Made by a program: the position numbers and the translations under genes
Shown here: positions 1 through 64,000 of the stretch, piece by piece
How positions within the stretch are numbered: the first letter of the stretch is position 1
How the letters are laid out: each line of letters starts with the position of its first letter
Notes under the pieces: model-generated
Databases searched by the model: none
Seen by the model: only the letters and a program-made list of their open reading frames with translations
Told to the model about the DNA's origin: nothing
Source of the DNA: a virus
Lineage: Duplodnaviria > Caudoviricetes
Length of the DNA: 64,000 nucleotides
Direction: 5' to 3' (one strand)
IMG/VR virus record: IMGVR_UViG_3300030372_004928
Span: 1 to 64,000 of that record

Positions 1-1859
1 AAGACATTGAATTCACTTTCCATAAAGTCTACAACATCTAAATCTCCAACTTCAAACCAAGCTGTTCTTGCATCTGAATTTATATAAGCTGCTTTTTTGC
101 CATCGCTATAAGCAATCTTACTTACATCTAATAAACCTTTATAATCTTGTTCTAAAAATTTATCAAACTGAAAATACATTGGTGCAGTTAATATAGAACT
201 TCTAAATATAGCTTGTTCTGTATTTCCTTTTCCATCACTAGCGTATGTATCTCCATATCTTTGTCTATTCATTCCTATTAAATCCCAACATTCTTGTTTA
301 ATAGCAAGTAAGTTATTCCACATTTTATCCATAGCATGACCTAACCCCATATCAACAGCTTTTATTCCTTGAATAAATTGTTGAGCATTTGGAGCAGTTT
401 CATCATAAACCATGAAATTCATAGCTTCCATAAAATAAAAGAATTTATCTTCATCCCATCCTCTACCTCCACCATCAGGTATCATACCTAAAGGCAAAGC
501 CATAATCTTTTCTTTATTTTTAGCTAATAATAACTCCCATCTATAATGGAAAATATTATATAACATTTGATAAGATAGCATTTGTTTTACTTTACTATCT
601 ACTTCAGAAATTCTATAACCAAACATAGCACCATTGTAAGGTAATTTACAACTAGCCATATTGTTTAACATATGTCTTTGTGCTAAACCTCTTCCACCAT
701 CTATATAAAATACATTATCAACTCTATAATTTTCATACCATTCACAGATATAAATTTCTTCTAATTTAATATCTCCATTCTCTTTATCTAAAACATATGT
801 ATCATCAACATACATTTCTTTTAACTCCCCTAGCATTGATTCATAATGTAAAATATATATTTTAGTTATAGTATTCCAAACTACATGATATAAAGTAATA
901 TTGCCTGTAGTATCTATAGCTAATGAACTATTTGAGTTATCTCTTGTATCAAAATGGTGTGATGACATATTAATAGTATCATGACTTATATTGTTTCCAT
1001 CAAACATTTTTTGGTCAATATACTTTAATATCTCATCCTTTTGTTTATGTTCTCTTATTTCTTCATAAAATTTTCCAAGTAATTCATTACCTGTAACTTG
1101 TCTTGAAACTACAATAGCTTCAGCATCTTCTGCATATGTGTTATTTCCCCAACCAATAACACTAACATCTCTAGGGTCGATAACTTCATAAATAACTTCA
1201 TCGTGTCTTGGTTCTTTAAATGTAAAAACCCTACCAGCTACAACCCAATCATACATAAGTTTTAAAACTTTTTGATCAAGGTTGACATTATATTTAATAT
1301 AATCAAGTGCTTCTTGCCCAATTATTGCACGTTTATCATCATAATTTTCTTCAAATGCTTGTTGTGCTTCTTTAGGGTCTTGTGTTTCTTGAGAAGGTAC
1401 TCCTGTATCTACTAAAGTATTAAGTTCATTTACAATAGTTTGAGATAATACTTTTTCCATCTCTTCAGCTAAAGCTTCTTTCTTCCTGTTTTGAGCATCA
1501 GGGTTAGCAACAGTTACAGAAGCACCATGGTCTCTTTTTGATGTTTCGCCTACAAAACTAGATATTATAGGTTTTATAATATCATAATTTTTTAGTTTAG
1601 CAGGAAATCTTTGTAATTGTTGATTAGCTGTATTTAAAGGATTCGTAACATATTTATAATCGTCAGAATCTATTATACCTTGAGCAGCATCATAAAGTAT
1701 CTGTAACTCACTTTTTTCATTAGACATCATATTGTTTTGTCTAATGTAATAGTCAGCCATATCATTAATATACTCCTCTGTTTTTTTTGAAGAAGATATT
1801 AAATGAGATAATTTATAATTTCTGTCTTTTTTTATGTAACTCTTATTTTTATCTGTCAT
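1..1859 (-). CDS. Portal protein, crAss-like (runs off the window start)
   Basis: Not in the ORF track. Translated by hand from ATG at 1859: MTDKNKSY...FPAKLKNYDIIKPIISSFVGETSKRD...VANPDA, resembling the crAss-like portal N-terminus. Directly downstream of terminase. Confidence 0.85.
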   Translation of the reverse strand, partial: MTDKNKSYIKKDRNYKLSHLISSSKKTEEYINDMADYYIRQNNMMSNEKSELQILYDAAQGIIDSDDYKYVTNPLNTANQQLQRFPAKLKNYDIIKPIISSFVGETSKRDHGASVTVANPDAQNRKKEALAEEMEKVLSQTIVNELNTLVDTGVPSQETQDPKEAQQAFEENYDDKRAIIGQEALDYIKYNVNLDQKVLKLMYDWVVAGRVFTFKEPRHDEVIYEVIDPRDVSVIGWGNNTYAEDAEAIVVSRQVTGNELLGKFYEEIREHKQKDEILKYIDQKMFDGNNISHDTINMSSHHFDTRDNSNSSLAIDTTGNITLYHVVWNTITKIYILHYESMLGELKEMYVDDTYVLDKENGDIKLEEIYICEWYENYRVDNVFYIDGGRGLAQRHMLNNMASCKLPYNGAMFGYRISEVDSKVKQMLSYQMLYNIFHYRWELLLAKNKEKIMALPLGMIPDGGGRGWDEDKFFYFMEAMNFMVYDETAPNAQQFIQGIKAVDMGLGHAMDKMWNNLLAIKQECWDLIGMNRQRYGDTYASDGKGNTEQAIFRSSILTAPMYFQFDKFLEQDYKGLLDVSKIAYSDGKKAAYINSDARTAWFEVGDLDVVDFMESEFNV

Positions 1860-1868
1860 ACATAAAAT

Positions 1869-4205
1869 TTAAAAAAGAGGTCTATTAAAAATACTGTTTG
1901 TTTGATATGCTTTTGGAGCAGCTCTTTCAATATGTTCTACCTCTTTAATAATATATTCGCCAATAATCATTGCAGAAACTCTATCAAAATTGCCCTTTTT
2001 ATTCCACTTTAACAATTCTTTTAAAAACGCTACATCATATATATAAGAAAGAAATGTTTTATTTTTACCATTTTCTCCTCCTTTACTAACTATTTCTAAA
2101 AGATGATCTCTAAGATAAATTACTCCTTTTTCTAATCTTGCTGATGTCATATGCATTCCATAACCTCTTCCTGCTTTTCCACTAATATCTCTAGCAAATT
2201 GCATTTCAGGTTCTGTACAAAGTAAATGTAAAGCTTTATTTTTTCTCATAAAAGGAATTACATCTCCTCTATCATTTTCAAATAATAATTTAGCATTATA
2301 TCTTTGTAATAAATAAAGAACTTGTCTGTTATAATCGTCTTGTCTTTCTGGTCTACCTGTATAATTAGCTACAAGAATACCTCCTTTACTTCCTGTATAC
2401 TTATTTGGGAGTTGATAAACATAAGTAACTGCAACAGAGTTTCTTACTGTTATATAATCACTTGTTTTATCAACTCCATAAGGGTCTTGAAAAGCCACGT
2501 ATAAATTGGGTGGTACTTTGCCGTGTGAATCTCTCCAAGGACTTTGCCATTCAACAACACATCCATGAGGGTCAGTTCCTTTTCTTCTAGGAAATTCGTC
2601 TAATGGTGGATGTATTTTTTTACCCTCTGCATATAATTCTTCATTTGTCTTGAGTCTAATTCCGTATTTTTTGTCTGGAATTAAAACTCCACATCTTCTA
2701 GCATTATTTACACTTGGGTTTCTTAAAATATAATTAATTTGTGCTTGTATTTCTTCAGTAGGGAAAATATTATTACTATCTCTAGCGAATGCTTCAGAAG
2801 GACTATTCGCTCTTTGCCCACACCAACGCATATAACTTGCCTCATTAGTAGATACTAATCTTTTAATTTCCTTCTTCTTTATATGTGAGTTATACGCAGT
2901 TTTATAATTTGTGTTGCCATTATAATCCATATGTCCTTCAAGACCGTCTACATGTGCATAAAAATAACAACAAGGAGTACCTTCTGCTGAATCATCCCAT
3001 AAGTTATTACAAGGTAATATATTAAATGCATCAGGATTATAACAAACTTCTTCAAAAGCTAACCAGTTAGCATCTTTAGTTCCACCTGTTCCCCATCCTG
3101 TTAAAAAACCTACAACATTATCTCCTGCTTCAGTTGCAGAAACTGTTACATCGTATGTTTCAACAAAATTAGGAAATTTTCCCATTTCTTCAAATTGTGC
3201 TTCAATAGTATCTTTACCTATTAAACAATCTGGGTTATTCATAGCTGATAGTGCTAAAACTTCTGATTGATAACCTCTCTTTATATTTTCTCCTTTAAGT
3301 TTATAACCAAAAGATAATTCACTATTAGTATCTTTTTGTCTATGCTTACCCCAATCAGTATGTTCCCATACATGATCTGCGTAAGATTTAGTCATATTAA
3401 ATAATGCTTTTTCTCCTGTATTTAAATATTTTAAATCAGAAGCTACTTGTGCGGTAGTACTATAAGCTTGTAAATCTGCATTATTAAATGCACACCAAGC
3501 ATTCCAATAAGATTGTCCTTTCCGTCTTGCTTTACCATAAAAGAAGTTTTTGCCAATAGTGCGAGCAAATCCTCTTGCAGTACTTATATGATATTGTGCG
3601 TCAAAGAAATCTGGAAAATCTATGGTTTTAGAAGTAACTTTATTTGTAGAAATCTTACCCATTAATTCTTTAACAATTAATGTTTCTTTAGATTCTTCAC
3701 TAGTTTTTTTAGCTTTTTTTAATTCATCTTCAGTAATATCACTATCATCAATAGTTCTTTTTATTGGAGCATAATTTAAAAATCCATAATACTCTCCTTG
3801 AATATGTACTAATCTTCTTTTACCTTTTTTATCTATTCCTGCCCAAGCAGTCATTCCATGTTTTCTTCTATACTCTTCTCTATCATACCATTCATTATAC
3901 GCAAAAGAATCATATTCTGGATGTAGTTTAGTATAGCATCCATGCTTTTTAAAATGAAAAGCTGCTTGTCTAAAAACATCTATATCAATAAATTTTAATT
4001 CTTCTTGAGGTTCTCTTTCATATAATGGTCTTGCAACAAACTCTCCATTTAAATCAGTTTTTCCATATTTTTGACCATTATCAAAATATCTTTGAATTAC
4101 CCAAACAAACGCTATATCAGGATTATTAAATCTTTTCTCTTCTTCTAAAGAATAATTTAATAACTTGATATTTCGTTCATCTGTTATTTTTCCAAAAATT
4201 GTCAT
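1869..4205 (-). CDS. terL: Terminase large subunit
   Basis: 778 aa. ATPase motifs GKARRKGQSY and FEEMGKF; C-terminal RNase H-like nuclease (QDPYG, LLFENDRG, GNFDRVSA). Adjacent to portal. Confidence 0.9.
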   Translation of the reverse strand: MTIFGKITDERNIKLLNYSLEEEKRFNNPDIAFVWVIQRYFDNGQKYGKTDLNGEFVARPLYEREPQEELKFIDIDVFRQAAFHFKKHGCYTKLHPEYDSFAYNEWYDREEYRRKHGMTAWAGIDKKGKRRLVHIQGEYYGFLNYAPIKRTIDDSDITEDELKKAKKTSEESKETLIVKELMGKISTNKVTSKTIDFPDFFDAQYHISTARGFARTIGKNFFYGKARRKGQSYWNAWCAFNNADLQAYSTTAQVASDLKYLNTGEKALFNMTKSYADHVWEHTDWGKHRQKDTNSELSFGYKLKGENIKRGYQSEVLALSAMNNPDCLIGKDTIEAQFEEMGKFPNFVETYDVTVSATEAGDNVVGFLTGWGTGGTKDANWLAFEEVCYNPDAFNILPCNNLWDDSAEGTPCCYFYAHVDGLEGHMDYNGNTNYKTAYNSHIKKKEIKRLVSTNEASYMRWCGQRANSPSEAFARDSNNIFPTEEIQAQINYILRNPSVNNARRCGVLIPDKKYGIRLKTNEELYAEGKKIHPPLDEFPRRKGTDPHGCVVEWQSPWRDSHGKVPPNLYVAFQDPYGVDKTSDYITVRNSVAVTYVYQLPNKYTGSKGGILVANYTGRPERQDDYNRQVLYLLQRYNAKLLFENDRGDVIPFMRKNKALHLLCTEPEMQFARDISGKAGRGYGMHMTSARLEKGVIYLRDHLLEIVSKGGENGKNKTFLSYIYDVAFLKELLKWNKKGNFDRVSAMIIGEYIIKEVEHIERAAPKAYQTNSIFNRPLF

Positions 4206-4633
4206 TGTAGTAAACTTATTAAAAGAGCTGTAGTTAAGCCTATTGTAAAAACACCCCCACCAATAAGACTTATTGTATATTTAGTCTTAAGTTTCTTTTT
4301 TTCTTTTTTTAAACTTTTAATATATTCATCATTAACTTTTAATATTTCAGTATATTGAATTTCAGTATCTTGTAAGTTTTTTATTTGCTTTCTACTATTG
4401 GCAATAACTATATCAAGATTATCTATTAATTTATGTTGAGTAGATATAACCATTAAAGATGAATCTACAAATTTGCTACATTCTATTTGTAATTTTTTAG
4501 CTATTTCAAAACTATCCAGTTGATTAGCAACTTTTTCCAGTATATATCTTTCAACACAAACTTTATCATTTTGCCCTTTAGCAGATATAGATAAAAGATT
4601 AATAATAATTAAAATAAATATATTAACTCTCAT
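4202..4633 (-). CDS. Secreted coiled-coil protein with C-terminal TM helix (spanin-like candidate)
   Basis: Signal peptide ending SAKG|Q, coiled coil, basic patch, then hydrophobic C-terminus. ATGA overlap with terL. Function is inference. Confidence 0.45.
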   Translation of the reverse strand: MRVNIFILIIINLLSISAKGQNDKVCVERYILEKVANQLDSFEIAKKLQIECSKFVDSSLMVISTQHKLIDNLDIVIANSRKQIKNLQDTEIQYTEILKVNDEYIKSLKKEKKKLKTKYTISLIGGGVFTIGLTTALLISLLQ

Positions 4634-4805
4634 TTTCTAATGATTTTTTACATTGGCGAATAATACGATTACATAATTTATTATGTTCATGCTTTTTACC
4701 ATTCTGCCATTTTATATACTCAAATGTTTGGATGATAGCTTTTATATCTTCAATATTTAAATTAACTTTTAAATGTTTTTTCATTTTATTTTTTATACAA
4801 TTCAA
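4623..4805 (-). CDS. Hypothetical protein (true start may be the internal Met at 4783)
   Basis: ORF track; packed in operon. Confidence 0.5.
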   Translation of the reverse strand: MNCIKNKMKKHLKVNLNIEDIKAIIQTFEYIKWQNGKKHEHNKLCNRIIRQCKKSLENES

Positions 4806-4965
4806 AACCTAAATTAAATAACATAAATCTAAATTTAGAACATTTATCTTTATCACAAGGACATAGTTTAATTTCAAATACTGTTAACTTTCCTAACCTT
4901 ATTGTTATACTATATTTATTTTTTTTATTTATACTTTTCCAAGAATTAATCCAATCAATTTTCAT
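4786..4965 (-). CDS. 59-aa hypothetical protein (MKIDWINSWKS...FNLGFELYKK)
   Basis: Hand-translated, below the track cutoff; fills the operon gap. Confidence 0.55.
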   Translation of the reverse strand: MKIDWINSWKSINKKNKYSITIRLGKLTVFEIKLCPCDKDKCSKFRFMLFNLGFELYKK

Positions 4966-4980
4966 AATTTATAAATTTAG

Positions 4981-5328
4981 TTATTTAGATAATCTACGAA
5001 TGAGTGCAATATCACTACTATCACTATAATTAGTAATGGTATATGATTTTTTCAATTTGGTAATTTCTTTAGAAATATTTTCAAGATTTTGTCTGTTATC
5101 GGGAATTAAATACCGAATTGAATCTATTTTTTCATATAGAACAATATTTTCATTTTGCAATTGGTCAAATTCATATTTTAATACATTTATTGTTTCTTGC
5201 ATATTCATTCGAATCTTATTGTAATTTATATAAGGTTCGGGAGGTTTTCTAAATATTATAATAAAAAATAATATTAAAAGTAATATAGATTGAACTATAA
5301 AAACTATATGTGTAGCAGATAATTTCAT
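4981..5328 (-). CDS. N-terminally anchored coiled-coil protein (i-spanin-like candidate)
   Basis: Single N-terminal TM (IVFIVQSILLLILFFIIIF) followed by a coiled coil; near the endolysin. Confidence 0.45.
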   Translation of the reverse strand: MKLSATHIVFIVQSILLLILFFIIIFRKPPEPYINYNKIRMNMQETINVLKYEFDQLQNENIVLYEKIDSIRYLIPDNRQNLENISKEITKLKKSYTITNYSDSSDIALIRRLSK

Positions 5329-5414
5329 TTAGATAATATTAAAATTATTAATATTAATAGTATTAACATACTTGCCCATATTTGCATTATTGAATTAAAT
5401 TCTTTTTTATCCAT
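5325..5414 (-). CDS. 29-aa single-TM peptide MDKKEFNSIMQIWASMLILLILIILILSK
   Basis: Hand-translated. TAATG overlap with the upstream gene and ATGA overlap with the downstream gene. Confidence 0.55.
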   Translation of the reverse strand: MDKKEFNSIMQIWASMLILLILIILILSK

Positions 5415-5620
5415 TATAATTCATCATCTTGATAAGAGTTATTAAATTTACTCTGTATTATTTCATGTTCTGTTTGTCTATCTTGTATCTTACAAAAAGT
5501 TAAAAGACTATTCATTTTTTTATGAAAATCTGCAATTACATTTTCTAAAAGAACTATTCTTTCTTTTTGTATTTCATTTTGTCTTATTAAATTTTTTATT
5601 TTTTCACGCTGTGTCATCAC
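5414..5620 (-). CDS. Hypothetical coiled-coil protein
   Basis: ORF track; coupled within operon. Confidence 0.55.
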   Translation of the reverse strand: MMTQREKIKNLIRQNEIQKERIVLLENVIADFHKKMNSLLTFCKIQDRQTEHEIIQSKFNNSYQDDEL

Positions 5621-5915
5621 TATTTAATTTATTTTTTAATTTGGTTTCTAAATCTTTATCCATTATAGGCAACCATTTAGATTCTGGACATGCAGAAGAT
5701 AGTGACCTAGTTTTTAATTTTAAACTACATCCACATAAAGAACAACAAGGCTGTGTTCCTAATACAGTACAATTTTTGCCGTTAGTATCAAAAAAAGAAC
5801 AGTTTTTACAAATAGAAAATCTTTCTTCTGCTATATCTTCAATATGTTTCTTTTTAAAAATATTATTTTTAATACCTTCTAATATTTGTTTTCTATTTTT
5901 AAAAATATTTTTCAC
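5604..5915 (-). CDS. Cys-rich putative Zn-binding protein
   Basis: CxxC...C...CCxxCGC...CP..KW pattern. Confidence 0.65.
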   Translation of the reverse strand: MKNIFKNRKQILEGIKNNIFKKKHIEDIAEERFSICKNCSFFDTNGKNCTVLGTQPCCSLCGCSLKLKTRSLSSACPESKWLPIMDKDLETKLKNKLNSDDTA

Positions 5916-5918
5916 AAC

Positions 5919-6953
5919 TTAATAATTAAGAGGTTTTCTAGAAACTTTTTTCTTAGCTTTGATTTCTACTTTTTGTTCTCTAGACAATACTTTATCAACA
6001 TGATCTCGAAGATAAGATATATTATAAAAAATGGGCTCATGATAAATAAGGTTACTATTTTGGACTTCAATTCGTAAATGACATAAAATTAATCCTAAAC
6101 ATTTCAACCCCCATAATTCACAAATTCTTGCATATAAACTTAATTGTAAACTATACAATGTTCCCTTACAATTTTGTAAATCATTTAAAGGTTCAAACAT
6201 CCTTTCATCTTTGTCAACCCATTCATCAGTTTTTACTTTTTTAGTTCTATTATAATTCCAGACTTTCTTAAAATACCCACTTTGAAATTGTAAAGGGTCT
6301 TTATTTGTTTTCCAATCTACTATATAAAATTCACTTTTATCATTTACAGCTATAATGTCTATCATACCACTAATTCTGTGTTCATATGAATAAACACGTT
6401 TTTCTGCAAATAATGTAAAACCTCTTTTAATTAGTTTTTTTAATACTTCAAAAACTGATTTATGCGTTTTACTTAATGGACTATCTTTTAATGTTTCTAT
6501 ATTTTTTATTGCGAAAGTAAATGATGGTAATTCTCCAACAGATACTGTTTCGTTTATTTCTTTTTCTTTATAAAAATTGTTTATACAATTTTCAAGATAA
6601 TCATGTTCCTTATTTCCTCTATCACAAGCATCTGCAGCATTTTTCTCCCATTCATAATTTATTTTAACAGGATGCTTTTTCATCGGCAATATCCCCGAAG
6701 ATAATTCAGAAATTGTATAGTATCTTCCAGAATCAGTACGAAATCTTTTACACCATATTCTATCAGGCATATCTGGTCTAGGTTTTCCGTACATACCATA
6801 TTCTTGGTCTATTGCTCTATACCAAGCCCAAAAATCTTTATTAAACTTAGGTTTATATTTATCTATAAGTTGAGTTACACTAGTATATGCATTTCCCTCA
6901 TTATCCGTATACTTATGTTCTTCAGCATCAAAATATATTTTAACCTTTTTCAT
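5919..6953 (-). CDS. PD-(D/E)XK (Cas4/RecB-like) nuclease
   Basis: RGNKEH, EKRV, GMIDII, IVDWKT, YSLQLSLY motifs. Confidence 0.8.
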   Translation of the reverse strand: MKKVKIYFDAEEHKYTDNEGNAYTSVTQLIDKYKPKFNKDFWAWYRAIDQEYGMYGKPRPDMPDRIWCKRFRTDSGRYYTISELSSGILPMKKHPVKINYEWEKNAADACDRGNKEHDYLENCINNFYKEKEINETVSVGELPSFTFAIKNIETLKDSPLSKTHKSVFEVLKKLIKRGFTLFAEKRVYSYEHRISGMIDIIAVNDKSEFYIVDWKTNKDPLQFQSGYFKKVWNYNRTKKVKTDEWVDKDERMFEPLNDLQNCKGTLYSLQLSLYARICELWGLKCLGLILCHLRIEVQNSNLIYHEPIFYNISYLRDHVDKVLSREQKVEIKAKKKVSRKPLNY

Positions 6954-6956
6954 AAA

Positions 6957-7751
6957 TTACTTTTTTATGTCTTTACTCTCTATTAAAGTATATGTAAATT
7001 TGTTTCCCCAAATATCTTCAGCTTTATAACATATATCCATAAATTCATCGAAATCATCAGGGTCTTGAAATACTTGACAACCTGCAGAATATTTATTGAT
7101 ATAATTACTTATTTTATAAGCACTACTCCTGTGTATATTAATTCCAAAATAACCTTCATCTATACTGTTTGTTACATAATCATATACAGCGTCTTTGTTA
7201 CCATCTCTATAAACTTTAACTACACCGTTTCTTTGACATAGTGCTTTATATTTTCCATTATGTAAATCTATCTTATATACATTCCAGTATTGACCAGGTA
7301 CTAAAATAGCACAACCCTTAGTGTTTGAAGGATTGTCTATCCAATACTCCCCTGGGTCTGTTGTAGCTTCCCAACAATGGAAATGCCAATCTCCATTTAA
7401 TTTATATGATATAGTGATGTGGTCATCATAATGATTAGTAACTCTACCTTCAGTATCTGAATTTCTTATACCTACAATGTTTACTTGGTAATCTTCTCTA
7501 TTAAACCATTTATAACCTTTTTTGCGTGTAGCGTCATACACCTGTTGTAAAGTGTATTTATAACTTATTGTATGTAACTCTTTCCAAGTATTTGAACCTA
7601 CAACTCCGTCAACTACTAAACCTTTTTCTTCTTGATATTTTTTTACTGCAGATTCTGTTTTTGCTCCAAAAATACCGTCAGCTTCAAGTCCTAATTTGAT
7701 TTGAAGTTCTTTTACATATTTACCTTTACTACCCTTTTTTAATTGCATCAT
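6957..7751 (-). CDS. Putative endolysin: PG-binding domain plus L,D-transpeptidase-like catalytic domain
   Basis: N-terminal PG_binding_1 pattern (LKKGSKG..VKELQ..LG..ADGIFG.KT..AV..YQ...GL.VDGVVG.NTW); C-terminal GINIH...SAGCQV. Confidence 0.75.
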   Translation of the reverse strand: MMQLKKGSKGKYVKELQIKLGLEADGIFGAKTESAVKKYQEEKGLVVDGVVGSNTWKELHTISYKYTLQQVYDATRKKGYKWFNREDYQVNIVGIRNSDTEGRVTNHYDDHITISYKLNGDWHFHCWEATTDPGEYWIDNPSNTKGCAILVPGQYWNVYKIDLHNGKYKALCQRNGVVKVYRDGNKDAVYDYVTNSIDEGYFGINIHRSSAYKISNYINKYSAGCQVFQDPDDFDEFMDICYKAEDIWGNKFTYTLIESKDIKK

Positions 7752-7860
7752 TTATATTTTTAAAAAAGAAAAGACGAATTGAATTAAACTATTATAACGA
7801 CCTATTTTAACGCCCTATTTGTTAAAAAAATAAATTTAGTTTTTCGCCTTTTCTTATATC

Positions 7861-8103
7861 TTATGAATTTCTTATATAGGAATATCCCATTTCTTCTCTT
7901 TTTTCATTTATTAGTTTTAAAACTTTGTGTTTAAATAAAACACCTGACCTCGGTTTTAAACTAACTACAAAATCTCTTATTTCAAGAGCATCTTTAATAT
8001 TGTTATAAACACCAACACTAACAGTACTTGATTTTCGATTTACCATATCTCTCATTTGAAATTTAACTTGATATGTGCCATCTACAACTCTAATGTATTT
8101 CAT
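7861..8103 (-). CDS. AP2-like DNA-binding protein
   Basis: YI....YQV.......VGVY...DA...RD pattern; basic. Confidence 0.5.
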   Translation of the reverse strand: MKYIRVVDGTYQVKFQMRDMVNRKSSTVSVGVYNNIKDALEIRDFVVSLKPRSGVLFKHKVLKLINEKREEMGYSYIRNS

Positions 8104-8104
8104 A

Positions 8105-8767
8105 TTATGAAGGATCTTCTCGGTTTCTTTTAATTTTATCTCCCTGCAATTTTTTTGCAGTACCAGATTCTTTTCTTACTTTTTCTTGTAAAGCTGTAAC
8201 TCCATCTAATGTTTTTGGTAGCTTTGTTCCTAAACTTAATATTTCAGTAATATTAACTTGTATAATTTTGTTAGATTCCATTATAGATTCTGCTTCCAAT
8301 GGTGTAATAGATGCATCTTTCATTAATTTGTTATTCATCTGTATTACTAATTCCATCTGTGCAATATAAGATTCTATCGCAGTAGCAGACATTGATAACC
8401 CTTTTTCAATAGCAATTAGAATTCTTGCTGAAGGTATATAGTAATCTATTATCTCTTTATATTTTTTTATACACTCTTTAACAACCTTATCTGCAGTCCA
8501 AGTTGTAGGCAATCCACAATCTTTTTTAGCTTTTTTAGGTCTGTCATAATCTGATAAACCCCTATGATAAGTATCCCAATCAGACATAAAGTATATATAC
8601 TTCAACTCCTTAAAATTAAGAATTTTTTTCCTACCATCAGCATCTCCCTTAATTTTTCTTTGCCTTTTTAATAAAGTTGTAAACGGTTCTATGCCACGAA
8701 TAGAATCATGGTTAATAATTAAATCCCCATTTGAATCAACAATTAGTGGTTTCTCTATTCCTATCAT
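8105..8767 (-). CDS. Conserved crAss-like protein (possible small terminase, unproven)
   Basis: ELKYIYFMSD...GLP..W.AD..V..CI.KY N-terminal helical pattern and a C-terminal coiled coil. Confidence 0.5.
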   Translation of the reverse strand: MIGIEKPLIVDSNGDLIINHDSIRGIEPFTTLLKRQRKIKGDADGRKKILNFKELKYIYFMSDWDTYHRGLSDYDRPKKAKKDCGLPTTWTADKVVKECIKKYKEIIDYYIPSARILIAIEKGLSMSATAIESYIAQMELVIQMNNKLMKDASITPLEAESIMESNKIIQVNITEILSLGTKLPKTLDGVTALQEKVRKESGTAKKLQGDKIKRNREDPS

Positions 8768-8778
8768 AATTATTATTT

Positions 8779-8817
8779 AAAAAAAACTTGCTTAATATAC
8801 GTCTATATTAGCAAGTT
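8779..8817 (-). terminator. Intrinsic terminator
   Basis: AACTTGC(T)TAATATA/TATATTAGCAAGTT stem; the A-run on the left is a U-tract on the minus strand. Confidence 0.6.
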
Positions 8818-8886
8818 AAAAAGACAACTATATTATTATTACCTCTAGTTGCCGAAATTATATCCATTAAGTTTTTATTTTATAAG

Positions 8887-9135
8887 TTAATCAGAAATGT
8901 CTTTTATATGGGGTTCATAAAATCTCTTGTCAGATTCTAAATATTTATCCCTACCCTCTTTTACAAAAAATCTTCCAAAATAAGGAAGTTCGATAAATCT
9001 CTTCTCTTCCATCGCCCCTTTAATTGATTCATATTGAAAGTCTACTATAGAGTATATATCTTCATCGTTTAAATTAAGATTCATCTCTTTAGCAATGTCT
9101 TTTAAAATGTTTATATTTTTATTATCCGTTATCAC
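8887..9135 (-). CDS. HU/IHF-like DNA-binding protein
   Basis: 82 aa: two N-terminal helices then IELPYFGRFFVK, resembling the HU beta-arm motif. Confidence 0.6.
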   Translation of the reverse strand: MITDNKNINILKDIAKEMNLNLNDEDIYSIVDFQYESIKGAMEEKRFIELPYFGRFFVKEGRDKYLESDKRFYEPHIKDISD

Positions 9136-9523
9136 TCTTTCGCCCCGTGTTAATTATTTTTTGTTCAGCAATAATTCCAAACATCCCTATACACTCCTTA
9201 ACAAATTTTAAAAAACATTGGTCTATCGTTTTTTGCATTCTATTACTACTCGGCATCTTGCCTTTAAGTGTTTGTGCAGTTTCTGTTGTTTCCCATAACT
9301 TAACAGTCTTGTTAGATTTTTTAATCTGTAAAAAATATGTTAAACGTACTGTTACTTCTAAATCTTTCCTAGCACCTATTATCTCTGTTTTATTATTGTC
9401 GTAAATACTTATGTCAATTCTATATTGCTTATCTATATTCCTTTCCTCTAATTCACTATTCCAATAATCTAAACAATTTAATACTAGTTGTTGGGTTACA
9501 CTTTCTTCTTTTTTCCTTTCCAT
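9122..9523 (-). CDS. Hypothetical protein, first gene of the leftward operon
   Basis: ORF track. Confidence 0.6.
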   Translation of the reverse strand: MERKKEESVTQQLVLNCLDYWNSELEERNIDKQYRIDISIYDNNKTEIIGARKDLEVTVRLTYFLQIKKSNKTVKLWETTETAQTLKGKMPSSNRMQKTIDQCFLKFVKECIGMFGIIAEQKIINTGRKSDNG

Positions 9524-9563
9524 GTTTTGTTATATATATATTTATTAAAATATCCTGTTATAA

Positions 9564-9595
9564 CAAAAGTATATTTTTAAAAAGTATTCTACAAA
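9564..9595 (-). promoter_or_regulatory. Bacteroidota primary-sigma promoter
   Basis: Minus strand TTTG (9592-9595) - 20 nt - TACTTTTG (9564-9571), matching TTTG-N19-21-TAnnTTTG, about 40 nt upstream of the ATG at 9523. Confidence 0.7.
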
Positions 9596-9924
9596 TATTT
9601 TACGACTTATAATATCTCTTGGTTTCATATTTTAAAATAAAATTTTGTAATATATACTATAATATATATTATATATAGCCAGTAGACAAAAAAAATAATG
9701 AAAATTTTTTCACTACTGGCAAAAAATAATGAAAAGAAAATTTTGTACTTTCAATATTTTGTATTAATTTGTGTTATTTATATATATATTATAAATGGTA
9801 TAGGCAAGAGTACTATTTATATTTATGTTTATAGTGTAAATAAATGATGTTTTCATAGATGTTTTCATATAACTTGAAATAGTTATATTCTCTCTTTTTT
9901 ATGGTTTAAAATCAATCATATTTT

Positions 9925-9962
9925 ACCCTTAGTTAAATCCCACTTTAATTAAGGGTTTTTTT
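9925..9962 (+). terminator. Intrinsic terminator-like hairpin
   Basis: ACCCTTAGTTAAA-TCCCAC-TTTAATTAAGGGT followed by a T-run. Confidence 0.55.
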
Positions 9963-10247
9963 ATTTTATTTTTTTTATAAAAAATTTTTTTGGATATATT
10001 TATTATCTGTGTGTTCCTCAATAATGAAACCCCTCCCTTAAAATTTTTGAATTAAATACCCCCCACCAATTGTAATCAAAAACTTAATTTAAAATAAAAT
10101 TCAATCAAAAATTCTTACAGAATTTTTTCTTTCATATGTACAGATTTCTGTTTTTGTTACAGATTTTAAAAGTGTATGTGCATATGTACAGTATGGATTA
10201 AATTTTTTGTTTTTCATTATAGTACGATCAAAGTCTTTAACCAATCA

Positions 10248-10291
10248 TACTTAAAATACCATAAACAGTACAACCTGCGACTGAGGTTTAG
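10248..10291 (+). repeat. Cassette-head repeat, copy 1
   Basis: TACTTAAAATACCA...AACCTGCGACTGAGGTTTAG. Confidence 0.85.
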
Positions 10292-10326
10292 TGTGCGACA
10301 TTGCACATAACAAAAACCATAGTACT

Positions 10327-10476
10327 ATGTTCTTTACATTCATTAAATATGTACACTGTACATATACAAGCAGATTAATACCTCAAGAATTCAATCAAAA
10401 ATTTAATACAGCTACTGATGCATACAATTATGCAAAACAGAATGGCTATGAATTTCACGGTAAAGCTTATGCTTAG
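10327..10476 (+). CDS. 49-aa hypothetical protein (cassette 1)
   Basis: ATG at 10327 is preferred over the GTG at 10291, which sits at the end of the repeat. Confidence 0.55.
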   Translation: MFFTFIKYVHCTYTSRLIPQEFNQKFNTATDAYNYAKQNGYEFHGKAYA

Positions 10477-10485
10477 CTTTATCAT

Positions 10486-10567
10486 AATAAGCATCTTATT
10501 AGTAAGGTGCTTATTTATAAAACTACCAAGCAATAATAACCATTATTAATTATTAATAGTGGTTATT
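10486..10567 (+). terminator. Two successive hairpins closing cassette 1
   Basis: AATAAGCATCTT/AAGGTGCTTATT and AATAACCATTATTAAT/ATTAATAGTGGTTATT stems, each followed by Ts. Confidence 0.65.
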
Positions 10568-10576
10568 TTAACATTA

Positions 10577-10619
10577 TACTTAAAATACCATAAACGCAGA
10601 CCTTCGAATAAGTTTTAGC
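10577..10619 (+). repeat. Cassette-head repeat, copy 2
   Basis: TACTTAAAATACCATAAACGCAGACCTTCGAATAAGTTTTAGC. Confidence 0.85.
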
Positions 10620-10652
10620 ATATAAGTTTGTATGTAACAAAAATCATTAATT

Positions 10653-10802
10653 ATGAAAGAAAGACCATTAAAAATAAAAGTAATAAATCTATTGGGTTTA
10701 TTACTTTTTACCTCATTATTATGGGGTACACAATTACCATATATATTACATTGTTACTGTATTATATTCGGTTTCCTTATGATGTTCGTATCTAAATATT
10801 AA
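10653..10802 (+). CDS. 49-aa two-TM membrane protein (cassette 2)
   Basis: Hand-translated: MKERPLKIKVINLLGLLLFTSLLWGTQLPYILHCYCIIFGFLMMFVSKY. Confidence 0.6.
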   Translation: MKERPLKIKVINLLGLLLFTSLLWGTQLPYILHCYCIIFGFLMMFVSKY

Positions 10803-10826
10803 ATTCATTTATAAAATATAAAAATT

Positions 10827-11006
10827 ATGTCAGAATTACTTCTTATTTCAACAATAGTCGCAATATTTCTATTAATTCTTAAAGAGTTATTAATCAAGTT
10901 TATTAATGCAGACCGAGAATTACTCGGTTATGTAGTATTTGCAATAATTATCGGAATCTTTGGTTCTGGATTAATTGCATATGCAGAACACGGACTATTA
11001 TATTAA
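10827..11006 (+). CDS. 59-aa two-TM membrane protein (cassette 2)
   Basis: Hand-translated: MSELLLISTIVAIFLLILKELLIKFINADRELLGYVVFAIIIGIFGSGLIAYAEHGLLY. Confidence 0.65.
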   Translation: MSELLLISTIVAIFLLILKELLIKFINADRELLGYVVFAIIIGIFGSGLIAYAEHGLLY

Positions 11007-11011
11007 TATAA

Positions 11012-11040
11012 AACCTTACACAATAGTGTAGGGTTATTTT
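11012..11040 (+). terminator. Intrinsic terminator closing cassette 2
   Basis: AACCTTACAC-AATA-GTGTAGGGTT-ATTTT. Confidence 0.7.
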
Positions 11041-11047
11041 CCAACTG

Positions 11048-11090
11048 TACTTAAAATACCATAATCAAGGACCTTCGACTTAGGTTTAGC
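11048..11090 (+). repeat. Cassette-head repeat, copy 3
   Basis: TACTTAAAATACCATAATCAAGGACCTTCGACTTAGGTTTAGC. Confidence 0.85.
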
Positions 11091-11156
11091 TGTAGATTGT
11101 TATTTGCAGCTATTATTAATCTTATTATTTAATTTTTATCAAAAACCTTATTTATT

Positions 11157-11732
11157 ATGAGTGCAACAAAAAAAGTTCACGGACAAAGAGTTAACGTTTC
11201 ATTGCCAATCATTAACTTAAACACAAAATTACAAGGCAAAGACAAAGACAAATTGGTAATGACTGTTAATTCAGCTAATACTGAGTATGAACATAATGTC
11301 GTAATGCTCACTACTGCTGAAGTCGAGAATATGATTGATACTCGATTTACTACAGCAGCTGCAATTATCAATGGGAATTCTTTTGACCCAAGTACATTCA
11401 CTTGTACATTGCAATGGTGTGTAAAGGGTAAGCCAATTGGTAAAGACAAAGATGGTAATACTATCGTTGGTCCTACAGGCTCACCAAATTACCAAGAAAG
11501 CTTTTGGAAAATGGATGATAAAATGATTCATCTTTCTCAATCAGCTGAAGAACAATTAAATGAATTGAATCAACAGATAATGTTGCAGACAGAAATTGCC
11601 TATAATGAGCAGAAAATTACTGCAGCTGATGTTGTAAAAGCTCGCAGAAATAAAGAGAGAATGTCTCGTTTAGCTGCAGCAATGGGTCAAGTATTAGAAA
11701 CTGCAGATGCAGATGATGATATGGGATTGTAA
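11157..11732 (+). CDS. 191-aa hypothetical protein with acidic tail (cassette 3)
   Basis: Beta-rich N-terminus, helical C-terminus, ends ETADADDDMGL. Confidence 0.75.
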   Translation: MSATKKVHGQRVNVSLPIINLNTKLQGKDKDKLVMTVNSANTEYEHNVVMLTTAEVENMIDTRFTTAAAIINGNSFDPSTFTCTLQWCVKGKPIGKDKDGNTIVGPTGSPNYQESFWKMDDKMIHLSQSAEEQLNELNQQIMLQTEIAYNEQKITAADVVKARRNKERMSRLAAAMGQVLETADADDDMGL

Positions 11733-11752
11733 TTCTTTTTTGATTTTTACTC

Positions 11753-11786
11753 AAACCTCACACTTAATCGTGTGGGGTTTGTTTTT
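11753..11786 (+). terminator. Intrinsic terminator closing cassette 3
   Basis: AAACCTCACAC-TTAATC-GTGTGGGGTTT-GTTTTT. Confidence 0.7.
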
Positions 11787-11895
11787 ATTACATAACGTGT
11801 TCTTTTACCTATTTGCAAAAGAACCAAAACAAATCTTCTGCCGAATTGCAGAAGCAGAATTCTATTTGCTGACACAAATAGGAAAAACAAACTAA

Positions 11896-11935
11896 ACTTA
11901 AAATACCACAAAATAACCTTCGACTAAGGTTTGGC
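11896..11935 (+). repeat. Cassette-head repeat, copy 4
   Basis: ACTTAAAATACCACAAAATAACCTTCGACTAAGGTTTGGC. Confidence 0.85.
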
Positions 11936-12417
11936 AAGCCAAACCGTGCTCCGAGCAGCATACGCAGAACTAAGCTACGCTGTAGGGGGATAAGTATGCT
12001 CGATAGCTAAAAATTTGGCAATTATTTCCCCTCCTCCTTATAGATTTTTGTGTTTTTTTATATTTTTTTATTTTTATGGTTTTTGTGAGTTGAGTACTTA
12101 TTTATATCATTATTATTTTCCTTAAAATGTTTTATAATAATAACATAGTAAGTAACGATATTAGTCATCTATACTTACTAGGTATAAATAGTACTTAACT
12201 TAAACCTTGCCTTTAAATGTAAATTAAAACTAAATATAATATTCTAATTTGGAGTACAGTTGGAACTATTGGTGTACTGCGTACACCTATAACATAACCA
12301 TACAAAATCAACTAATTTGTTTATACTAAACTAAACAACTAGTATATATAAAACAAAACAATAAACTAGAAACAAATAGGATTAAACAAATCCTAATTTA
12401 TAACAAAAATATTCACA

Positions 12418-12927
12418 ATGGAAACAACATTAAAGCAATGTATTAACAGATGTGTAGAGTTAATTCAATCAAATGATACAACAATGCAGGAGATTGGACT
12501 AGAAATTATGCTAAATACATTAAAACTAAAACCAAAACAGATAATATATTTATTATTTGTAAGAGGATTAATTTTTAAAAAGACGGAAGCGTATAAGACT
12601 GGATTTGTTGGAGAAGTTATATATAACAACAAAGACTTAAAGATACCAGATAGTGTAGAGGACTATCATTATACAGCAGTAATAACAGGAGAGGTAAACT
12701 TTCTTAATTCTTTTATAAGAATATTTCTTTTACAAGATTCTATTAGTGGAAAATTGTATTACAAAGTATTCTATACAGAATATAAAGAATTTCATAGAGA
12801 CATGACATTTTCAAGTCCTTGTCATACTTATCATAATCTTTATGACAGTATATTATTCAAACATATGCTTAAATTAATAAATAATTATATAACGCCAGTA
12901 GGTAATAAACTAAAGAAACATGGCTGA
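12418..12927 (+). CDS. Hypothetical protein
   Basis: ORF track, 169 aa. Confidence 0.65.
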   Translation: METTLKQCINRCVELIQSNDTTMQEIGLEIMLNTLKLKPKQIIYLLFVRGLIFKKTEAYKTGFVGEVIYNNKDLKIPDSVEDYHYTAVITGEVNFLNSFIRIFLLQDSISGKLYYKVFYTEYKEFHRDMTFSSPCHTYHNLYDSILFKHMLKLINNYITPVGNKLKKHG

Positions 12928-13165
12928 TAAACTAGATGAAAAAAAGATTGCGAAAGCTCTAAAGATAATGGAGTTAGTAGAAGATGCATATGTAAATGCA
13001 TTAAAAGGTATTTATACAGATAAATATGACGAAGATTGTATAAATACAACTTTATTAAAAGCCCACGATAAACATACAAAAGAGTTGTATGAATGGTATT
13101 TCTTAATGGCAGGATATAAAGATGCAGAGATAGAAAACCTGTGGAAACAAATGTGTAATAATTAA
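12920..13165 (+). CDS. Hypothetical protein
   Basis: ORF track; overlaps the previous stop. Confidence 0.6.
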   Translation: MADKLDEKKIAKALKIMELVEDAYVNALKGIYTDKYDEDCINTTLLKAHDKHTKELYEWYFLMAGYKDAEIENLWKQMCNN

Positions 13166-13189
13166 TTAAATAAATAAATAACAAAAGCT

Positions 13190-13924
13190 ATGGAAATGGA
13201 AACATTATTAATGGATGCAGTAGCACCAAAAAGTACTCGTACTTACACACCTATTAGTCACAACGAAATTATCACAAATGTGCACAATATGTGTGAAGAA
13301 AAGAATTTAAAGATTACTGATAAAGTATATTTTACAGACAGGGATTTAAACAAAATGACTGCTAAATATACTTTAAGTTTAGGAGATGATGATATGGGGT
13401 GTATGATAGCATTCCAAAACAGTTACGATAAAAGTATGTCAGTTAAATTTGCAATAGGTGCAAGTGTATTTATATGTAGTAATGGAATGGTTGTAGGAGA
13501 CCATACATTTAAAAGTAAGCACCAAGGTATAGCAGACATACAACTTAATAGATTTATTATAGATGCTATTGAAGCTAGTAAAGCAAAGTTTGAAGATACT
13601 TTAAAAGTAAGAGAAACTTTTAAGCAAGTAGAATTAAGTGAAACAGCTTTACATCAATTAATAGGAGGAATATTCTTAAAGGAAGAGATATTAAGAATGA
13701 ACCAATTATCGTTAATTCAAAAGGAGTATCGTAATCCAACACATGACTATGGAGTAGACAAAGGCAATCTTTGGAATATTTACAATTTATGTACATATGC
13801 CATTGAAAAGCAAAGTCATCCGAGTATTTATTTGAAACAACACAGAGATGTTTCAAGATTCTTCTTAAATAACTTTACCGACAATTTTTACACTGAAACT
13901 GGAGAATATGAAGAAGTACAATAA
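13190..13924 (+). CDS. DUF932-family protein
   Basis: YTPISH...NSYDKS.SVKFAIG..VFICSNGM pattern. Confidence 0.75.
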   Translation: MEMETLLMDAVAPKSTRTYTPISHNEIITNVHNMCEEKNLKITDKVYFTDRDLNKMTAKYTLSLGDDDMGCMIAFQNSYDKSMSVKFAIGASVFICSNGMVVGDHTFKSKHQGIADIQLNRFIIDAIEASKAKFEDTLKVRETFKQVELSETALHQLIGGIFLKEEILRMNQLSLIQKEYRNPTHDYGVDKGNLWNIYNLCTYAIEKQSHPSIYLKQHRDVSRFFLNNFTDNFYTETGEYEEVQ

Positions 13925-14279
13925 AACTTTGAAAGAGATTCTTCAAATTGAAAAAGCCATTAAAACTATATTTCTAAATAGAAAGGTAAATACAATAGAA
14001 GATATAGATAAACTTTGTAGTGGTTGGGGAGGTTCATCATTTAATTATTTCATTGATAAAGTAGGTAAAGTTGTAGGCTTTTTCGATTATTCTTCTAAAG
14101 GAGTAAAAATCCGAATTGATACTATTAATATGTTAAGAGCAGATAATGGTACTTGGTTAGGTTATCCTTTAGAACATGAAGAAAGGAACAAAGAGAGAGG
14201 AGAAGAGATTAGTATATTTTACACAAAAAGTGAGTTGAAAAAGATGATAAAAACAAAAGATCAACTCAAATTATTTTAA
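13908..14279 (+). CDS. Hypothetical protein
   Basis: ORF track. Confidence 0.6.
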   Translation: MKKYNKTLKEILQIEKAIKTIFLNRKVNTIEDIDKLCSGWGGSSFNYFIDKVGKVVGFFDYSSKGVKIRIDTINMLRADNGTWLGYPLEHEERNKERGEEISIFYTKSELKKMIKTKDQLKLF

Positions 14280-14290
14280 AACTTGATGCT

Positions 14291-14406
14291 GCTAATAACG
14301 AAACGATTAGCTTTAGTGCATTAAGCGGGAATAACTTGTTATATAACACAATAATACTTGGGAGAAAGTCTAAGTACTTTAATATAACGGTTATTCCCTT
14401 TTTTTC
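14291..14406 (+). ncRNA. Structured intergenic element ending in a terminator (putative ncRNA or attenuator)
   Basis: Nested stems GCTAAT/ATTAGC, GGGAATAAC/GTTATTCCC, GTTATAT/ATATAAC and TACTTGGG/TCTAAGTA, then a T-run. Confidence 0.4.
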
Positions 14407-14430
14407 AAAAACTATAAAAAACTATAAAAA

Positions 14431-15708
14431 ATGACAACATTTGGAAATTTAACAGCATTTAAAGAATTAACAGACAAAGATTTTAAAATCATCAGAATCG
14501 ATGATTTACAAGATATTTTTGTTCTTAAAAATTTAATTAGATGTGACAAAGAAACTGAAGAAAAATTTCTTGATTCAATTAAAAAGACAAAACTACCAAA
14601 ATTATATAAACACTATTCAAAAGATAGTAAAGAATATAATAAACAATTAAAAGAAAGAGAAAAATTATTAGCAATTCCAGATTATGAATTTAACCACATA
14701 GGAAGAGTAATCATAACTCTGAAGGAAGGTTACAAAGATGCTGAATTAGAAATGTATGAATTTAAAACCGTAGAGGTTATTCATGAAGAAGATTTTGATT
14801 ATGATTACGATTATAATTATGATTGGAATGAAGAAGCAAAAAGGTATGAAAAAATAACAGTTAATACACTTCTTGCTAACATAACATATGGGTATTTAGA
14901 AGATATTATTACCAACTTTTCTGACATTTTTACAATGACTTTAGATGGTTTTAAGATAGTAAATAGGCTGTATACAAACTGGGAAGATAATCTAATGACA
15001 AGATTTTACAAAAGATGGACTAAAGGGTCTCATAAATATTTCAAACTTTTAAACAAAGAAATTTTTGAAGGTTTAAAAGAAGGATTAAGTATAAGTTTTA
15101 ATAACAATAGTGGATTTTGGAGAGTAGGTAATAAAAAATATTACCAAGAAGATTTAGATAAGTTATTAGAAGGAGATTATATAAAAACAATCTATTACAA
15201 TTATGGTTGTGCAATAGAAGAATTCCCAAAAAACAATTGGTACTCTGATTCTCAATATACACACAGTCATCTTGAATATTATAATGAGCATGTAAAAGAT
15301 AATCTTGCAAATGATATTATTTACACAGCAGCATTCCCTAATACTAATATATTTGAGAAATATGAGTGTATTCATCCAAAACAATATGGACATCATATGA
15401 CTGTATCTTATAGACCTGAAGAATTAGATGTAGATATGGGAAGAAAGACTGTTTTAAAAGTTGTAGGTAGACTTACTACTGACAAGATAGATGCACTTAT
15501 TCTTGAAAATAGTGTGTCGAAAAACTTTCATCCTCATATTACATTATCCACTAGGTATGGTATTGAACCATCAGAAGTAAACTATTTTATTGATATACAT
15601 AAAGATAAAATAGAATCTCTTGATGATACTATTAAAGCCACATATGGTTTTTATGGGTATGAAAATGGTGTAAAAGGTGTTTTTAAAAAATCTAAAAAAT
15701 TAAATTAA
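14431..15708 (+). CDS. Protein with C-terminal 2H phosphoesterase domain
   Basis: Two HxT motifs, HHMTVSY and PHITLST, about 45 aa apart; N-terminal ~310 aa unrecognised. Confidence 0.6.
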   Translation: MTTFGNLTAFKELTDKDFKIIRIDDLQDIFVLKNLIRCDKETEEKFLDSIKKTKLPKLYKHYSKDSKEYNKQLKEREKLLAIPDYEFNHIGRVIITLKEGYKDAELEMYEFKTVEVIHEEDFDYDYDYNYDWNEEAKRYEKITVNTLLANITYGYLEDIITNFSDIFTMTLDGFKIVNRLYTNWEDNLMTRFYKRWTKGSHKYFKLLNKEIFEGLKEGLSISFNNNSGFWRVGNKKYYQEDLDKLLEGDYIKTIYYNYGCAIEEFPKNNWYSDSQYTHSHLEYYNEHVKDNLANDIIYTAAFPNTNIFEKYECIHPKQYGHHMTVSYRPEELDVDMGRKTVLKVVGRLTTDKIDALILENSVSKNFHPHITLSTRYGIEPSEVNYFIDIHKDKIESLDDTIKATYGFYGYENGVKGVFKKSKKLN

Positions 15709-15709
15709 T

Positions 15710-16081
15710 ATGGGTAGATGGACATCAGGGGATATCGAGCACAAATTTTGGCTCGGTATCCAATCTTCTGACGCTGCTTCTCAATATGGAGGAGAATCAG
15801 AAGTTAACTTTATTCCTTATGATTATTATGGGATGGAAGAGTTTGATATTAAACAATTAGATATAAACATTGCACTTTTTAATATAAAGTGTAATGAAAA
15901 TGTTGACAGGTCTACAGACCCTCAATGGTTTTATGATTGGATTAATAGTAAAACTCCTTCAGAACAAAAAAAATATAATGAGGAAAATATAACAAAACTA
16001 GCTGCAGATACGCAGTTAGGATTAAAAATATTTAAATGTATTATAGAAAAAGGCGAATGCTTTTTTACATCAGAATATTAA
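15710..16081 (+). CDS. Hypothetical protein
   Basis: ORF track. Confidence 0.65.
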   Translation: MGRWTSGDIEHKFWLGIQSSDAASQYGGESEVNFIPYDYYGMEEFDIKQLDINIALFNIKCNENVDRSTDPQWFYDWINSKTPSEQKKYNEENITKLAADTQLGLKIFKCIIEKGECFFTSEY

Positions 16082-16085
16082 AACT

Positions 16086-16481
16086 ATGACTAAAGAAGAA
16101 AAAAATGCATTAGAACTGTTAGCATCTGCTGACGGTTCTAATCAACTTTTAGGACTATATGGTCTAAAAAGTTTAGGATGGTCTTTAGACCAAATTGCCA
16201 CTAATTGGAGTAAACTTATCTTCAATAATGTAGAATATGATTTACCTAATAGAATAGGAGTAACATTTGGAATAGCTGATACACTTTATTTTTGTATGAA
16301 TGAAGAATATAAACAAAAATGGGAACATAATGAAATAAAGGATGGAGGATGGGAAGTTACTTGTGAATACTTTTTAAAAGATAATTATAAATCTATAAAA
16401 GTAGGTAATTTTCCTTACGGATTTAATCCAGAAATTATTTCTAATTATTTTCATTCATATTTAAAAAAATATTTCATATGA
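16086..16481 (+). CDS. Hypothetical protein
   Basis: ORF track. Confidence 0.6.
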   Translation: MTKEEKNALELLASADGSNQLLGLYGLKSLGWSLDQIATNWSKLIFNNVEYDLPNRIGVTFGIADTLYFCMNEEYKQKWEHNEIKDGGWEVTCEYFLKDNYKSIKVGNFPYGFNPEIISNYFHSYLKKYFI

Positions 16482-16864
16482 TTTTAGAAGAATTAAGTGA
16501 TACAGCTAAAGCAAATAAACTATTAGTTACATATTATCAAGATAAAAAATTAAATGAAATTATTGATTTATTTGTTTTACTTGAAAAAGATATTTCATTA
16601 TACTATGGTATCTTTGTAGATTTCTTTGCAAATCATGGAGTTATTATAGATGTAAATAAAAAAGGTTACAGTATTTACGTTAACAATGATAACAAAGAAT
16701 ATCAATCAAAAGCTAAAGATTGGTTATTTGATTATGAAGATGGTTGTCCTTATATAGAAAAAAATTATGTAAATGATAATCAAATTAATGAAAATATAAG
16801 TCACCAAATTAAATTAAATATGAAAACAGCTATTTTGAAAGCTATGAAATGGCTAAATATATAA
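16478..16864 (+). CDS. Hypothetical protein
   Basis: ORF track; ATGA coupling. Confidence 0.6.
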   Translation: MILEELSDTAKANKLLVTYYQDKKLNEIIDLFVLLEKDISLYYGIFVDFFANHGVIIDVNKKGYSIYVNNDNKEYQSKAKDWLFDYEDGCPYIEKNYVNDNQINENISHQIKLNMKTAILKAMKWLNI

Positions 16865-18378
16865 CTATGGAACAAGAACTTACAACATGCCAATATCATG
16901 CAACTAATGATATTGTTGCTTGGGCATACGATGATGAAAAACTTTTTATGACACTTGCAGGACCTGCAGGAACAGGAAAATCTTATTTAAGTAGGATTGT
17001 TCTTAAACACATTCCTCAATTTAATATTTGTGTTTCTGCACCTACACATAAAGCATTGAAAGTCATAAAAAATGAAAGTGAACAAACAGGAAGAACTTTA
17101 CAATCTCTTCTTGGATTAGCAGTAGACCAGGACATAGAAGATTTTGACCCTGCAAATTTAAGATTTGATAAGAAGAATGAACCAAAGATTTCTAATTATG
17201 ATTTTATTTTATTGGATGAAGCTTCAATGATTCAATCTTCTCTTCTTGAATATTTACAAGAAAAAGCAATACAAAACAGAACAAAAATCTTGTTTGTAGG
17301 AGACCCTATACAATTGCCGCCTGTAGGAGAAACAGAATCTCCTGTATTTAATAGTAAATATATTGATGGGGGAATTGTACATTTATCTACACCTTGTAGA
17401 CAAAGTACAGGAAATCCAGCTTATTCATTACTATTGGCAGACCGACATGATATAGAAAGGAGTAATAATTCTTGGAATGTTTTAATAGATAATCTAAAAG
17501 AACAAGAAATTTTTACTACTGCTCTTGAAGTAGATTTAGTTAAAAATGTAGCTAATACTCACAAGATATTAAGGAAGCATTTAGGTAATGAAAGAATAAA
17601 TTCTAAAGGCGAAGGTTTTAAAATTTACAAAAGTATTCATAATTTTAACGATGTTATGGCTAAAACTTTTATAGATTATTACTCAAAAGAAGATTATGAA
17701 GCAGTAAAAACTTTAGCTTGGAGAAATGATAAGGTCAATGAACACAACAAAACTATTAGAAAAAAATTATTTCCAAATACTTCAGATAATTTAACTGAAG
17801 GAGATTTGTTGATGTGTTATAGACCAATTACAAGATGGGATAGAAGTACAAGGTCTACATATACTTTAGTGCACAATTCTGATGAACTTTTAGTTAAGGA
17901 AGTAACAAAAGAATTAAGTTCAATTGGTATAAAAATTTACAGTACTCTTGCAGAAGTTTCTGAAGATCAACAAGAATTAATTGATTTTGTAAGAAAAGAA
18001 GATTATAATGAGTATGTAAATAATTACGAATATTATAAGAAAAGTGCAAAAACAAAAGGTTGGGCAAGTTTTTATGGATTTTATGACAATCATTTATTAT
18101 TAGAAAATCTATCAAAAATATATAATGATAGATATATGCCTAATAAAGCATTTGATTATGCATATGCAATAACTGTCCATAAAAGTCAAGGTTCAACATA
18201 CAATGAAGTATTTATAGATATAGCTGATATTTTTCAACATTACTTTGTAAATAAATATTTACTTGAAAAACAGGGTAAGTGGAATGATGAAGCAGACAGA
18301 ATATATCGTAAAATTACAAGGCAACTTAGATATGTTGCAGCAAGTAGAGCAAAGAAATTTACACACATTATTTTCTAA
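16849..18378 (+). CDS. SF1B helicase (Dda/RecD-like)
   Basis: GPAGTGKS, LDEASM, VGDPIQLPPV, YAITVHKSQGSTY, YVAASRAK. Confidence 0.9.
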   Translation: MAKYITMEQELTTCQYHATNDIVAWAYDDEKLFMTLAGPAGTGKSYLSRIVLKHIPQFNICVSAPTHKALKVIKNESEQTGRTLQSLLGLAVDQDIEDFDPANLRFDKKNEPKISNYDFILLDEASMIQSSLLEYLQEKAIQNRTKILFVGDPIQLPPVGETESPVFNSKYIDGGIVHLSTPCRQSTGNPAYSLLLADRHDIERSNNSWNVLIDNLKEQEIFTTALEVDLVKNVANTHKILRKHLGNERINSKGEGFKIYKSIHNFNDVMAKTFIDYYSKEDYEAVKTLAWRNDKVNEHNKTIRKKLFPNTSDNLTEGDLLMCYRPITRWDRSTRSTYTLVHNSDELLVKEVTKELSSIGIKIYSTLAEVSEDQQELIDFVRKEDYNEYVNNYEYYKKSAKTKGWASFYGFYDNHLLLENLSKIYNDRYMPNKAFDYAYAITVHKSQGSTYNEVFIDIADIFQHYFVNKYLLEKQGKWNDEADRIYRKITRQLRYVAASRAKKFTHIIF

Positions 18379-18390
18379 ACAAAAAAACAT

Positions 18391-20853
18391 ATGATAAAAT
18401 TTATAACTAACTCAAAAAAACATAATTTTCAAGGTAAAATTTTATCTGAAAGAGAAGGAAGGAGAGAACTAGAGGATTTTTTAGCAGAAAATAATAGAAT
18501 AGGAAAGCCAGTAGCAAAAGATTATGAAGCTACTGGTCTTGATGCTTATACATTAAAACCTTTATTATTAGGTTTAGGAAACAAACAAGTACAATATTGT
18601 ATTGATTTATGTTCAATAAATATTAAAAATTGGAAAATTCCTAGTGATTTAAAATACATAGGTCATAACATTAAATATGATATAAAATTAGAGATAATTA
18701 ATTTCAATTTTCATCATAAAAATGTTTATGACACTATGATTGCAGAACAAAAGATTTATCAAGGATGTCAATCTAATCCTAAATTTAAATTTAATTTATC
18801 TGCAGTAACTTTTAGACATTTAGGTATAGGCAGAAAACACGGAAAAGATACACGTTTAGATTTTATTAATGCTGACCCAAAAACATTTGTATTTGAGCAT
18901 AATCATATAGAATATTTAGCTGAAGATTTAATTAATTTAGAAGCTATTAAAGACAGTCAATATGATTATTTAACTGAATATGATTTAAAAAATTGGATGC
19001 ATGGAATAGAATTCCCTTTAATTTATCATTTAGCACAATGCGAGTTAAATGGTTTTAGATTTGATACTGAAAAATGGCAAAGTAATATAGATGAATCAAC
19101 TAAAATACGGCATAAATTAGCTTGTAAATTAGATGATGAATTTAGGAAATTAAGAGATACTTTACCAAAAGTAGAAAAATCTAGAATTTCAGGTGGTATG
19201 TATGATAGAAATAGAAATTTCAAATTACAGCAATTATCTACAAATTTATTTGGAACTGTAAAAAAAGTAAAAACTACAAAAGGTATTAATAATATTAATT
19301 GGGGTTCAGACAAAGTAATATTATATATATTAGCTTGTTTAAAACAACCAGCTCCTTTACAAGGTTCGATAGCCAAAAAATATAATTATTTAATACCTTG
19401 CTTAGACGACAATTTAAATAAGATTGTAGGTAATTGTGGATTTCTTAAAAGAAAAAAATTCTCTTTTAAACAAACAGCAGGAGAAGGATTTACTACAGGT
19501 AAAAACGCTTTAACAAAATATTTAATAGATTTTCCTAAAACACCTTTAAGAGATTTCATATTAATTCTTAAACAATGGAGAGAAGTTAATCATGAAATTA
19601 CATCATTTGGAGAAAATTTCTTAGAAAAAATTAATCCAATAACAGGAAAATTACATACTATTTTTAGACAAGCAAATGCAGTAAATAGTAGATTTCAATC
19701 TGGTGGAGGATATTTAGAATCAGATAAATATAATGCTCAAAATATCCCTAGAAAGAAAAAGTTTAGACATTGTTTTAAAGGAGATTTAATTTTTGGAAAA
19801 GAATCTTCAATAGTTACTTGTGATTTATCTGGTGCAGAAGTTGCAATATTATGTGACAAAAGTGGAGATAAAAATTTATATAAATGGGCGATTGAACAAG
19901 ATGATACACATTCGCCAATGGTTCAAAATGTATGGAGAACTATTTATTTATATAGAGCAGGTAAATTAGAAGGAAAATGGAATAACCCAAAAGAATTTGA
20001 AAAATTAATGGGGAAACCAAACGATTTAGATAAAAGCAAAAATGAAGAAGTACTTTATTGGTATAATTTATCTAAAACTTTTATTGTTTCTAAAACTAAA
20101 AACAAAGCTTATAGACAAGCAGGCAAAAATGGAACATTTGGAGGTTTATATGGAATGAAAGCTAATAAAGCTGCTGAAACATTTAATGGTACTGATTCTG
20201 AATTAATGAAAATAAATCCTAATTATATTCCTGTTAATGTAACAGAAGAAGAAGGACATATTATATTATTAGCTCAAAAATCAGTAATACCAGATGCTTA
20301 TGCTTATGTTGAAAGTAATGTTAAAAAAGCTTTTTCACAAGGCTATTTACAATACGACAATAAAAGCAAATCAAGAATATGGTTTCCAGATGTTTTAAAA
20401 TTATTTAAAGAGATCGAAGAACATCATGAAAAAGAATACAATATTTTAAATCCTCAAATTGTTTATTTAGGGAATGGTAAATATAAAGTTATTCAAACTG
20501 AAGAAAGGTATGAATTATCTTATGTTTCTAAGAAAAACATAGATGGACAAGCAAGAAATGTTCCTATTAGTGGAACACAAGCTGATTGTATTAAAGAAGC
20601 TATTATAGAAATTTGTAATTATGCAGATATAAATAATTATAAAGATATAAAATGGTTATCTCAAGTACATGATGAACTTGTATTTTCAATGCCTAAAAGA
20701 ATTGACGGTCAAAGTAAAGAATATAAATCATCTAAAAGAAAAATTAATTTTCCAGAATATGTTAGAAAAACAATGATAAATGCGGCTAATAGACATATGT
20801 CGCGTGTAAAAATGGGAGCAGATTATGATGTTCTCGATTCTTGGACAAAATAA
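18391..20853 (+). CDS. polA: Family A DNA polymerase with 3'-5' exonuclease
   Basis: Exo motifs DYE, HNIKYD and YLAED; Pol motif A DLSGAE, motif B RQAGKNGTFGGLYG, motif C QVHDEL. Confidence 0.9.
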   Translation: MIKFITNSKKHNFQGKILSEREGRRELEDFLAENNRIGKPVAKDYEATGLDAYTLKPLLLGLGNKQVQYCIDLCSINIKNWKIPSDLKYIGHNIKYDIKLEIINFNFHHKNVYDTMIAEQKIYQGCQSNPKFKFNLSAVTFRHLGIGRKHGKDTRLDFINADPKTFVFEHNHIEYLAEDLINLEAIKDSQYDYLTEYDLKNWMHGIEFPLIYHLAQCELNGFRFDTEKWQSNIDESTKIRHKLACKLDDEFRKLRDTLPKVEKSRISGGMYDRNRNFKLQQLSTNLFGTVKKVKTTKGINNINWGSDKVILYILACLKQPAPLQGSIAKKYNYLIPCLDDNLNKIVGNCGFLKRKKFSFKQTAGEGFTTGKNALTKYLIDFPKTPLRDFILILKQWREVNHEITSFGENFLEKINPITGKLHTIFRQANAVNSRFQSGGGYLESDKYNAQNIPRKKKFRHCFKGDLIFGKESSIVTCDLSGAEVAILCDKSGDKNLYKWAIEQDDTHSPMVQNVWRTIYLYRAGKLEGKWNNPKEFEKLMGKPNDLDKSKNEEVLYWYNLSKTFIVSKTKNKAYRQAGKNGTFGGLYGMKANKAAETFNGTDSELMKINPNYIPVNVTEEEGHIILLAQKSVIPDAYAYVESNVKKAFSQGYLQYDNKSKSRIWFPDVLKLFKEIEEHHEKEYNILNPQIVYLGNGKYKVIQTEERYELSYVSKKNIDGQARNVPISGTQADCIKEAIIEICNYADINNYKDIKWLSQVHDELVFSMPKRIDGQSKEYKSSKRKINFPEYVRKTMINAANRHMSRVKMGADYDVLDSWTK

Positions 20854-21620
20854 AAAAAATTATGAAAGCCTTTATTATTTCGATTGTTACCTACATAACA
20901 AGTTTATTTGGTTGTGAAAATATTGATATTTATGCAGGCAGATATGCTCAAGTTTTTAACCCTGTTTATAATGAAATAGGTGTGCCAGTAGATAGAGAAT
21001 GGCTTACTTCAAATGAATGGAAAGGTTTACATATAAAAAATCCAATAAAAAGAAAGAAGTTTAAATTATGGAAAAGACATAAGATAAACGAATTTATTGA
21101 TTTTATGTGTATAGCTGCTATTGAAGAAGCAAAAGTATATCCTGATATACCTCCTGAAATTATAGTTGCACAAGCTATATTGGAAAGTAATTATGGATTT
21201 AGTAAATTATGTCATCAAAGTAATAATTATTATGGACACAAATACTGGGGTAAAAACAAAAAAGCTTACGTCATTGCTCATGACGATAGTCCAACAGATA
21301 GGTTTAGAAAATTTAAATCTAAATGGTGGTCAATTCGGGCACATTCAAAACTTCTCACTAAAAAATACAGACACCGAATTAAAGGAAAACCAACAATAAA
21401 AGCTTGGTGTGAAGCATTTTGTGGAGGTAATACTACAGCAAAATCTAAAGCATTTGTACAAGCTGGTGGGCAAGTATATGCTACCTCTTGTTATAAAGGA
21501 GTTTGTTATGGTAATAAAATAAAACATTTAATTAAAAGACTACGTTTAAAAAAACTTATTAAAAAGCATGGAAAGCAAAACAATAAGACAAAAAGAATTC
21601 GCAGAAAAATGGCGAAATAG
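20841..21620 (+). CDS. Glucosaminidase (FlgJ/GH73-like), possible lipoprotein
   Basis: VAQAILES.YG.S.L....NNYYG.K and YATS motifs. From Met8 a signal ending LFG|C. Confidence 0.75.
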   Translation: MDKIKKIMKAFIISIVTYITSLFGCENIDIYAGRYAQVFNPVYNEIGVPVDREWLTSNEWKGLHIKNPIKRKKFKLWKRHKINEFIDFMCIAAIEEAKVYPDIPPEIIVAQAILESNYGFSKLCHQSNNYYGHKYWGKNKKAYVIAHDDSPTDRFRKFKSKWWSIRAHSKLLTKKYRHRIKGKPTIKAWCEAFCGGNTTAKSKAFVQAGGQVYATSCYKGVCYGNKIKHLIKRLRLKKLIKKHGKQNNKTKRIRRKMAK

Positions 21621-23028
21621 TACTAAATATGGTTCAAATAAAAACGGTAGTGGAACATTTTGGGCTGTTACAGGTTTTGGAAAAACTTATGGTACTATTC
21701 AAGAAATCATAAAACCATTTTTAAATAAAAGTGTAAGTAATTACATTACTATATTAGTTTCAAGAGAAGTCCATTATCATCATTGGATTCGTGAATTGAA
21801 TTCTCATATAAAAAGTTTAGATATAAGAAAAAGAGTAAAAGTTGTAACAGTACAATATCTTATAAAGAATGACTTACGCTTATCTACAAATCTACTTATA
21901 GTAGATGAATTACATAAATTTTATAGTGAAGAATATATTCGATATATAAATGGAGATTATATACAATTCACTTATAATTTAGGATTAACTGCAACATTCC
22001 TTGACCCTAGAGGTAGACATAGACAGATTTTAGATTTATATTATCCTATAGATATTATCAGTCAAACAGAAGCTTTAGAGAAAGGTTGGATTTCGCAATT
22101 TATAGAATATAATCTTACTGTTAATTTACACCCACAAGAAAAAAAGGAATACATTGGGTATCAAGACCAAATTAACAAGCATCTTCCAAAATTTGGAGAT
22201 CATGGTATTAGAGCAGCATTTCTTTGTCATCGAGGAGGAAAAGGAAGAAATGGTATATATAGAACTGCACAAGAATGGGCAGAACAATATGCCAGTCATA
22301 TGGGATGGAAATCCAGTATGAGTTCTAGTCATCATATTTATAAATTATGGAATCCTTCAATTATTAGAGGATATGCAAGAAGAGTTGTTGAAAATTTAAA
22401 AAATATCAACGATTTTTTGTATAATAATGATAGTAAATACTGTGCAGCAATGGAAATATTAAAAAAATTCCATAATAAAAAGATTATGACATTTGGTCAA
22501 TCTACAAAATTTGCTGACGAGTTAACAGATTGGTTCAACAAAGAGAAATTAGGTGTAGCAGTTTCATATCATACACAAATGAAAAGTAGACCTCTTACAA
22601 ATCAACATGGAGAGTTTATTAGATATAAAACAGGAAAAAGAGCAGGCGAAATAAAGAAGTTTGGTCTTACTACACTTAAAAAGTTAACAGTTGAAGCATT
22701 TATTAACGGAACAGCAAATGTTTTATGTACTGCATCAGCAATGGATGAAAATTTTGATTGCCCTGATATTGAAGTAGGATTAATTACAGCTCGTACAAGT
22801 AATCCTAATAAACAATTACAAAGAGGGGGAAGAATTAAACGATTACTACCAAAAAACCCTAAAGCAGTAATGCTTATAATTAATTTGTACTGTCAAGGTA
22901 CAAAAGATTATGATTGGCTTAGAATTAGTCAATCAAAAAATGAGCATTATGTAAAATGGGTTGAAAGCGTCGAAGATATAGATTTTACTATACATAATAA
23001 CGATGTATACGATATTTCTAGTATTTAA
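21568..23028 (+). CDS. SF2 helicase (UvsW/ResIII-like)
   Basis: TGFGKT, VDELH, LTAT, QRGGR. Confidence 0.85.
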   Translation: MESKTIRQKEFAEKWRNSTKYGSNKNGSGTFWAVTGFGKTYGTIQEIIKPFLNKSVSNYITILVSREVHYHHWIRELNSHIKSLDIRKRVKVVTVQYLIKNDLRLSTNLLIVDELHKFYSEEYIRYINGDYIQFTYNLGLTATFLDPRGRHRQILDLYYPIDIISQTEALEKGWISQFIEYNLTVNLHPQEKKEYIGYQDQINKHLPKFGDHGIRAAFLCHRGGKGRNGIYRTAQEWAEQYASHMGWKSSMSSSHHIYKLWNPSIIRGYARRVVENLKNINDFLYNNDSKYCAAMEILKKFHNKKIMTFGQSTKFADELTDWFNKEKLGVAVSYHTQMKSRPLTNQHGEFIRYKTGKRAGEIKKFGLTTLKKLTVEAFINGTANVLCTASAMDENFDCPDIEVGLITARTSNPNKQLQRGGRIKRLLPKNPKAVMLIINLYCQGTKDYDWLRISQSKNEHYVKWVESVEDIDFTIHNNDVYDISSI

Positions 23029-23051
23029 TCATTTTATTATTTATTAACACA

Positions 23052-23615
23052 ATGCGCAGTTATGACAGAATTATTGATTACTGTATTGAACACAAAATTA
23101 CTGTGGAGCAATACATGGTTTTGCATTTACTTTTCTGTAAAAAAGTCAGTACCATAAAATTATATGCAAATACTTTTCCTTACAAAAAAGGTAAATTTCT
23201 ATCTATAAAAGAAAGAGATGATTTAATTGATAGAGATTTCCTTATTAAAGAAACTGTAGGATACAGTATAGGCGAAAAATTTAAGGTTATTTATGCAGAT
23301 AAATTTAATGCAGGAAATGAATTATGGTGTTTATATCCTGGTTTTGTTCGTAAAAAAGATGGAACGATGATACCACTCACATCAATGAGTAAACAAATTT
23401 TTAGAGTAGCTTATTGGGATGCTATTAATGGAGATAGATTAGAACATGATGCTATTATGGAAGATGTTAAATATGGTATAAAACATAATTTATTAAATTT
23501 TGGAATAAAAAAATTCCTAGAAGCAGAATATTGGACTAAATTGAGAGATTTAAGATTAAACAAAGTAAACAAATTAGATAATCTTACAACAATTCAAACA
23601 GATGACGACTTCTAA
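23052..23615 (+). CDS. Hypothetical protein, possible replication initiator or helicase loader
   Basis: Directly precedes and overlaps DnaB; function inferred from position only. Confidence 0.45.
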   Translation: MRSYDRIIDYCIEHKITVEQYMVLHLLFCKKVSTIKLYANTFPYKKGKFLSIKERDDLIDRDFLIKETVGYSIGEKFKVIYADKFNAGNELWCLYPGFVRKKDGTMIPLTSMSKQIFRVAYWDAINGDRLEHDAIMEDVKYGIKHNLLNFGIKKFLEAEYWTKLRDLRLNKVNKLDNLTTIQTDDDF

Positions 23616-24774
23616 TTTCGAAGATTACAAAGGTTTAATATTCACACCTACAGCTGATGCCATTAGTGAAGCAGCAGCACGTATAGATGAAGAAAGGTCA
23701 GGAGAACAACACGGACTTTATTGTAGATGGGATGCTTTAGATAGAGCTATGTTAAAATATTGGAGATTCAGACATGTTACCTTAATTGCAGGTATGTCTG
23801 GTTCGGGAAAATCTTATTTTCTAAATATGCTTAGACAAGATTTTCTTGATAATATCGATATTGTATATAGAAATATTGAAGCATTCACTTTAAATGAATA
23901 TGAAGCAACAGGTGTTTATTATGACCCCGATACTAAAAAAGCAGGTTATCCTGATGAGGAAAACTTAGCTAATGCACTTTATTATCCAAGTGCATCTTTA
24001 ATAAAATATGACAATCAGTTAATTCACAAAGCAATAAACAAAGGATGTATACATAAAGTTATTTGTGTACATTTTGGTTATGAAATGGATGCCGCTGATG
24101 AATTACTTAGAGGTGCAAGTAATAGATTAGGAAAATCTTATGGCTACTTAATGTCAAGTCAATGGGATAAAAAACTAAAAGATTATGTAAAACTTACCGA
24201 TGTAGAAACGAATAGTTGTAAAGAAGTTCTAGAGAGTTTCAGAAACCGTAAAGAATTCTATATAGCAACTACTGGTAACTTAAAGCAAGTTTATTGGACA
24301 GTAGAGAAAATACAAAATATGTACCCCGACCACAAACTTGTAGTATCTATAGACCATACTCTTCTCAGTAAAAAATTAGACGAGAGAAACGACATGGAAT
24401 TACAATCTGCAACCGCTTTATTAGGTATAGATATACGCACTGATTTCAATGCTATGTTTATTCCTTTAGGGCAATTAAATCAAAATATTGAAGCAGAAGA
24501 AAGAATATTGAAAAATGCAATGCATTATCCCGGGAAAAAGGATATTCATTGCGGTAGTCAATTATGGTGGGCATGCGACAATGTACTAATTAATCATAGA
24601 CCTATAAATCTAAATATTCATGAATACGGAATTGATGGACTATCAACGAAGCACCTAATACATGGTGCAATGATAAAAAGCCGTAAAGGAAAGATTGGTA
24701 ATTTATGGTTTAAAGAAGATTTCAATCACGGGCGAATATTAAGTGCTGTGAAAAGTGATTTTAGGGTTAATTAA
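23602..24774 (+). CDS. dnaB: DnaB-like (SF4) replicative helicase
   Basis: IAGMSGSGKS Walker A, YEM, IDH, GQLNQ, KSRKG arginine finger. Confidence 0.85.
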   Translation: MTTSNFEDYKGLIFTPTADAISEAAARIDEERSGEQHGLYCRWDALDRAMLKYWRFRHVTLIAGMSGSGKSYFLNMLRQDFLDNIDIVYRNIEAFTLNEYEATGVYYDPDTKKAGYPDEENLANALYYPSASLIKYDNQLIHKAINKGCIHKVICVHFGYEMDAADELLRGASNRLGKSYGYLMSSQWDKKLKDYVKLTDVETNSCKEVLESFRNRKEFYIATTGNLKQVYWTVEKIQNMYPDHKLVVSIDHTLLSKKLDERNDMELQSATALLGIDIRTDFNAMFIPLGQLNQNIEAEERILKNAMHYPGKKDIHCGSQLWWACDNVLINHRPINLNIHEYGIDGLSTKHLIHGAMIKSRKGKIGNLWFKEDFNHGRILSAVKSDFRVN

Positions 24775-24822
24775 CTTAAATATTTTATTAAAAAATTTTA
24801 TAATCTCATTATCTTTATAAAC

Positions 24823-25656
24823 ATGAAAAAGAAAAAAAAAGAGATTGAAAATGAGTTAGTAGCAACAAGTTGGGTAAATGAAAGTTCATTTCCTCAAATG
24901 TTTGAACATGCTCAAAAATTAGTGACAAGTGCATTAGTACCATTTAAAAAACCAGAAGATTTAGTTTTAGTATGGCAATATGGAAAAGACATAGGATTGT
25001 CATTTTCTCAAGCTATTAATGAATTATATCCAATACCTGGTTCTGGAGGTACAAGAGTGTGTGCAGGTGTACATGTTCACGAAGGAATTCTTTTAGCAGG
25101 AGATATACAGTATGAAATCATTGAAGATGCTATTGAAGTACAGCATTATAAAATCAAAGGTTTAGGTACTGTTATATTATCTATGAAAGAAGTTCAACAA
25201 AAAATTGAAGAAGGTTACTATCAAATAGTAACTCCTGCAGATTTCGATAAAAATGGAAAATTAAATATTGAACAAACTGCTAAATTCTTCATTATGAGAA
25301 TTGATTGTCCACATCTTCCTGAAGGTTATTCAAATAGAAGGACATCAATTAGATTTATTCGTAAATCTAAAAACATAGATCAAATTGTAGATTATTATTT
25401 ACACGAAGCTGCTCAAGCAGGTTTTCTTTCAAAAGGTAATTGGGTACAACATCAAAGAGCGATGCTATATGCTAGATGTTTTACTAAAGGAGCAAAAAGA
25501 TATGGCTCTGACTTACTTAAAAATTTGGGAGAAACAAGTGAGGTAGCACAATATAGTGGTGTAGATTATACATTTGATGAAAAAGGAAATGCAACTATAG
25601 ATACATCTTTTGAAGAAGTAGAGGAAGATGTTGAAATTTCCGACAAATCCGAGTAA
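24823..25656 (+). CDS. RecT/Red-beta-like ssDNA annealing protein
   Basis: G..IGL...QA...LY.I N-terminal pattern; NW.QH.RAMLYAR....GAKRY.SD.L; acidic tail. Confidence 0.65.
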   Translation: MKKKKKEIENELVATSWVNESSFPQMFEHAQKLVTSALVPFKKPEDLVLVWQYGKDIGLSFSQAINELYPIPGSGGTRVCAGVHVHEGILLAGDIQYEIIEDAIEVQHYKIKGLGTVILSMKEVQQKIEEGYYQIVTPADFDKNGKLNIEQTAKFFIMRIDCPHLPEGYSNRRTSIRFIRKSKNIDQIVDYYLHEAAQAGFLSKGNWVQHQRAMLYARCFTKGAKRYGSDLLKNLGETSEVAQYSGVDYTFDEKGNATIDTSFEEVEEDVEISDKSE

Positions 25657-25699
25657 TTATTATCATTTATTTATTAATTTATTAAATTTTTTTTGTATT

Positions 25700-26311
25700 A
25701 TGAAAAATACGTTTGATTTTACATCTTTTAGAAAAGATGTTACGTTTGAGACTTTAACAATTCAAGTATCTCAAGAAGAAGCTCCTTACATCAGTACTAC
25801 ATCTAATAATGGAACAATTAAAATTAATACACTTGCCTGTAAGATTTTAAATATACCATACGGAGAAATAAATGTTGATAGAGGAAATGCAGGAGTTAGA
25901 ATAGATTTTAGACGACAAAATTTTGGTGGAGAAGAAAGTATAGTTACATTTTTGCAGCCATTAGGTAGTAAAAATGGAGCAAAATTAGCTTCTCCTTCAA
26001 AACAAAATGGAGGAGTTTTACAATGTTCTACATCTAATGCATGGCATAATTTAGGTGGTAATCAAGAAAAACTTGTTTATTATACAATTAGCTCAAACGA
26101 TAACGCTGTTTTATTTAATGACCACGCTGTATGTACATTTGAACAAGCAGAAGAAGCAGGTTTAATTAAAGACAATATGTGGACTGCTTTAGCTGAAGAA
26201 AATGAAATAGCAAATGAAGGTAGCCCTGTTACAATCTATTACAGATTAACATACGCTAAAGAAGAACAAAAAAGAGCTTCTAAAGCGACTGGTAGACCTA
26301 AAAAATCTTAG
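25700..26311 (+). CDS. Hypothetical protein (likely start 25700; track begins at 25628)
   Basis: The track N-terminal extension overlaps the previous gene and is low complexity. Confidence 0.6.
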   Translation: MKNTFDFTSFRKDVTFETLTIQVSQEEAPYISTTSNNGTIKINTLACKILNIPYGEINVDRGNAGVRIDFRRQNFGGEESIVTFLQPLGSKNGAKLASPSKQNGGVLQCSTSNAWHNLGGNQEKLVYYTISSNDNAVLFNDHAVCTFEQAEEAGLIKDNMWTALAEENEIANEGSPVTIYYRLTYAKEEQKRASKATGRPKKS

Positions 26312-26326
26312 AATTAATATTTTTAA

Positions 26327-26357
26327 AAAACCCTGTTAATTAAATTAACGGGGTTTT
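26327..26357 (+). terminator. Intrinsic terminator
   Basis: AAAACCCTGTTAAT-TAA-ATTAACGGGGTTTT. Confidence 0.65.
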
Positions 26358-26391
26358 AAACCTATTTTTTAATTTATATAAATTTTATATT

Positions 26392-27090
26392 ATGGCAAAA
26401 CGTAAAGCCGTTGGCACAGAAGTTACAGGAAAGAATAACGTGCCTTTTAAAGTATCTCCTGACAAACCATTTAATTTAGCAGCAATTGAATCCGTTGCAG
26501 TTTCGTGGAGAACAAATGATGATGATGAAAAAATTCCTTCATTAGTATTTGTTTTTCATAGTGAAAACAAAGAACGTACACACATTCATTATGAAAACAT
26601 GATTGAAGGCGATTTGGGTAAATTAACTGAAAGCAAAAGAATAAATGCTCAAGATGCACATCTTGCACATATGTTTAATTGTTTTATGGGAGATGGAGCA
26701 CACACAACTGCAGGACCAGAAAATTCTCCATTAGGTACTGTTGTAGGTAAAGTTGATGGAAAAAAAGCTATTTTAGAAGATGCAGATTATGATAAATTCT
26801 TCGAATCTGTTGCAGATAGTTTTAATAAAGGAAGAGGAGGAAAACCTGTCTTTAAAACTAAAGAAGGTAAAGCAATTCCATTTTGGTTGAAATTAACTTA
26901 TTCTCCAAAAGGACAATTACAAATTCCATTATTTAATAACTTTATGGATAGGTATAGAGAAGGACATGATTGTTTACTAACTATTAATCCTCAATATGAT
27001 AGAGTACAACAACCTTCTGCAAATGCAAATCCTTTAGCTGCAACTAATGTAGCTGCAACTGTAGTAAAACCTAAAGGATTCGAATTTTAA
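26392..27090 (+). CDS. Hypothetical protein, possible ssDNA-binding protein
   Basis: Between annealase and primase, bracketed by terminators; flexible tail ending GFEF. Inference. Confidence 0.45.
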   Translation: MAKRKAVGTEVTGKNNVPFKVSPDKPFNLAAIESVAVSWRTNDDDEKIPSLVFVFHSENKERTHIHYENMIEGDLGKLTESKRINAQDAHLAHMFNCFMGDGAHTTAGPENSPLGTVVGKVDGKKAILEDADYDKFFESVADSFNKGRGGKPVFKTKEGKAIPFWLKLTYSPKGQLQIPLFNNFMDRYREGHDCLLTINPQYDRVQQPSANANPLAATNVAATVVKPKGFEF

Positions 27091-27117
27091 GTTTAAATAG
27101 GTTTTTGATTTATTATG

Positions 27118-27153
27118 AGGGGTGTAATAGAATTTTTCTATGCACCCCTTTTT
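27118..27153 (+). terminator. Intrinsic terminator
   Basis: AGGGGTGT..ATAGAA/TTCTAT..GCACCCCT followed by Ts. Confidence 0.7.
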
Positions 27154-27164
27154 AAACCCATAAT

Positions 27165-28283
27165 ATGAAGAAGAGAATTACATTACCAAAATTGACTATA
27201 AAATATATCCTAAGTAAAATTTCAGCTGAAGAAATATTTAGTTATTATTGGAATATTTCTTTACAAGATATTTCTTATTGTATAAATACAGGAAAAGCAA
27301 TGTTTGCTCCTTATAGAAAAGATGTAAATAAACCAAGTTTAGGTTTCTATCTAAAAAATGAAAAACTTTATGCAAGAGATTTTGGGGGATATTTTTGGGG
27401 AGATTGTTTTGATGCAGTAGCTTTTATATTAAAATTAGGAAAATCTGGAAGTGAATTTGGAAAGTTATTAGATACTATTGCAAAAGATTTTGGAATACAT
27501 AAATATAAAAGTAAAAGTAATAGTACTTACACTAGAAAAATCAAAACAAAATCTATAAAAAAATCTAAAATTGAAATTACAGTTAGTGCAAGAGATTGGA
27601 ATTCTTATGATGCTAATTATTGGAAAGAAAAATATAATATAGGTAGTAAATTATTGAAAGAATATTATGTATATCCTGTAGATACAGCATTTATCAATGG
27701 ATTATTATGTTATACTTACGATATTTATAATCCTTGTTATGCTTATTTTTTTGGATTAGATGATGATGGAATTCAAAATTGGAAACTATATTATCCTTTT
27801 GCCAATAGTAAGAAAGGACAATCTAAATTTATGCAAAATAGTTCTTGTATAGAAGGTGCTTTACAAATTAGAAAAGCAAAATATGGAATTATCACAAAAA
27901 GTTATAAAGATGTAATTGCTTTAGAAAATGTGATTAGAAAAACCTCTTTACCTATACTGGCTTTAGCTACTCCTTCTGAAAGTACTTTATTATCTGAAAA
28001 TCAATATAAAACTATTATGACATATGTTGATGTTTTATATACTTTATCAGATTATGACAGAACAGGGTTAAAATTTGCTTCTAAAATGAGGAAAAAATAT
28101 AATACTATTCCTTTATTATTTACAAGAGGTTTATTTAATAAATATGATTTTAAAGCTAAAGATTTTAGTGATAATATAGAAAAACATGGATTTAACAATC
28201 TATGCAAATTAACAAACAATATTTATAAACATGGTCATAAAGACTTTTTAAAGAAATTTACAAATGAACAAATCTTTAGATAA
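27165..28283 (+). CDS. DNA primase (crAss-type TOPRIM)
   Basis: PYRKD..PS, RDFGG...GDCF, ITKSYKD, PSE, DYDRTG, KDFSD. Confidence 0.8.
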   Translation: MKKRITLPKLTIKYILSKISAEEIFSYYWNISLQDISYCINTGKAMFAPYRKDVNKPSLGFYLKNEKLYARDFGGYFWGDCFDAVAFILKLGKSGSEFGKLLDTIAKDFGIHKYKSKSNSTYTRKIKTKSIKKSKIEITVSARDWNSYDANYWKEKYNIGSKLLKEYYVYPVDTAFINGLLCYTYDIYNPCYAYFFGLDDDGIQNWKLYYPFANSKKGQSKFMQNSSCIEGALQIRKAKYGIITKSYKDVIALENVIRKTSLPILALATPSESTLLSENQYKTIMTYVDVLYTLSDYDRTGLKFASKMRKKYNTIPLLFTRGLFNKYDFKAKDFSDNIEKHGFNNLCKLTNNIYKHGHKDFLKKFTNEQIFR

Positions 28284-28791
28284 AAGACAAACTCCTTATC
28301 CAAAATATGTATTACATAAGCGAGTTAAATTTTTAACTTTAAATGAGCAGGAATCTAAAAATCATTTAATTAAAACAAGAGTAACATCTTTAAATGAAAA
28401 TCAATATGAAGCTATTACATTTTTAATTAATAATAAAGATGAATTGAATTCTTGGGAAAAAACTAAATTAAAAGATTTATATAAAAGTCTTAATGCTAAT
28501 AAATTAAGATATGATCTTAGGTCAAAAACTGTTAGTATTGGAAAAACAAAAATAAAACTTGACGATATTTTAATAATAGATAAATCTGAAAAATGTACTC
28601 TTAATATATCTAAACATTTAAAGTACAAAATTATTAGAGAAAATAAATATTGGTATAATTACGGAGGAGAATTTTATGATTATTTTGGTACAGGATTACA
28701 AGAAGTAAGTGCTGCTTGGAAAACTATATTACAAATAATCTCTTGCGATGATTATTGTTTAATATTTAAAGTTAGTAAAAAATTATTATAA
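28264..28791 (+). CDS. Hypothetical protein
   Basis: ORF track. Confidence 0.6.
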   Translation: MNKSLDKRQTPYPKYVLHKRVKFLTLNEQESKNHLIKTRVTSLNENQYEAITFLINNKDELNSWEKTKLKDLYKSLNANKLRYDLRSKTVSIGKTKIKLDDILIIDKSEKCTLNISKHLKYKIIRENKYWYNYGGEFYDYFGTGLQEVSAAWKTILQIISCDDYCLIFKVSKKLL

Positions 28792-28814
28792 AAAAATTTA
28801 AAATTTTATAAAAA

Positions 28815-29309
28815 ATGAGTGACGACCTTATTAAATTTGGAAATAATGTAGAAGTTTCAGAAGTTTCTAATCAAATTATTGATAATATAATAGATGGAAA
28901 TTTAGACCCTCTACATGTAGCAATTTCATTTAAACGTATACAAAAAGTTATAGATTCTGTTAAAAATAATACAGAAATTAAAGAAGCTATTAATAGAGAA
29001 ACTTTAAAATATACTACAGGAAATGAAAAAAGACCTGCATTTGGAGCAATGGTAGAATATGCCCCTACATATACAAAATATGATTATAAAGCTTGTAATC
29101 ATCCAGAATTAGAAGAATATAATAAAATATTAATTATATGTAAAGCACGTATAAAAGAATTAGAAAAAGAACTACAAAGTGCTCCTTCTGGTGGAGTAGA
29201 TATTATTGTAGAAACAGAACCAAAATTAGATATTGTAAGTAGTGGAGAGGTAGTTAAAGTATATCCTCCTACTAAAAAACAAACCTTTGGCACAAAAATA
29301 TTTGTTTAA
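28815..29309 (+). CDS. Hypothetical phage protein
   Basis: ORF track; followed by a terminator. Confidence 0.7.
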   Translation: MSDDLIKFGNNVEVSEVSNQIIDNIIDGNLDPLHVAISFKRIQKVIDSVKNNTEIKEAINRETLKYTTGNEKRPAFGAMVEYAPTYTKYDYKACNHPELEEYNKILIICKARIKELEKELQSAPSGGVDIIVETEPKLDIVSSGEVVKVYPPTKKQTFGTKIFV

Positions 29310-29314
29310 ATAAA

Positions 29315-29358
29315 TACTCATAGATTCTTTTATAAGTTTCTATGAGTATAATTTTTTT
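29315..29358 (+). terminator. Intrinsic terminator
   Basis: Perfect 10-bp stem TACTCATAGA/TCTATGAGTA followed by a T-run. Confidence 0.65.
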
Positions 29359-29361
29359 CTT

Positions 29362-29514
29362 ATGAAGATAATTTATAATAAGATATATGTTGAAAATGAA
29401 CATGTAGCGACTATTAGTTTTGGTCAATTAATTGTTAAAACTGATGATAAGGATATAATCAAAAAATTAAAAATACAAGCTTTTAAATTAAATTTAGAAT
29501 TAATTACTTATTAA
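29362..29514 (+). CDS. 50-aa hypothetical protein
   Basis: Hand-translated: MKIIYNKIYVENEHVATISFGQ...ELITY. Confidence 0.5.
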   Translation: MKIIYNKIYVENEHVATISFGQLIVKTDDKDIIKKLKIQAFKLNLELITY

Positions 29515-29526
29515 AAACAATCAACT

Positions 29527-29769
29527 ATGTCTGACATAATAATTGAATACTGGGATAATAAAAAATTAGTACATACTTTCAATAAATCTGGTGATGAAGA
29601 AAAAATTTTTAGAGATGTATATAACAAAAATCGTGAATTAAGATATTGCGATAGAAGTTATTTTAAATTAAAAAATAAAGAAGATGAGCAAAGATATTTT
29701 GAATGGATAAATAAACTAAGTCGTCAAACCAGATTTGATATGTATTATGGAAATGATGAAGTTGAATAA
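29527..29769 (+). CDS. Hypothetical protein
   Basis: ORF track. Confidence 0.6.
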   Translation: MSDIIIEYWDNKKLVHTFNKSGDEEKIFRDVYNKNRELRYCDRSYFKLKNKEDEQRYFEWINKLSRQTRFDMYYGNDEVE

Positions 29770-29783
29770 AAATTATTAAAAAT

Positions 29784-29981
29784 ATGACTGATAAACCTAT
29801 TGATGAAGAAACTTTAACTAAAGAAGTATTTCTTTTTCTAGATATATTAAAGGAAAGTGGAGTTACTAATATGTTAGGTAGTGTACCATACATAATGGCT
29901 GAATTTAATATAAATAAAATAAAATCGAGAAAATTACTTATTTCATGGATAAAAAATATTGAAAATGAAAACACCGTTTAA
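29784..29981 (+). CDS. Small phage protein (LD.L.ESGVTNM.G..PY pattern)
   Basis: Pattern I recall from small phage proteins; function unknown. Confidence 0.6.
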   Translation: MTDKPIDEETLTKEVFLFLDILKESGVTNMLGSVPYIMAEFNINKIKSRKLLISWIKNIENENTV

Positions 29982-30159
29982 TGGATTTGAAAATTATTTA
30001 CTTACTAAAGGATTAGAACTTAAAGTTGAAAGTATAAAAGAAGAAATTAGAGAAGCTAAAGCAAAAAATAAAAATCATCTAATGACTGAAGATTATATTG
30101 AAATAGTTGGAAAAGAATTACTTAGAAAAGTACATAATTTTACTAAAAAAGACTTATAA
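29959..30159 (+). CDS. Hypothetical protein
   Basis: ORF track (true start may be internal). Confidence 0.55.
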   Translation: MKMKTPFNGFENYLLTKGLELKVESIKEEIREAKAKNKNHLMTEDYIEIVGKELLRKVHNFTKKDL

Positions 30160-30367
30160 AATGAATAAAAAGCAATTTACAACCCGAATGGAACTTTTAA
30201 GACATAGTCTTAATATTACCCTAGAATCTATGAAAGAAACTGTAAAATCTTATGTTTCTGATTCAAATAATAAAAATATAAATTTATATGAAACAGACAC
30301 TATTTTACAAGAAATAGATTTCAAATCTTATTTATTATCTGATAAAATTAAAAAAATAGAGAAATGA
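30107..30367 (+). CDS. Hypothetical protein (likely start 30161, MNKKQF)
   Basis: ORF track. Confidence 0.5.
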   Translation: MEKNYLEKYIILLKKTYKMNKKQFTTRMELLRHSLNITLESMKETVKSYVSDSNNKNINLYETDTILQEIDFKSYLLSDKIKKIEK

Positions 30368-30603
30368 GCGATTTACAAAAAAAACTTCAAAAAATAGTAG
30401 ATGAAAATGCTAAAAGAGTAGAAGATACAGGTAGAGCACATATAGATACATGTGACGCTAGTTATTATGGATGGGATTCTGATGTTTGGGATCATCGTCA
30501 CACTATTATGAATGCCTTTAGAAATAGGGGTTATCAAGTAAGTGCAACAACAAATCACGGTGTACTAGACATCGTTATTACTAAACCTATAGAACTCAAT
30601 TAA
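30364..30603 (+). CDS. Hypothetical protein
   Basis: ORF track; ATGA coupling. Confidence 0.6.
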   Translation: MSDLQKKLQKIVDENAKRVEDTGRAHIDTCDASYYGWDSDVWDHRHTIMNAFRNRGYQVSATTNHGVLDIVITKPIELN

Positions 30604-30605
30604 TT

Positions 30606-30941
30606 ATGGAAGAATCAAAATATAGTATAATAGAAGAAAATAAAATGATTGCTCATTTTATGGGTTTAGAAATAATTACAGACGGAATAAATCATTTTGA
30701 TACAAAATTTAATCGTTTAAAAGATTATCATAAAGATTGGAATGCTTTAATGCCTGTAATTTATAAAATTATATGGTTAGAAGGTTATGATGACCCTGAA
30801 TCATATGATGAAATATATGGAGGATTAACTAATGCATTGATAGGTCAAACTTATAATGCAGTAATTTTATTTTTAGAAAACAATATTTATAATAAGATTG
30901 ATTTAAAAAAATCAAAATTTAAATACTATGAAAAACAATGA
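30606..30941 (+). CDS. Hypothetical protein (paralog of the next gene)
   Basis: ENKMIAHFMG...YH.DWNALMPVI.K...YNAVI.F. Confidence 0.65.
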   Translation: MEESKYSIIEENKMIAHFMGLEIITDGINHFDTKFNRLKDYHKDWNALMPVIYKIIWLEGYDDPESYDEIYGGLTNALIGQTYNAVILFLENNIYNKIDLKKSKFKYYEKQ

Positions 30942-31200
30942 AAACAAACTAATAGTAGAATTTATGGAAATTGACTATGTAGATGTTGATACTTGGTTAG
31001 AAAATAATTCAGAATTAAAATACCAAGAATCGTGGGATTGGTTAATTCCTGTAGTAAAAAAGTGTTTGCAAACAGGAAATAATACTGATGAGTGGGATGA
31101 GATTTCTAATTCTTTAAATACAATGGATAAAGAAGTAGTTTACAATCAAATAATTGAATTTATTAAACAATATAATATAGATAAAGATGGAACAAGATAA
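30928..31200 (+). CDS. Hypothetical protein (paralog of the previous gene)
   Basis: ENKLIVEFME...YQESWDWLIPVVKK...YNQIIEF. Confidence 0.65.
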   Translation: MKNNENKLIVEFMEIDYVDVDTWLENNSELKYQESWDWLIPVVKKCLQTGNNTDEWDEISNSLNTMDKEVVYNQIIEFIKQYNIDKDGTR

Positions 31201-31303
31201 ATTTTATCCAGGCGATACTATCACTTGGATAGTAAAAACTAAAAAAACTAAAAAATCTATTAAAGTAAAAACTAAAGTATCTAAAAAAAAGTCTTATGAA
31301 TGA
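31187..31303 (+). CDS. 38-aa Lys-rich peptide
   Basis: Hand-translated; overlaps both neighbouring genes. Confidence 0.35.
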   Translation: MEQDKFYPGDTITWIVKTKKTKKSIKVKTKVSKKKSYE

Positions 31304-31649
31304 CATTATAGAAGAATTAAAACAAACTCCAATGGAAACTTTTGGTTTTGATGCAAGAATCTTTGATGCTGTTAAGGCAGGTAATTATTACCTGTCTTGC
31401 CAAGGGAGTGGAGGACATTATTGTTACCCAAGAACTTTATTACCTATTGATAAATATTCTTCTTTAGAAGTTGCCGTTTATAATAATAAAAGAAAAATGA
31501 TTAATATCTCTAGAAGTAGTGTATTAAGAAAATTCCCTCATTACTCAAAATTACTTGAATGTAGTGATGGAAGTATACTGTCATGGGTAGATATTAATTT
31601 ATTAAATGATTTATACAAATACCTAAAAGATTATGAGCCAAGAAAATGA
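31296..31649 (+). CDS. Hypothetical protein
   Basis: ORF track. Confidence 0.65.
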   Translation: MNDIIEELKQTPMETFGFDARIFDAVKAGNYYLSCQGSGGHYCYPRTLLPIDKYSSLEVAVYNNKRKMINISRSSVLRKFPHYSKLLECSDGSILSWVDINLLNDLYKYLKDYEPRK

Positions 31650-32007
31650 AGATTATATAAATAAAAGATTAATATATTGTTCTTTACTATTACAAGAATA
31701 TGGTTATAGAGAGTTAATTAATTCGCCATTAGTGAAAGGGGAGAACAAATATATGTGTAAATCTAAACTTAAATATATAAAAAACAATCTATTACAATTT
31801 GCAAGAAATGCAGGAGCAACAAGACAAATGGTACAAAAAAGTGAAGATATTGCTATAAATAATGTAGGATTAATGGCTAGTGTGATGGGAACATTAGCTC
31901 TTGTTCCTGAATGTCAAATTGATTTTATAGAAACAGAATTTGCTAAAATTTGTCTAGAATCAATGAATAGATTTAATAAAACTAAAAAACTTAAAAAAGA
32001 TGAATGA
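31633..32007 (+). CDS. Hypothetical protein
   Basis: ORF track. Confidence 0.6.
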   Translation: MSQENEDYINKRLIYCSLLLQEYGYRELINSPLVKGENKYMCKSKLKYIKNNLLQFARNAGATRQMVQKSEDIAINNVGLMASVMGTLALVPECQIDFIETEFAKICLESMNRFNKTKKLKKDE

Positions 32008-32506
32008 AGAAACTATGATTGAATATAAATCTAAAAAAAAAGTTAAATCTGAAGTAAATATATGTCAAGAGTTTATATTAGAAACAAAAGTAAATTATAA
32101 ACAAGGAAATATAGTTATAACAGGAAGTCATATTTCTAATGAAGAATTACATAAAATTTGGAATAATAAATTTAAAGATATAAGATTACGAGAAAGATTT
32201 GTTACTTTATATTTAAATCGAAATAATTATATATTAGGTTATTATTTAGCAGGTATGGGTTCAACTTGTGGTATAACAATAGATATGAAACATATAATTC
32301 AAACAGGTTTACAATGTAATGCACAAGCAATTATTCTTTGTCATAATCATCCTTCTGGAAATATTAATCCATCAAGAGCTGATTTAGATTTGACAAAAAA
32401 AATTAAAGAAGCTGCAAAATTTTTTGATATTAGTGTACTAGATCATATAATTATTACACCTGATGAAGATAAATATTATTCTTTTTCTGATGAATCTAAA
32501 ATTTAA
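32000..32506 (+). CDS. radC: RadC-family JAB-domain protein
   Basis: RERF (catalytic E), HNHPSG...PS.AD, VLDHIII. Confidence 0.9.
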   Translation: MNEETMIEYKSKKKVKSEVNICQEFILETKVNYKQGNIVITGSHISNEELHKIWNNKFKDIRLRERFVTLYLNRNNYILGYYLAGMGSTCGITIDMKHIIQTGLQCNAQAIILCHNHPSGNINPSRADLDLTKKIKEAAKFFDISVLDHIIITPDEDKYYSFSDESKI

Positions 32507-32584
32507 TTAACCTAAATAATTTTTTTATTTTAAAAATTTTATTCTTATTTTGGATGTCAATTCGAATAAGGCTTGATGATTTCG

Positions 32585-32611
32585 AAAAGGTTTCCATGTT
32601 GGAGACCTTTT
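32585..32611. terminator. Bidirectional terminator-like hairpin 1
   Basis: AAAAGGTTTCCA-TGT-TGGAGACCTTTT at the convergence of the plus and minus blocks. Confidence 0.7.
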
Positions 32612-32614
32612 CTT

Positions 32615-32645
32615 TTTGTTTTTTATTAAGTTTTTATTATATTTG
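32615..32645 (+). promoter_or_regulatory. Bacteroidota primary-sigma promoter
   Basis: TTTG (32615-32618) - 19 nt - TATATTTG (32638-32645); exact consensus, no gene downstream. Confidence 0.55.
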
Positions 32646-32685
32646 AAATGCGAAATAATAAGGCTAAACTTTTGTACTTTAAGTT

Positions 32686-32719
32686 AAGGTTTCCAATTTT
32701 GGAAACCTTTTCTTTTTTT
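32686..32719 (+). terminator. Terminator hairpin 2 (paralog of hairpin 1)
   Basis: AAGGTTTCCA-ATTT-TGGAAACCTT-TTCTTTTTTT. Confidence 0.7.
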
Positions 32720-32738
32720 GAAAAATTTTAATCGGCAA

Positions 32739-33875
32739 TCAATCTACGTGTTTAGTAAATCTTGCAATTTGTCCATTATGTGGACAGTGTAAAAATCCTT
32801 CAATAGCAGGTGTAGCTTTATATCCTTTTGAATTATGCCAAGCATCCGTTCCAGATATAGATTTTATATATTCAACAGAAATAGAATTTTTAATAATATT
32901 TGAGCTATCTTTTATTATTGTAACATCGTTATATTCTTTAGAGATAGTTTTATTAAAATTCTTTCTTATATGATGGTGTAAATGTCCTAAATACCAATAG
33001 CCGTATTTACATTTTGACCAAGATGCTTTTGCTTCAACTTTCATTAAATTTACAAGTTCTACATCTTTAGCAGTATCTCCATGAGAAAAACCGAGTAGAT
33101 TTATTCCATAATGTACATATTTTCTAGCATTTACATTTGTATCAAAACTTATATTTTTACATTTATAATAATAAGCTTCCAAGCATTTAGATAAATAATA
33201 CCCACTTAAATAATCGTGATTACTCATACAATGTATATAATGTATATCTGCTACTTGTAATAAAATATCTATAACTTTAATATATGTTTGAAAAGCTGCA
33301 TTATAAGTTTCGTAAAATTTATTACTTACATCTTGTGGTGTTCCTTTAGTAGTAGTATTTAATATACTATCTGTATGTAATATATCATTACCACCAACTA
33401 ATATTATTTTTTCTATATTGAAATTAGTTATATATTCTAATAATCCATTAACTCCATTTAACATTCTTTCAGTAGCGATTTCAAGATTATATTTGTTTCC
33501 TGTTTCCTCTACTGTGGCTAACTTTCCAAAATGAACATCTGAAGGACTAATACAAAACAAGATAGGATTATCATAAGTTTTTCTATTTATTTTTTTAAAT
33601 GTAGGAGAGTTATCTTGTATTTCTTTAACAAGAAAATTTGTAGTTTTTATTAAATCAACTTCTTTTGTTTTGGCAAATATTGAATATTTTTTAGATTTAT
33701 ACCAATAATGTTTTATATCTTCTTTGGGAATTCCAGCTTCTAATGCTTCTGTTAATAGTCCTTCTTTTTTTGTACGAAATTGTTTAAATTCTTGTTCTGT
33801 AAAATGGTTTCTGAAAAAGTCTGCATCATATTTTGAAAACCATTGAGGCATTCTAGGTCTATTAGGTTTTTTCAT
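32739..33875 (-). CDS. Calcineurin-like metallophosphoesterase
   Basis: SDVHFG, GNDILH, SNHD, SHGD, GHLHH. Confidence 0.85.
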   Translation of the reverse strand: MKKPNRPRMPQWFSKYDADFFRNHFTEQEFKQFRTKKEGLLTEALEAGIPKEDIKHYWYKSKKYSIFAKTKEVDLIKTTNFLVKEIQDNSPTFKKINRKTYDNPILFCISPSDVHFGKLATVEETGNKYNLEIATERMLNGVNGLLEYITNFNIEKIILVGGNDILHTDSILNTTTKGTPQDVSNKFYETYNAAFQTYIKVIDILLQVADIHYIHCMSNHDYLSGYYLSKCLEAYYYKCKNISFDTNVNARKYVHYGINLLGFSHGDTAKDVELVNLMKVEAKASWSKCKYGYWYLGHLHHHIRKNFNKTISKEYNDVTIIKDSSNIIKNSISVEYIKSISGTDAWHNSKGYKATPAIEGFLHCPHNGQIARFTKHVD

Positions 33876-33950
33876 ATATTTTTTAATATGTGAATATTAA
33901 TATTTACAAAAACTTTTAAAAAAGATAGCCAATAGAAGGGAAAAACTATT

Positions 33951-33995
33951 AGGTGTTACAGCTGTGACAGCTGTGTAAGTTGTGCTAGTTGTGTA
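33951..33995. repeat. Five tandem 9-bp direct repeats (AG[C/T/G]TGTnnn)
   Basis: aggtgttac agctgtgac agctgtgta agttgtgct agttgtgta. Confidence 0.7.
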
Positions 33996-33999
33996 TATA

Positions 34000-36900
34000 T
34001 TAATATAATTTATAAAATTTATAATTTTTATGCATAAAATCAGTTTTAACTTTTTGACTCCAAACAGGAACTAATTTTTGAGCATGAATAGATAATTTAT
34101 TTTCCCCATAATATACCCCACCTTGATATTCTAAATCTTCTGGAGCAGTTATTGGATAAGCTATAACTTCTTTAGATAATCTTAAAATATCTTCCATTGT
34201 TTTAAATGCTGCTAAAGGATTTTTGATAAGTTTTTTACTTTCATTAATCCATCCACCTCCCATAAATACACCTTCTTCATTAAATCCAACTGCAATAGGC
34301 ATATAAGTTGTTAATTCTGTTACGGTTCTATCTAATTGATAAAGTGTAAGTACTAAAGCAAATGGTGGTTCATCATCATCTCCTTTCAGATATTTAGCTA
34401 AACTTAATAAACCTAATGCCATTGCAAAAGCACCATATTCTGCTACTGTTCTTTTAACATTTGCTTTTTGAGTTTCATTTAATGTATGCCAATGAAGTTT
34501 AGCACTTCCGATAAATTTAGTATAATCTCCAATTATATTTCCTATTGCTTTTAAAGCAGTAATTTGCATTTCTCCTTCTTGTTTATTTTCTTGACTTTCT
34601 TTATAAAGTGCTATATTTTCTTGTATTGGTCTTGTTAAGAAATTCCATGTAGTAACGTACATACCTTCATCATAATGAGAACGTCTTTCATTCCATTCAG
34701 TTTTACCGAAAGTAGAACCGAATCTTTTAGTCCAACCAGGTCTCATCCATTTACGGAATTGCATAGCTAATCTTCCTAATGCATATTTCTGTAATGCACC
34801 TGCATCTTCTTTATTATATATACCATGAAGATATTGATTAACTCCTAATACTCTCATTTGAAATTCTGCAATTTCATCTTTCTTTAATTTTGTTCCTTTT
34901 TTTAATTTTAATTTACCATCTGTAAATTCATAACTATCATATAAAGTATCAAACTTTTCAAATTCTGCTTTTAATTCTTTTCGTTTCTTTTTATTTTCAG
35001 CAATTACTTTCTTTACATTTTCAGGGTCAGCATTAATCATTTCTTTAGTTATCTTTGTTAATTTATCTTGAACAAATTCATTAAATTTCATTATTCTTCC
35101 ATTAACTACTCTATGACTATAAGCCATTGCTAATAAAGTACGATTTTGTAAATTATGTTCTGACATATGTTCAAACATAAATGCTTTATTTGTAATAATA
35201 CCCATTTTATTAAGCATTACATTCCCTAATGCATCGCTTTGATTTTCATTTCCAGCTAATTCTTTAAAATCCATTAAAATAGGAATATGATGCATAAATG
35301 CACTCTGTTTAGAGCTAAAATTAAATGAAGCTTCATCATCAGCAAAATAACTAATTATACCTGTTGTATAAGTTCCTGCAGCTTTTCTCCAATCTTTACT
35401 ACTAAAAAATTCACTAGAAACTGCTTCAATTTTACTCATAAGTTCCCCATACACTTGATTATTTAAACTACTATAAGGATTAAAAGCCATACTTTTAAGA
35501 GAAGTATAATTTTGAAGTACTCCTAAAGCTTTTTGCATAGTTCCTTCATCATTCTCAAATTCTTCATAGAAAATCATTCTTAACCAATCATTATATCTAT
35601 CTAAAATTCTACTTCCTTTTGTTCCACTTTTAACTAAATGATCTTCATATCCTGCAGCCCATTTAGCTTTATCTTTTATTGGTGCATTATTTTTTAAGGT
35701 TAATATTTGATGATTTTCAATAAAAGACCTTTTTACTCTAAGCAACTCAAATTCCATTGCTTTTTTATGTTTATGATTTAATGCAGTTTTAATAAAAATT
35801 GGCATTGTCTTAGATAAATCTAATTCTATTGCAGCAGCGTGTGCTTCTTTATTCTCTTTTCTTATTTCTTCATTTAATTTATGATATTTTCTTTTATCTT
35901 CTATAGACATTTCATCATGAATTTCATGTAATTCTTTTTGATTTAATAAATTATTAAACATAAAAGGAATGAAATGTACTATTTCATTATTTACATCTGT
36001 AGCTACACCTTTTGTTTGGTCATAATCTCCTGTTTTTCTCCAACCCATTTTAACTGCAAATTCTTCCATAAATCCTTTCATATTTTTAGGAACAGCAGGT
36101 AAATAACCTTTACTAACCATACTAGATTTTGTATGTTCTGTTAAATAAGCAAGTACTGAAGTTAAATATTTATGAAATTCTAATTCACTTGCTGTAAGAT
36201 TATTATAATCTTCATTACCGTATACACTTTCTTTAGGTTTATACATTACACTACTTTTCTTAAAAATTCTATTTCCTTTTGGGTCAAAGTAAATTAATGT
36301 ATTAAGCCATTTATCATACGCTCTTGTATCATCACTATTAAGAGGATTTTCTAATTCTTTCCTCTTTTCATCCATTATTATTTGTCGTTCCTCATCACTA
36401 CGTTCTTCTACATTGTTATCGTAGAAATCATTAAGAGTATCTCTGTAAGCTTTTGTACCTGTTTTATATTTTGCAGCATCTTTAAAAGCTTTATCTCTTT
36501 CTGCTTTAAATCTATCATAATCTAAATCAGTAATAACTTTCCCAGTTGATTTATCAATAAATTTATCTAATGATGAACCTGAAGCTTCTAATTCTTTTAA
36601 TTTTTCTAACCATTGTTCTGTCATAGCTTTAGTTTCATCATCCATTTCTCTTTTCTTATAAGCATATGCTCTCATTACATTTGCAAAATATCTATTATGA
36701 GTATCTGCTAATGAATCCATGTTATGTTGCATTAAAGATAAATCTCTTTGAGCTTCAAAAAAATCAATATTAGTATTTAAAACACCTCTACCACCACTTA
36801 AAGGATTTGATGATATTTCTTGGTATCTTAAATCTAATTGTTGATTTAACATTTTTAATCTCCATTTTAAATTAGAAATATGGTCTAAATTTCTTTTTAA

Positions 36901-39219
36901 ATCTTGAAAGACAGGATTAATTCTCGTACCATCGCCATAAATAGAAGGTAATTTATCAATTTGAATAACTTGTGACATAAACATATCTACATTGACCATA
37001 AAAGCCATAAAGTCTATAAAACCTTTAGGATTTTTTTCTTCTAACTCTTTAATATCTTGCCATTTATAATTTGAATATCCTTTAGTTTTTTGAATTTCTA
37101 TTTCATTTGTTTCTTCATTTTTAACCTCTACTACACCAGGATTAAATTTATTTGTTATATTTAAAAGACCTCTTGTAATAAATTTATTATAAGCTATAAT
37201 TGCTAAATTTTCATCGGCAACACTCATTTGTTCTATTAATTTTTCTACAGTCTTTTTATATTTTGCAGCTCTTTCTCCAATTCCTGAAGCTTTTGCTACT
37301 GTTACTGATTTTTGTAAATTAATTATAGCTTCTTCTAACCATTTTTGAACTTCAGTATCTCTATCTATTTGTACTTTTAAATCATTTTGAGTTTTAATAC
37401 TTTCATTTAATTGAGCTGATGCTTTTTCTAAATCTTCTCCTTGCATATAAGCTTGCAACATTTTTTCCATCATTGATTCTAATGGCAAAACTCCATCTTT
37501 ATTTAATCCTTGAACTTCTTCACTTGCAATTGCTACATCAGCGTATCTTGTTTCTCCTTTTTCATTTTTTTGTGCAATACCTTCTAAAGGGATAATTGCT
37601 AAAGCATGTTCTCCTGTTTGTTTATTATCTTTTACAAATTCAAAACCTTGTCTTTCTAAAATTAATTGGTAAGTAGATAATTGTAAAGAATAACTTCTAG
37701 CTGAAGTATATTCCATATCTTCTATAAAACCTTTAAACATTTTTTTAGAACCGTCTTTCTTATATTTATATTGATAAAAATCGTCAAACTTTCCATATTC
37801 TTTAGTTTTCCAATCATATATCATATATTTTCCATCGGGTCTACGAATAAGAAGGTCAATTGTACCTCCTACTCCCATTTCTTCATCAAATACTTTTACT
37901 TCTGGAAATAATTCATAATCTTTTTCTATTAAAGATTCAATAAAATCTGCTATATTATTTATATAACCTTTAACAAGTTTTTGGTCCATTCCCGAATAAA
38001 ATCTAATCCCATCTGCATCTAACCCTCCTTCGGGTTTATATAAATTACTTAATGCAGCATTTATAGAATCTTCTCTAGATTTACCTGCAGTTCTTGCTTT
38101 GATATAATCTTCTGTAATATTATGAATACCTGTACCTTCTTCTCTTTTATCTGCCCAAAAAGTTTCTAAATCTTCTTTACTAACAAAGTTTGCCCATTCG
38201 CCTTTTCTATTTTTTAATAAAGATTCTATTACTGAATCTTTATCAAATATCCCTCTTAGTTCATCTATAGCAGTTGTTACCCTGTTAATAACTACATCTT
38301 CTTTACCATCTTTTGTTAATTCTTTAGGAATAATATAGGAACTTTCATCTTCTGTTTTTCCTAATTTTTCCCCTCTTTTAATTAAATCTGATATATCTGT
38401 TTTTTGTTTTTGTACTTTACTAGATAATTTTCCTGTAAGAACAAATCTTTTTTTACTGCCAGTAAGGGCATAAGCTAACTTCAAGGTTGTATCATCATTA
38501 ATACCTAAATTAACTCCTATCATTCTTATAGCATTACTAAACCATGCTGCCCATCCTTTAATTTTATCTAATATAGTTCCTTTTTTTAGATTTCTAATTT
38601 TAACTCTTTCATCATAAAGCTTTTGTGCTTCTATACCAATAGCTGTAGTTAAAACTTCTTTACCTAATTGTTCATCATTTAATTCTTTATATAATGCAGC
38701 AACTTGTTTCCACAATTCACTTCCTCTAAGATTCTCAATTCCTTTTTTAAGCACTCTATCATTCTGTAATAAATCAACAAATAAGTGACTAAATTCATGA
38801 AATACACTATCCTTTCTAGCATTTTTACTATTAAATTTTACTGTAGTTTTTCCATTTATAGTAAATACTTGACCTGCATCAAGTATATTTGTATCAAATT
38901 TTACATCAATATCTAAACCTAAATCTTCAAATATTGTTGTTAAAGTTTCTATTTGTTCAATAGCTGCACTATTACTAAAACCACCAGTATCATTAAATAT
39001 TTCTAAATTTTTTGTTTCTCCATCTAAATTCAAGAAATATAAATTATCTGTTACTATAGCTTCTCCATTGCTATCAAGTTTTCCTGTATACCAATCTTTA
39101 AAAGTAGGAGTCTGTGAAGTTGCCCAAGCTTTTAATGCAGTTTTATGCCCATGTACTTTATAAACTGAATCATACAATTTAGATTTATTACCATTAGGTG
39201 CAGTATATTTACAAGCCAT
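34000..39219 (-). CDS. Giant virion (ejected) protein with zincin-like and PD-(D/E)XK domains
   Basis: MACK..PNG..S.LY N-terminus; HEFSH; GTGIH...E.KV...GTIDLL...IYDWKT...YSLQLSTY. Adjacent to the vRNAP gene. Confidence 0.75.
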   Translation of the reverse strand: MACKYTAPNGNKSKLYDSVYKVHGHKTALKAWATSQTPTFKDWYTGKLDSNGEAIVTDNLYFLNLDGETKNLEIFNDTGGFSNSAAIEQIETLTTIFEDLGLDIDVKFDTNILDAGQVFTINGKTTVKFNSKNARKDSVFHEFSHLFVDLLQNDRVLKKGIENLRGSELWKQVAALYKELNDEQLGKEVLTTAIGIEAQKLYDERVKIRNLKKGTILDKIKGWAAWFSNAIRMIGVNLGINDDTTLKLAYALTGSKKRFVLTGKLSSKVQKQKTDISDLIKRGEKLGKTEDESSYIIPKELTKDGKEDVVINRVTTAIDELRGIFDKDSVIESLLKNRKGEWANFVSKEDLETFWADKREEGTGIHNITEDYIKARTAGKSREDSINAALSNLYKPEGGLDADGIRFYSGMDQKLVKGYINNIADFIESLIEKDYELFPEVKVFDEEMGVGGTIDLLIRRPDGKYMIYDWKTKEYGKFDDFYQYKYKKDGSKKMFKGFIEDMEYTSARSYSLQLSTYQLILERQGFEFVKDNKQTGEHALAIIPLEGIAQKNEKGETRYADVAIASEEVQGLNKDGVLPLESMMEKMLQAYMQGEDLEKASAQLNESIKTQNDLKVQIDRDTEVQKWLEEAIINLQKSVTVAKASGIGERAAKYKKTVEKLIEQMSVADENLAIIAYNKFITRGLLNITNKFNPGVVEVKNEETNEIEIQKTKGYSNYKWQDIKELEEKNPKGFIDFMAFMVNVDMFMSQVIQIDKLPSIYGDGTRINPVFQDLKRNLDHISNLKWRLKMLNQQLDLRYQEISSNPLSGGRGVLNTNIDFFEAQRDLSLMQHNMDSLADTHNRYFANVMRAYAYKKREMDDETKAMTEQWLEKLKELEASGSSLDKFIDKSTGKVITDLDYDRFKAERDKAFKDAAKYKTGTKAYRDTLNDFYDNNVEERSDEERQIIMDEKRKELENPLNSDDTRAYDKWLNTLIYFDPKGNRIFKKSSVMYKPKESVYGNEDYNNLTASELEFHKYLTSVLAYLTEHTKSSMVSKGYLPAVPKNMKGFMEEFAVKMGWRKTGDYDQTKGVATDVNNEIVHFIPFMFNNLLNQKELHEIHDEMSIEDKRKYHKLNEEIRKENKEAHAAAIELDLSKTMPIFIKTALNHKHKKAMEFELLRVKRSFIENHQILTLKNNAPIKDKAKWAAGYEDHLVKSGTKGSRILDRYNDWLRMIFYEEFENDEGTMQKALGVLQNYTSLKSMAFNPYSSLNNQVYGELMSKIEAVSSEFFSSKDWRKAAGTYTTGIISYFADDEASFNFSSKQSAFMHHIPILMDFKELAGNENQSDALGNVMLNKMGIITNKAFMFEHMSEHNLQNRTLLAMAYSHRVVNGRIMKFNEFVQDKLTKITKEMINADPENVKKVIAENKKKRKELKAEFEKFDTLYDSYEFTDGKLKLKKGTKLKKDEIAEFQMRVLGVNQYLHGIYNKEDAGALQKYALGRLAMQFRKWMRPGWTKRFGSTFGKTEWNERRSHYDEGMYVTTWNFLTRPIQENIALYKESQENKQEGEMQITALKAIGNIIGDYTKFIGSAKLHWHTLNETQKANVKRTVAEYGAFAMALGLLSLAKYLKGDDDEPPFALVLTLYQLDRTVTELTTYMPIAVGFNEEGVFMGGGWINESKKLIKNPLAAFKTMEDILRLSKEVIAYPITAPEDLEYQGGVYYGENKLSIHAQKLVPVWSQKVKTDFMHKNYKFYKLY

Positions 39220-39259
39220 TTTTATAAATTTTATTTCAGTATTACGCTACTGGTTATTA

Positions 39260-42200
39260 TTAACAATTTTTACCTTTTCTATTTATTAATGGTTTTGTTG
39301 CTTTATTTTCTTCATTAGTTAATATATCACTATTAAAAGGTTTTTTACTAAAATAATGAATACCATTTTCAATTTTTTCATATAATCCTGTATTTCCTCC
39401 TTTATTTACTTTTAAATAAGTTTGTAAATTTTGTAAAGCTTTTACTGTTGCTATATTTCCCGAACCAAAAGTAGGAGAAGTAGTTCCATCTTCATTTTTT
39501 TGTGCTTTTATCATAACTACTCCATTAGCTCGTAATACAGAATATATTTTTCCATAAACACTAGTATTTTTAAATTTACCTTCTTCATTAAAAATAGAAT
39601 CATCTACAGTTTTAGCAGTAGTGTAACCCATTATAGTTGGAAATGTAACCATTATTTTATCATTATCAGTAAATTCTGACTTATTAGCTAATTCTCCAAA
39701 AGATTTAGTTAAAAGTTTTAAATCTGTACTTACTATTTCTTCAGTAGCATTTTTTCCTATTTCACTGCCTATAAAACCTGTAGCAGTAGTATACATAATT
39801 TTATCTGGAGCATTTATATTTTCTAATTCAAGATTATTGTAAGTCATAAAGTTAGCATTAAGATCATTTAAACCAAATTCATTATTTCCTTGAATTGCAA
39901 TTTCAAAATCATTTTGACTTCTACTAACTTGATTTTCTTTAATAAAAGATTTTTCACTAGATTCAGTTATATTAATACTACCTAGTTTATCTACAGGATA
40001 AAAATAAGTAGAACCATCTTTTTCTATATATTTTTTATATAAAATATCTTCTTGTTTTATAGATTCATTATTTATTAATAGTGTTTTAGTTCCTACTATA
40101 TAATCAGATTGAACTACTCTTAAATCTTCATTTTGATATTCAGATGTAGTTACTTCTATAAATTCTTTAGTTGCACCCATAATAATGGTTTTCCAATCAG
40201 GTGTACCATTTATTGTACCTTTTTCACCTAATTCTCTTTTTGTATATACTCTAGGTACAATATCAGTATTAAACCAATTACTTCTTATAAATTTATCTTT
40301 AATATCTTCATATCTATCTAACAAGAAATTATCCATTTTAGATTTTTCTTTAAGATCATATAAGAATTTATCTAAACCTATTTCTTTAAATACTTCTGTA
40401 GGAATTAATTTACTAAAACTATTTTTATTCATAGTTAAGCCAGTAGTAAAGAAAGAATATTTTACTAAATCTTGAGCTAATGATTTTTCAAATTCATCAT
40501 TAGAATTCCACATTTCAAGAAAAGAATCAATAATAGTATCATCTAATAAAGAATCTGTTTTTGTATTTTGGAATTCTATAAAATGCATAGAATTTTTCTT
40601 TACATCTTTTTCTCCTAATTTGTGAGTTAAATAGTTTAAAATATGAGTATCATTTTGAAGTTTATCTTTAAGTTTATTCTGCATTATTTGTAGTTTATTT
40701 GCAGTACTTAATTTATTAAAATCTTCAATACTTATATTTATATCTGTTTTAACTTCCAAATTTTCTGCACCTAAAATTCTTTGTTTTGTATTATTATTCT
40801 CATAATTTTCAGAAAAGAATTCAAATTCATTTTGTAAATAAGTTAAAATATATTGAGATAATTTATCTGCATTTTTTGGATTAAAATGTATACCTGTATC
40901 ATTAGTAAAAACTTGTATAAATTTTCTAAACGCTACTGAATGTTGTATAAATAATGGAGATAATATTTCTGTTGCTGCATCAAAAGCTTCTTCTTTATAA
41001 GCTTTAAGTACAGGATATTTACTATCTTCTCCATAAACTGCTATAGTTGCAGGTACAGTTTCACCATTTACTTTTGCAAAAACTCTAGCATCACTTTCAA
41101 CTCTTATAACTGTATCTTCTCTAATTGTTCTTTTTTCTTCTGCAGTTGTTTCTTCTGCTCTTTTTCTTCTTAATAATTCATTAGCAGTCATTATTTCTCC
41201 ATTAAACTCTACTCTTGTTTCTCCATCAACTTTTAAATTTCTTAATTGACTAAATTTCATATAGTAAGTAGCTTTCTGTATACTTTTATTAAGCATTTCT
41301 GGTCTTGTCAACGAAGGTCCAACATCTGTTCTATCTGATGCTGTAGCTTTTATCATATCATCATAACCTTCTCCTGCTTTTTTATATCTTTTAAACATTT
41401 CAAGAATTTTAATTTGGTCTTGAAGATACCTAGCTTTTTCTATAGGAGTTAAATTATTATAATTACTAGATACACTATTTTTTATATGATTTTTAAGTGT
41501 ATCTACATCAAAAGCAAAAGATTCAGAAGTATCTATATTAAATAAATCTTTTAATTCTGTTGTATCAGGATTTATATCTTCTCCATTACTTATTTGAGAA
41601 TCAAATGGTTCAATTACAGCAAATTCTTTTCCGTCTATAGTTAATATTTTTACATAATCTTTTACATTTCTAAGAAAATTATTTTTTGGGTTTCTTGCAA
41701 TTTTATATAATTCAGTAATATATCTATTTTTTATTGCTTCAATTTCTTTACCTAAATTTTCATCTTCAGTAAATCCTTGTGTTTCAAAAAATAATTCACT
41801 TAAATCATTTAATATAGGTTGACGAATAAACATACTTGTATATCTAATATCCATACCTGTATTCAACATTGTAATAAATGTATTAAATGTGTATGTATTT
41901 ACATTAGGTGGAAGTCCTTCTTTTACTATATCTAATGTCATTGCTAAAACTTGACTAGCATGAATCATTGTATTGTCTCCATTTACATTTGTAAATGTAC
42001 CATCATTATTCCATCCTAAATTTTTATGTTTAACGGTAACATAATCTTTTTGAGGTTTAGGTTTAGGTTTAGCAGGTTTTGCCATTTTAGGCATAGAAGG
42101 TAAACCTGTGTCTTTAATAGGTTTAACTCTTCTCATAGTTATAGATATTCTATAACTACCTTTAGGATAAGTTTTGCCGTCTATTTCAGTAGTTATTTCA

Positions 42201-45200
42201 GGTAAAAAGCCATCTACTTTATTTGGTGCAGTTCTATGCCATACTTTTCTATTTTTTCCTTTAATACCAAAAACATAACCATCTCCTGCATTTAATTCTG
42301 TAACACCTTTACCGACTCTTTCTATTGAAAAATTACCACTACCACCTATATTAACTACTAAAACAGGATAACCTATAGTATCACTTGCTTCACTAACATC
42401 TTGATGGGAATGTATAAAATGATTTTCACTATATAAATTAATAATAGCACCGTCATAATCACTAGCATCAACTCCTGTAGCTTTTGTCATTAATTCTTTT
42501 AATCTATCATTTACTGGTTCTAATGGCTCGCCATTTATAGATTTATCAAAATAACCAAATTTTGATCTAGTTCCATCCATACCTCTGTCAAGAATAGTAC
42601 CTAAATCTATTGGTTCTTTATTTGGATTATTATCTTTATAATCCCATCTTAAACCTAAACCAATCATTACATTAGCATCTTTTCCTTTATTTGTTACAGC
42701 TCCTTGTCTTTCTAAAATAGGTTTAAGCATTTCAAATAATTCAATTTGTTCTGCTTCTGTAAGTGCATTCCTTTTTACTTCAACTCCATCAATTATTTTT
42801 TCAGTTTTAATTTTTGAAGGTTGTTTAATTTCATCAGTAACTTGTTCAGCAACTTGTTCAGATTTTGACCATACACCAAGAACATTACCATCTACAGTTA
42901 TTTCAGAATAATTATAACCTTTAGCTTCTAGATTTTTATAAAGCCTTTTTTCTCCTTCATTATAATCACTATCATCTATATAATCTTTATTATCAGCAAT
43001 AATAGTAGCACCTGCTTCCAAAGCTTTAATAGCTTCTCTTATAGTTTTATCTTGTTGGGTTTTTCTTAAATCAGCTGCACCTCTTTTACCCCCTATAGAA
43101 ACAAATATTACATCATTATCTCCATAATTACCAGTGTTAGCGTATTCTCCTGCTTCTTCTGCATAATGTGCTGTACTGCTATCTTTAATACCTTCAGCAA
43201 AACCTATATATTGTGTAGCAATTTTAGCTTTTGCTTTAGCTTTTTTATCAGCTTTTTTTATAGGAGTGACAGTAAACACATTTTTAGCAGAATCTATTTT
43301 AGCAACTTCTTCAGTAATTACATCTCCTAATTCTGCTTCTTTCCTCCATAAACCAAATGTTTGTCCATCAATTACTGTTTCTGTATATACTGCACCTTCT
43401 GAATCTAAAAAGTCTCTTAAAGCTTTTTTTGGAGTATAACTTCCTGCTGAATTTAATGTACCTATATTATCAGTAATAATAGCTGCACCAGATTGTAAAA
43501 CCTTTTTCAATTCAGCTTTTGTCTTTTTTAATCCTTCTCGAAAATTTCTACTATAAGAAACAAGTACAACATCGTCTTTAGTATAATTTCCACTATTTAC
43601 AACAGATTTATCTTTTATTTGGTCTTGATAAAATCTTGTATTATTATTTCCTGCAGAACCAAATCCTACAAATTTTGTAGATACTGTAGCCATTAATGGA
43701 GTTTTAGTATCTCTTTTATCTTTACTTACAAATGGTTCTAAAGTAAATACAGTTTGTTTATCTAAATCTTCTGTAGTTTCTGCTTGTATATTTCTTACAC
43801 CAGGTCTAGATTTTTTATTTAAAGTTTCAACATTTTCTTCTCCATATTTTTCTTTTAATTCTTTTTCAGAATAAACTTTAGTTACCCTATTTAACTTTCC
43901 TTCTTTCATTAACTTTTCATTTTCTTTTATCTCTTCTTTAGTTAATGGGGTAGTTCTATAATTTGTATGAAAAGCTAATTCATCTGCTAAAAACATTTCA
44001 ACAACTTGTGCTACACTTAAAAAAGTATTACTATTTGCAGCCATACCTTTTAATGCAATACCAGAAATATTTTGTTTTCTATATTCTAATTGAGCATAAG
44101 CTGTTGCAGGATTTAAGTGTTCAACTTCTTTTCCTAATAAAGTATTTATTTCATCAATAACATCTGCAGCATCTTCAAAAGATTGAGAAGTTACAACTCC
44201 ACTAAAGTGATCGGGATGTAATAATTTAGCTTTGAAAATATCTAAAATACGATTATCTCTTGCTTTTCTTGTATTAGCTTGTGCTTCAGATAATTTATCG
44301 TATTCTTTTCTTAATGTTTCTAAATTTTTTGCACCTAATAATGCTTGATATTTTTTACGATTATTTAATGCTTGTTTCTCTTTCTTTTTAACTTCTTCTA
44401 CATAAGTATTATATTCTTTAACATCTTTTAAACGTGATATAATAAAGTTTTTAGTTTCTTTAACACTTTTTTCTAATGCAAATGCATTTGCTTGAATACT
44501 TCTTAATCGTAAATCTTCTTTAGTATTTCTACCCCAATGTTGTAAACCGTATTGATTTTGAACATATTCAATTGTAGCTTTTGCTCTTTCTTTTTGTACT
44601 TCTAGATAATTAAATAATTCATCAATTTCAGTAAAGTTTGTTTGAGCCCCTTCATTAAAAACATCAAATATAGCTTGTAATTGTCTTGTTGTATCTTCTG
44701 CAGTTTCTTGCTTTACTTCATGTAAATTCTGTTGAGTAGTATTAAATCTTTTTACTTGTGTATTTAACTTTTTAGCTTCTTGGTCTGGATTATCTTTTAA
44801 ATTTTCAAGTAATTTTTTTGCTGCTCTAGATTCTAACCAAGCAGTAAATCCTTCTTCTCCTTTTTCATAATAATCATTTTTTTGATAAGTTCTTTTACCA
44901 TCTATATCTGTAGTAGTAAAACTATGATACATAATATATTCCTTATCAACATCAAAGTCAAATCCTTTAGCAGTAACATATTCTTGAGGTAGAACAATTG
45001 TACTTCCACTTTCTACAGGCAGAAATCCTACAACTTTAAATACAGTAAACATATAATCTTGTTCTGAAGGAATTCTATAAGAAATCATAGTTCTTAATTC
45101 TTCAGGTATATTGTTTATATCATCAAGTACATATTCTCCTTTTTCATTTTTAACATAAAACTGTTTACTCCATGCAGGTAAAAGTGCTTCAGCAGTAACA

Positions 45201-48200
45201 ACTTTACCATCTTTAGAAGTAGACATTTGTAGTTTAGAATTTTTTCTTTTCTTAACATCATCGTGCCATATAATTCCTCCATCATCTTTAAAATCCTCAT
45301 CTCCTTTTACTTCAGCATTTAAAAATACACTACTTAAAAGTACTCCACTTCCACCAGGTACTTTTTGATTTACAACTCTATCTGTAAATAAACTTGTTAA
45401 AATAGCTTGCCATTTTTTAGTCATATTACTCATAAATAAAGGAAGATTAAAATTACCTTCTGCATCTAATTCAATTGCTTCAAGATAATTTTCAGCTAAC
45501 AACTTTCTATTTACTTCATTTATTAATATATCACTAAGTTTACTATAATCAGTTATTACAAATTCATTATTTTCATCTATTTCTACTCCAATATCTTCTC
45601 TTAATGTTGCACCATCTTCAACAATATTTTGAATCATAACATCCATATAATGTTTAATATATTCATCTCTTGTATATTCAGTTCCAGCTACATTATAAAC
45701 ATTTCCTTTAGGGAGGTTTCCAATAATAATTTTAGCTATTTGTGTACCTAACTTATTTTTACTATCCATCATATGGTCAGGTACATCTAATTGTAATTTC
45801 CAATTACTTTGTTTGTATTCTTTAAATACATATCCTTTTTCAAGTGTAAATTGGTTTAATTTATCTTCTACAAGGTTGCCATTAGCGTCAGTAACATCCA
45901 TGGCATATTCTTTTCCTGTTTTTTCTGCAGATTCAAATTGTACCTCATCTATTTCATTTTTTTCCATCCAATTAGAAATAGTTTCTAATTGAGTATTTTT
46001 TATTAATTGAGGTATAAGAACAATAGTACTATATTTTACTTGTGTACTTACATGTCTTTTAAGATTAGGATTAAATTCTCTACCATAATAAAATCCTTTA
46101 AAAGGTTGAATAAATAACTCTAATTCATTTCTTTTTAAAGGTTGACCTTTTTTTACTTTATCAAATAATCTTTCATATGTAGAATTCCATCTACCGTAAT
46201 CTTTGAGAATATTTTCTGCTCTTGCAATAGTTATATACCCTTGACCATCTGCAACATTTGTTTCTAAATAACCTTTTGTTATTTTATGAACAGCTATCTC
46301 AAGAGCATTCATTTTAGTATAATTAGGTTTAGTCTTATTAACTTTATTTATATCTACAGTTTGATTTCCGTATTTATTAGGTTGACTTTTTTGTAATGAT
46401 TTAGCTACATTTTCTACAATATTTTCATAATTTTCAGATTTAAGTTCTATGTCTTTTAATGTTGCAGCTGTATAAAACTCTCCTGTATAGTTATTAGCAC
46501 CTGCATTACCTGGTGAATGCGGTCCTTTTGCTCTTTTATTTACATTTTTAGAAGGATATAATTCTTCTTTTTTTGTTCCAAATTCAGCTTGATTTCCTAC
46601 TATATAATTAAATTGTTCGACATTACTAATGTAATTATTTAACATAAATTCTGCTATAAAATTATCAAAACCATTATCATCTTTTGTAGCATAATCGTTA
46701 AATCTTACAGATTGAGTATATACTTTTTCAGTATGTCCATAAACTTCTTTACCTCTTTGAATTTGTTGTGCAATAAATTCATTTATTTTTTCATAAACAG
46801 AATTATTTATTTGTTGTATTGCATTTTGACTTTTATATACATCTGCAAAATACATCCCATCTATAAAAAGTTTATCTATTTGATTTATAGAAGGAATATT
46901 TTGGAATTTAAACACATCTCCTGTCGGTTCTCCTTTTTCATTAAGTAATTTAGGTAATAAAATTCCTGCTTCTTTTGAATATTCAAGCTCTTTCCAATAA
47001 TAGTTTTCTTCTAATTTTGTATAATCTAAATGTATATCTCCATCAAATTCAGGGTCTCCACGAAATTTATGTTCTTTTGGTTTAAAAGTTCCTTTCTTTT
47101 TATCTACAATAAATAATAAATCTCTTGCTGCTTTCATTCTCTGCATTTCTTGAGAAACAGTATTTTTTATAGCTATAAATAAAGGATTTTCTATTACTTG
47201 ATCATGTTCATTTTTTATATATCTAGGTACTGTACCGTTTTGTACTCCTTCAAAAATAGGACTATTTATAAAATGAATATTACCAGAATCAGAAGGAATA
47301 GGCATTGATATTTTTGAGAAACCATTTTTATATCCTTCCAAATACATTAATACTTGGGTCATTTGCCATGCTTTATCAGGCATATCTCTATACTGATAAC
47401 CTTCTTTAGTTTGTGTGTTTTTAACACCCCCTTGTCTTGAATATCTCCAATTTTTTAGAAATTCATCAATTAATTCTGTAGTCTTGAATTGATTATCTAT
47501 TGGAAATAACCAATTACTATATTGCATTGCAGGGTCTTGTGCATATTGTTGTAATAATTGTAATAATTGTTCTTTAGCTTTACTAGAAGTATGATACATA
47601 GGATTAGATGCTGCTTCTACTAATCCAAAAAATTCACTTAAAAAACTTGGATTTACTGTTCCATAAACATTATTACCATTTACATCAAAATAACTAGATT
47701 CAATTAAATCGTATTGAAAAACATTTACTTGTTCAGCTACATCATTTAATCTATTAATTGATTGTTCTTCAATTAAAATTTCCTCAATTTTTTCTTTCCT
47801 TTCTAAATAATCTTTTTCAGTTAATTTTTCTTTTTGTGCTTCTAAAGTATTTAATTCTATATTTTTATTTTTAAGTTGACTTAAAATAGGTCTAATTATA
47901 AACTCTAAATTACTTTTGAAAACATTATTATAGAAATCTACTTTAGATTTATTATTCCTTAATCCAACAGGATTTGATAAAACTTTTTCTATCATTTCTT
48001 TTGTTAAAGGAATTCCTAATGCATTAAATGCTTTTTCTGTAGCTTCAACTACTTTATCATTATTTCTCCATGATTTAGAATTATATAAACCATTTTTTTT
48101 ACTTTGTATAATTTTTATATAATCATATAGTATTTTTTCTAATTTATCTAAAGTTAATTCTCCAGAATTTAATTTTGAATTAATATTAGATTGCCATTTT

Positions 48201-51200
48201 TCTGCAAGAATATAATGACTAATATTTTTATTTGCACTATCTAATTTAATTCCATCAGTGCTATATAATATTACATCAACATTAGGTCTAGCTTTTTTAA
48301 ATTGTGAAACCCAAGCAGATTTAAATAAAGGATCAGTTTGTAATTTATTTAATAACTCTTGAAAAGCAGGATTATGTTTTCTCATTAATTCCAATCTTGC
48401 ACTCATTTCATTGAAATCTAATGAACCTACCATATTCCTTTGAATGTAAGGATAAACTTTATTAAAATCTAGAAAAACAGGTAGACCTAAAAATGTATCT
48501 TTAGAATCAAAGCTTTCAGTAGTCATTATTTCTCCTTTCACAAAATTACTTACAGTATCTTTTTGTGAAGTTCCAAATATTAAAGAATCATCCCATTCTT
48601 TTTTTAATTCAGTAGATTTCTCTAAATTAACTAATTCTTTATTTACTTCAATTCCAAATTGTCTATTGACATAGTTTACAGTTTTATCATACAATTCATT
48701 ATAAATTGCATAATTATTTCTTTGGTCAAGTACTTTTTCTATATTTTGTCTTTTTTGAGATTTTCCTTCAGCTCTTTTTTCTGATTCATACTGACGTAAT
48801 TTCTTTTTAATAAATTCTCTAGGAGATTTACTAGGATTATTTGCTATATCTTCTAATGTTAAATTAGGATTTTGTTTTCTATAAGTTATTAATTCTCTAG
48901 CTAATAAATTTATAACTTCACTTTGTTCCCCTCTTGTCAGACCACCTACTGGTTTTTTATACCTAGTTAATTTCTTAGCAAATTCAACCATTTGTTCATC
49001 TGGTTTGAAATTGAATTTACCCGAATCAATATCTTCAAATAATTTATCTAATTTAGAAACATCTTTTTTAGTAAAGAAATTAACAATCAAATCTCTCAAT
49101 TTAGCAAAGAATCCTTTTACTTTTTTAGATACTTTTTTAGTTGCACCTTTTTTCAGCATATAATCCATGAAATCATCAGCCATTAATTCTTCTAAAGAAA
49201 GATTAGTTCTATTGCCGTATTTTTTTCTTCCTTCTTGATATAGTTCTTTTCTTTGTTCTTCAGTTGTATATAACCAAAAAACAACGTGAAAAGCTTCATG
49301 ATATGCTGTACCTTTTGGAGCATCAATACTTAAACGAACCATTGCTTCACTAAATAAACCCCAAGCATCTGGCCCTTTAGTTTTTATTAAGCCTACTATA
49401 TTAGTGTCTAATTCTATATTATCTCCAAAAACTTTTTTCCACCATTTTTTAACTTCTTCTATATTTTCTTTTTCTTTTACTTCTTCAACTGTTTCTGTTG
49501 CTATTTTTTTTCTTCTAAAACTAGAAGTTATACTCATTTCTACTTTACCTTCTTGATTAGTAGTTTTAACAACATCACCCCAATATCTTTCTTCAAGAAA
49601 TCTGTCTAATTCTGTAGCAATATCCCAGTTATCTACAACAACTTTTTGATTAGCAAGAAGATTATCTGCTAATCTTTGAATATCTGCATCTACTTCTGTA
49701 TCATCTGCATCTGTTTCTTCTGTATCAACTTCTTCTTCTGTATCATCTTTAGTGTCTGTTTCTGTTTTTTCTTCAAATAAAGGTTTACCTTCTTGACCAT
49801 GAAAATATAAATCATCACTAATACTTATAATTAAATGACTATTTTTTCTTTTACCTGCATTTTTATTAGTTACAGAAGGCAAAGGATAACCATTTTTATC
49901 AGTAACAATTTCTCCTTTTTCATTTTCTTTAGTAGGAGGTTTTCTTAAATATCTTAAATCAGTTAATAACATATCAGAACTTAATAAATAATTAAAATAA
50001 TTATTGTAGTCCATTTCGCCATCGTTATAAACTTCGTTATGTTTTTCTAAAGCTTTAAGATTAATATTATGCTTTTTTTGTTGTAATGCTTTTTTTATAA
50101 CATCTTCAATGATTTCTTTTCTACCTTCTAATTCTTCAGATTCTTTATTATATAAAGATAAAGTATTAGGTTTTTTCGAAACAGATTCAAAAGGTACGAT
50201 ATTTCCATCTTTATCTGTAACTTGAATATTTAAAACTTTTTTAGTTGAATCAGTTGTTTTAGGTGCTGTTATATAAATAGTTAATGTATCTCCATCACCA
50301 TAACTGAACTGCATTTTATTATCAAATATCTTAAAACTATTATCTCCTATATTATCAACTTTTGCATCTAAATTTACATTTAAAATTGTACCAAGAGTTT
50401 CTTTTAATTTTATAAAATCTTTATCCTTTTTTAAGGTACTCCATTCTGTTCCTTGAAATTCTCTTAATTTATCTGCTAATTCAAAAATTAAATTTGTAGC
50501 TCTTTGTGATATAGCTTCAGATAGTGTATTTATATCTAATGGTACAGGAATATATGTATTTAATTCTCCTGGTATTGAATTTGCACCTTTAACAAGTATA
50601 TATAATTTACCAAAATCATATTTTTCATCATGATTAAAAAATGCTCCTGTATCTGCATTTCTTGTAAATTTTTGTCCATCGTAATTAACTAATTGAGTTT
50701 CAGATGCACTTTTTGGGTCTAAATAAAATATATTATTAAGATTAATTTGAGCATTAGGAGGTAATCCTTCATTTAATTGTTCATTTAAAGATTCAAATTC
50801 TCCTACTTGAAGTAAATTACCACTTGTTTTTCTTGTGACTCTAGTACGTAAATCACTTATAACAGCTGGAGAATAATTGTGTTGTTTAAATACATTTGTT
50901 ATTTTCTTTACAGTTTGTAATTGTTTTTCTAATAAGTAAATATGTGAAATAAAAGGTTTATTTATTTCATTACCTTCTAATTCATCTATTCTCCATTGAA
51001 TTAGTTTTCTTTGTGCTTCAGTTACTTTAGGTTCTTCAAGTCCTTTGTTTAATCTATCAATGTCTGTTATTTCATTAATTTGTTTTGCAAAATTTAAATC
51101 CTTTTGTATAGATTTAACAGAATTTAAAGAACCTAAAACAACCTCTTCTCTAACACCAGAACCTTGTGGACTTATATACTTAATCATTATTCTATAATCT

Positions 51201-54200
51201 CCACCTTTTATTTCATAAACAAAAAACCTTAATTCTGTATCAACTCCAATGTCAGGACTTAATAACCACTTTAATTGTTTTTCTAATTTGTCTTGAGTCA
51301 TTTTTGGTGTAAAGCCGTATAATCTTTTCATTTCAGCTTTATAATGATTAACATCTATAACTCCATCGGGTGTAATACCTATTAAACTATTAATCCAAAT
51401 ATTATTAGAATTCAGTACATTTTCTCCACCATAAATACTATCAAAAAATTCTTCTGCAGTTTCTTCTCTATTTTCTGGTTTAAGGTTGTTATCCTTTATA
51501 TATTTTTCAACATCTTTTACTAAGACATTACCATTTTTACCTGTAGGTGTAATTAAATTTTCATCTATATTATATCCTTGACCTTTTAATGTATCTATTA
51601 AATTTTTGGCAGATTGTGTTGGAGTAAAGTTAGGTGCAGTATTTTTAACAGCTGCAGCTTGATTAGAGATAAACCAATCTTTTAATACATTTAATTTATT
51701 TTTAATAAGTAATTCTTTAATAGCATTAGCTACTTCATTTTGAGTAGTATAAATAGCATTAAAGAATATACTATCAGCCAGTAGATAGGAAATTAACTCT
51801 TCGGGATAACCTGTAGGATTTTTAGATTCTTTTCTTAATAAATCTATAATAGATTGAACATGTGCTTTATTTTCTAAACTAGTATCAGCATCTTGTAATA
51901 ATGCTATAATTTCTCTTAATTCTTTATTAAATTCTTCTCTACTTTCAGGTATAGTATCTCCTTCAAAATAAGGAATTGCTTTATGTAATTCTATATGAAT
52001 TAATTCATGTTCTAATAATTCAACTAAAGCAGCATAAGGTTTATTTTTAGTTAAATAAGAAGCTAAAATTACAATTTCTTTATTAACAGCATCAAAAGCA
52101 GCAGGATTCTTTTTTGATACAAGTTTAGAATCTTTAGCTAAAGTTATATTTAACTTATAACCCGATGAATGTAATAATCTTGCTAACTCTTTTGTTCTTT
52201 TATTTACTCCTGTAATAGTTACAAGAGCTTCCATTAAGCTTGTAACTTCCTTAATATCTGGAAATACATCTTTTATTTTTAAATCAGTATAGTGAGGAGA
52301 TTCTTCAGTTATTTCAGTAATTCTGCCTAATTCTGCTGCTTCTTGAACTCTTTGAAAAGGTAAATATAAATTTACACCTGCTCGTTCAATTACAACAAAT
52401 TTATCCCCATTAGCATTTTCATATATTTCTATTATTTCAACAACCTCATTATTTGAATCTTTATATTTTGCTCCTACTTTAATATAACCTAATTCTGTAT
52501 AGGTTTGAGTAGTAATAAGATTATTTAATAGAAAAATTTTATTATTTAATAACTGTACTGTATTAGGGTATTCTTTTTGTGCTTCTTTTAATTTTTGTAA
52601 TTGTGCAATTTTTTCTTCAATATCAAGTTTTGTATTCTTTAAAATTTTATTTATTCTATTTATAAAATTTCTAAAAACATTTTTTTGTTCTTTAGCTATA
52701 GCAAGTTCAGCATCTTTCGTTAAAGCTACTTGTTCTAATAATTCTGCAGGAGTTTTAGAAGAATCTTCTATAGTTTTATTATAAGATACAGTATCATCTT
52801 CTGGATCACTATCATCATCTTGTTCATCCTCTTCAAGCAATTCTTTTGTTTCTATACTTTTTTTAATTGCTTCAATTTGATTTTCTAAATACTTGTATGT
52901 TTTAGAATCTTTTTCTTTAGTTTCTAATTCTGATTCTAAATAAGCTAACGCTCCTTGTAAATCATTCTTTTTAACAAGTTTATCTACTTCAGCTTTTACC
53001 TCAGTTTCATAAGCATTTAATTCTATAAGTTCTTCAGCTTCTTTTACTAAATTATTAAATTTAGTTCTAGTATCATGTAATTTTTGTGCTCCTTTATCTG
53101 TTAAGAATTCTTCAGATTGTGCTTTTATTTGATATAAATCAACTTCACTTTCAACCATTTTATCAAAATGTTCCTCAAGTGTTTTAACTAAAGTATCATC
53201 TTTTGACGCTTTAGTTAATTTTTTCGCAATAGCTTTATTTGATTTAGATTGTTCTGAATTTGAATCTTTAAATTCAGGATATAATGCATCTATTTCTTCT
53301 ACTTTCTCTAAAGCAAAATCTAACCCTCTTTGTGCATTTTCTTCTTTATATTTATTGTTTCCTTTTTTTGCTTGTTCTTTTATTTTTTTTAATCTTTCAA
53401 TCATACTTAAATATGCATTTCTTTCCCAAAAACTTTTAAGAGAAGGATTTGCTGCAAGTACTTTATCTACAAAAACATTATTACTTAAATCTGCCCAATT
53501 TAATTCTCCCTTAGCAATATCATCTAAAATTTTAGTTATTGAACCGTCATTACTTACAAGTTCTTTTAAAATTGTTGCTTTTGTATCTTCAGAGTTATCT
53601 CCATCAATATCTAAATTCATTACTCTTCCGTAATGTTTATTAAAAGATTTTTCTGCAGCTAATACTTCTTCTTTTGTTTTAGCAATAGCTTTATCAATGC
53701 TGCCCATCCCTTGTTCCTTAATTTCTTCAGTAGTCATACTATTGAGAATATCTTGCTTAAATTGCCCATTCTCTAATTGCTCTAAAAGAACATTTGTAGA
53801 ACGATTAGCTGCTGCAAAAAATCCCATACTTGTACCCATTTGATTTTTCTTAGCATTAATTAAAATTTCTCCTTCTTCTTTAGTCATCTCTCCATCAGCT
53901 ATTTTAGTTTGTACATCTTTTAGAAATTTAACATATTTAGTTGTTTCTTTTTCTCTATAAGCAATAGTCTCTAATTGTGCTTTTGCTGTATCTTTAGCAT
54001 CACTTCCTGTAAAAGCAGTATTAATTCCTTCAAATGCAATACCTCCTAATGCTCCCCAAAAAGCTACTTCACTTAAATGAGGGTCTTGTAAATATTCTCC
54101 TAATCTTTGACTAAATGTACTATCATCTTCTCCTAATAATTGTTTAGCTAAAACATGACCTTCTTTTTCCCCAATAAAGTTTATCATCTCCTCTAAACCT

Positions 54201-55363
54201 TCTGTACTTTGTCTTGCCAAAACACCTGCTGCATTTGATACTTTTGTAAATTTTGAATTAGCTATATCATCTAATTTCTGTTGTGCTTGTTTTTGTGCTT
54301 CAGCTGATAATCCTGTTTTTCTTTTATCTGCTAATTTTGATTTTACTTTTCCAGATTTTACTTTACTTCTTGTAATTCCTGTACCTTTTAATAAAGCACC
54401 TGCTTGAATAAAATCAAATATTATATTTGAAAAGTTAACATTATATGACCTCCATCCTGCTCTACTAGCTATATGTTCAGCAAGATTTTTTTTAGTTACT
54501 TCAAGACCTCTTTCTCTTAATTCATCTGCTGCTTCTGATTCTTGTGCTTCTGCCCACTTTTCTTCATCTTGAAATGTTTGTGATAATTCTTGATTAACAT
54601 CATTTACTACACCAAATGATTCTCTAGTATTTTCAGCATGTCGCATTACAAGAGCACTCACACCTGCTTTTGTAATATTCTTACCAATTTGCCCCATATT
54701 AGCACCTGTTTGAAGAAAATTACCCAATTTCCCTCCTGTAGATTTACCTAATTTAGTAGAAATTTTATTTAACCAAGACATACCAGACATAGTTGCTTTA
54801 GCAGGTACTAACATACTTGCTGCACTTGCTACTGATACAGCATTTGAAGCCCACCAACCAAAATCTCCTACATCCCAAGCTTGATTTGGATTTTCTCTAT
54901 AAATAGGAGTAGCATCTCTTGTCCATTCTATTAAATCATTTCCTAAAGAAATAACTCCATTATTGAAATCACTTGTTTCTCCTGCAGCTTTTTCGTAAAT
55001 AAGAGTAGGAATTTCAAATATAGAACCTATAGCACTTATTGTACCTCCTACTACTTCCCCTAAAAGAGCTTGATTAGCAAATGCACCTACTTGTTCTTGC
55101 CACGATTGATTTACTGCTCTAGCTTTTCTTAACTTTTCTTCTCCTTGTTCAAGTCTAACTTGATTCATATAATCTCCATACTCACTGACATTAATATCTG
55201 AAACAATAGTCTCTGCTAATTGTAATTTAGGTTGTTTATCAGGGTCTTTTATTTTATCCCAATTTTTTAATCCACCTGTATCTTCTTGTTTTTCTTCTAC
55301 AGGATTAGTATTATTTTTTGATTTTTCTAATTCTTCAGGAGAAACTAAATCGTGATGTGACAT
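39260..55363 (-). CDS. 5367-aa virion RNA polymerase polyprotein (double-psi beta-barrel type)
   Basis: YRIPSEQ and catalytic GFDFDVDK (44943-44965), matching the DFDxD motif of crAss-like vRNAPs. Extra HExxH, E3-binding-like, duplicated and AlkB-like domains. Confidence 0.85.
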   Translation of the reverse strand: MSHHDLVSPEELEKSKNNTNPVEEKQEDTGGLKNWDKIKDPDKQPKLQLAETIVSDINVSEYGDYMNQVRLEQGEEKLRKARAVNQSWQEQVGAFANQALLGEVVGGTISAIGSIFEIPTLIYEKAAGETSDFNNGVISLGNDLIEWTRDATPIYRENPNQAWDVGDFGWWASNAVSVASAASMLVPAKATMSGMSWLNKISTKLGKSTGGKLGNFLQTGANMGQIGKNITKAGVSALVMRHAENTRESFGVVNDVNQELSQTFQDEEKWAEAQESEAADELRERGLEVTKKNLAEHIASRAGWRSYNVNFSNIIFDFIQAGALLKGTGITRSKVKSGKVKSKLADKRKTGLSAEAQKQAQQKLDDIANSKFTKVSNAAGVLARQSTEGLEEMINFIGEKEGHVLAKQLLGEDDSTFSQRLGEYLQDPHLSEVAFWGALGGIAFEGINTAFTGSDAKDTAKAQLETIAYREKETTKYVKFLKDVQTKIADGEMTKEEGEILINAKKNQMGTSMGFFAAANRSTNVLLEQLENGQFKQDILNSMTTEEIKEQGMGSIDKAIAKTKEEVLAAEKSFNKHYGRVMNLDIDGDNSEDTKATILKELVSNDGSITKILDDIAKGELNWADLSNNVFVDKVLAANPSLKSFWERNAYLSMIERLKKIKEQAKKGNNKYKEENAQRGLDFALEKVEEIDALYPEFKDSNSEQSKSNKAIAKKLTKASKDDTLVKTLEEHFDKMVESEVDLYQIKAQSEEFLTDKGAQKLHDTRTKFNNLVKEAEELIELNAYETEVKAEVDKLVKKNDLQGALAYLESELETKEKDSKTYKYLENQIEAIKKSIETKELLEEDEQDDDSDPEDDTVSYNKTIEDSSKTPAELLEQVALTKDAELAIAKEQKNVFRNFINRINKILKNTKLDIEEKIAQLQKLKEAQKEYPNTVQLLNNKIFLLNNLITTQTYTELGYIKVGAKYKDSNNEVVEIIEIYENANGDKFVVIERAGVNLYLPFQRVQEAAELGRITEITEESPHYTDLKIKDVFPDIKEVTSLMEALVTITGVNKRTKELARLLHSSGYKLNITLAKDSKLVSKKNPAAFDAVNKEIVILASYLTKNKPYAALVELLEHELIHIELHKAIPYFEGDTIPESREEFNKELREIIALLQDADTSLENKAHVQSIIDLLRKESKNPTGYPEELISYLLADSIFFNAIYTTQNEVANAIKELLIKNKLNVLKDWFISNQAAAVKNTAPNFTPTQSAKNLIDTLKGQGYNIDENLITPTGKNGNVLVKDVEKYIKDNNLKPENREETAEEFFDSIYGGENVLNSNNIWINSLIGITPDGVIDVNHYKAEMKRLYGFTPKMTQDKLEKQLKWLLSPDIGVDTELRFFVYEIKGGDYRIMIKYISPQGSGVREEVVLGSLNSVKSIQKDLNFAKQINEITDIDRLNKGLEEPKVTEAQRKLIQWRIDELEGNEINKPFISHIYLLEKQLQTVKKITNVFKQHNYSPAVISDLRTRVTRKTSGNLLQVGEFESLNEQLNEGLPPNAQINLNNIFYLDPKSASETQLVNYDGQKFTRNADTGAFFNHDEKYDFGKLYILVKGANSIPGELNTYIPVPLDINTLSEAISQRATNLIFELADKLREFQGTEWSTLKKDKDFIKLKETLGTILNVNLDAKVDNIGDNSFKIFDNKMQFSYGDGDTLTIYITAPKTTDSTKKVLNIQVTDKDGNIVPFESVSKKPNTLSLYNKESEELEGRKEIIEDVIKKALQQKKHNINLKALEKHNEVYNDGEMDYNNYFNYLLSSDMLLTDLRYLRKPPTKENEKGEIVTDKNGYPLPSVTNKNAGKRKNSHLIISISDDLYFHGQEGKPLFEEKTETDTKDDTEEEVDTEETDADDTEVDADIQRLADNLLANQKVVVDNWDIATELDRFLEERYWGDVVKTTNQEGKVEMSITSSFRRKKIATETVEEVKEKENIEEVKKWWKKVFGDNIELDTNIVGLIKTKGPDAWGLFSEAMVRLSIDAPKGTAYHEAFHVVFWLYTTEEQRKELYQEGRKKYGNRTNLSLEELMADDFMDYMLKKGATKKVSKKVKGFFAKLRDLIVNFFTKKDVSKLDKLFEDIDSGKFNFKPDEQMVEFAKKLTRYKKPVGGLTRGEQSEVINLLARELITYRKQNPNLTLEDIANNPSKSPREFIKKKLRQYESEKRAEGKSQKRQNIEKVLDQRNNYAIYNELYDKTVNYVNRQFGIEVNKELVNLEKSTELKKEWDDSLIFGTSQKDTVSNFVKGEIMTTESFDSKDTFLGLPVFLDFNKVYPYIQRNMVGSLDFNEMSARLELMRKHNPAFQELLNKLQTDPLFKSAWVSQFKKARPNVDVILYSTDGIKLDSANKNISHYILAEKWQSNINSKLNSGELTLDKLEKILYDYIKIIQSKKNGLYNSKSWRNNDKVVEATEKAFNALGIPLTKEMIEKVLSNPVGLRNNKSKVDFYNNVFKSNLEFIIRPILSQLKNKNIELNTLEAQKEKLTEKDYLERKEKIEEILIEEQSINRLNDVAEQVNVFQYDLIESSYFDVNGNNVYGTVNPSFLSEFFGLVEAASNPMYHTSSKAKEQLLQLLQQYAQDPAMQYSNWLFPIDNQFKTTELIDEFLKNWRYSRQGGVKNTQTKEGYQYRDMPDKAWQMTQVLMYLEGYKNGFSKISMPIPSDSGNIHFINSPIFEGVQNGTVPRYIKNEHDQVIENPLFIAIKNTVSQEMQRMKAARDLLFIVDKKKGTFKPKEHKFRGDPEFDGDIHLDYTKLEENYYWKELEYSKEAGILLPKLLNEKGEPTGDVFKFQNIPSINQIDKLFIDGMYFADVYKSQNAIQQINNSVYEKINEFIAQQIQRGKEVYGHTEKVYTQSVRFNDYATKDDNGFDNFIAEFMLNNYISNVEQFNYIVGNQAEFGTKKEELYPSKNVNKRAKGPHSPGNAGANNYTGEFYTAATLKDIELKSENYENIVENVAKSLQKSQPNKYGNQTVDINKVNKTKPNYTKMNALEIAVHKITKGYLETNVADGQGYITIARAENILKDYGRWNSTYERLFDKVKKGQPLKRNELELFIQPFKGFYYGREFNPNLKRHVSTQVKYSTIVLIPQLIKNTQLETISNWMEKNEIDEVQFESAEKTGKEYAMDVTDANGNLVEDKLNQFTLEKGYVFKEYKQSNWKLQLDVPDHMMDSKNKLGTQIAKIIIGNLPKGNVYNVAGTEYTRDEYIKHYMDVMIQNIVEDGATLREDIGVEIDENNEFVITDYSKLSDILINEVNRKLLAENYLEAIELDAEGNFNLPLFMSNMTKKWQAILTSLFTDRVVNQKVPGGSGVLLSSVFLNAEVKGDEDFKDDGGIIWHDDVKKRKNSKLQMSTSKDGKVVTAEALLPAWSKQFYVKNEKGEYVLDDINNIPEELRTMISYRIPSEQDYMFTVFKVVGFLPVESGSTIVLPQEYVTAKGFDFDVDKEYIMYHSFTTTDIDGKRTYQKNDYYEKGEEGFTAWLESRAAKKLLENLKDNPDQEAKKLNTQVKRFNTTQQNLHEVKQETAEDTTRQLQAIFDVFNEGAQTNFTEIDELFNYLEVQKERAKATIEYVQNQYGLQHWGRNTKEDLRLRSIQANAFALEKSVKETKNFIISRLKDVKEYNTYVEEVKKKEKQALNNRKKYQALLGAKNLETLRKEYDKLSEAQANTRKARDNRILDIFKAKLLHPDHFSGVVTSQSFEDAADVIDEINTLLGKEVEHLNPATAYAQLEYRKQNISGIALKGMAANSNTFLSVAQVVEMFLADELAFHTNYRTTPLTKEEIKENEKLMKEGKLNRVTKVYSEKELKEKYGEENVETLNKKSRPGVRNIQAETTEDLDKQTVFTLEPFVSKDKRDTKTPLMATVSTKFVGFGSAGNNNTRFYQDQIKDKSVVNSGNYTKDDVVLVSYSRNFREGLKKTKAELKKVLQSGAAIITDNIGTLNSAGSYTPKKALRDFLDSEGAVYTETVIDGQTFGLWRKEAELGDVITEEVAKIDSAKNVFTVTPIKKADKKAKAKAKIATQYIGFAEGIKDSSTAHYAEEAGEYANTGNYGDNDVIFVSIGGKRGAADLRKTQQDKTIREAIKALEAGATIIADNKDYIDDSDYNEGEKRLYKNLEAKGYNYSEITVDGNVLGVWSKSEQVAEQVTDEIKQPSKIKTEKIIDGVEVKRNALTEAEQIELFEMLKPILERQGAVTNKGKDANVMIGLGLRWDYKDNNPNKEPIDLGTILDRGMDGTRSKFGYFDKSINGEPLEPVNDRLKELMTKATGVDASDYDGAIINLYSENHFIHSHQDVSEASDTIGYPVLVVNIGGSGNFSIERVGKGVTELNAGDGYVFGIKGKNRKVWHRTAPNKVDGFLPEITTEIDGKTYPKGSYRISITMRRVKPIKDTGLPSMPKMAKPAKPKPKPQKDYVTVKHKNLGWNNDGTFTNVNGDNTMIHASQVLAMTLDIVKEGLPPNVNTYTFNTFITMLNTGMDIRYTSMFIRQPILNDLSELFFETQGFTEDENLGKEIEAIKNRYITELYKIARNPKNNFLRNVKDYVKILTIDGKEFAVIEPFDSQISNGEDINPDTTELKDLFNIDTSESFAFDVDTLKNHIKNSVSSNYNNLTPIEKARYLQDQIKILEMFKRYKKAGEGYDDMIKATASDRTDVGPSLTRPEMLNKSIQKATYYMKFSQLRNLKVDGETRVEFNGEIMTANELLRRKRAEETTAEEKRTIREDTVIRVESDARVFAKVNGETVPATIAVYGEDSKYPVLKAYKEEAFDAATEILSPLFIQHSVAFRKFIQVFTNDTGIHFNPKNADKLSQYILTYLQNEFEFFSENYENNNTKQRILGAENLEVKTDINISIEDFNKLSTANKLQIMQNKLKDKLQNDTHILNYLTHKLGEKDVKKNSMHFIEFQNTKTDSLLDDTIIDSFLEMWNSNDEFEKSLAQDLVKYSFFTTGLTMNKNSFSKLIPTEVFKEIGLDKFLYDLKEKSKMDNFLLDRYEDIKDKFIRSNWFNTDIVPRVYTKRELGEKGTINGTPDWKTIIMGATKEFIEVTTSEYQNEDLRVVQSDYIVGTKTLLINNESIKQEDILYKKYIEKDGSTYFYPVDKLGSINITESSEKSFIKENQVSRSQNDFEIAIQGNNEFGLNDLNANFMTYNNLELENINAPDKIMYTTATGFIGSEIGKNATEEIVSTDLKLLTKSFGELANKSEFTDNDKIMVTFPTIMGYTTAKTVDDSIFNEEGKFKNTSVYGKIYSVLRANGVVMIKAQKNEDGTTSPTFGSGNIATVKALQNLQTYLKVNKGGNTGLYEKIENGIHYFSKKPFNSDILTNEENKATKPLINRKGKNC

Positions 55364-55400
55364 AAATGTATATTTTAAAAATTATTTTTTAATTAGATTA

Positions 55401-58400
55401 TTACAAATTCTCCATAAATTTTAAATCAATATGCATACCTGTTTTAACATTATGGTTCCACCACTTTAAATTATATCCTTTAATTTTTTTATAATTTTTA
55501 CTTCCTTGAATATCTTCACTATTAGCTTCTAACCATTTTAATACTTCTGTTCCTACAGTATTTGTACTATTTATATCTGCCCCCATACCTTTTAAATGAC
55601 CGCTATCTCTAGCACCACCTATACTAGCATTATAACCTATACTTCTTGTTAAAGAAGTAATAAGCATTTCTCCTGCACCATTTGTCATTTGTTTTCCATT
55701 AGTTTTAAGTAATCTTTGAAATTCATTTTTAAATTTTGAATCAAGATAAGCTGCACTACCTATTTCCGTTCCATTTTTAGTTTTAATTGTTGCAAAAGGT
55801 AATTCATTATCTGTTACATGTTTTAATGAACCTAAAGGAACAGAGTAATTATTACTAACTCCTGCAAATTTTTCTAAAATACTTTCAACATCGTATAAAT
55901 CTTTATAACCTTTTTGATAACTTGAATTCCATACAGGTTTACCTTTATTACCAGATTCTTGATCGTATTCATATACTTTTATATCATAAGTTGTACTGCC
56001 ATTAGGTTGTACATTTCTTGTAACTGTTGCTTTTCTATCTGCAGTTAAACTAATAGGTAAATCAAGTTTTTTAATAGTTCCATTTTTTACATCAGGTGTA
56101 GGAGGGAAATTTTGAAACCAAGACAACCTTTGTTCTACATGTGTATGTATTCTTTTAGCTGCATAATCATTTAATTGGTCATAACCTTTATTACCTGTAC
56201 CTTCAATTTTAAATACTCCCCCACCTACATCTTTTTGTAATTGCCCTTGTTTTAAATAATCTAAAGTTAAATTAGAAAGAACAGTAGTACCGTCTTGTTC
56301 AAAAAGAATTACTTCTCTACGTTCTGCACCTTTAGATTTATCTTTCGGGTCATTCCAAGTTGTTTCTATAGCTTTATACCCATATCCTACTCCAAAAATA
56401 TAATCCATAGTTGGTCCAATTACTGTTAAATTATCAGCATTAATATTTAAACCGCCTGATATTTTACCATTTTTACCTGTTGCCCAATCTTGTTTTTCTC
56501 CTGTCATAGCATCATATACCCCTAAACCCATTAAATTAGATTTTACAAGAGCCGTAGCACGGGAAGAATAATTAGATGTAGCATCTCCTGCTTTATCTAT
56601 AGTACTCATATCTAAAACTGGTACTGCAATACTTTTTTGTTCCCAAATTTCATTAAGATTTTTAGATATTGTTTTCATATCAGAAGTGCCTGTAGATGCA
56701 ATATTTTCTGCTTCTTTAAAATATTCTTTATATTTTGATTTATATTTTGAATTATGTCTTGAACCTTTTAATGCATCATCTTGAAATCTTGTTTCATATT
56801 CTGTTAATTCATTATATAACTCTAATTGTTTTTTTTGTTGAGCAGTATAATTTTCTCCAAATATAGCACCCATATATGTACCTGGAGGTTTTAAACCTAA
56901 ATTATAAGCTACATTTGCAAAAGAAGAATTTGGAATACCTAAACCAGTACTAAAACCTCTAGAAACTTTTTCCCATACATTCTCAAAATCATCCTTACCT
57001 ATTACTGATCTATATAAACTCTCAAGTTTATTTTTATAAGATTTTATATCATCTAATATAATTGGGTCAGTATCTTTATCTAATTTTCTAAAACCACCTT
57101 CTGTATCAATTTTTCTACCTAGTTCTTTTTCTGATGCAGCTACTGCTTCTGCATATATTTTTTCGTACATAGCTACATCATCTAAAGCTTTGTCTCTTAA
57201 CATAGTTGTATTACTTAATTCAGTTTTATACCCAGAAACATCTCCTCCTTTTGCTTCTTCAGCGAGTATATTTTTATTAATATTTTTTATTGTTTGTTCA
57301 TGTACTGCTACATTAGTTACTAAACCTTTTACAATATTATCATAATTAGTTACTGAATTAGGTCTATCTGATAATTTCATACCTCCAGTTAAAGTACCTA
57401 ATGCTATTTGATTAGATAAAAATACTTGTTCATCTCCTCCGTCATTCTTTACTTGGTTTTTCTTTAACCAAGTTGCGTAACTATCTCTAAGATCAGTTAA
57501 CATTTCTTTTGTGTAAGAAGCTTTCATTGTAGCTCCTTGTATATCATCTTGTATTCTTACATTTTTAAAATGAAGTTCAGTTAATTCATCATCACTCATG
57601 GCAAAAACTTTATTTTCATCATAACCTAATATATTAACTAAATCTATTTGCATTTTTGTTTTTGCATCTTGAAAACTTTCTCCTCTACTTTCAGCATAAA
57701 TTGTGGGATTAAGTCCATCTCTTTTATATTCAAAAGCAAGTCTCCTATTAATTTTAGGGTCTTGTAACATTTGTTTATGTGCAGCTATAGCAACTTCTTC
57801 AATATCCACTGCTTCTTCTTTCAAAACAAAATTAAGACCTGCTTCCCCTGCTATAAAATCTCTTTCTGCTTTATGCCAAGTTTCTACACCTGTTGTTGGG
57901 TCTACTTTTTTAACGTAACCTTGTCCACCTCCAAGTCCTAAAAATGTGTCTGCTTTATAATTTGCAAGAAAATCATTTGCGGCAGCTCCAATATTTTGCA
58001 CTTCAGGTATATTCATTTGTTTCCATTTATTTTCCCATGCTCCTGTTTTTTCATTATAAGTAACTCCACCTCTTTCACTATCTAAACGGTCTGCTTCTCC
58101 TTGAGCGTATATAACATCTTCTTCTTCATATTTTCCTGTAAGAATTCCTGTTTTATTTAATGCTATTTGTGCTTCTCTATCTTTTGCACTTTCTAATGCT
58201 TTAAGTAACCCACTATTTGTAGCTATATTTTTAGCAGCCATTGATACAGCAGTATTAGCATCTTCATAATTACCTGATATTTTATATGATTCTAATTCTT
58301 TTTGAAATCCTGCTAAAGCATTTGTTCTTTTACTTTCATCAGACGAATTTAATTTCATTTGAGCCAACATTGTTTCAGCAGTATTCATATTAGAAATAGC

Positions 58401-58547
58401 TGTGTTGTATTTATCTTGCAATACATCAGCAGTTTCTTTCATTCTATCTATTGGCAAACCAACATAAGTAGGTACATATGCACTATGTGTTAAACTGCCG
58501 AAAGGATTACGAGGTTGTGTATAAGTTGGATATTGTTGTTTAGCCAT
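55401..58547 (-). CDS. Virion protein with C-terminal M15 Zn peptidase domain
   Basis: ITSLTRS...N..IGGA..SGHLKGMGAD...HID; N-terminal YVPTYVGLP pattern resembling crAss cargo proteins. Confidence 0.7.
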   Translation of the reverse strand: MAKQQYPTYTQPRNPFGSLTHSAYVPTYVGLPIDRMKETADVLQDKYNTAISNMNTAETMLAQMKLNSSDESKRTNALAGFQKELESYKISGNYEDANTAVSMAAKNIATNSGLLKALESAKDREAQIALNKTGILTGKYEEEDVIYAQGEADRLDSERGGVTYNEKTGAWENKWKQMNIPEVQNIGAAANDFLANYKADTFLGLGGGQGYVKKVDPTTGVETWHKAERDFIAGEAGLNFVLKEEAVDIEEVAIAAHKQMLQDPKINRRLAFEYKRDGLNPTIYAESRGESFQDAKTKMQIDLVNILGYDENKVFAMSDDELTELHFKNVRIQDDIQGATMKASYTKEMLTDLRDSYATWLKKNQVKNDGGDEQVFLSNQIALGTLTGGMKLSDRPNSVTNYDNIVKGLVTNVAVHEQTIKNINKNILAEEAKGGDVSGYKTELSNTTMLRDKALDDVAMYEKIYAEAVAASEKELGRKIDTEGGFRKLDKDTDPIILDDIKSYKNKLESLYRSVIGKDDFENVWEKVSRGFSTGLGIPNSSFANVAYNLGLKPPGTYMGAIFGENYTAQQKKQLELYNELTEYETRFQDDALKGSRHNSKYKSKYKEYFKEAENIASTGTSDMKTISKNLNEIWEQKSIAVPVLDMSTIDKAGDATSNYSSRATALVKSNLMGLGVYDAMTGEKQDWATGKNGKISGGLNINADNLTVIGPTMDYIFGVGYGYKAIETTWNDPKDKSKGAERREVILFEQDGTTVLSNLTLDYLKQGQLQKDVGGGVFKIEGTGNKGYDQLNDYAAKRIHTHVEQRLSWFQNFPPTPDVKNGTIKKLDLPISLTADRKATVTRNVQPNGSTTYDIKVYEYDQESGNKGKPVWNSSYQKGYKDLYDVESILEKFAGVSNNYSVPLGSLKHVTDNELPFATIKTKNGTEIGSAAYLDSKFKNEFQRLLKTNGKQMTNGAGEMLITSLTRSIGYNASIGGARDSGHLKGMGADINSTNTVGTEVLKWLEANSEDIQGSKNYKKIKGYNLKWWNHNVKTGMHIDLKFMENL

Positions 58548-58574
58548 GATTGATTTTTTATATAAATAGAATAT

Positions 58575-58601
58575 CCCTACTTAATTATACGTTAAGTAGG
58601 G
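58575..58601. terminator. Hairpin between virion genes
   Basis: Perfect 10-bp stem CCCTACTTAA/TTAAGTAGGG; U-tract is weak on the minus strand. Confidence 0.45.
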
Positions 58602-58642
58602 TATTAAATGTTTTTTAATTTTTAAAATTCATAATTTAAGGA

Positions 58643-61165
58643 TTAATTTATTGTTGTATTAGCAAGTCCTGTATTAAGTGCTTCTCTATTAATAATACCT
58701 TTTCTATAATCAGAAAATAATTTTTGAATATTTCTATCCCAAACACCATTATCTTTATATTGTTTTTCAAGAAGTTGTACTTCAAACAGGTCTTTATTCA
58801 TTTGATTTCTTTCAGCCATACCCATATTTATTTTTCCAGTTGCACTATTAAGTATTGCTGAAAGTTCACTTCTTTTAGTACCTTCTCTCATAAGGTCTTG
58901 TTGTTTATATGCAGCTTGTGCTTGTGTGTTCATCATAGAAACTTGCTGTTGATTTAATCTATTAGCAGTTTTCAATTTATTTTCTTGATTAATTCTATCT
59001 TGATGAACCTTATTAAGTTGTGCTTGACCCATAGCTGTAGTTTGTGCCATATTAGCTTTAGCACTTTGTGCACTCGCTGTATTTTGTAAATGCAGTTTAT
59101 TCGCATCTCTTGCTGCTTTTTTCATATCATATTCTGTTGCAGCAGTACTAACAGTAGTAGGTAATGGCATTGCATAATAAGTTTCGGGTGTAGGAGTTTC
59201 AGCCATACCTTGAGTAAGTAATAAATTACCTACATCCCCTAGTAAATTTGTACCCATTCCGATTGCTTGACTTGCACCTTGACTCATTCCACCTCCACCA
59301 GTTTTATTATTTCCTGTAAAATTGTAATTACCACTACCATCTCCAATAGTAGTATATTGAGAAAAATTTGGATCATAATCATAATCTATAGGAGGATGAT
59401 ACCCTCCGTGATAATAATTTAATTTACCGCCAGTAGCCATAGAAAATGGTCTAATAGGTTGTGTAACTGTATTATCTCCTTGCATCGCAGGAATATTTTG
59501 AGCTGCATTTAACATATTTTGTGCACTATTAAATTTTCCTACTCTTTTTTCCATCAAACTTGCATCAGTAATTGGGTTAACTTTTGCTACAGTTGAAGGA
59601 AAATATTGTTTAAGACGATTAAATGTATCCATATTGTGGTCAACGTAATCAATTGATGTTGCATAACCACCTTTTTTTACAGCTTCAAAATATTTTTGTG
59701 GATTTCCTACACTATTTGTAGTACCATGTTTTGCATATCTATCTCTAGCTACTAATTCCACTTGTTTTGCAATTCCTTCTTCTTTTGTTTTAAAATGACT
59801 AAAAGGAGTTTTTACTAAATAATGAAGTTTTTTATCTTTACCTTTTCCTTTAGTTTTATCTGATGCAAGACCGATAATTGTATTTCCTTCTTTTTTAGCC
59901 CATTCTTTTGCGTAATCTTCTGTAAAATATTCTTTTGTTTGTAAAGGGGGAGTTTGAGGTAGTCCTTCTATTGCTTTATAACCTCCAAAATTATTATATT
60001 TAGTCGCTAATCCACTTAATCCTTTACCACGTCTACTTTCATGATATAATTGTGATGTTAAAGCTCTAGCATCTATAAATAATCCTAGTTTTTCAATTTC
60101 TTTTTTAACTATTGGATAATATTCTTTAACAAATGCTTCTTCTTGATTTATTTCAGAAGGAGGAGTTTTACCACCATTTTCATATACATATTTTCCTCCC
60201 ATTTTAAATTGGGTTTGTTGACCCATTTGTTGAGCCATTTGTTGTTCTACGCCTTGCTCCATACCTTGTTGTGGCATACCTTGTTGTTGCATCATTGCTT
60301 GTTGCTCCATTGCAGCTTGTTCTTCAGGACTAGGAATACCCATAACTTGTTTCATTTGCTCTTGTGTAGCAAATAATCTTTGTAATTCTCCTTCTATTTT
60401 ATCTATTTGCCTTCTTGCTGAACCTTTAGCATAAATACTACCACTATTCATTTTTTCTTCAAACTTACTTTTCTTTTTACCTAACTCTGCAGCTTTATCT
60501 GCAAAGGTTACTCCTTTAGAAAATTCAAGTCTATCTGAAAATATATTTTTAGAACCATCCATTTGATTGGATACCACTTCTCCACCTTCTACTTCAGCAT
60601 TTCTAGAAAGAGGTACACCACCTTGTTCATGTGATGCACCTTGAACTTCTTGTACATTTGAAGCAAGTTGTTGAAATCCACCTTGTGGACTTTGACCTGC
60701 CATAGTCATTTGTCCTCCTTGTTGATAATATAATCTTTTTTTCATATTATTTGGTTTTATATTTCCACCATAAGCGACATTATAACTAGCACCTTCAATG
60801 CCTTGTGAAGGAAAATCTTCTAAAAGTTTAGTTTCTATTTCTGATCTTCTATCTTTTCTTTGCTGTTGTGCTTGAGCAAACATTTCTTCTTGCTTTTCAG
60901 CATTATCATCTCCCATAACAGCACCTGAAATAGCACCTGCAATTGTACCTACTGTACCTCCAATAGCTGCTCCCCAAGGTCCACCTACAGTTGCACCCAA
61001 AGCTGCTCCCGATGCAGTACCTGCAGCTGTTGCACCCCAAAAAGTTTCATTCCATCTTGCTTGATAATCGTAATTATCTGTTAAATCTTTTTCAACACCT
61101 CCCCAAGCATACACACTTCTTTGAAGTCGTTTAGCTAATTTTTTTCTAGGTTTTCTTATTTTCAT
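58643..61165 (-). CDS. Virion cargo protein with internal glucosaminidase domain
   Basis: GASHEQGGVP...EVEGGE motif; Gly/Ala-rich hydrophobic segments; SQLYHES...NNFGGYK...GGYATS..Y domain. Confidence 0.7.
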   Translation of the reverse strand: MKIRKPRKKLAKRLQRSVYAWGGVEKDLTDNYDYQARWNETFWGATAAGTASGAALGATVGGPWGAAIGGTVGTIAGAISGAVMGDDNAEKQEEMFAQAQQQRKDRRSEIETKLLEDFPSQGIEGASYNVAYGGNIKPNNMKKRLYYQQGGQMTMAGQSPQGGFQQLASNVQEVQGASHEQGGVPLSRNAEVEGGEVVSNQMDGSKNIFSDRLEFSKGVTFADKAAELGKKKSKFEEKMNSGSIYAKGSARRQIDKIEGELQRLFATQEQMKQVMGIPSPEEQAAMEQQAMMQQQGMPQQGMEQGVEQQMAQQMGQQTQFKMGGKYVYENGGKTPPSEINQEEAFVKEYYPIVKKEIEKLGLFIDARALTSQLYHESRRGKGLSGLATKYNNFGGYKAIEGLPQTPPLQTKEYFTEDYAKEWAKKEGNTIIGLASDKTKGKGKDKKLHYLVKTPFSHFKTKEEGIAKQVELVARDRYAKHGTTNSVGNPQKYFEAVKKGGYATSIDYVDHNMDTFNRLKQYFPSTVAKVNPITDASLMEKRVGKFNSAQNMLNAAQNIPAMQGDNTVTQPIRPFSMATGGKLNYYHGGYHPPIDYDYDPNFSQYTTIGDGSGNYNFTGNNKTGGGGMSQGASQAIGMGTNLLGDVGNLLLTQGMAETPTPETYYAMPLPTTVSTAATEYDMKKAARDANKLHLQNTASAQSAKANMAQTTAMGQAQLNKVHQDRINQENKLKTANRLNQQQVSMMNTQAQAAYKQQDLMREGTKRSELSAILNSATGKINMGMAERNQMNKDLFEVQLLEKQYKDNGVWDRNIQKLFSDYRKGIINREALNTGLANTTIN

Positions 61166-61167
61166 AA

Positions 61168-64000
61168 TTATCTATCTGTTTTTGTTCCAGTTATGCTTAA
61201 ATCTTTTATATCAATTCCTTTTTGATTAATATTATCATACTGTAACCTAACTACTATAAAATTATTAATAAATTTAGATTTCTTAAAGAATAAACTATTA
61301 TTATTTAAATTACTCAAATTTAATGTACCATCTTCATTTATAATAACAACGTCTTTATTTATAACAATATCTCTAATATCATTAAACATCCAAGTATTTA
61401 AAGCTTTTCTAATATTATCTGTAGTTATATTTTTATTATTTTTTAGGTCAATAAGTCCTGTACATCTATAATTATCATAGCACATTATTTGTGTTATAGT
61501 TTCATCAAAAAATCTATCAGTTGCACTAGAATTAATATCATAAATTTCTGATTTCCATAAGACATTTATAAATTTAACAAGAGGTTCAGTAACTAAAATA
61601 ACATCTATATATGAAACAAATATTGTTGAATCGACAAAATATTTTCCATATTTATTTTCTTTATTCATTTTGTAAATAGTAGGATAAGTTATTCCTGCCC
61701 CAAGAGCACCAGTATTTCTTAAACAAAAATTTCCTAATCTATTATCATAGTAGCCATTAGGGATATAATCATGATTGCAAACCCATTTATTTATATTAAA
61801 ACTATAACTAAGAGTAAAACTTCCTGTATCATCTAATTTAGTAAATAAAGCTCTATTTTCTTTTTCATCAAATCCTATACAAAGTCCACTATCTATAAAT
61901 GGATTATCTACTTCCTTATTTATTAATTGCCCATATTTTTCTAAATAAAATTTAAGTCCTTCAGATGAAATTTCTTTTAATTCTCCTTTAAAAATAAATA
62001 TTCTACAACCTAACATATCCCAAAAGATATATCCATGTTTTGTATTTTTACCTGCCCATAAACTTTGACATCCTGCATAAGAATTTGAACTACTAGAGAT
62101 TAATAATTCTTTAGGAGGTCTATCAAAAATATCTCCTGAACCTATATATAATTCAGCATCTTGTGTATTAATAGTATCTTTAGAAGAAGCATAAAAAGTA
62201 CTATATTTTTGATGTATTATTAAGCTATTTCCATATTTAGAAATTAAAATAATATGTCCTTTATCTTTAGAGAATAAATCATAATAATCATTTGTTTTAA
62301 AAGTCCTCCAAGAAGCTGTACCATCTTCATTTGAAGAAATTAAACTTCTAGAAATTCTAAATGGAAATGTATCTACAAAAGTAAGACAATCAGTATTACA
62401 AAGAAAAATAATTTCTTCTGTAAGGTCATTAACACTTGTATAATCCTTATTATAAAGATGCCAAGTAGGTATTCTATATTGAACACTCTTCATATTAAAA
62501 TAAACCAATCTAGTTGGTAAAATTGCATTAGCAGCAGCACTCCAACCACCAGGAACTTTTTCAACAAAAGGCTCAACATTTACAAAAGGGTCTAATCTTC
62601 TAGGAGCGTATACATAATCTTCATTATCGTAACGCATTTCACTATTAGTTACATGTTCTGTAACATAATGTTTTAATATAGTCCAAAAATGTTGTTCATT
62701 AGTACTTCCTCCTGCTGCACTTAATTGTAAACCATGTAATAAACTTATAAAATTAATATGTACATCTCCATTATAAAGAGTATGAGAATCAGATATACCT
62801 TTATGTCCTATAGTAACTACTTTTTGAGATGGATAATTAAAGTATAAATCTTTTCTGTGCATAAATAAAGAAACCAATGTACCAAAGCCAGTAAAAGGAG
62901 AAGATGCTTCTAATGGTTCTGGAGCAGAAGCATCATAAAAATAATCAGTTTCAGTATGAACACTAAATTCATTACTTTCTCTAACTTCTCCTCCTTCTAA
63001 ATATTCTATTAATAATTCATAATTACTTTTTTCTACTGATTTAAAAGTTTCAAGATAAACTTGAGGTTCATATAATAAATTAAGACCAAATGTTTGATTA
63101 GCAGTAAGATAATTACCTTGACCTGCAGGTTCAGCGTAATATAAAATAGACTTTAAATAATTAACTTGTAATCTAGGTTTATTTGCTCCTAAATCAAAAT
63201 TTCTAACTCTCCATTGTTTTTTTGGAAGTTCAGCTGTAATATCTTTATCTAATAATGTAGTAGCTACTTTAAGATTATTGGTTAAATCTCTTTGTAAATA
63301 TCCAAAATATTGACATGTTACTTGGTCAGCAATTTCTGTAGGTACATGAATATCTTCAAATTTGACTCCCATTGCTTTTGTTGTAGTTTTAGCAGTCTCA
63401 AATTCATTTAATTGAATATTTATATTATTATGATCATCAGCAAAAGCAGGATAATCTAAATTACTTTTTCTACTCCATTCAGCTCTTATTTTAAATCCTG
63501 GGTATAATGTATATTGAAATGTTTTAAATATTTCTCCATCATCATAAACAGTTGCACCTCCATCTAATTTTATTTCTTCATATTCTAAATTACTTCCTGC
63601 ATTATTTTTTATTTCAAAATAAAATAAACTTTTAGAATGTGACCATATTTTAATATCAACATCAATTATTACATCACATTGTTGTAAACATACCCACTCT
63701 AAATTTCCATATGAACCACTAGTTGTAAGAGATAAATAAGCATTACTTGGTGATAAAGAACCAACAAGTGTATCATTAAAATTATACATTCCAAAATCAA
63801 ATCCAGCAGCATCAATCCAAGGCTCAAAATATTCAGGAGGAGAACCTCCAGTTCCTATTTTTCCAAAAAAGTAACCTATAACTTCACTACCTTGAGCACC
63901 TGTTAATTGAGTATAAAATGGACTACTAGGAGTAAATGAATTAAGTTGTACATAACTAGGAAATTTATGATGTCTTACTTTTAAACCTCTAAGATTACCT
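61168..64000 (-). CDS. Tail muzzle / stabilization protein (P22 gp10-like), 5' end outside the window
   Basis: The frame stays open from 63789 to the window end (GNLRGLKVRHHKFPS...), so the track start is internal. C-terminal GSGDIF..PP, GCQSLWA, GFDEKE.R.LFT, W.C.HDY.P. Confidence 0.75.
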   Translation of the reverse strand, partial: GNLRGLKVRHHKFPSYVQLNSFTPSSPFYTQLTGAQGSEVIGYFFGKIGTGGSPPEYFEPWIDAAGFDFGMYNFNDTLVGSLSPSNAYLSLTTSGSYGNLEWVCLQQCDVIIDVDIKIWSHSKSLFYFEIKNNAGSNLEYEEIKLDGGATVYDDGEIFKTFQYTLYPGFKIRAEWSRKSNLDYPAFADDHNNINIQLNEFETAKTTTKAMGVKFEDIHVPTEIADQVTCQYFGYLQRDLTNNLKVATTLLDKDITAELPKKQWRVRNFDLGANKPRLQVNYLKSILYYAEPAGQGNYLTANQTFGLNLLYEPQVYLETFKSVEKSNYELLIEYLEGGEVRESNEFSVHTETDYFYDASAPEPLEASSPFTGFGTLVSLFMHRKDLYFNYPSQKVVTIGHKGISDSHTLYNGDVHINFISLLHGLQLSAAGGSTNEQHFWTILKHYVTEHVTNSEMRYDNEDYVYAPRRLDPFVNVEPFVEKVPGGWSAAANAILPTRLVYFNMKSVQYRIPTWHLYNKDYTSVNDLTEEIIFLCNTDCLTFVDTFPFRISRSLISSNEDGTASWRTFKTNDYYDLFSKDKGHIILISKYGNSLIIHQKYSTFYASSKDTINTQDAELYIGSGDIFDRPPKELLISSSSNSYAGCQSLWAGKNTKHGYIFWDMLGCRIFIFKGELKEISSEGLKFYLEKYGQLINKEVDNPFIDSGLCIGFDEKENRALFTKLDDTGSFTLSYSFNINKWVCNHDYIPNGYYDNRLGNFCLRNTGALGAGITYPTIYKMNKENKYGKYFVDSTIFVSYIDVILVTEPLVKFINVLWKSEIYDINSSATDRFFDETITQIMCYDNYRCTGLIDLKNNKNITTDNIRKALNTWMFNDIRDIVINKDVVIINEDGTLNLSNLNNNSLFFKKSKFINNFIVVRLQYDNINQKGIDIKDLSITGTKTDR

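Follow-up and report, generated by a model that had tools for sequence, protein, structure and literature searches.

Among the closest described systems is Thermus phage P23-45, whose virion RNA polymerase (vRNAP) uses a motif that is repeated at the clustered pre-early start sites, together with a conserved terminator motif (Nat Commun 2024, PMC10770324). Another is the crAss-like Cellulophaga phage phi14:2, in which the rightward early genes are rifampicin-resistant, an observation attributed to an injected RNAP (bioRxiv 10.1101/2020.03.07.982082; Nature 2021). In this phage, long gaps close to the head of the module give rise to abundant early non-coding RNAs, and the middle/late (leftward) genes have host-type promoters (bioRxiv 10.1101/2020.03.07.982082). 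Among crAss-like phages, early 5' ends have been mapped in phi14:2 alone; they display no common upstream motif, and the crAss-type RNAP was active on single-stranded DNA only (bioRxiv 10.1101/2020.03.07.982082). A review of the order from 2023 is silent on promoters.

Here, we describe an array of repeated signals in a marine crAss-like phage (G000); its genome comprises 80,496 bp, of which the window, i.e., the whole stretch of DNA analyzed, covers the first 64,000 nucleotides. The 13-mer ACTTAAAATACCA occurs in four exact copies at 10249, 10578, 11049 and 11896, all on the + strand, as a sequence-only reading of this DNA had reported; an exact search of the 80,496-bp genome returned no further copy, and 100 dinucleotide shuffles yielded 0 chance copies. 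A second block lies 11-15 nt 3' of each copy (at 10273, 10600, 11071 and 11916), and its skeleton ACCnnCnACTnAGnTTT, with at most one mismatch, was found at those four sites only on both strands of the whole genome (shuffles, 0.0 and 0.3), so that the genome-wide scan which that reading had proposed confines ACTTAAAATACCA and ACCnnCnACTnAGnTTT to the array. In unit 1, the upstream box occupies 10249-10264 (13-mer, 10249-10261; family core ACCATAA, 10258-10264) and the 17-mer of the second block, ACCTGCGACTGAGGTTT, extends over 10273-10289, with its invariant A12-G13 at 10284-10285. Unit 2 covers 10578-10616 (box, 10578-10590; core, 10587-10593; 17-mer, 10600-10616), unit 3 covers 11049-11087 (box, 11049-11061; 17-mer, 11071-11087), with CCAACTGTA just 5' as a possible third block, and unit 4 covers 11896-11932 (box, 11896-11908; 17-mer, 11916-11932). 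G13 of the four 17-mers corresponds to 10285, 10612, 11083 and 11928. The whole conserved signal comprises 30-55 bases, and the four small transcription units that it heads open the early/replication gene block; the four units span 1.7 kb beside a divergent junction, and the repeats are direct, intergenic and restricted to one strand.

The first three units head small genes, all on the + strand, and each is closed by a strong hairpin with a T-run (dG -13 to -18, z -3.9 to -6.1), which bears out the modular organization originally proposed. Cassette 1 contains a 49-aa ORF (10327-10476) conserved in three related contigs (L010, L027 and L023), followed by two terminator-like hairpins (10486-10515 and 10535-10567, together 10486-10567) and ATTTT, and is preceded by a 280-nt conserved non-coding stretch 5' of unit 1. 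Cassette 2 (10653-11006) contains two small membrane-type ORFs of 49 aa (10653-10802) and 59 aa (10827-11006), closed by a hairpin at 11012-11035 that belongs to the terminator family AAACCYTRCAC..GTGYRGGGTT plus T-run, which is repeated in this genome and occurs at least five times in L010, where the T-runs 3' of some hairpins reach T6-T7. Cassette 3 encodes a conserved early protein of 191 aa (11157-11732), closed by an intrinsic terminator at 11752-11781 (12-bp stem, T-run, dG -18.3). The start codons lie at a set distance (~31-38 nt) 3' of the sites, which are located within 5' leaders.

The signal is found 5' of the 191-aa gene in six lineages. The protein is predicted to form a small, weakly OB-like beta-barrel followed by a long C-terminal helix. 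A PHROGs search gave no match to it and an Atlas search no named cluster above 0.82. In Foldseek, the best matches of the model were OB/SSB folds with E >= 0.03 only; the VIA search with the whole model was dominated by the long helix, and that with the N-domain returned OB-type folds with Z <= 5.5. An OB-like fold is therefore a weak lead, drawn from a structural model. No transcript-derived contig with this gene was found, all carriers being metagenomic.

In all, ~47 distinct instances of this bipartite element (an ACCAYAA core separated by 4-8 nt from a 17-mer) were found on ~20 marine contigs, with 2-4 copies per contig. The contigs represent at least seven related phage lineages, and their helicases share 80% to 37% identity with that of G000. 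These relatives were retrieved by a large protein search and contig look-ups, plus one metagenome pattern scan. In all helicase-anchored loci the elements are intergenic, share the strand of the helicase and precede it at the head of the rightward module, and they often follow directly 3' of a hairpin plus T-run. The blocks are kept while the flanks, the spacer sequence and the spacer length (4-8 nt) drift, with variants across lineages such as AATACCA, AGATACCA and TGACCA in one block and ACCTTCG, ACCCTCA and ACCACCT in the other; the spacing from the start of ACCA to that of TwAG is ~20-24 nt. Tandem units 57-143 nt apart occur in L018, L025 and L014. L017 and L018 have their first unit beside the divergent junction, 31-38 nt 5' of the first rightward ATG. 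The ACCAYAA block is absent from the first unit in L014, L032, L017 and L018, and thus the two blocks may differ in role. Beyond this clade, blastn of the region against GenBank phages gave no match, no member of the family was found in phi14:2, and single-protein searches of IMG/VR retrieved no relatives. Pattern scans of IMG/VR gave either no matches or chance matches in coding DNA of unrelated GC-rich contigs, and the motif strings appear in the literature only as unrelated primers.

Regarding structure, the second block had been read as an ACCT(T)CGACT-AGGT hairpin of the N4 type. This stem is not borne out by the family: pairs 2-14, 4-12 and 5-11 form in 16/37, 22/37 and 14/37 distinct members, with no compensatory change and no covariation, i.e., ACCTT..AAGGT is conserved as sequence and not as a stem. 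Likewise, neither structure nor covariation was seen in the box or in the first 11 bases of the 17-mer, and conserved pairing of the boxB type was not found in the second block. What does covary is another hairpin, formed by the RNA from the invariant A12-G13 onward. In unit 1, the 5' leader of the 49-aa ORF contains the GGTTT/AAACC stem (10285-10318, + strand), which encloses a hairpin at 10291-10308; in unit 2, the hairpin at 10618-10635 contains G-U pairs and is specific to the sense strand; and in unit 3 (hairpin at 11087-11112), the 42-nt segment folds with -13.3 kcal/mol in sense versus -5.5 kcal/mol in antisense. Across the family, the downstream segments fold with -8.2 kcal/mol in sense, -6.0 in antisense and -4.8 in shuffles (p 4e-6 and 2e-8, values that overstate independence because many of the instances are orthologues).

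Unit 4 heads a conserved small RNA at 11928-12009 (+ strand), with a covarying hairpin P1 (11928-11945), P2 (11946-11961) and the 3' motif TATGCTCGATAGCTA (11995-12009); the 522-nt gap in which it resides, which extends to 12417, is 84% identical to L010. In these small RNA (sRNA) units, the stem takes in GGTTT of the 17-mer and shows double changes in 5/7 pairs, and its paired fraction and covariation score were reached by 0/500 shuffles. A hairpin beginning at A12-G13 suggests, from sequence comparison, that the transcript starts at or before G13. A pairing-probability profile with upstream context jumps at G13, although it is unable to locate the 5' end because half of the pairing of G13 involves upstream A/C-rich bases, so that thermodynamic folding does not distinguish forward from backward pairing of GGTTT.

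Collectively, this evidence favors, with a little better than even confidence, the interpretation that the repeats are phage-specific early promoters, probably for an injected two-barrel vRNAP. The promoter function assigned by the sequence-only reading is thus partly supported, as regards intergenic location, single strand, position at the head of the rightward module, occurrence after terminators and conservation in distant relatives, but loses its N4-like hairpin. By analogy with described systems, the most likely reader of the units is the 5367-aa protein encoded at 39260-55363 on the - strand, a giant ORF that carries the crAss-type two-barrel DFDVD motif at residue 3469. The RNA_pol domain was absent from the large virion proteins, and the PF00940 profile gave no match in the genome, nor did it in control genomes. 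The four repeats would each direct a short immediate-early transcript with a terminator of its own, starting from the head of the rightward module, and their signal has two, possibly three, blocks: a weak CAAYWGTA, AAT-ACCAYAA, 4-8 variable bases and ACCnnCnACTwAG. Initiation would probably take place within the second block, at its invariant A12/G13, yielding an RNA that begins with G(G/T)TTT and in many units may fold straight into a 5'-terminal hairpin, a likely stabilizer. The predicted products are tiny proteins (cassettes 1 and 2), the conserved 191-aa protein (cassette 3) and the conserved small RNA (unit 4). The replication genes may be fed by read-through; since only four sites exist, the 20-kb replication block would depend on it. 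Counting against the promoter interpretation are this dependence, the lack of a shared early motif in phi14:2, the first units devoid of ACCAYAA, the boxless L010 genes described below and the host-like 3' end of the 17-mer. More tentatively, and with slightly less than even confidence, ACCAYAA, 4-8 nt, ACCnnCnACTwAG would constitute the first promoter consensus for a crAss-type two-barrel vRNAP, with RNA starting at the invariant AG, every immediate-early RNA bearing a 5'-terminal hairpin, and an early kit composed of a small OB-like protein and an 80-95-nt RNA.

It is unlikely that the units are instead read by the host RNA polymerase, either with sigma-A recognizing a degenerate -7-like TwAGkTTT(G) and ACCAYAA at -33, or with an alternative sigma or activator delivered by the virion. 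The 3' end of the 17-mer does resemble the host -7 box TAnnTTTG, a likeness overlooked when the box was first declared not to match the host promoter, and in several relatives its 3' half matches it exactly (TAGGTTTG, TAGTTTTG). Additionally, the ACCA-TwAG distance given above is like the -33/-7 spacing, and units devoid of the box tend toward the best -7 match. However, an exact TAnnTTTG occurs in register in 0/4 units of the window (TGAGGTTTA, TAAGTTTTA, TAGGTTTA, TAAGGTTTG), as does a -33 TTG located 17-21 nt 5' of the -7 box, and a canonical host-type promoter was rejected for these copies. One match to TAnnTTTG, TAAGTTTG at 10623 within the unit 2 hairpin, is taken as chance because it is not kept in L027, L023 or L010. 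A genuine host-type promoter of the canonical Bacteroidota form, TTG-N20-TAnnTTTG, is conserved on the opposite strand: it occupies 9564-9594 (- strand), where 40 nt separate it from the downstream ATG (9523) of the first leftward gene. In 4/4 junction-visible genomes (G000, L010, L017 and L018), its distance to that start codon is 20-40 nt. The same regular expression is absent from all rightward units, in line with the original claim of a non-host signal, and two promoter classes therefore appear to coexist. Furthermore, a start 4-7 nt past TTTG would land within the covarying P1 hairpin, which acts as RNA given its G-U pairs; the invariant ACCnnCnAC 5' of the -7-like part is not needed by sigma-A promoters; and across 185,579 prokaryote genomes the pattern is no more frequent than expected by chance, with no enrichment in Bacteroidota.

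Having favored phage-specific promoters over host-type ones, we consider it similarly improbable that the element acts only in RNA, within a long early transcript from upstream of unit 1, either as a processing or stabilizing site (like the RNase III sites between T7 early genes) or as a nut-like site for reloading. The downstream hairpin is indeed an RNA feature, the upstream hairpins could stabilize 3' ends after cleavage, and a conserved non-coding stretch of 280 nt lies 5' of unit 1. Moreover, several L010 genes, including those within its cassette 2, sit 3' of terminators without a box, so read-through must occur there. Nevertheless, the units come right after hairpins with real T-runs, some of them T6-T7 (L010), neither the box nor positions 1-11 of the 17-mer show structure or covariation, and the first unit of L017 and L018 lies close to the first rightward ATG and next to the divergent junction. 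A canonical promoter was not found on the + strand upstream of unit 1, and the best Rfam matches in 9400-12500 were far below gathering (E 0.56-0.63). Very unlikely, finally, is a role of the repeats as DNA sites for integron-like cassette exchange or as replication-origin iterons, to which direct repeats in an array adjoining the replication module and varying in gene content among close relatives might point, since the genes that vary are internal to cassette 2 and are flanked by members of the repeated terminator family and not by boxes (leaving the suggested swapping through repeated heads unsupported, even though content does differ between close relatives as anticipated), no recombinase was found among the ORFs scanned, and the sites, 330-850 bp apart and within 5' leaders, are unlike iterons.

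The invariant bases (A1, C2, C3, C6, A8, C9, T10, A12 and G13 of the 17-mer), predicted start and natural variants of this short, sharply conserved candidate signal in at least seven lineages render polymerase recognition testable in vitro. The signal would also delimit the immediate-early genes of an abundant, uncultured marine crAss-like clade, among them those for a conserved small RNA and a conserved small protein, and would supply a search pattern for the early regions of related metagenomic contigs.

Compared with known systems, the units share with Bacteroidota sigma-A promoters (-33 TTTG / -7 TAnnTTTG) a -7-like 3' end and a similar block spacing, but differ in the missing -33 TTG, the imperfect -7, the extra invariant ACCnnCnAC and a probable start upstream of TTT. 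As in contiguous promoters of the T7/T3 class, the conserved block would abut the start site, but no single-subunit RNAP was detected in G000 by PF00940, a profile that also failed in the controls. The T3 promoter, AACCCTCACTAAAG continuing into GG, resembles AACCCTCGACTAAG continuing into G in some family members and would put +1 at G13; this resemblance needs a shifted register and is a lead only. In comparison with lambda nut sites, the units directly follow terminators and no upstream promoter was recognized. phi14:2 is likewise a marine crAss-like phage with an early rightward replicative module and host-type promoters on its leftward genes; unlike phi14:2, which has no common early motif, the G000 clade has a sharp repeated one. 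The early promoters P1-P3 of N4, served by an injected vRNAP, are similar in that a few repeated phage-specific signals at the early genome end each head a short terminated unit read before any phage protein is made, a layout of clustered promoter-terminator units that is found here as four units in 1.7 kb. N4, however, employs DNA hairpins (5-7 bp stem, 3-nt loop) and a T7-like single-subunit enzyme, whereas in G000 the proposed stem is not conserved, the polymerase is of the two-barrel DFDVD type, and the conserved hairpin is downstream and RNA-like. With P23-45, likened here by description, the locus shares a two-barrel virion RNAP (fused to the tape measure in P23-45; PMC10770324) and a strongly conserved motif that recurs in relatives and lies upstream of clustered starts, which in G000 are predicted; the P23-45 motif is AT-rich with experimentally mapped starts, whereas that of G000 is bipartite with C-rich invariant bases and a predicted start. 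A shared terminator motif, as in P23-45, is present in both G000 and L010.

The four repeats that the sequence-only reading described in an array of early cassettes are real and lie far above chance. The 13-mer box ACTTAAAATACCA occurs exactly four times, always on the + strand (10249, 10578, 11049 and 11896), with no further exact copy in the whole genome and none in shuffled sequence. Each box is paired with a second block of 17 nt (starts 10273, 10600, 11071 and 11916), whose invariant skeleton ACCnnCnACTnAGnTTT, allowing at most one mismatch, matches these four sites only across the genome (0.0 and 0.3 matches in shuffles). As had been described, small ORFs lie downstream of units 1-3, each closed by a stable hairpin and T-run; unit 4 is followed by 522 ORF-free nt. 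The virus record, whose first 64 kb form the window, comprises 80,496 bp (G+C 28%), and its assembly is circular, with ends overlapping by 101 bp. The array stands immediately right of the divergent junction (9523/10327), heading a rightward block (~10.3-32.5 kb) that encodes a Dda-like helicase, PolA, an SF2 helicase, a DnaB-like protein and a primase, and all remaining genes (lysis, terminase, structural and the 5367-aa ORF) run leftward. The 5367-aa ORF carries DFDVD at residue 3469, a crAss-type catalytic motif, which the study of the Cellulophaga crAss-like phage phi14:2 defines as having V or I at position 4. Pfam additionally places a 2OG-Fe(II) oxygenase domain within this candidate virion RNA polymerase (vRNAP) ORF (39260-47311, -), a PD-(D/E)XK nuclease domain in the neighbouring 1739-aa protein (34000-39219, -) and a terminal Peptidase_M15 domain in a 1048-aa protein (55401-58547, -).

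Crassvirales are the nearest GenBank phages (helicase identity <30%), and marine metagenomes, Tara among them, supply nearer relatives. The closest of these, L010 (helicase 80% identical), has four units at syntenic positions, in surrounding DNA that is merely 76-84% identical; helicase identity in the more distant relatives is 63% (L012), 57% (L014), 52% (L015), 47% (L017) and 37% (L018 and L019). The 13-mer itself is gone in these more distant relatives, which retain the core AAT-ACCAYAA, 4-8 variable bases, then ACCnnCnACTwAGkTTT. A metagenome scan with this core pattern added 10 marine contigs with 1-4 units each, and also returned about a dozen chance hits; distinct instances total ~47. 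All units are intergenic, many directly 3' of a hairpin and T-run, and at loci oriented by the helicase gene every unit lies upstream of it on the same strand. A weaker third block, CAAYWGTA, precedes the box by 8-12 nt in about half of the instances. Of all parts the 17-mer is the most widely kept, since the first units of four contigs (L014, L032, L017 and L018) have it without ACCAYAA. The bipartite element was not found in phi14:2, and IMG/VR (this record excepted) and 185,579 prokaryote genomes gave no matches or single ones at chance level. Four of the chance genome matches (L048, L051, L054 and L059; Moorena) trace to a single element repeated in Moorena, which fits the pattern by accident and is unrelated to the phage motif. 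Tandem units 57-143 nt apart occur upstream of the small RNA in L018 (5771/5828), L025 (175/265) and L014 (2928/3071), and the first tandem unit in L014 and L043 may drive an extra short RNA.

The second block had been taken for an N4-like promoter hairpin, a proposal that the comparison rejects. Among 37 distinct 17-mers, A1, C2, C3, C6, A12 and G13 vary rarely or never and A8, C9, T10 and T15-17 only rarely, and the proposed pairs form in only some (2-14 in 16, 4-12 in 22, 5-11 in 14), with changes on one side lacking compensation opposite. What is conserved in the block is its sequence, not a stem. A different hairpin lies downstream, in RNA. The 42-nt segment beginning at A12 folds with a mean of -8.2 kcal/mol in the sense strand, versus -6.0 for antisense and -4.8 for shuffled sequence (Wilcoxon p 4e-6 and 2e-8, inflated by orthologues in the sample); this strand asymmetry stems from G-U pairs, so the structure is selected in the sense-strand RNA. 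In the units heading the non-coding stretch, the stem GGTTTRGC/GCYAAACC reaches into the 17-mer, taking in its final five bases, and exists in at least five pair states among 12 orthologues (TTTGGC/GCCAAA, TTTAGC/GCTAAA, TTTGC/GCAAA, TTTGAC/GTCAAA and GCCTGG/CCAGGC). Double changes affect 5 of 7 pairs and 89.6% of cells are paired; 0/500 shuffles attain either the paired fraction or the covariation score that was observed, and the pairing collapses when the register is slid. Because the covarying stem includes those five bases, the small RNAs contain G13 onward and start at or before it. We infer a start at the invariant A12/G13, which would place the hairpin at the extreme 5' end, rather than assert one, since folding with 40 nt of upstream context makes forward and backward pairing of GGTTT indistinguishable.

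In the unit 4 RNA, P1 and a variable P2 are followed by a conserved motif, TATGCTCGAYAGCTA, which lies ~80 nt downstream of where the 17-mer begins; this motif occurs once per genome or contig where found, invariably behind a unit, and the RNA has no Rfam match. The small-RNA family occupies the first 80-95 nt of the 522-nt gap (11928-12417, +), which is 84% identical to L010, above the adjoining coding DNA, and it is found in every lineage with a unit-4 region. The 191-aa protein of cassette 3 (11157-11732, +) is conserved in six lineages, with a unit upstream in each. Its model (pLDDT 76) shows a small beta-barrel and a 60-residue C-terminal helix, with weak OB/SSB-fold matches (Foldseek E >= 0.03, VIA Z <= 5.5); on this thin evidence, an early ssDNA/RNA-binding role might fit an ssDNA-preferring polymerase.

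Cassettes 1 (49 aa), 3 (191 aa) and 4 (RNA) are stable across relatives; cassette 2 holds 2, 3, 5 or more small genes among this genome, L023, L027 and L010. The idea of plug-in cassettes swapped through their repeated heads is therefore right about variable content, but probably not about the box as mediator. The array terminators form one family (AAACCYTRCAC, loop, GTGYRGGGTT, T-run), located at 11012-11035 and 11752-11781 (+) here and at 4030-4060, 4270-4300, 4625-4660, 5175-5210 and 6075-6110 in L010. Since each extra cassette 2 gene carries a terminator of this family and no box, the sequences suggest that the terminator repeats are the more likely mediators.

Left of unit 1, a strong + strand terminator (9925-9956, dG -14) closes ~330 nt without a conserved ORF (9600-9925; 77% identical to L010), which could be an unrecognised rightward transcript without its own unit. 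This divergent region also contains a long inverted repeat, GCCAGTAGAC...CACTACTGGC (9668-9730), whose L010 counterpart is GCCAGTAGA...TCTACTGGC. The non-coding block at 9966-10248 is also conserved in L010 (82% identity across 9972-10637 by blastn) and has C-rich motifs (AAACCCCTCCC, ATACCCCCCACC) and two copies of CATATGTACAG (10133 and 10181); it might serve as a regulator site, packaging end or origin. A canonical Bacteroidota-type promoter, TTG-N20-TAnnTTTG, lies 20-40 nt before the ATG of the first leftward gene in this genome (9564-9594, -; 40 nt upstream), L010, L017 and L018, a conserved position that supports a Bacteroidota host; none precedes the rightward units. The units might themselves be host-type promoters, as the 17-mer 3' end (TwAGkTTT-R) resembles the -7 box and is identical to it in some relatives. 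However, none of the four window copies matches that -7 box exactly, TTG at -33 is missing, and a host-style start would land within the covarying RNA hairpin; the initial description had likewise seen no match between the 13-mer and the host promoter. The T3 promoter reads AACCCTCACTAAAGG, to which some members come close (AACCCTCGACTAAGG in L015, 3057-3081), a likeness treated for now as coincidence because no single-subunit RNAP was detected in this genome; the T3-like alignment would likewise set +1 at G13.

The reading that we favor is that the units are phage-specific promoters, each driving one of four immediate-early transcription units that are insulated from one another. The order of terminator, signal, 31-70-nt structured leader and ORF is the usual one for promoters, and the tandem units (L018, L025 and L014) and the site beside the divergent junction also fit such a layout. 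The earlier proposal is partly supported: the element is promoter-like and its probable reader is the vRNAP, but it is not N4-like. Against the favored reading, no early motif was seen in phi14:2, the start sites here are deduced from sequence, and with just four sites, transcription of the replication genes would depend on reading through leaky terminators. A literature search found no paper with the motif, and promoters go unmentioned in a Crassvirales review of 2023. Should experiments confirm the motif's role, it would give crAss-type virion RNA polymerases their first promoter consensus. The injected two-barrel vRNAP is the probable reader because of two precedents. The first is phi14:2, where expression of the rightward early module resists rifampicin and abundant early non-coding RNAs arise from gaps near the module head, which the unit 4 small-RNA family recalls. 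The second is the Thermus phage P23-45, whose related virion RNAP works from a motif repeated at its clustered pre-early starts, alongside a terminator motif that is likewise conserved, much as the array terminators of this genome and L010 form one sequence family.
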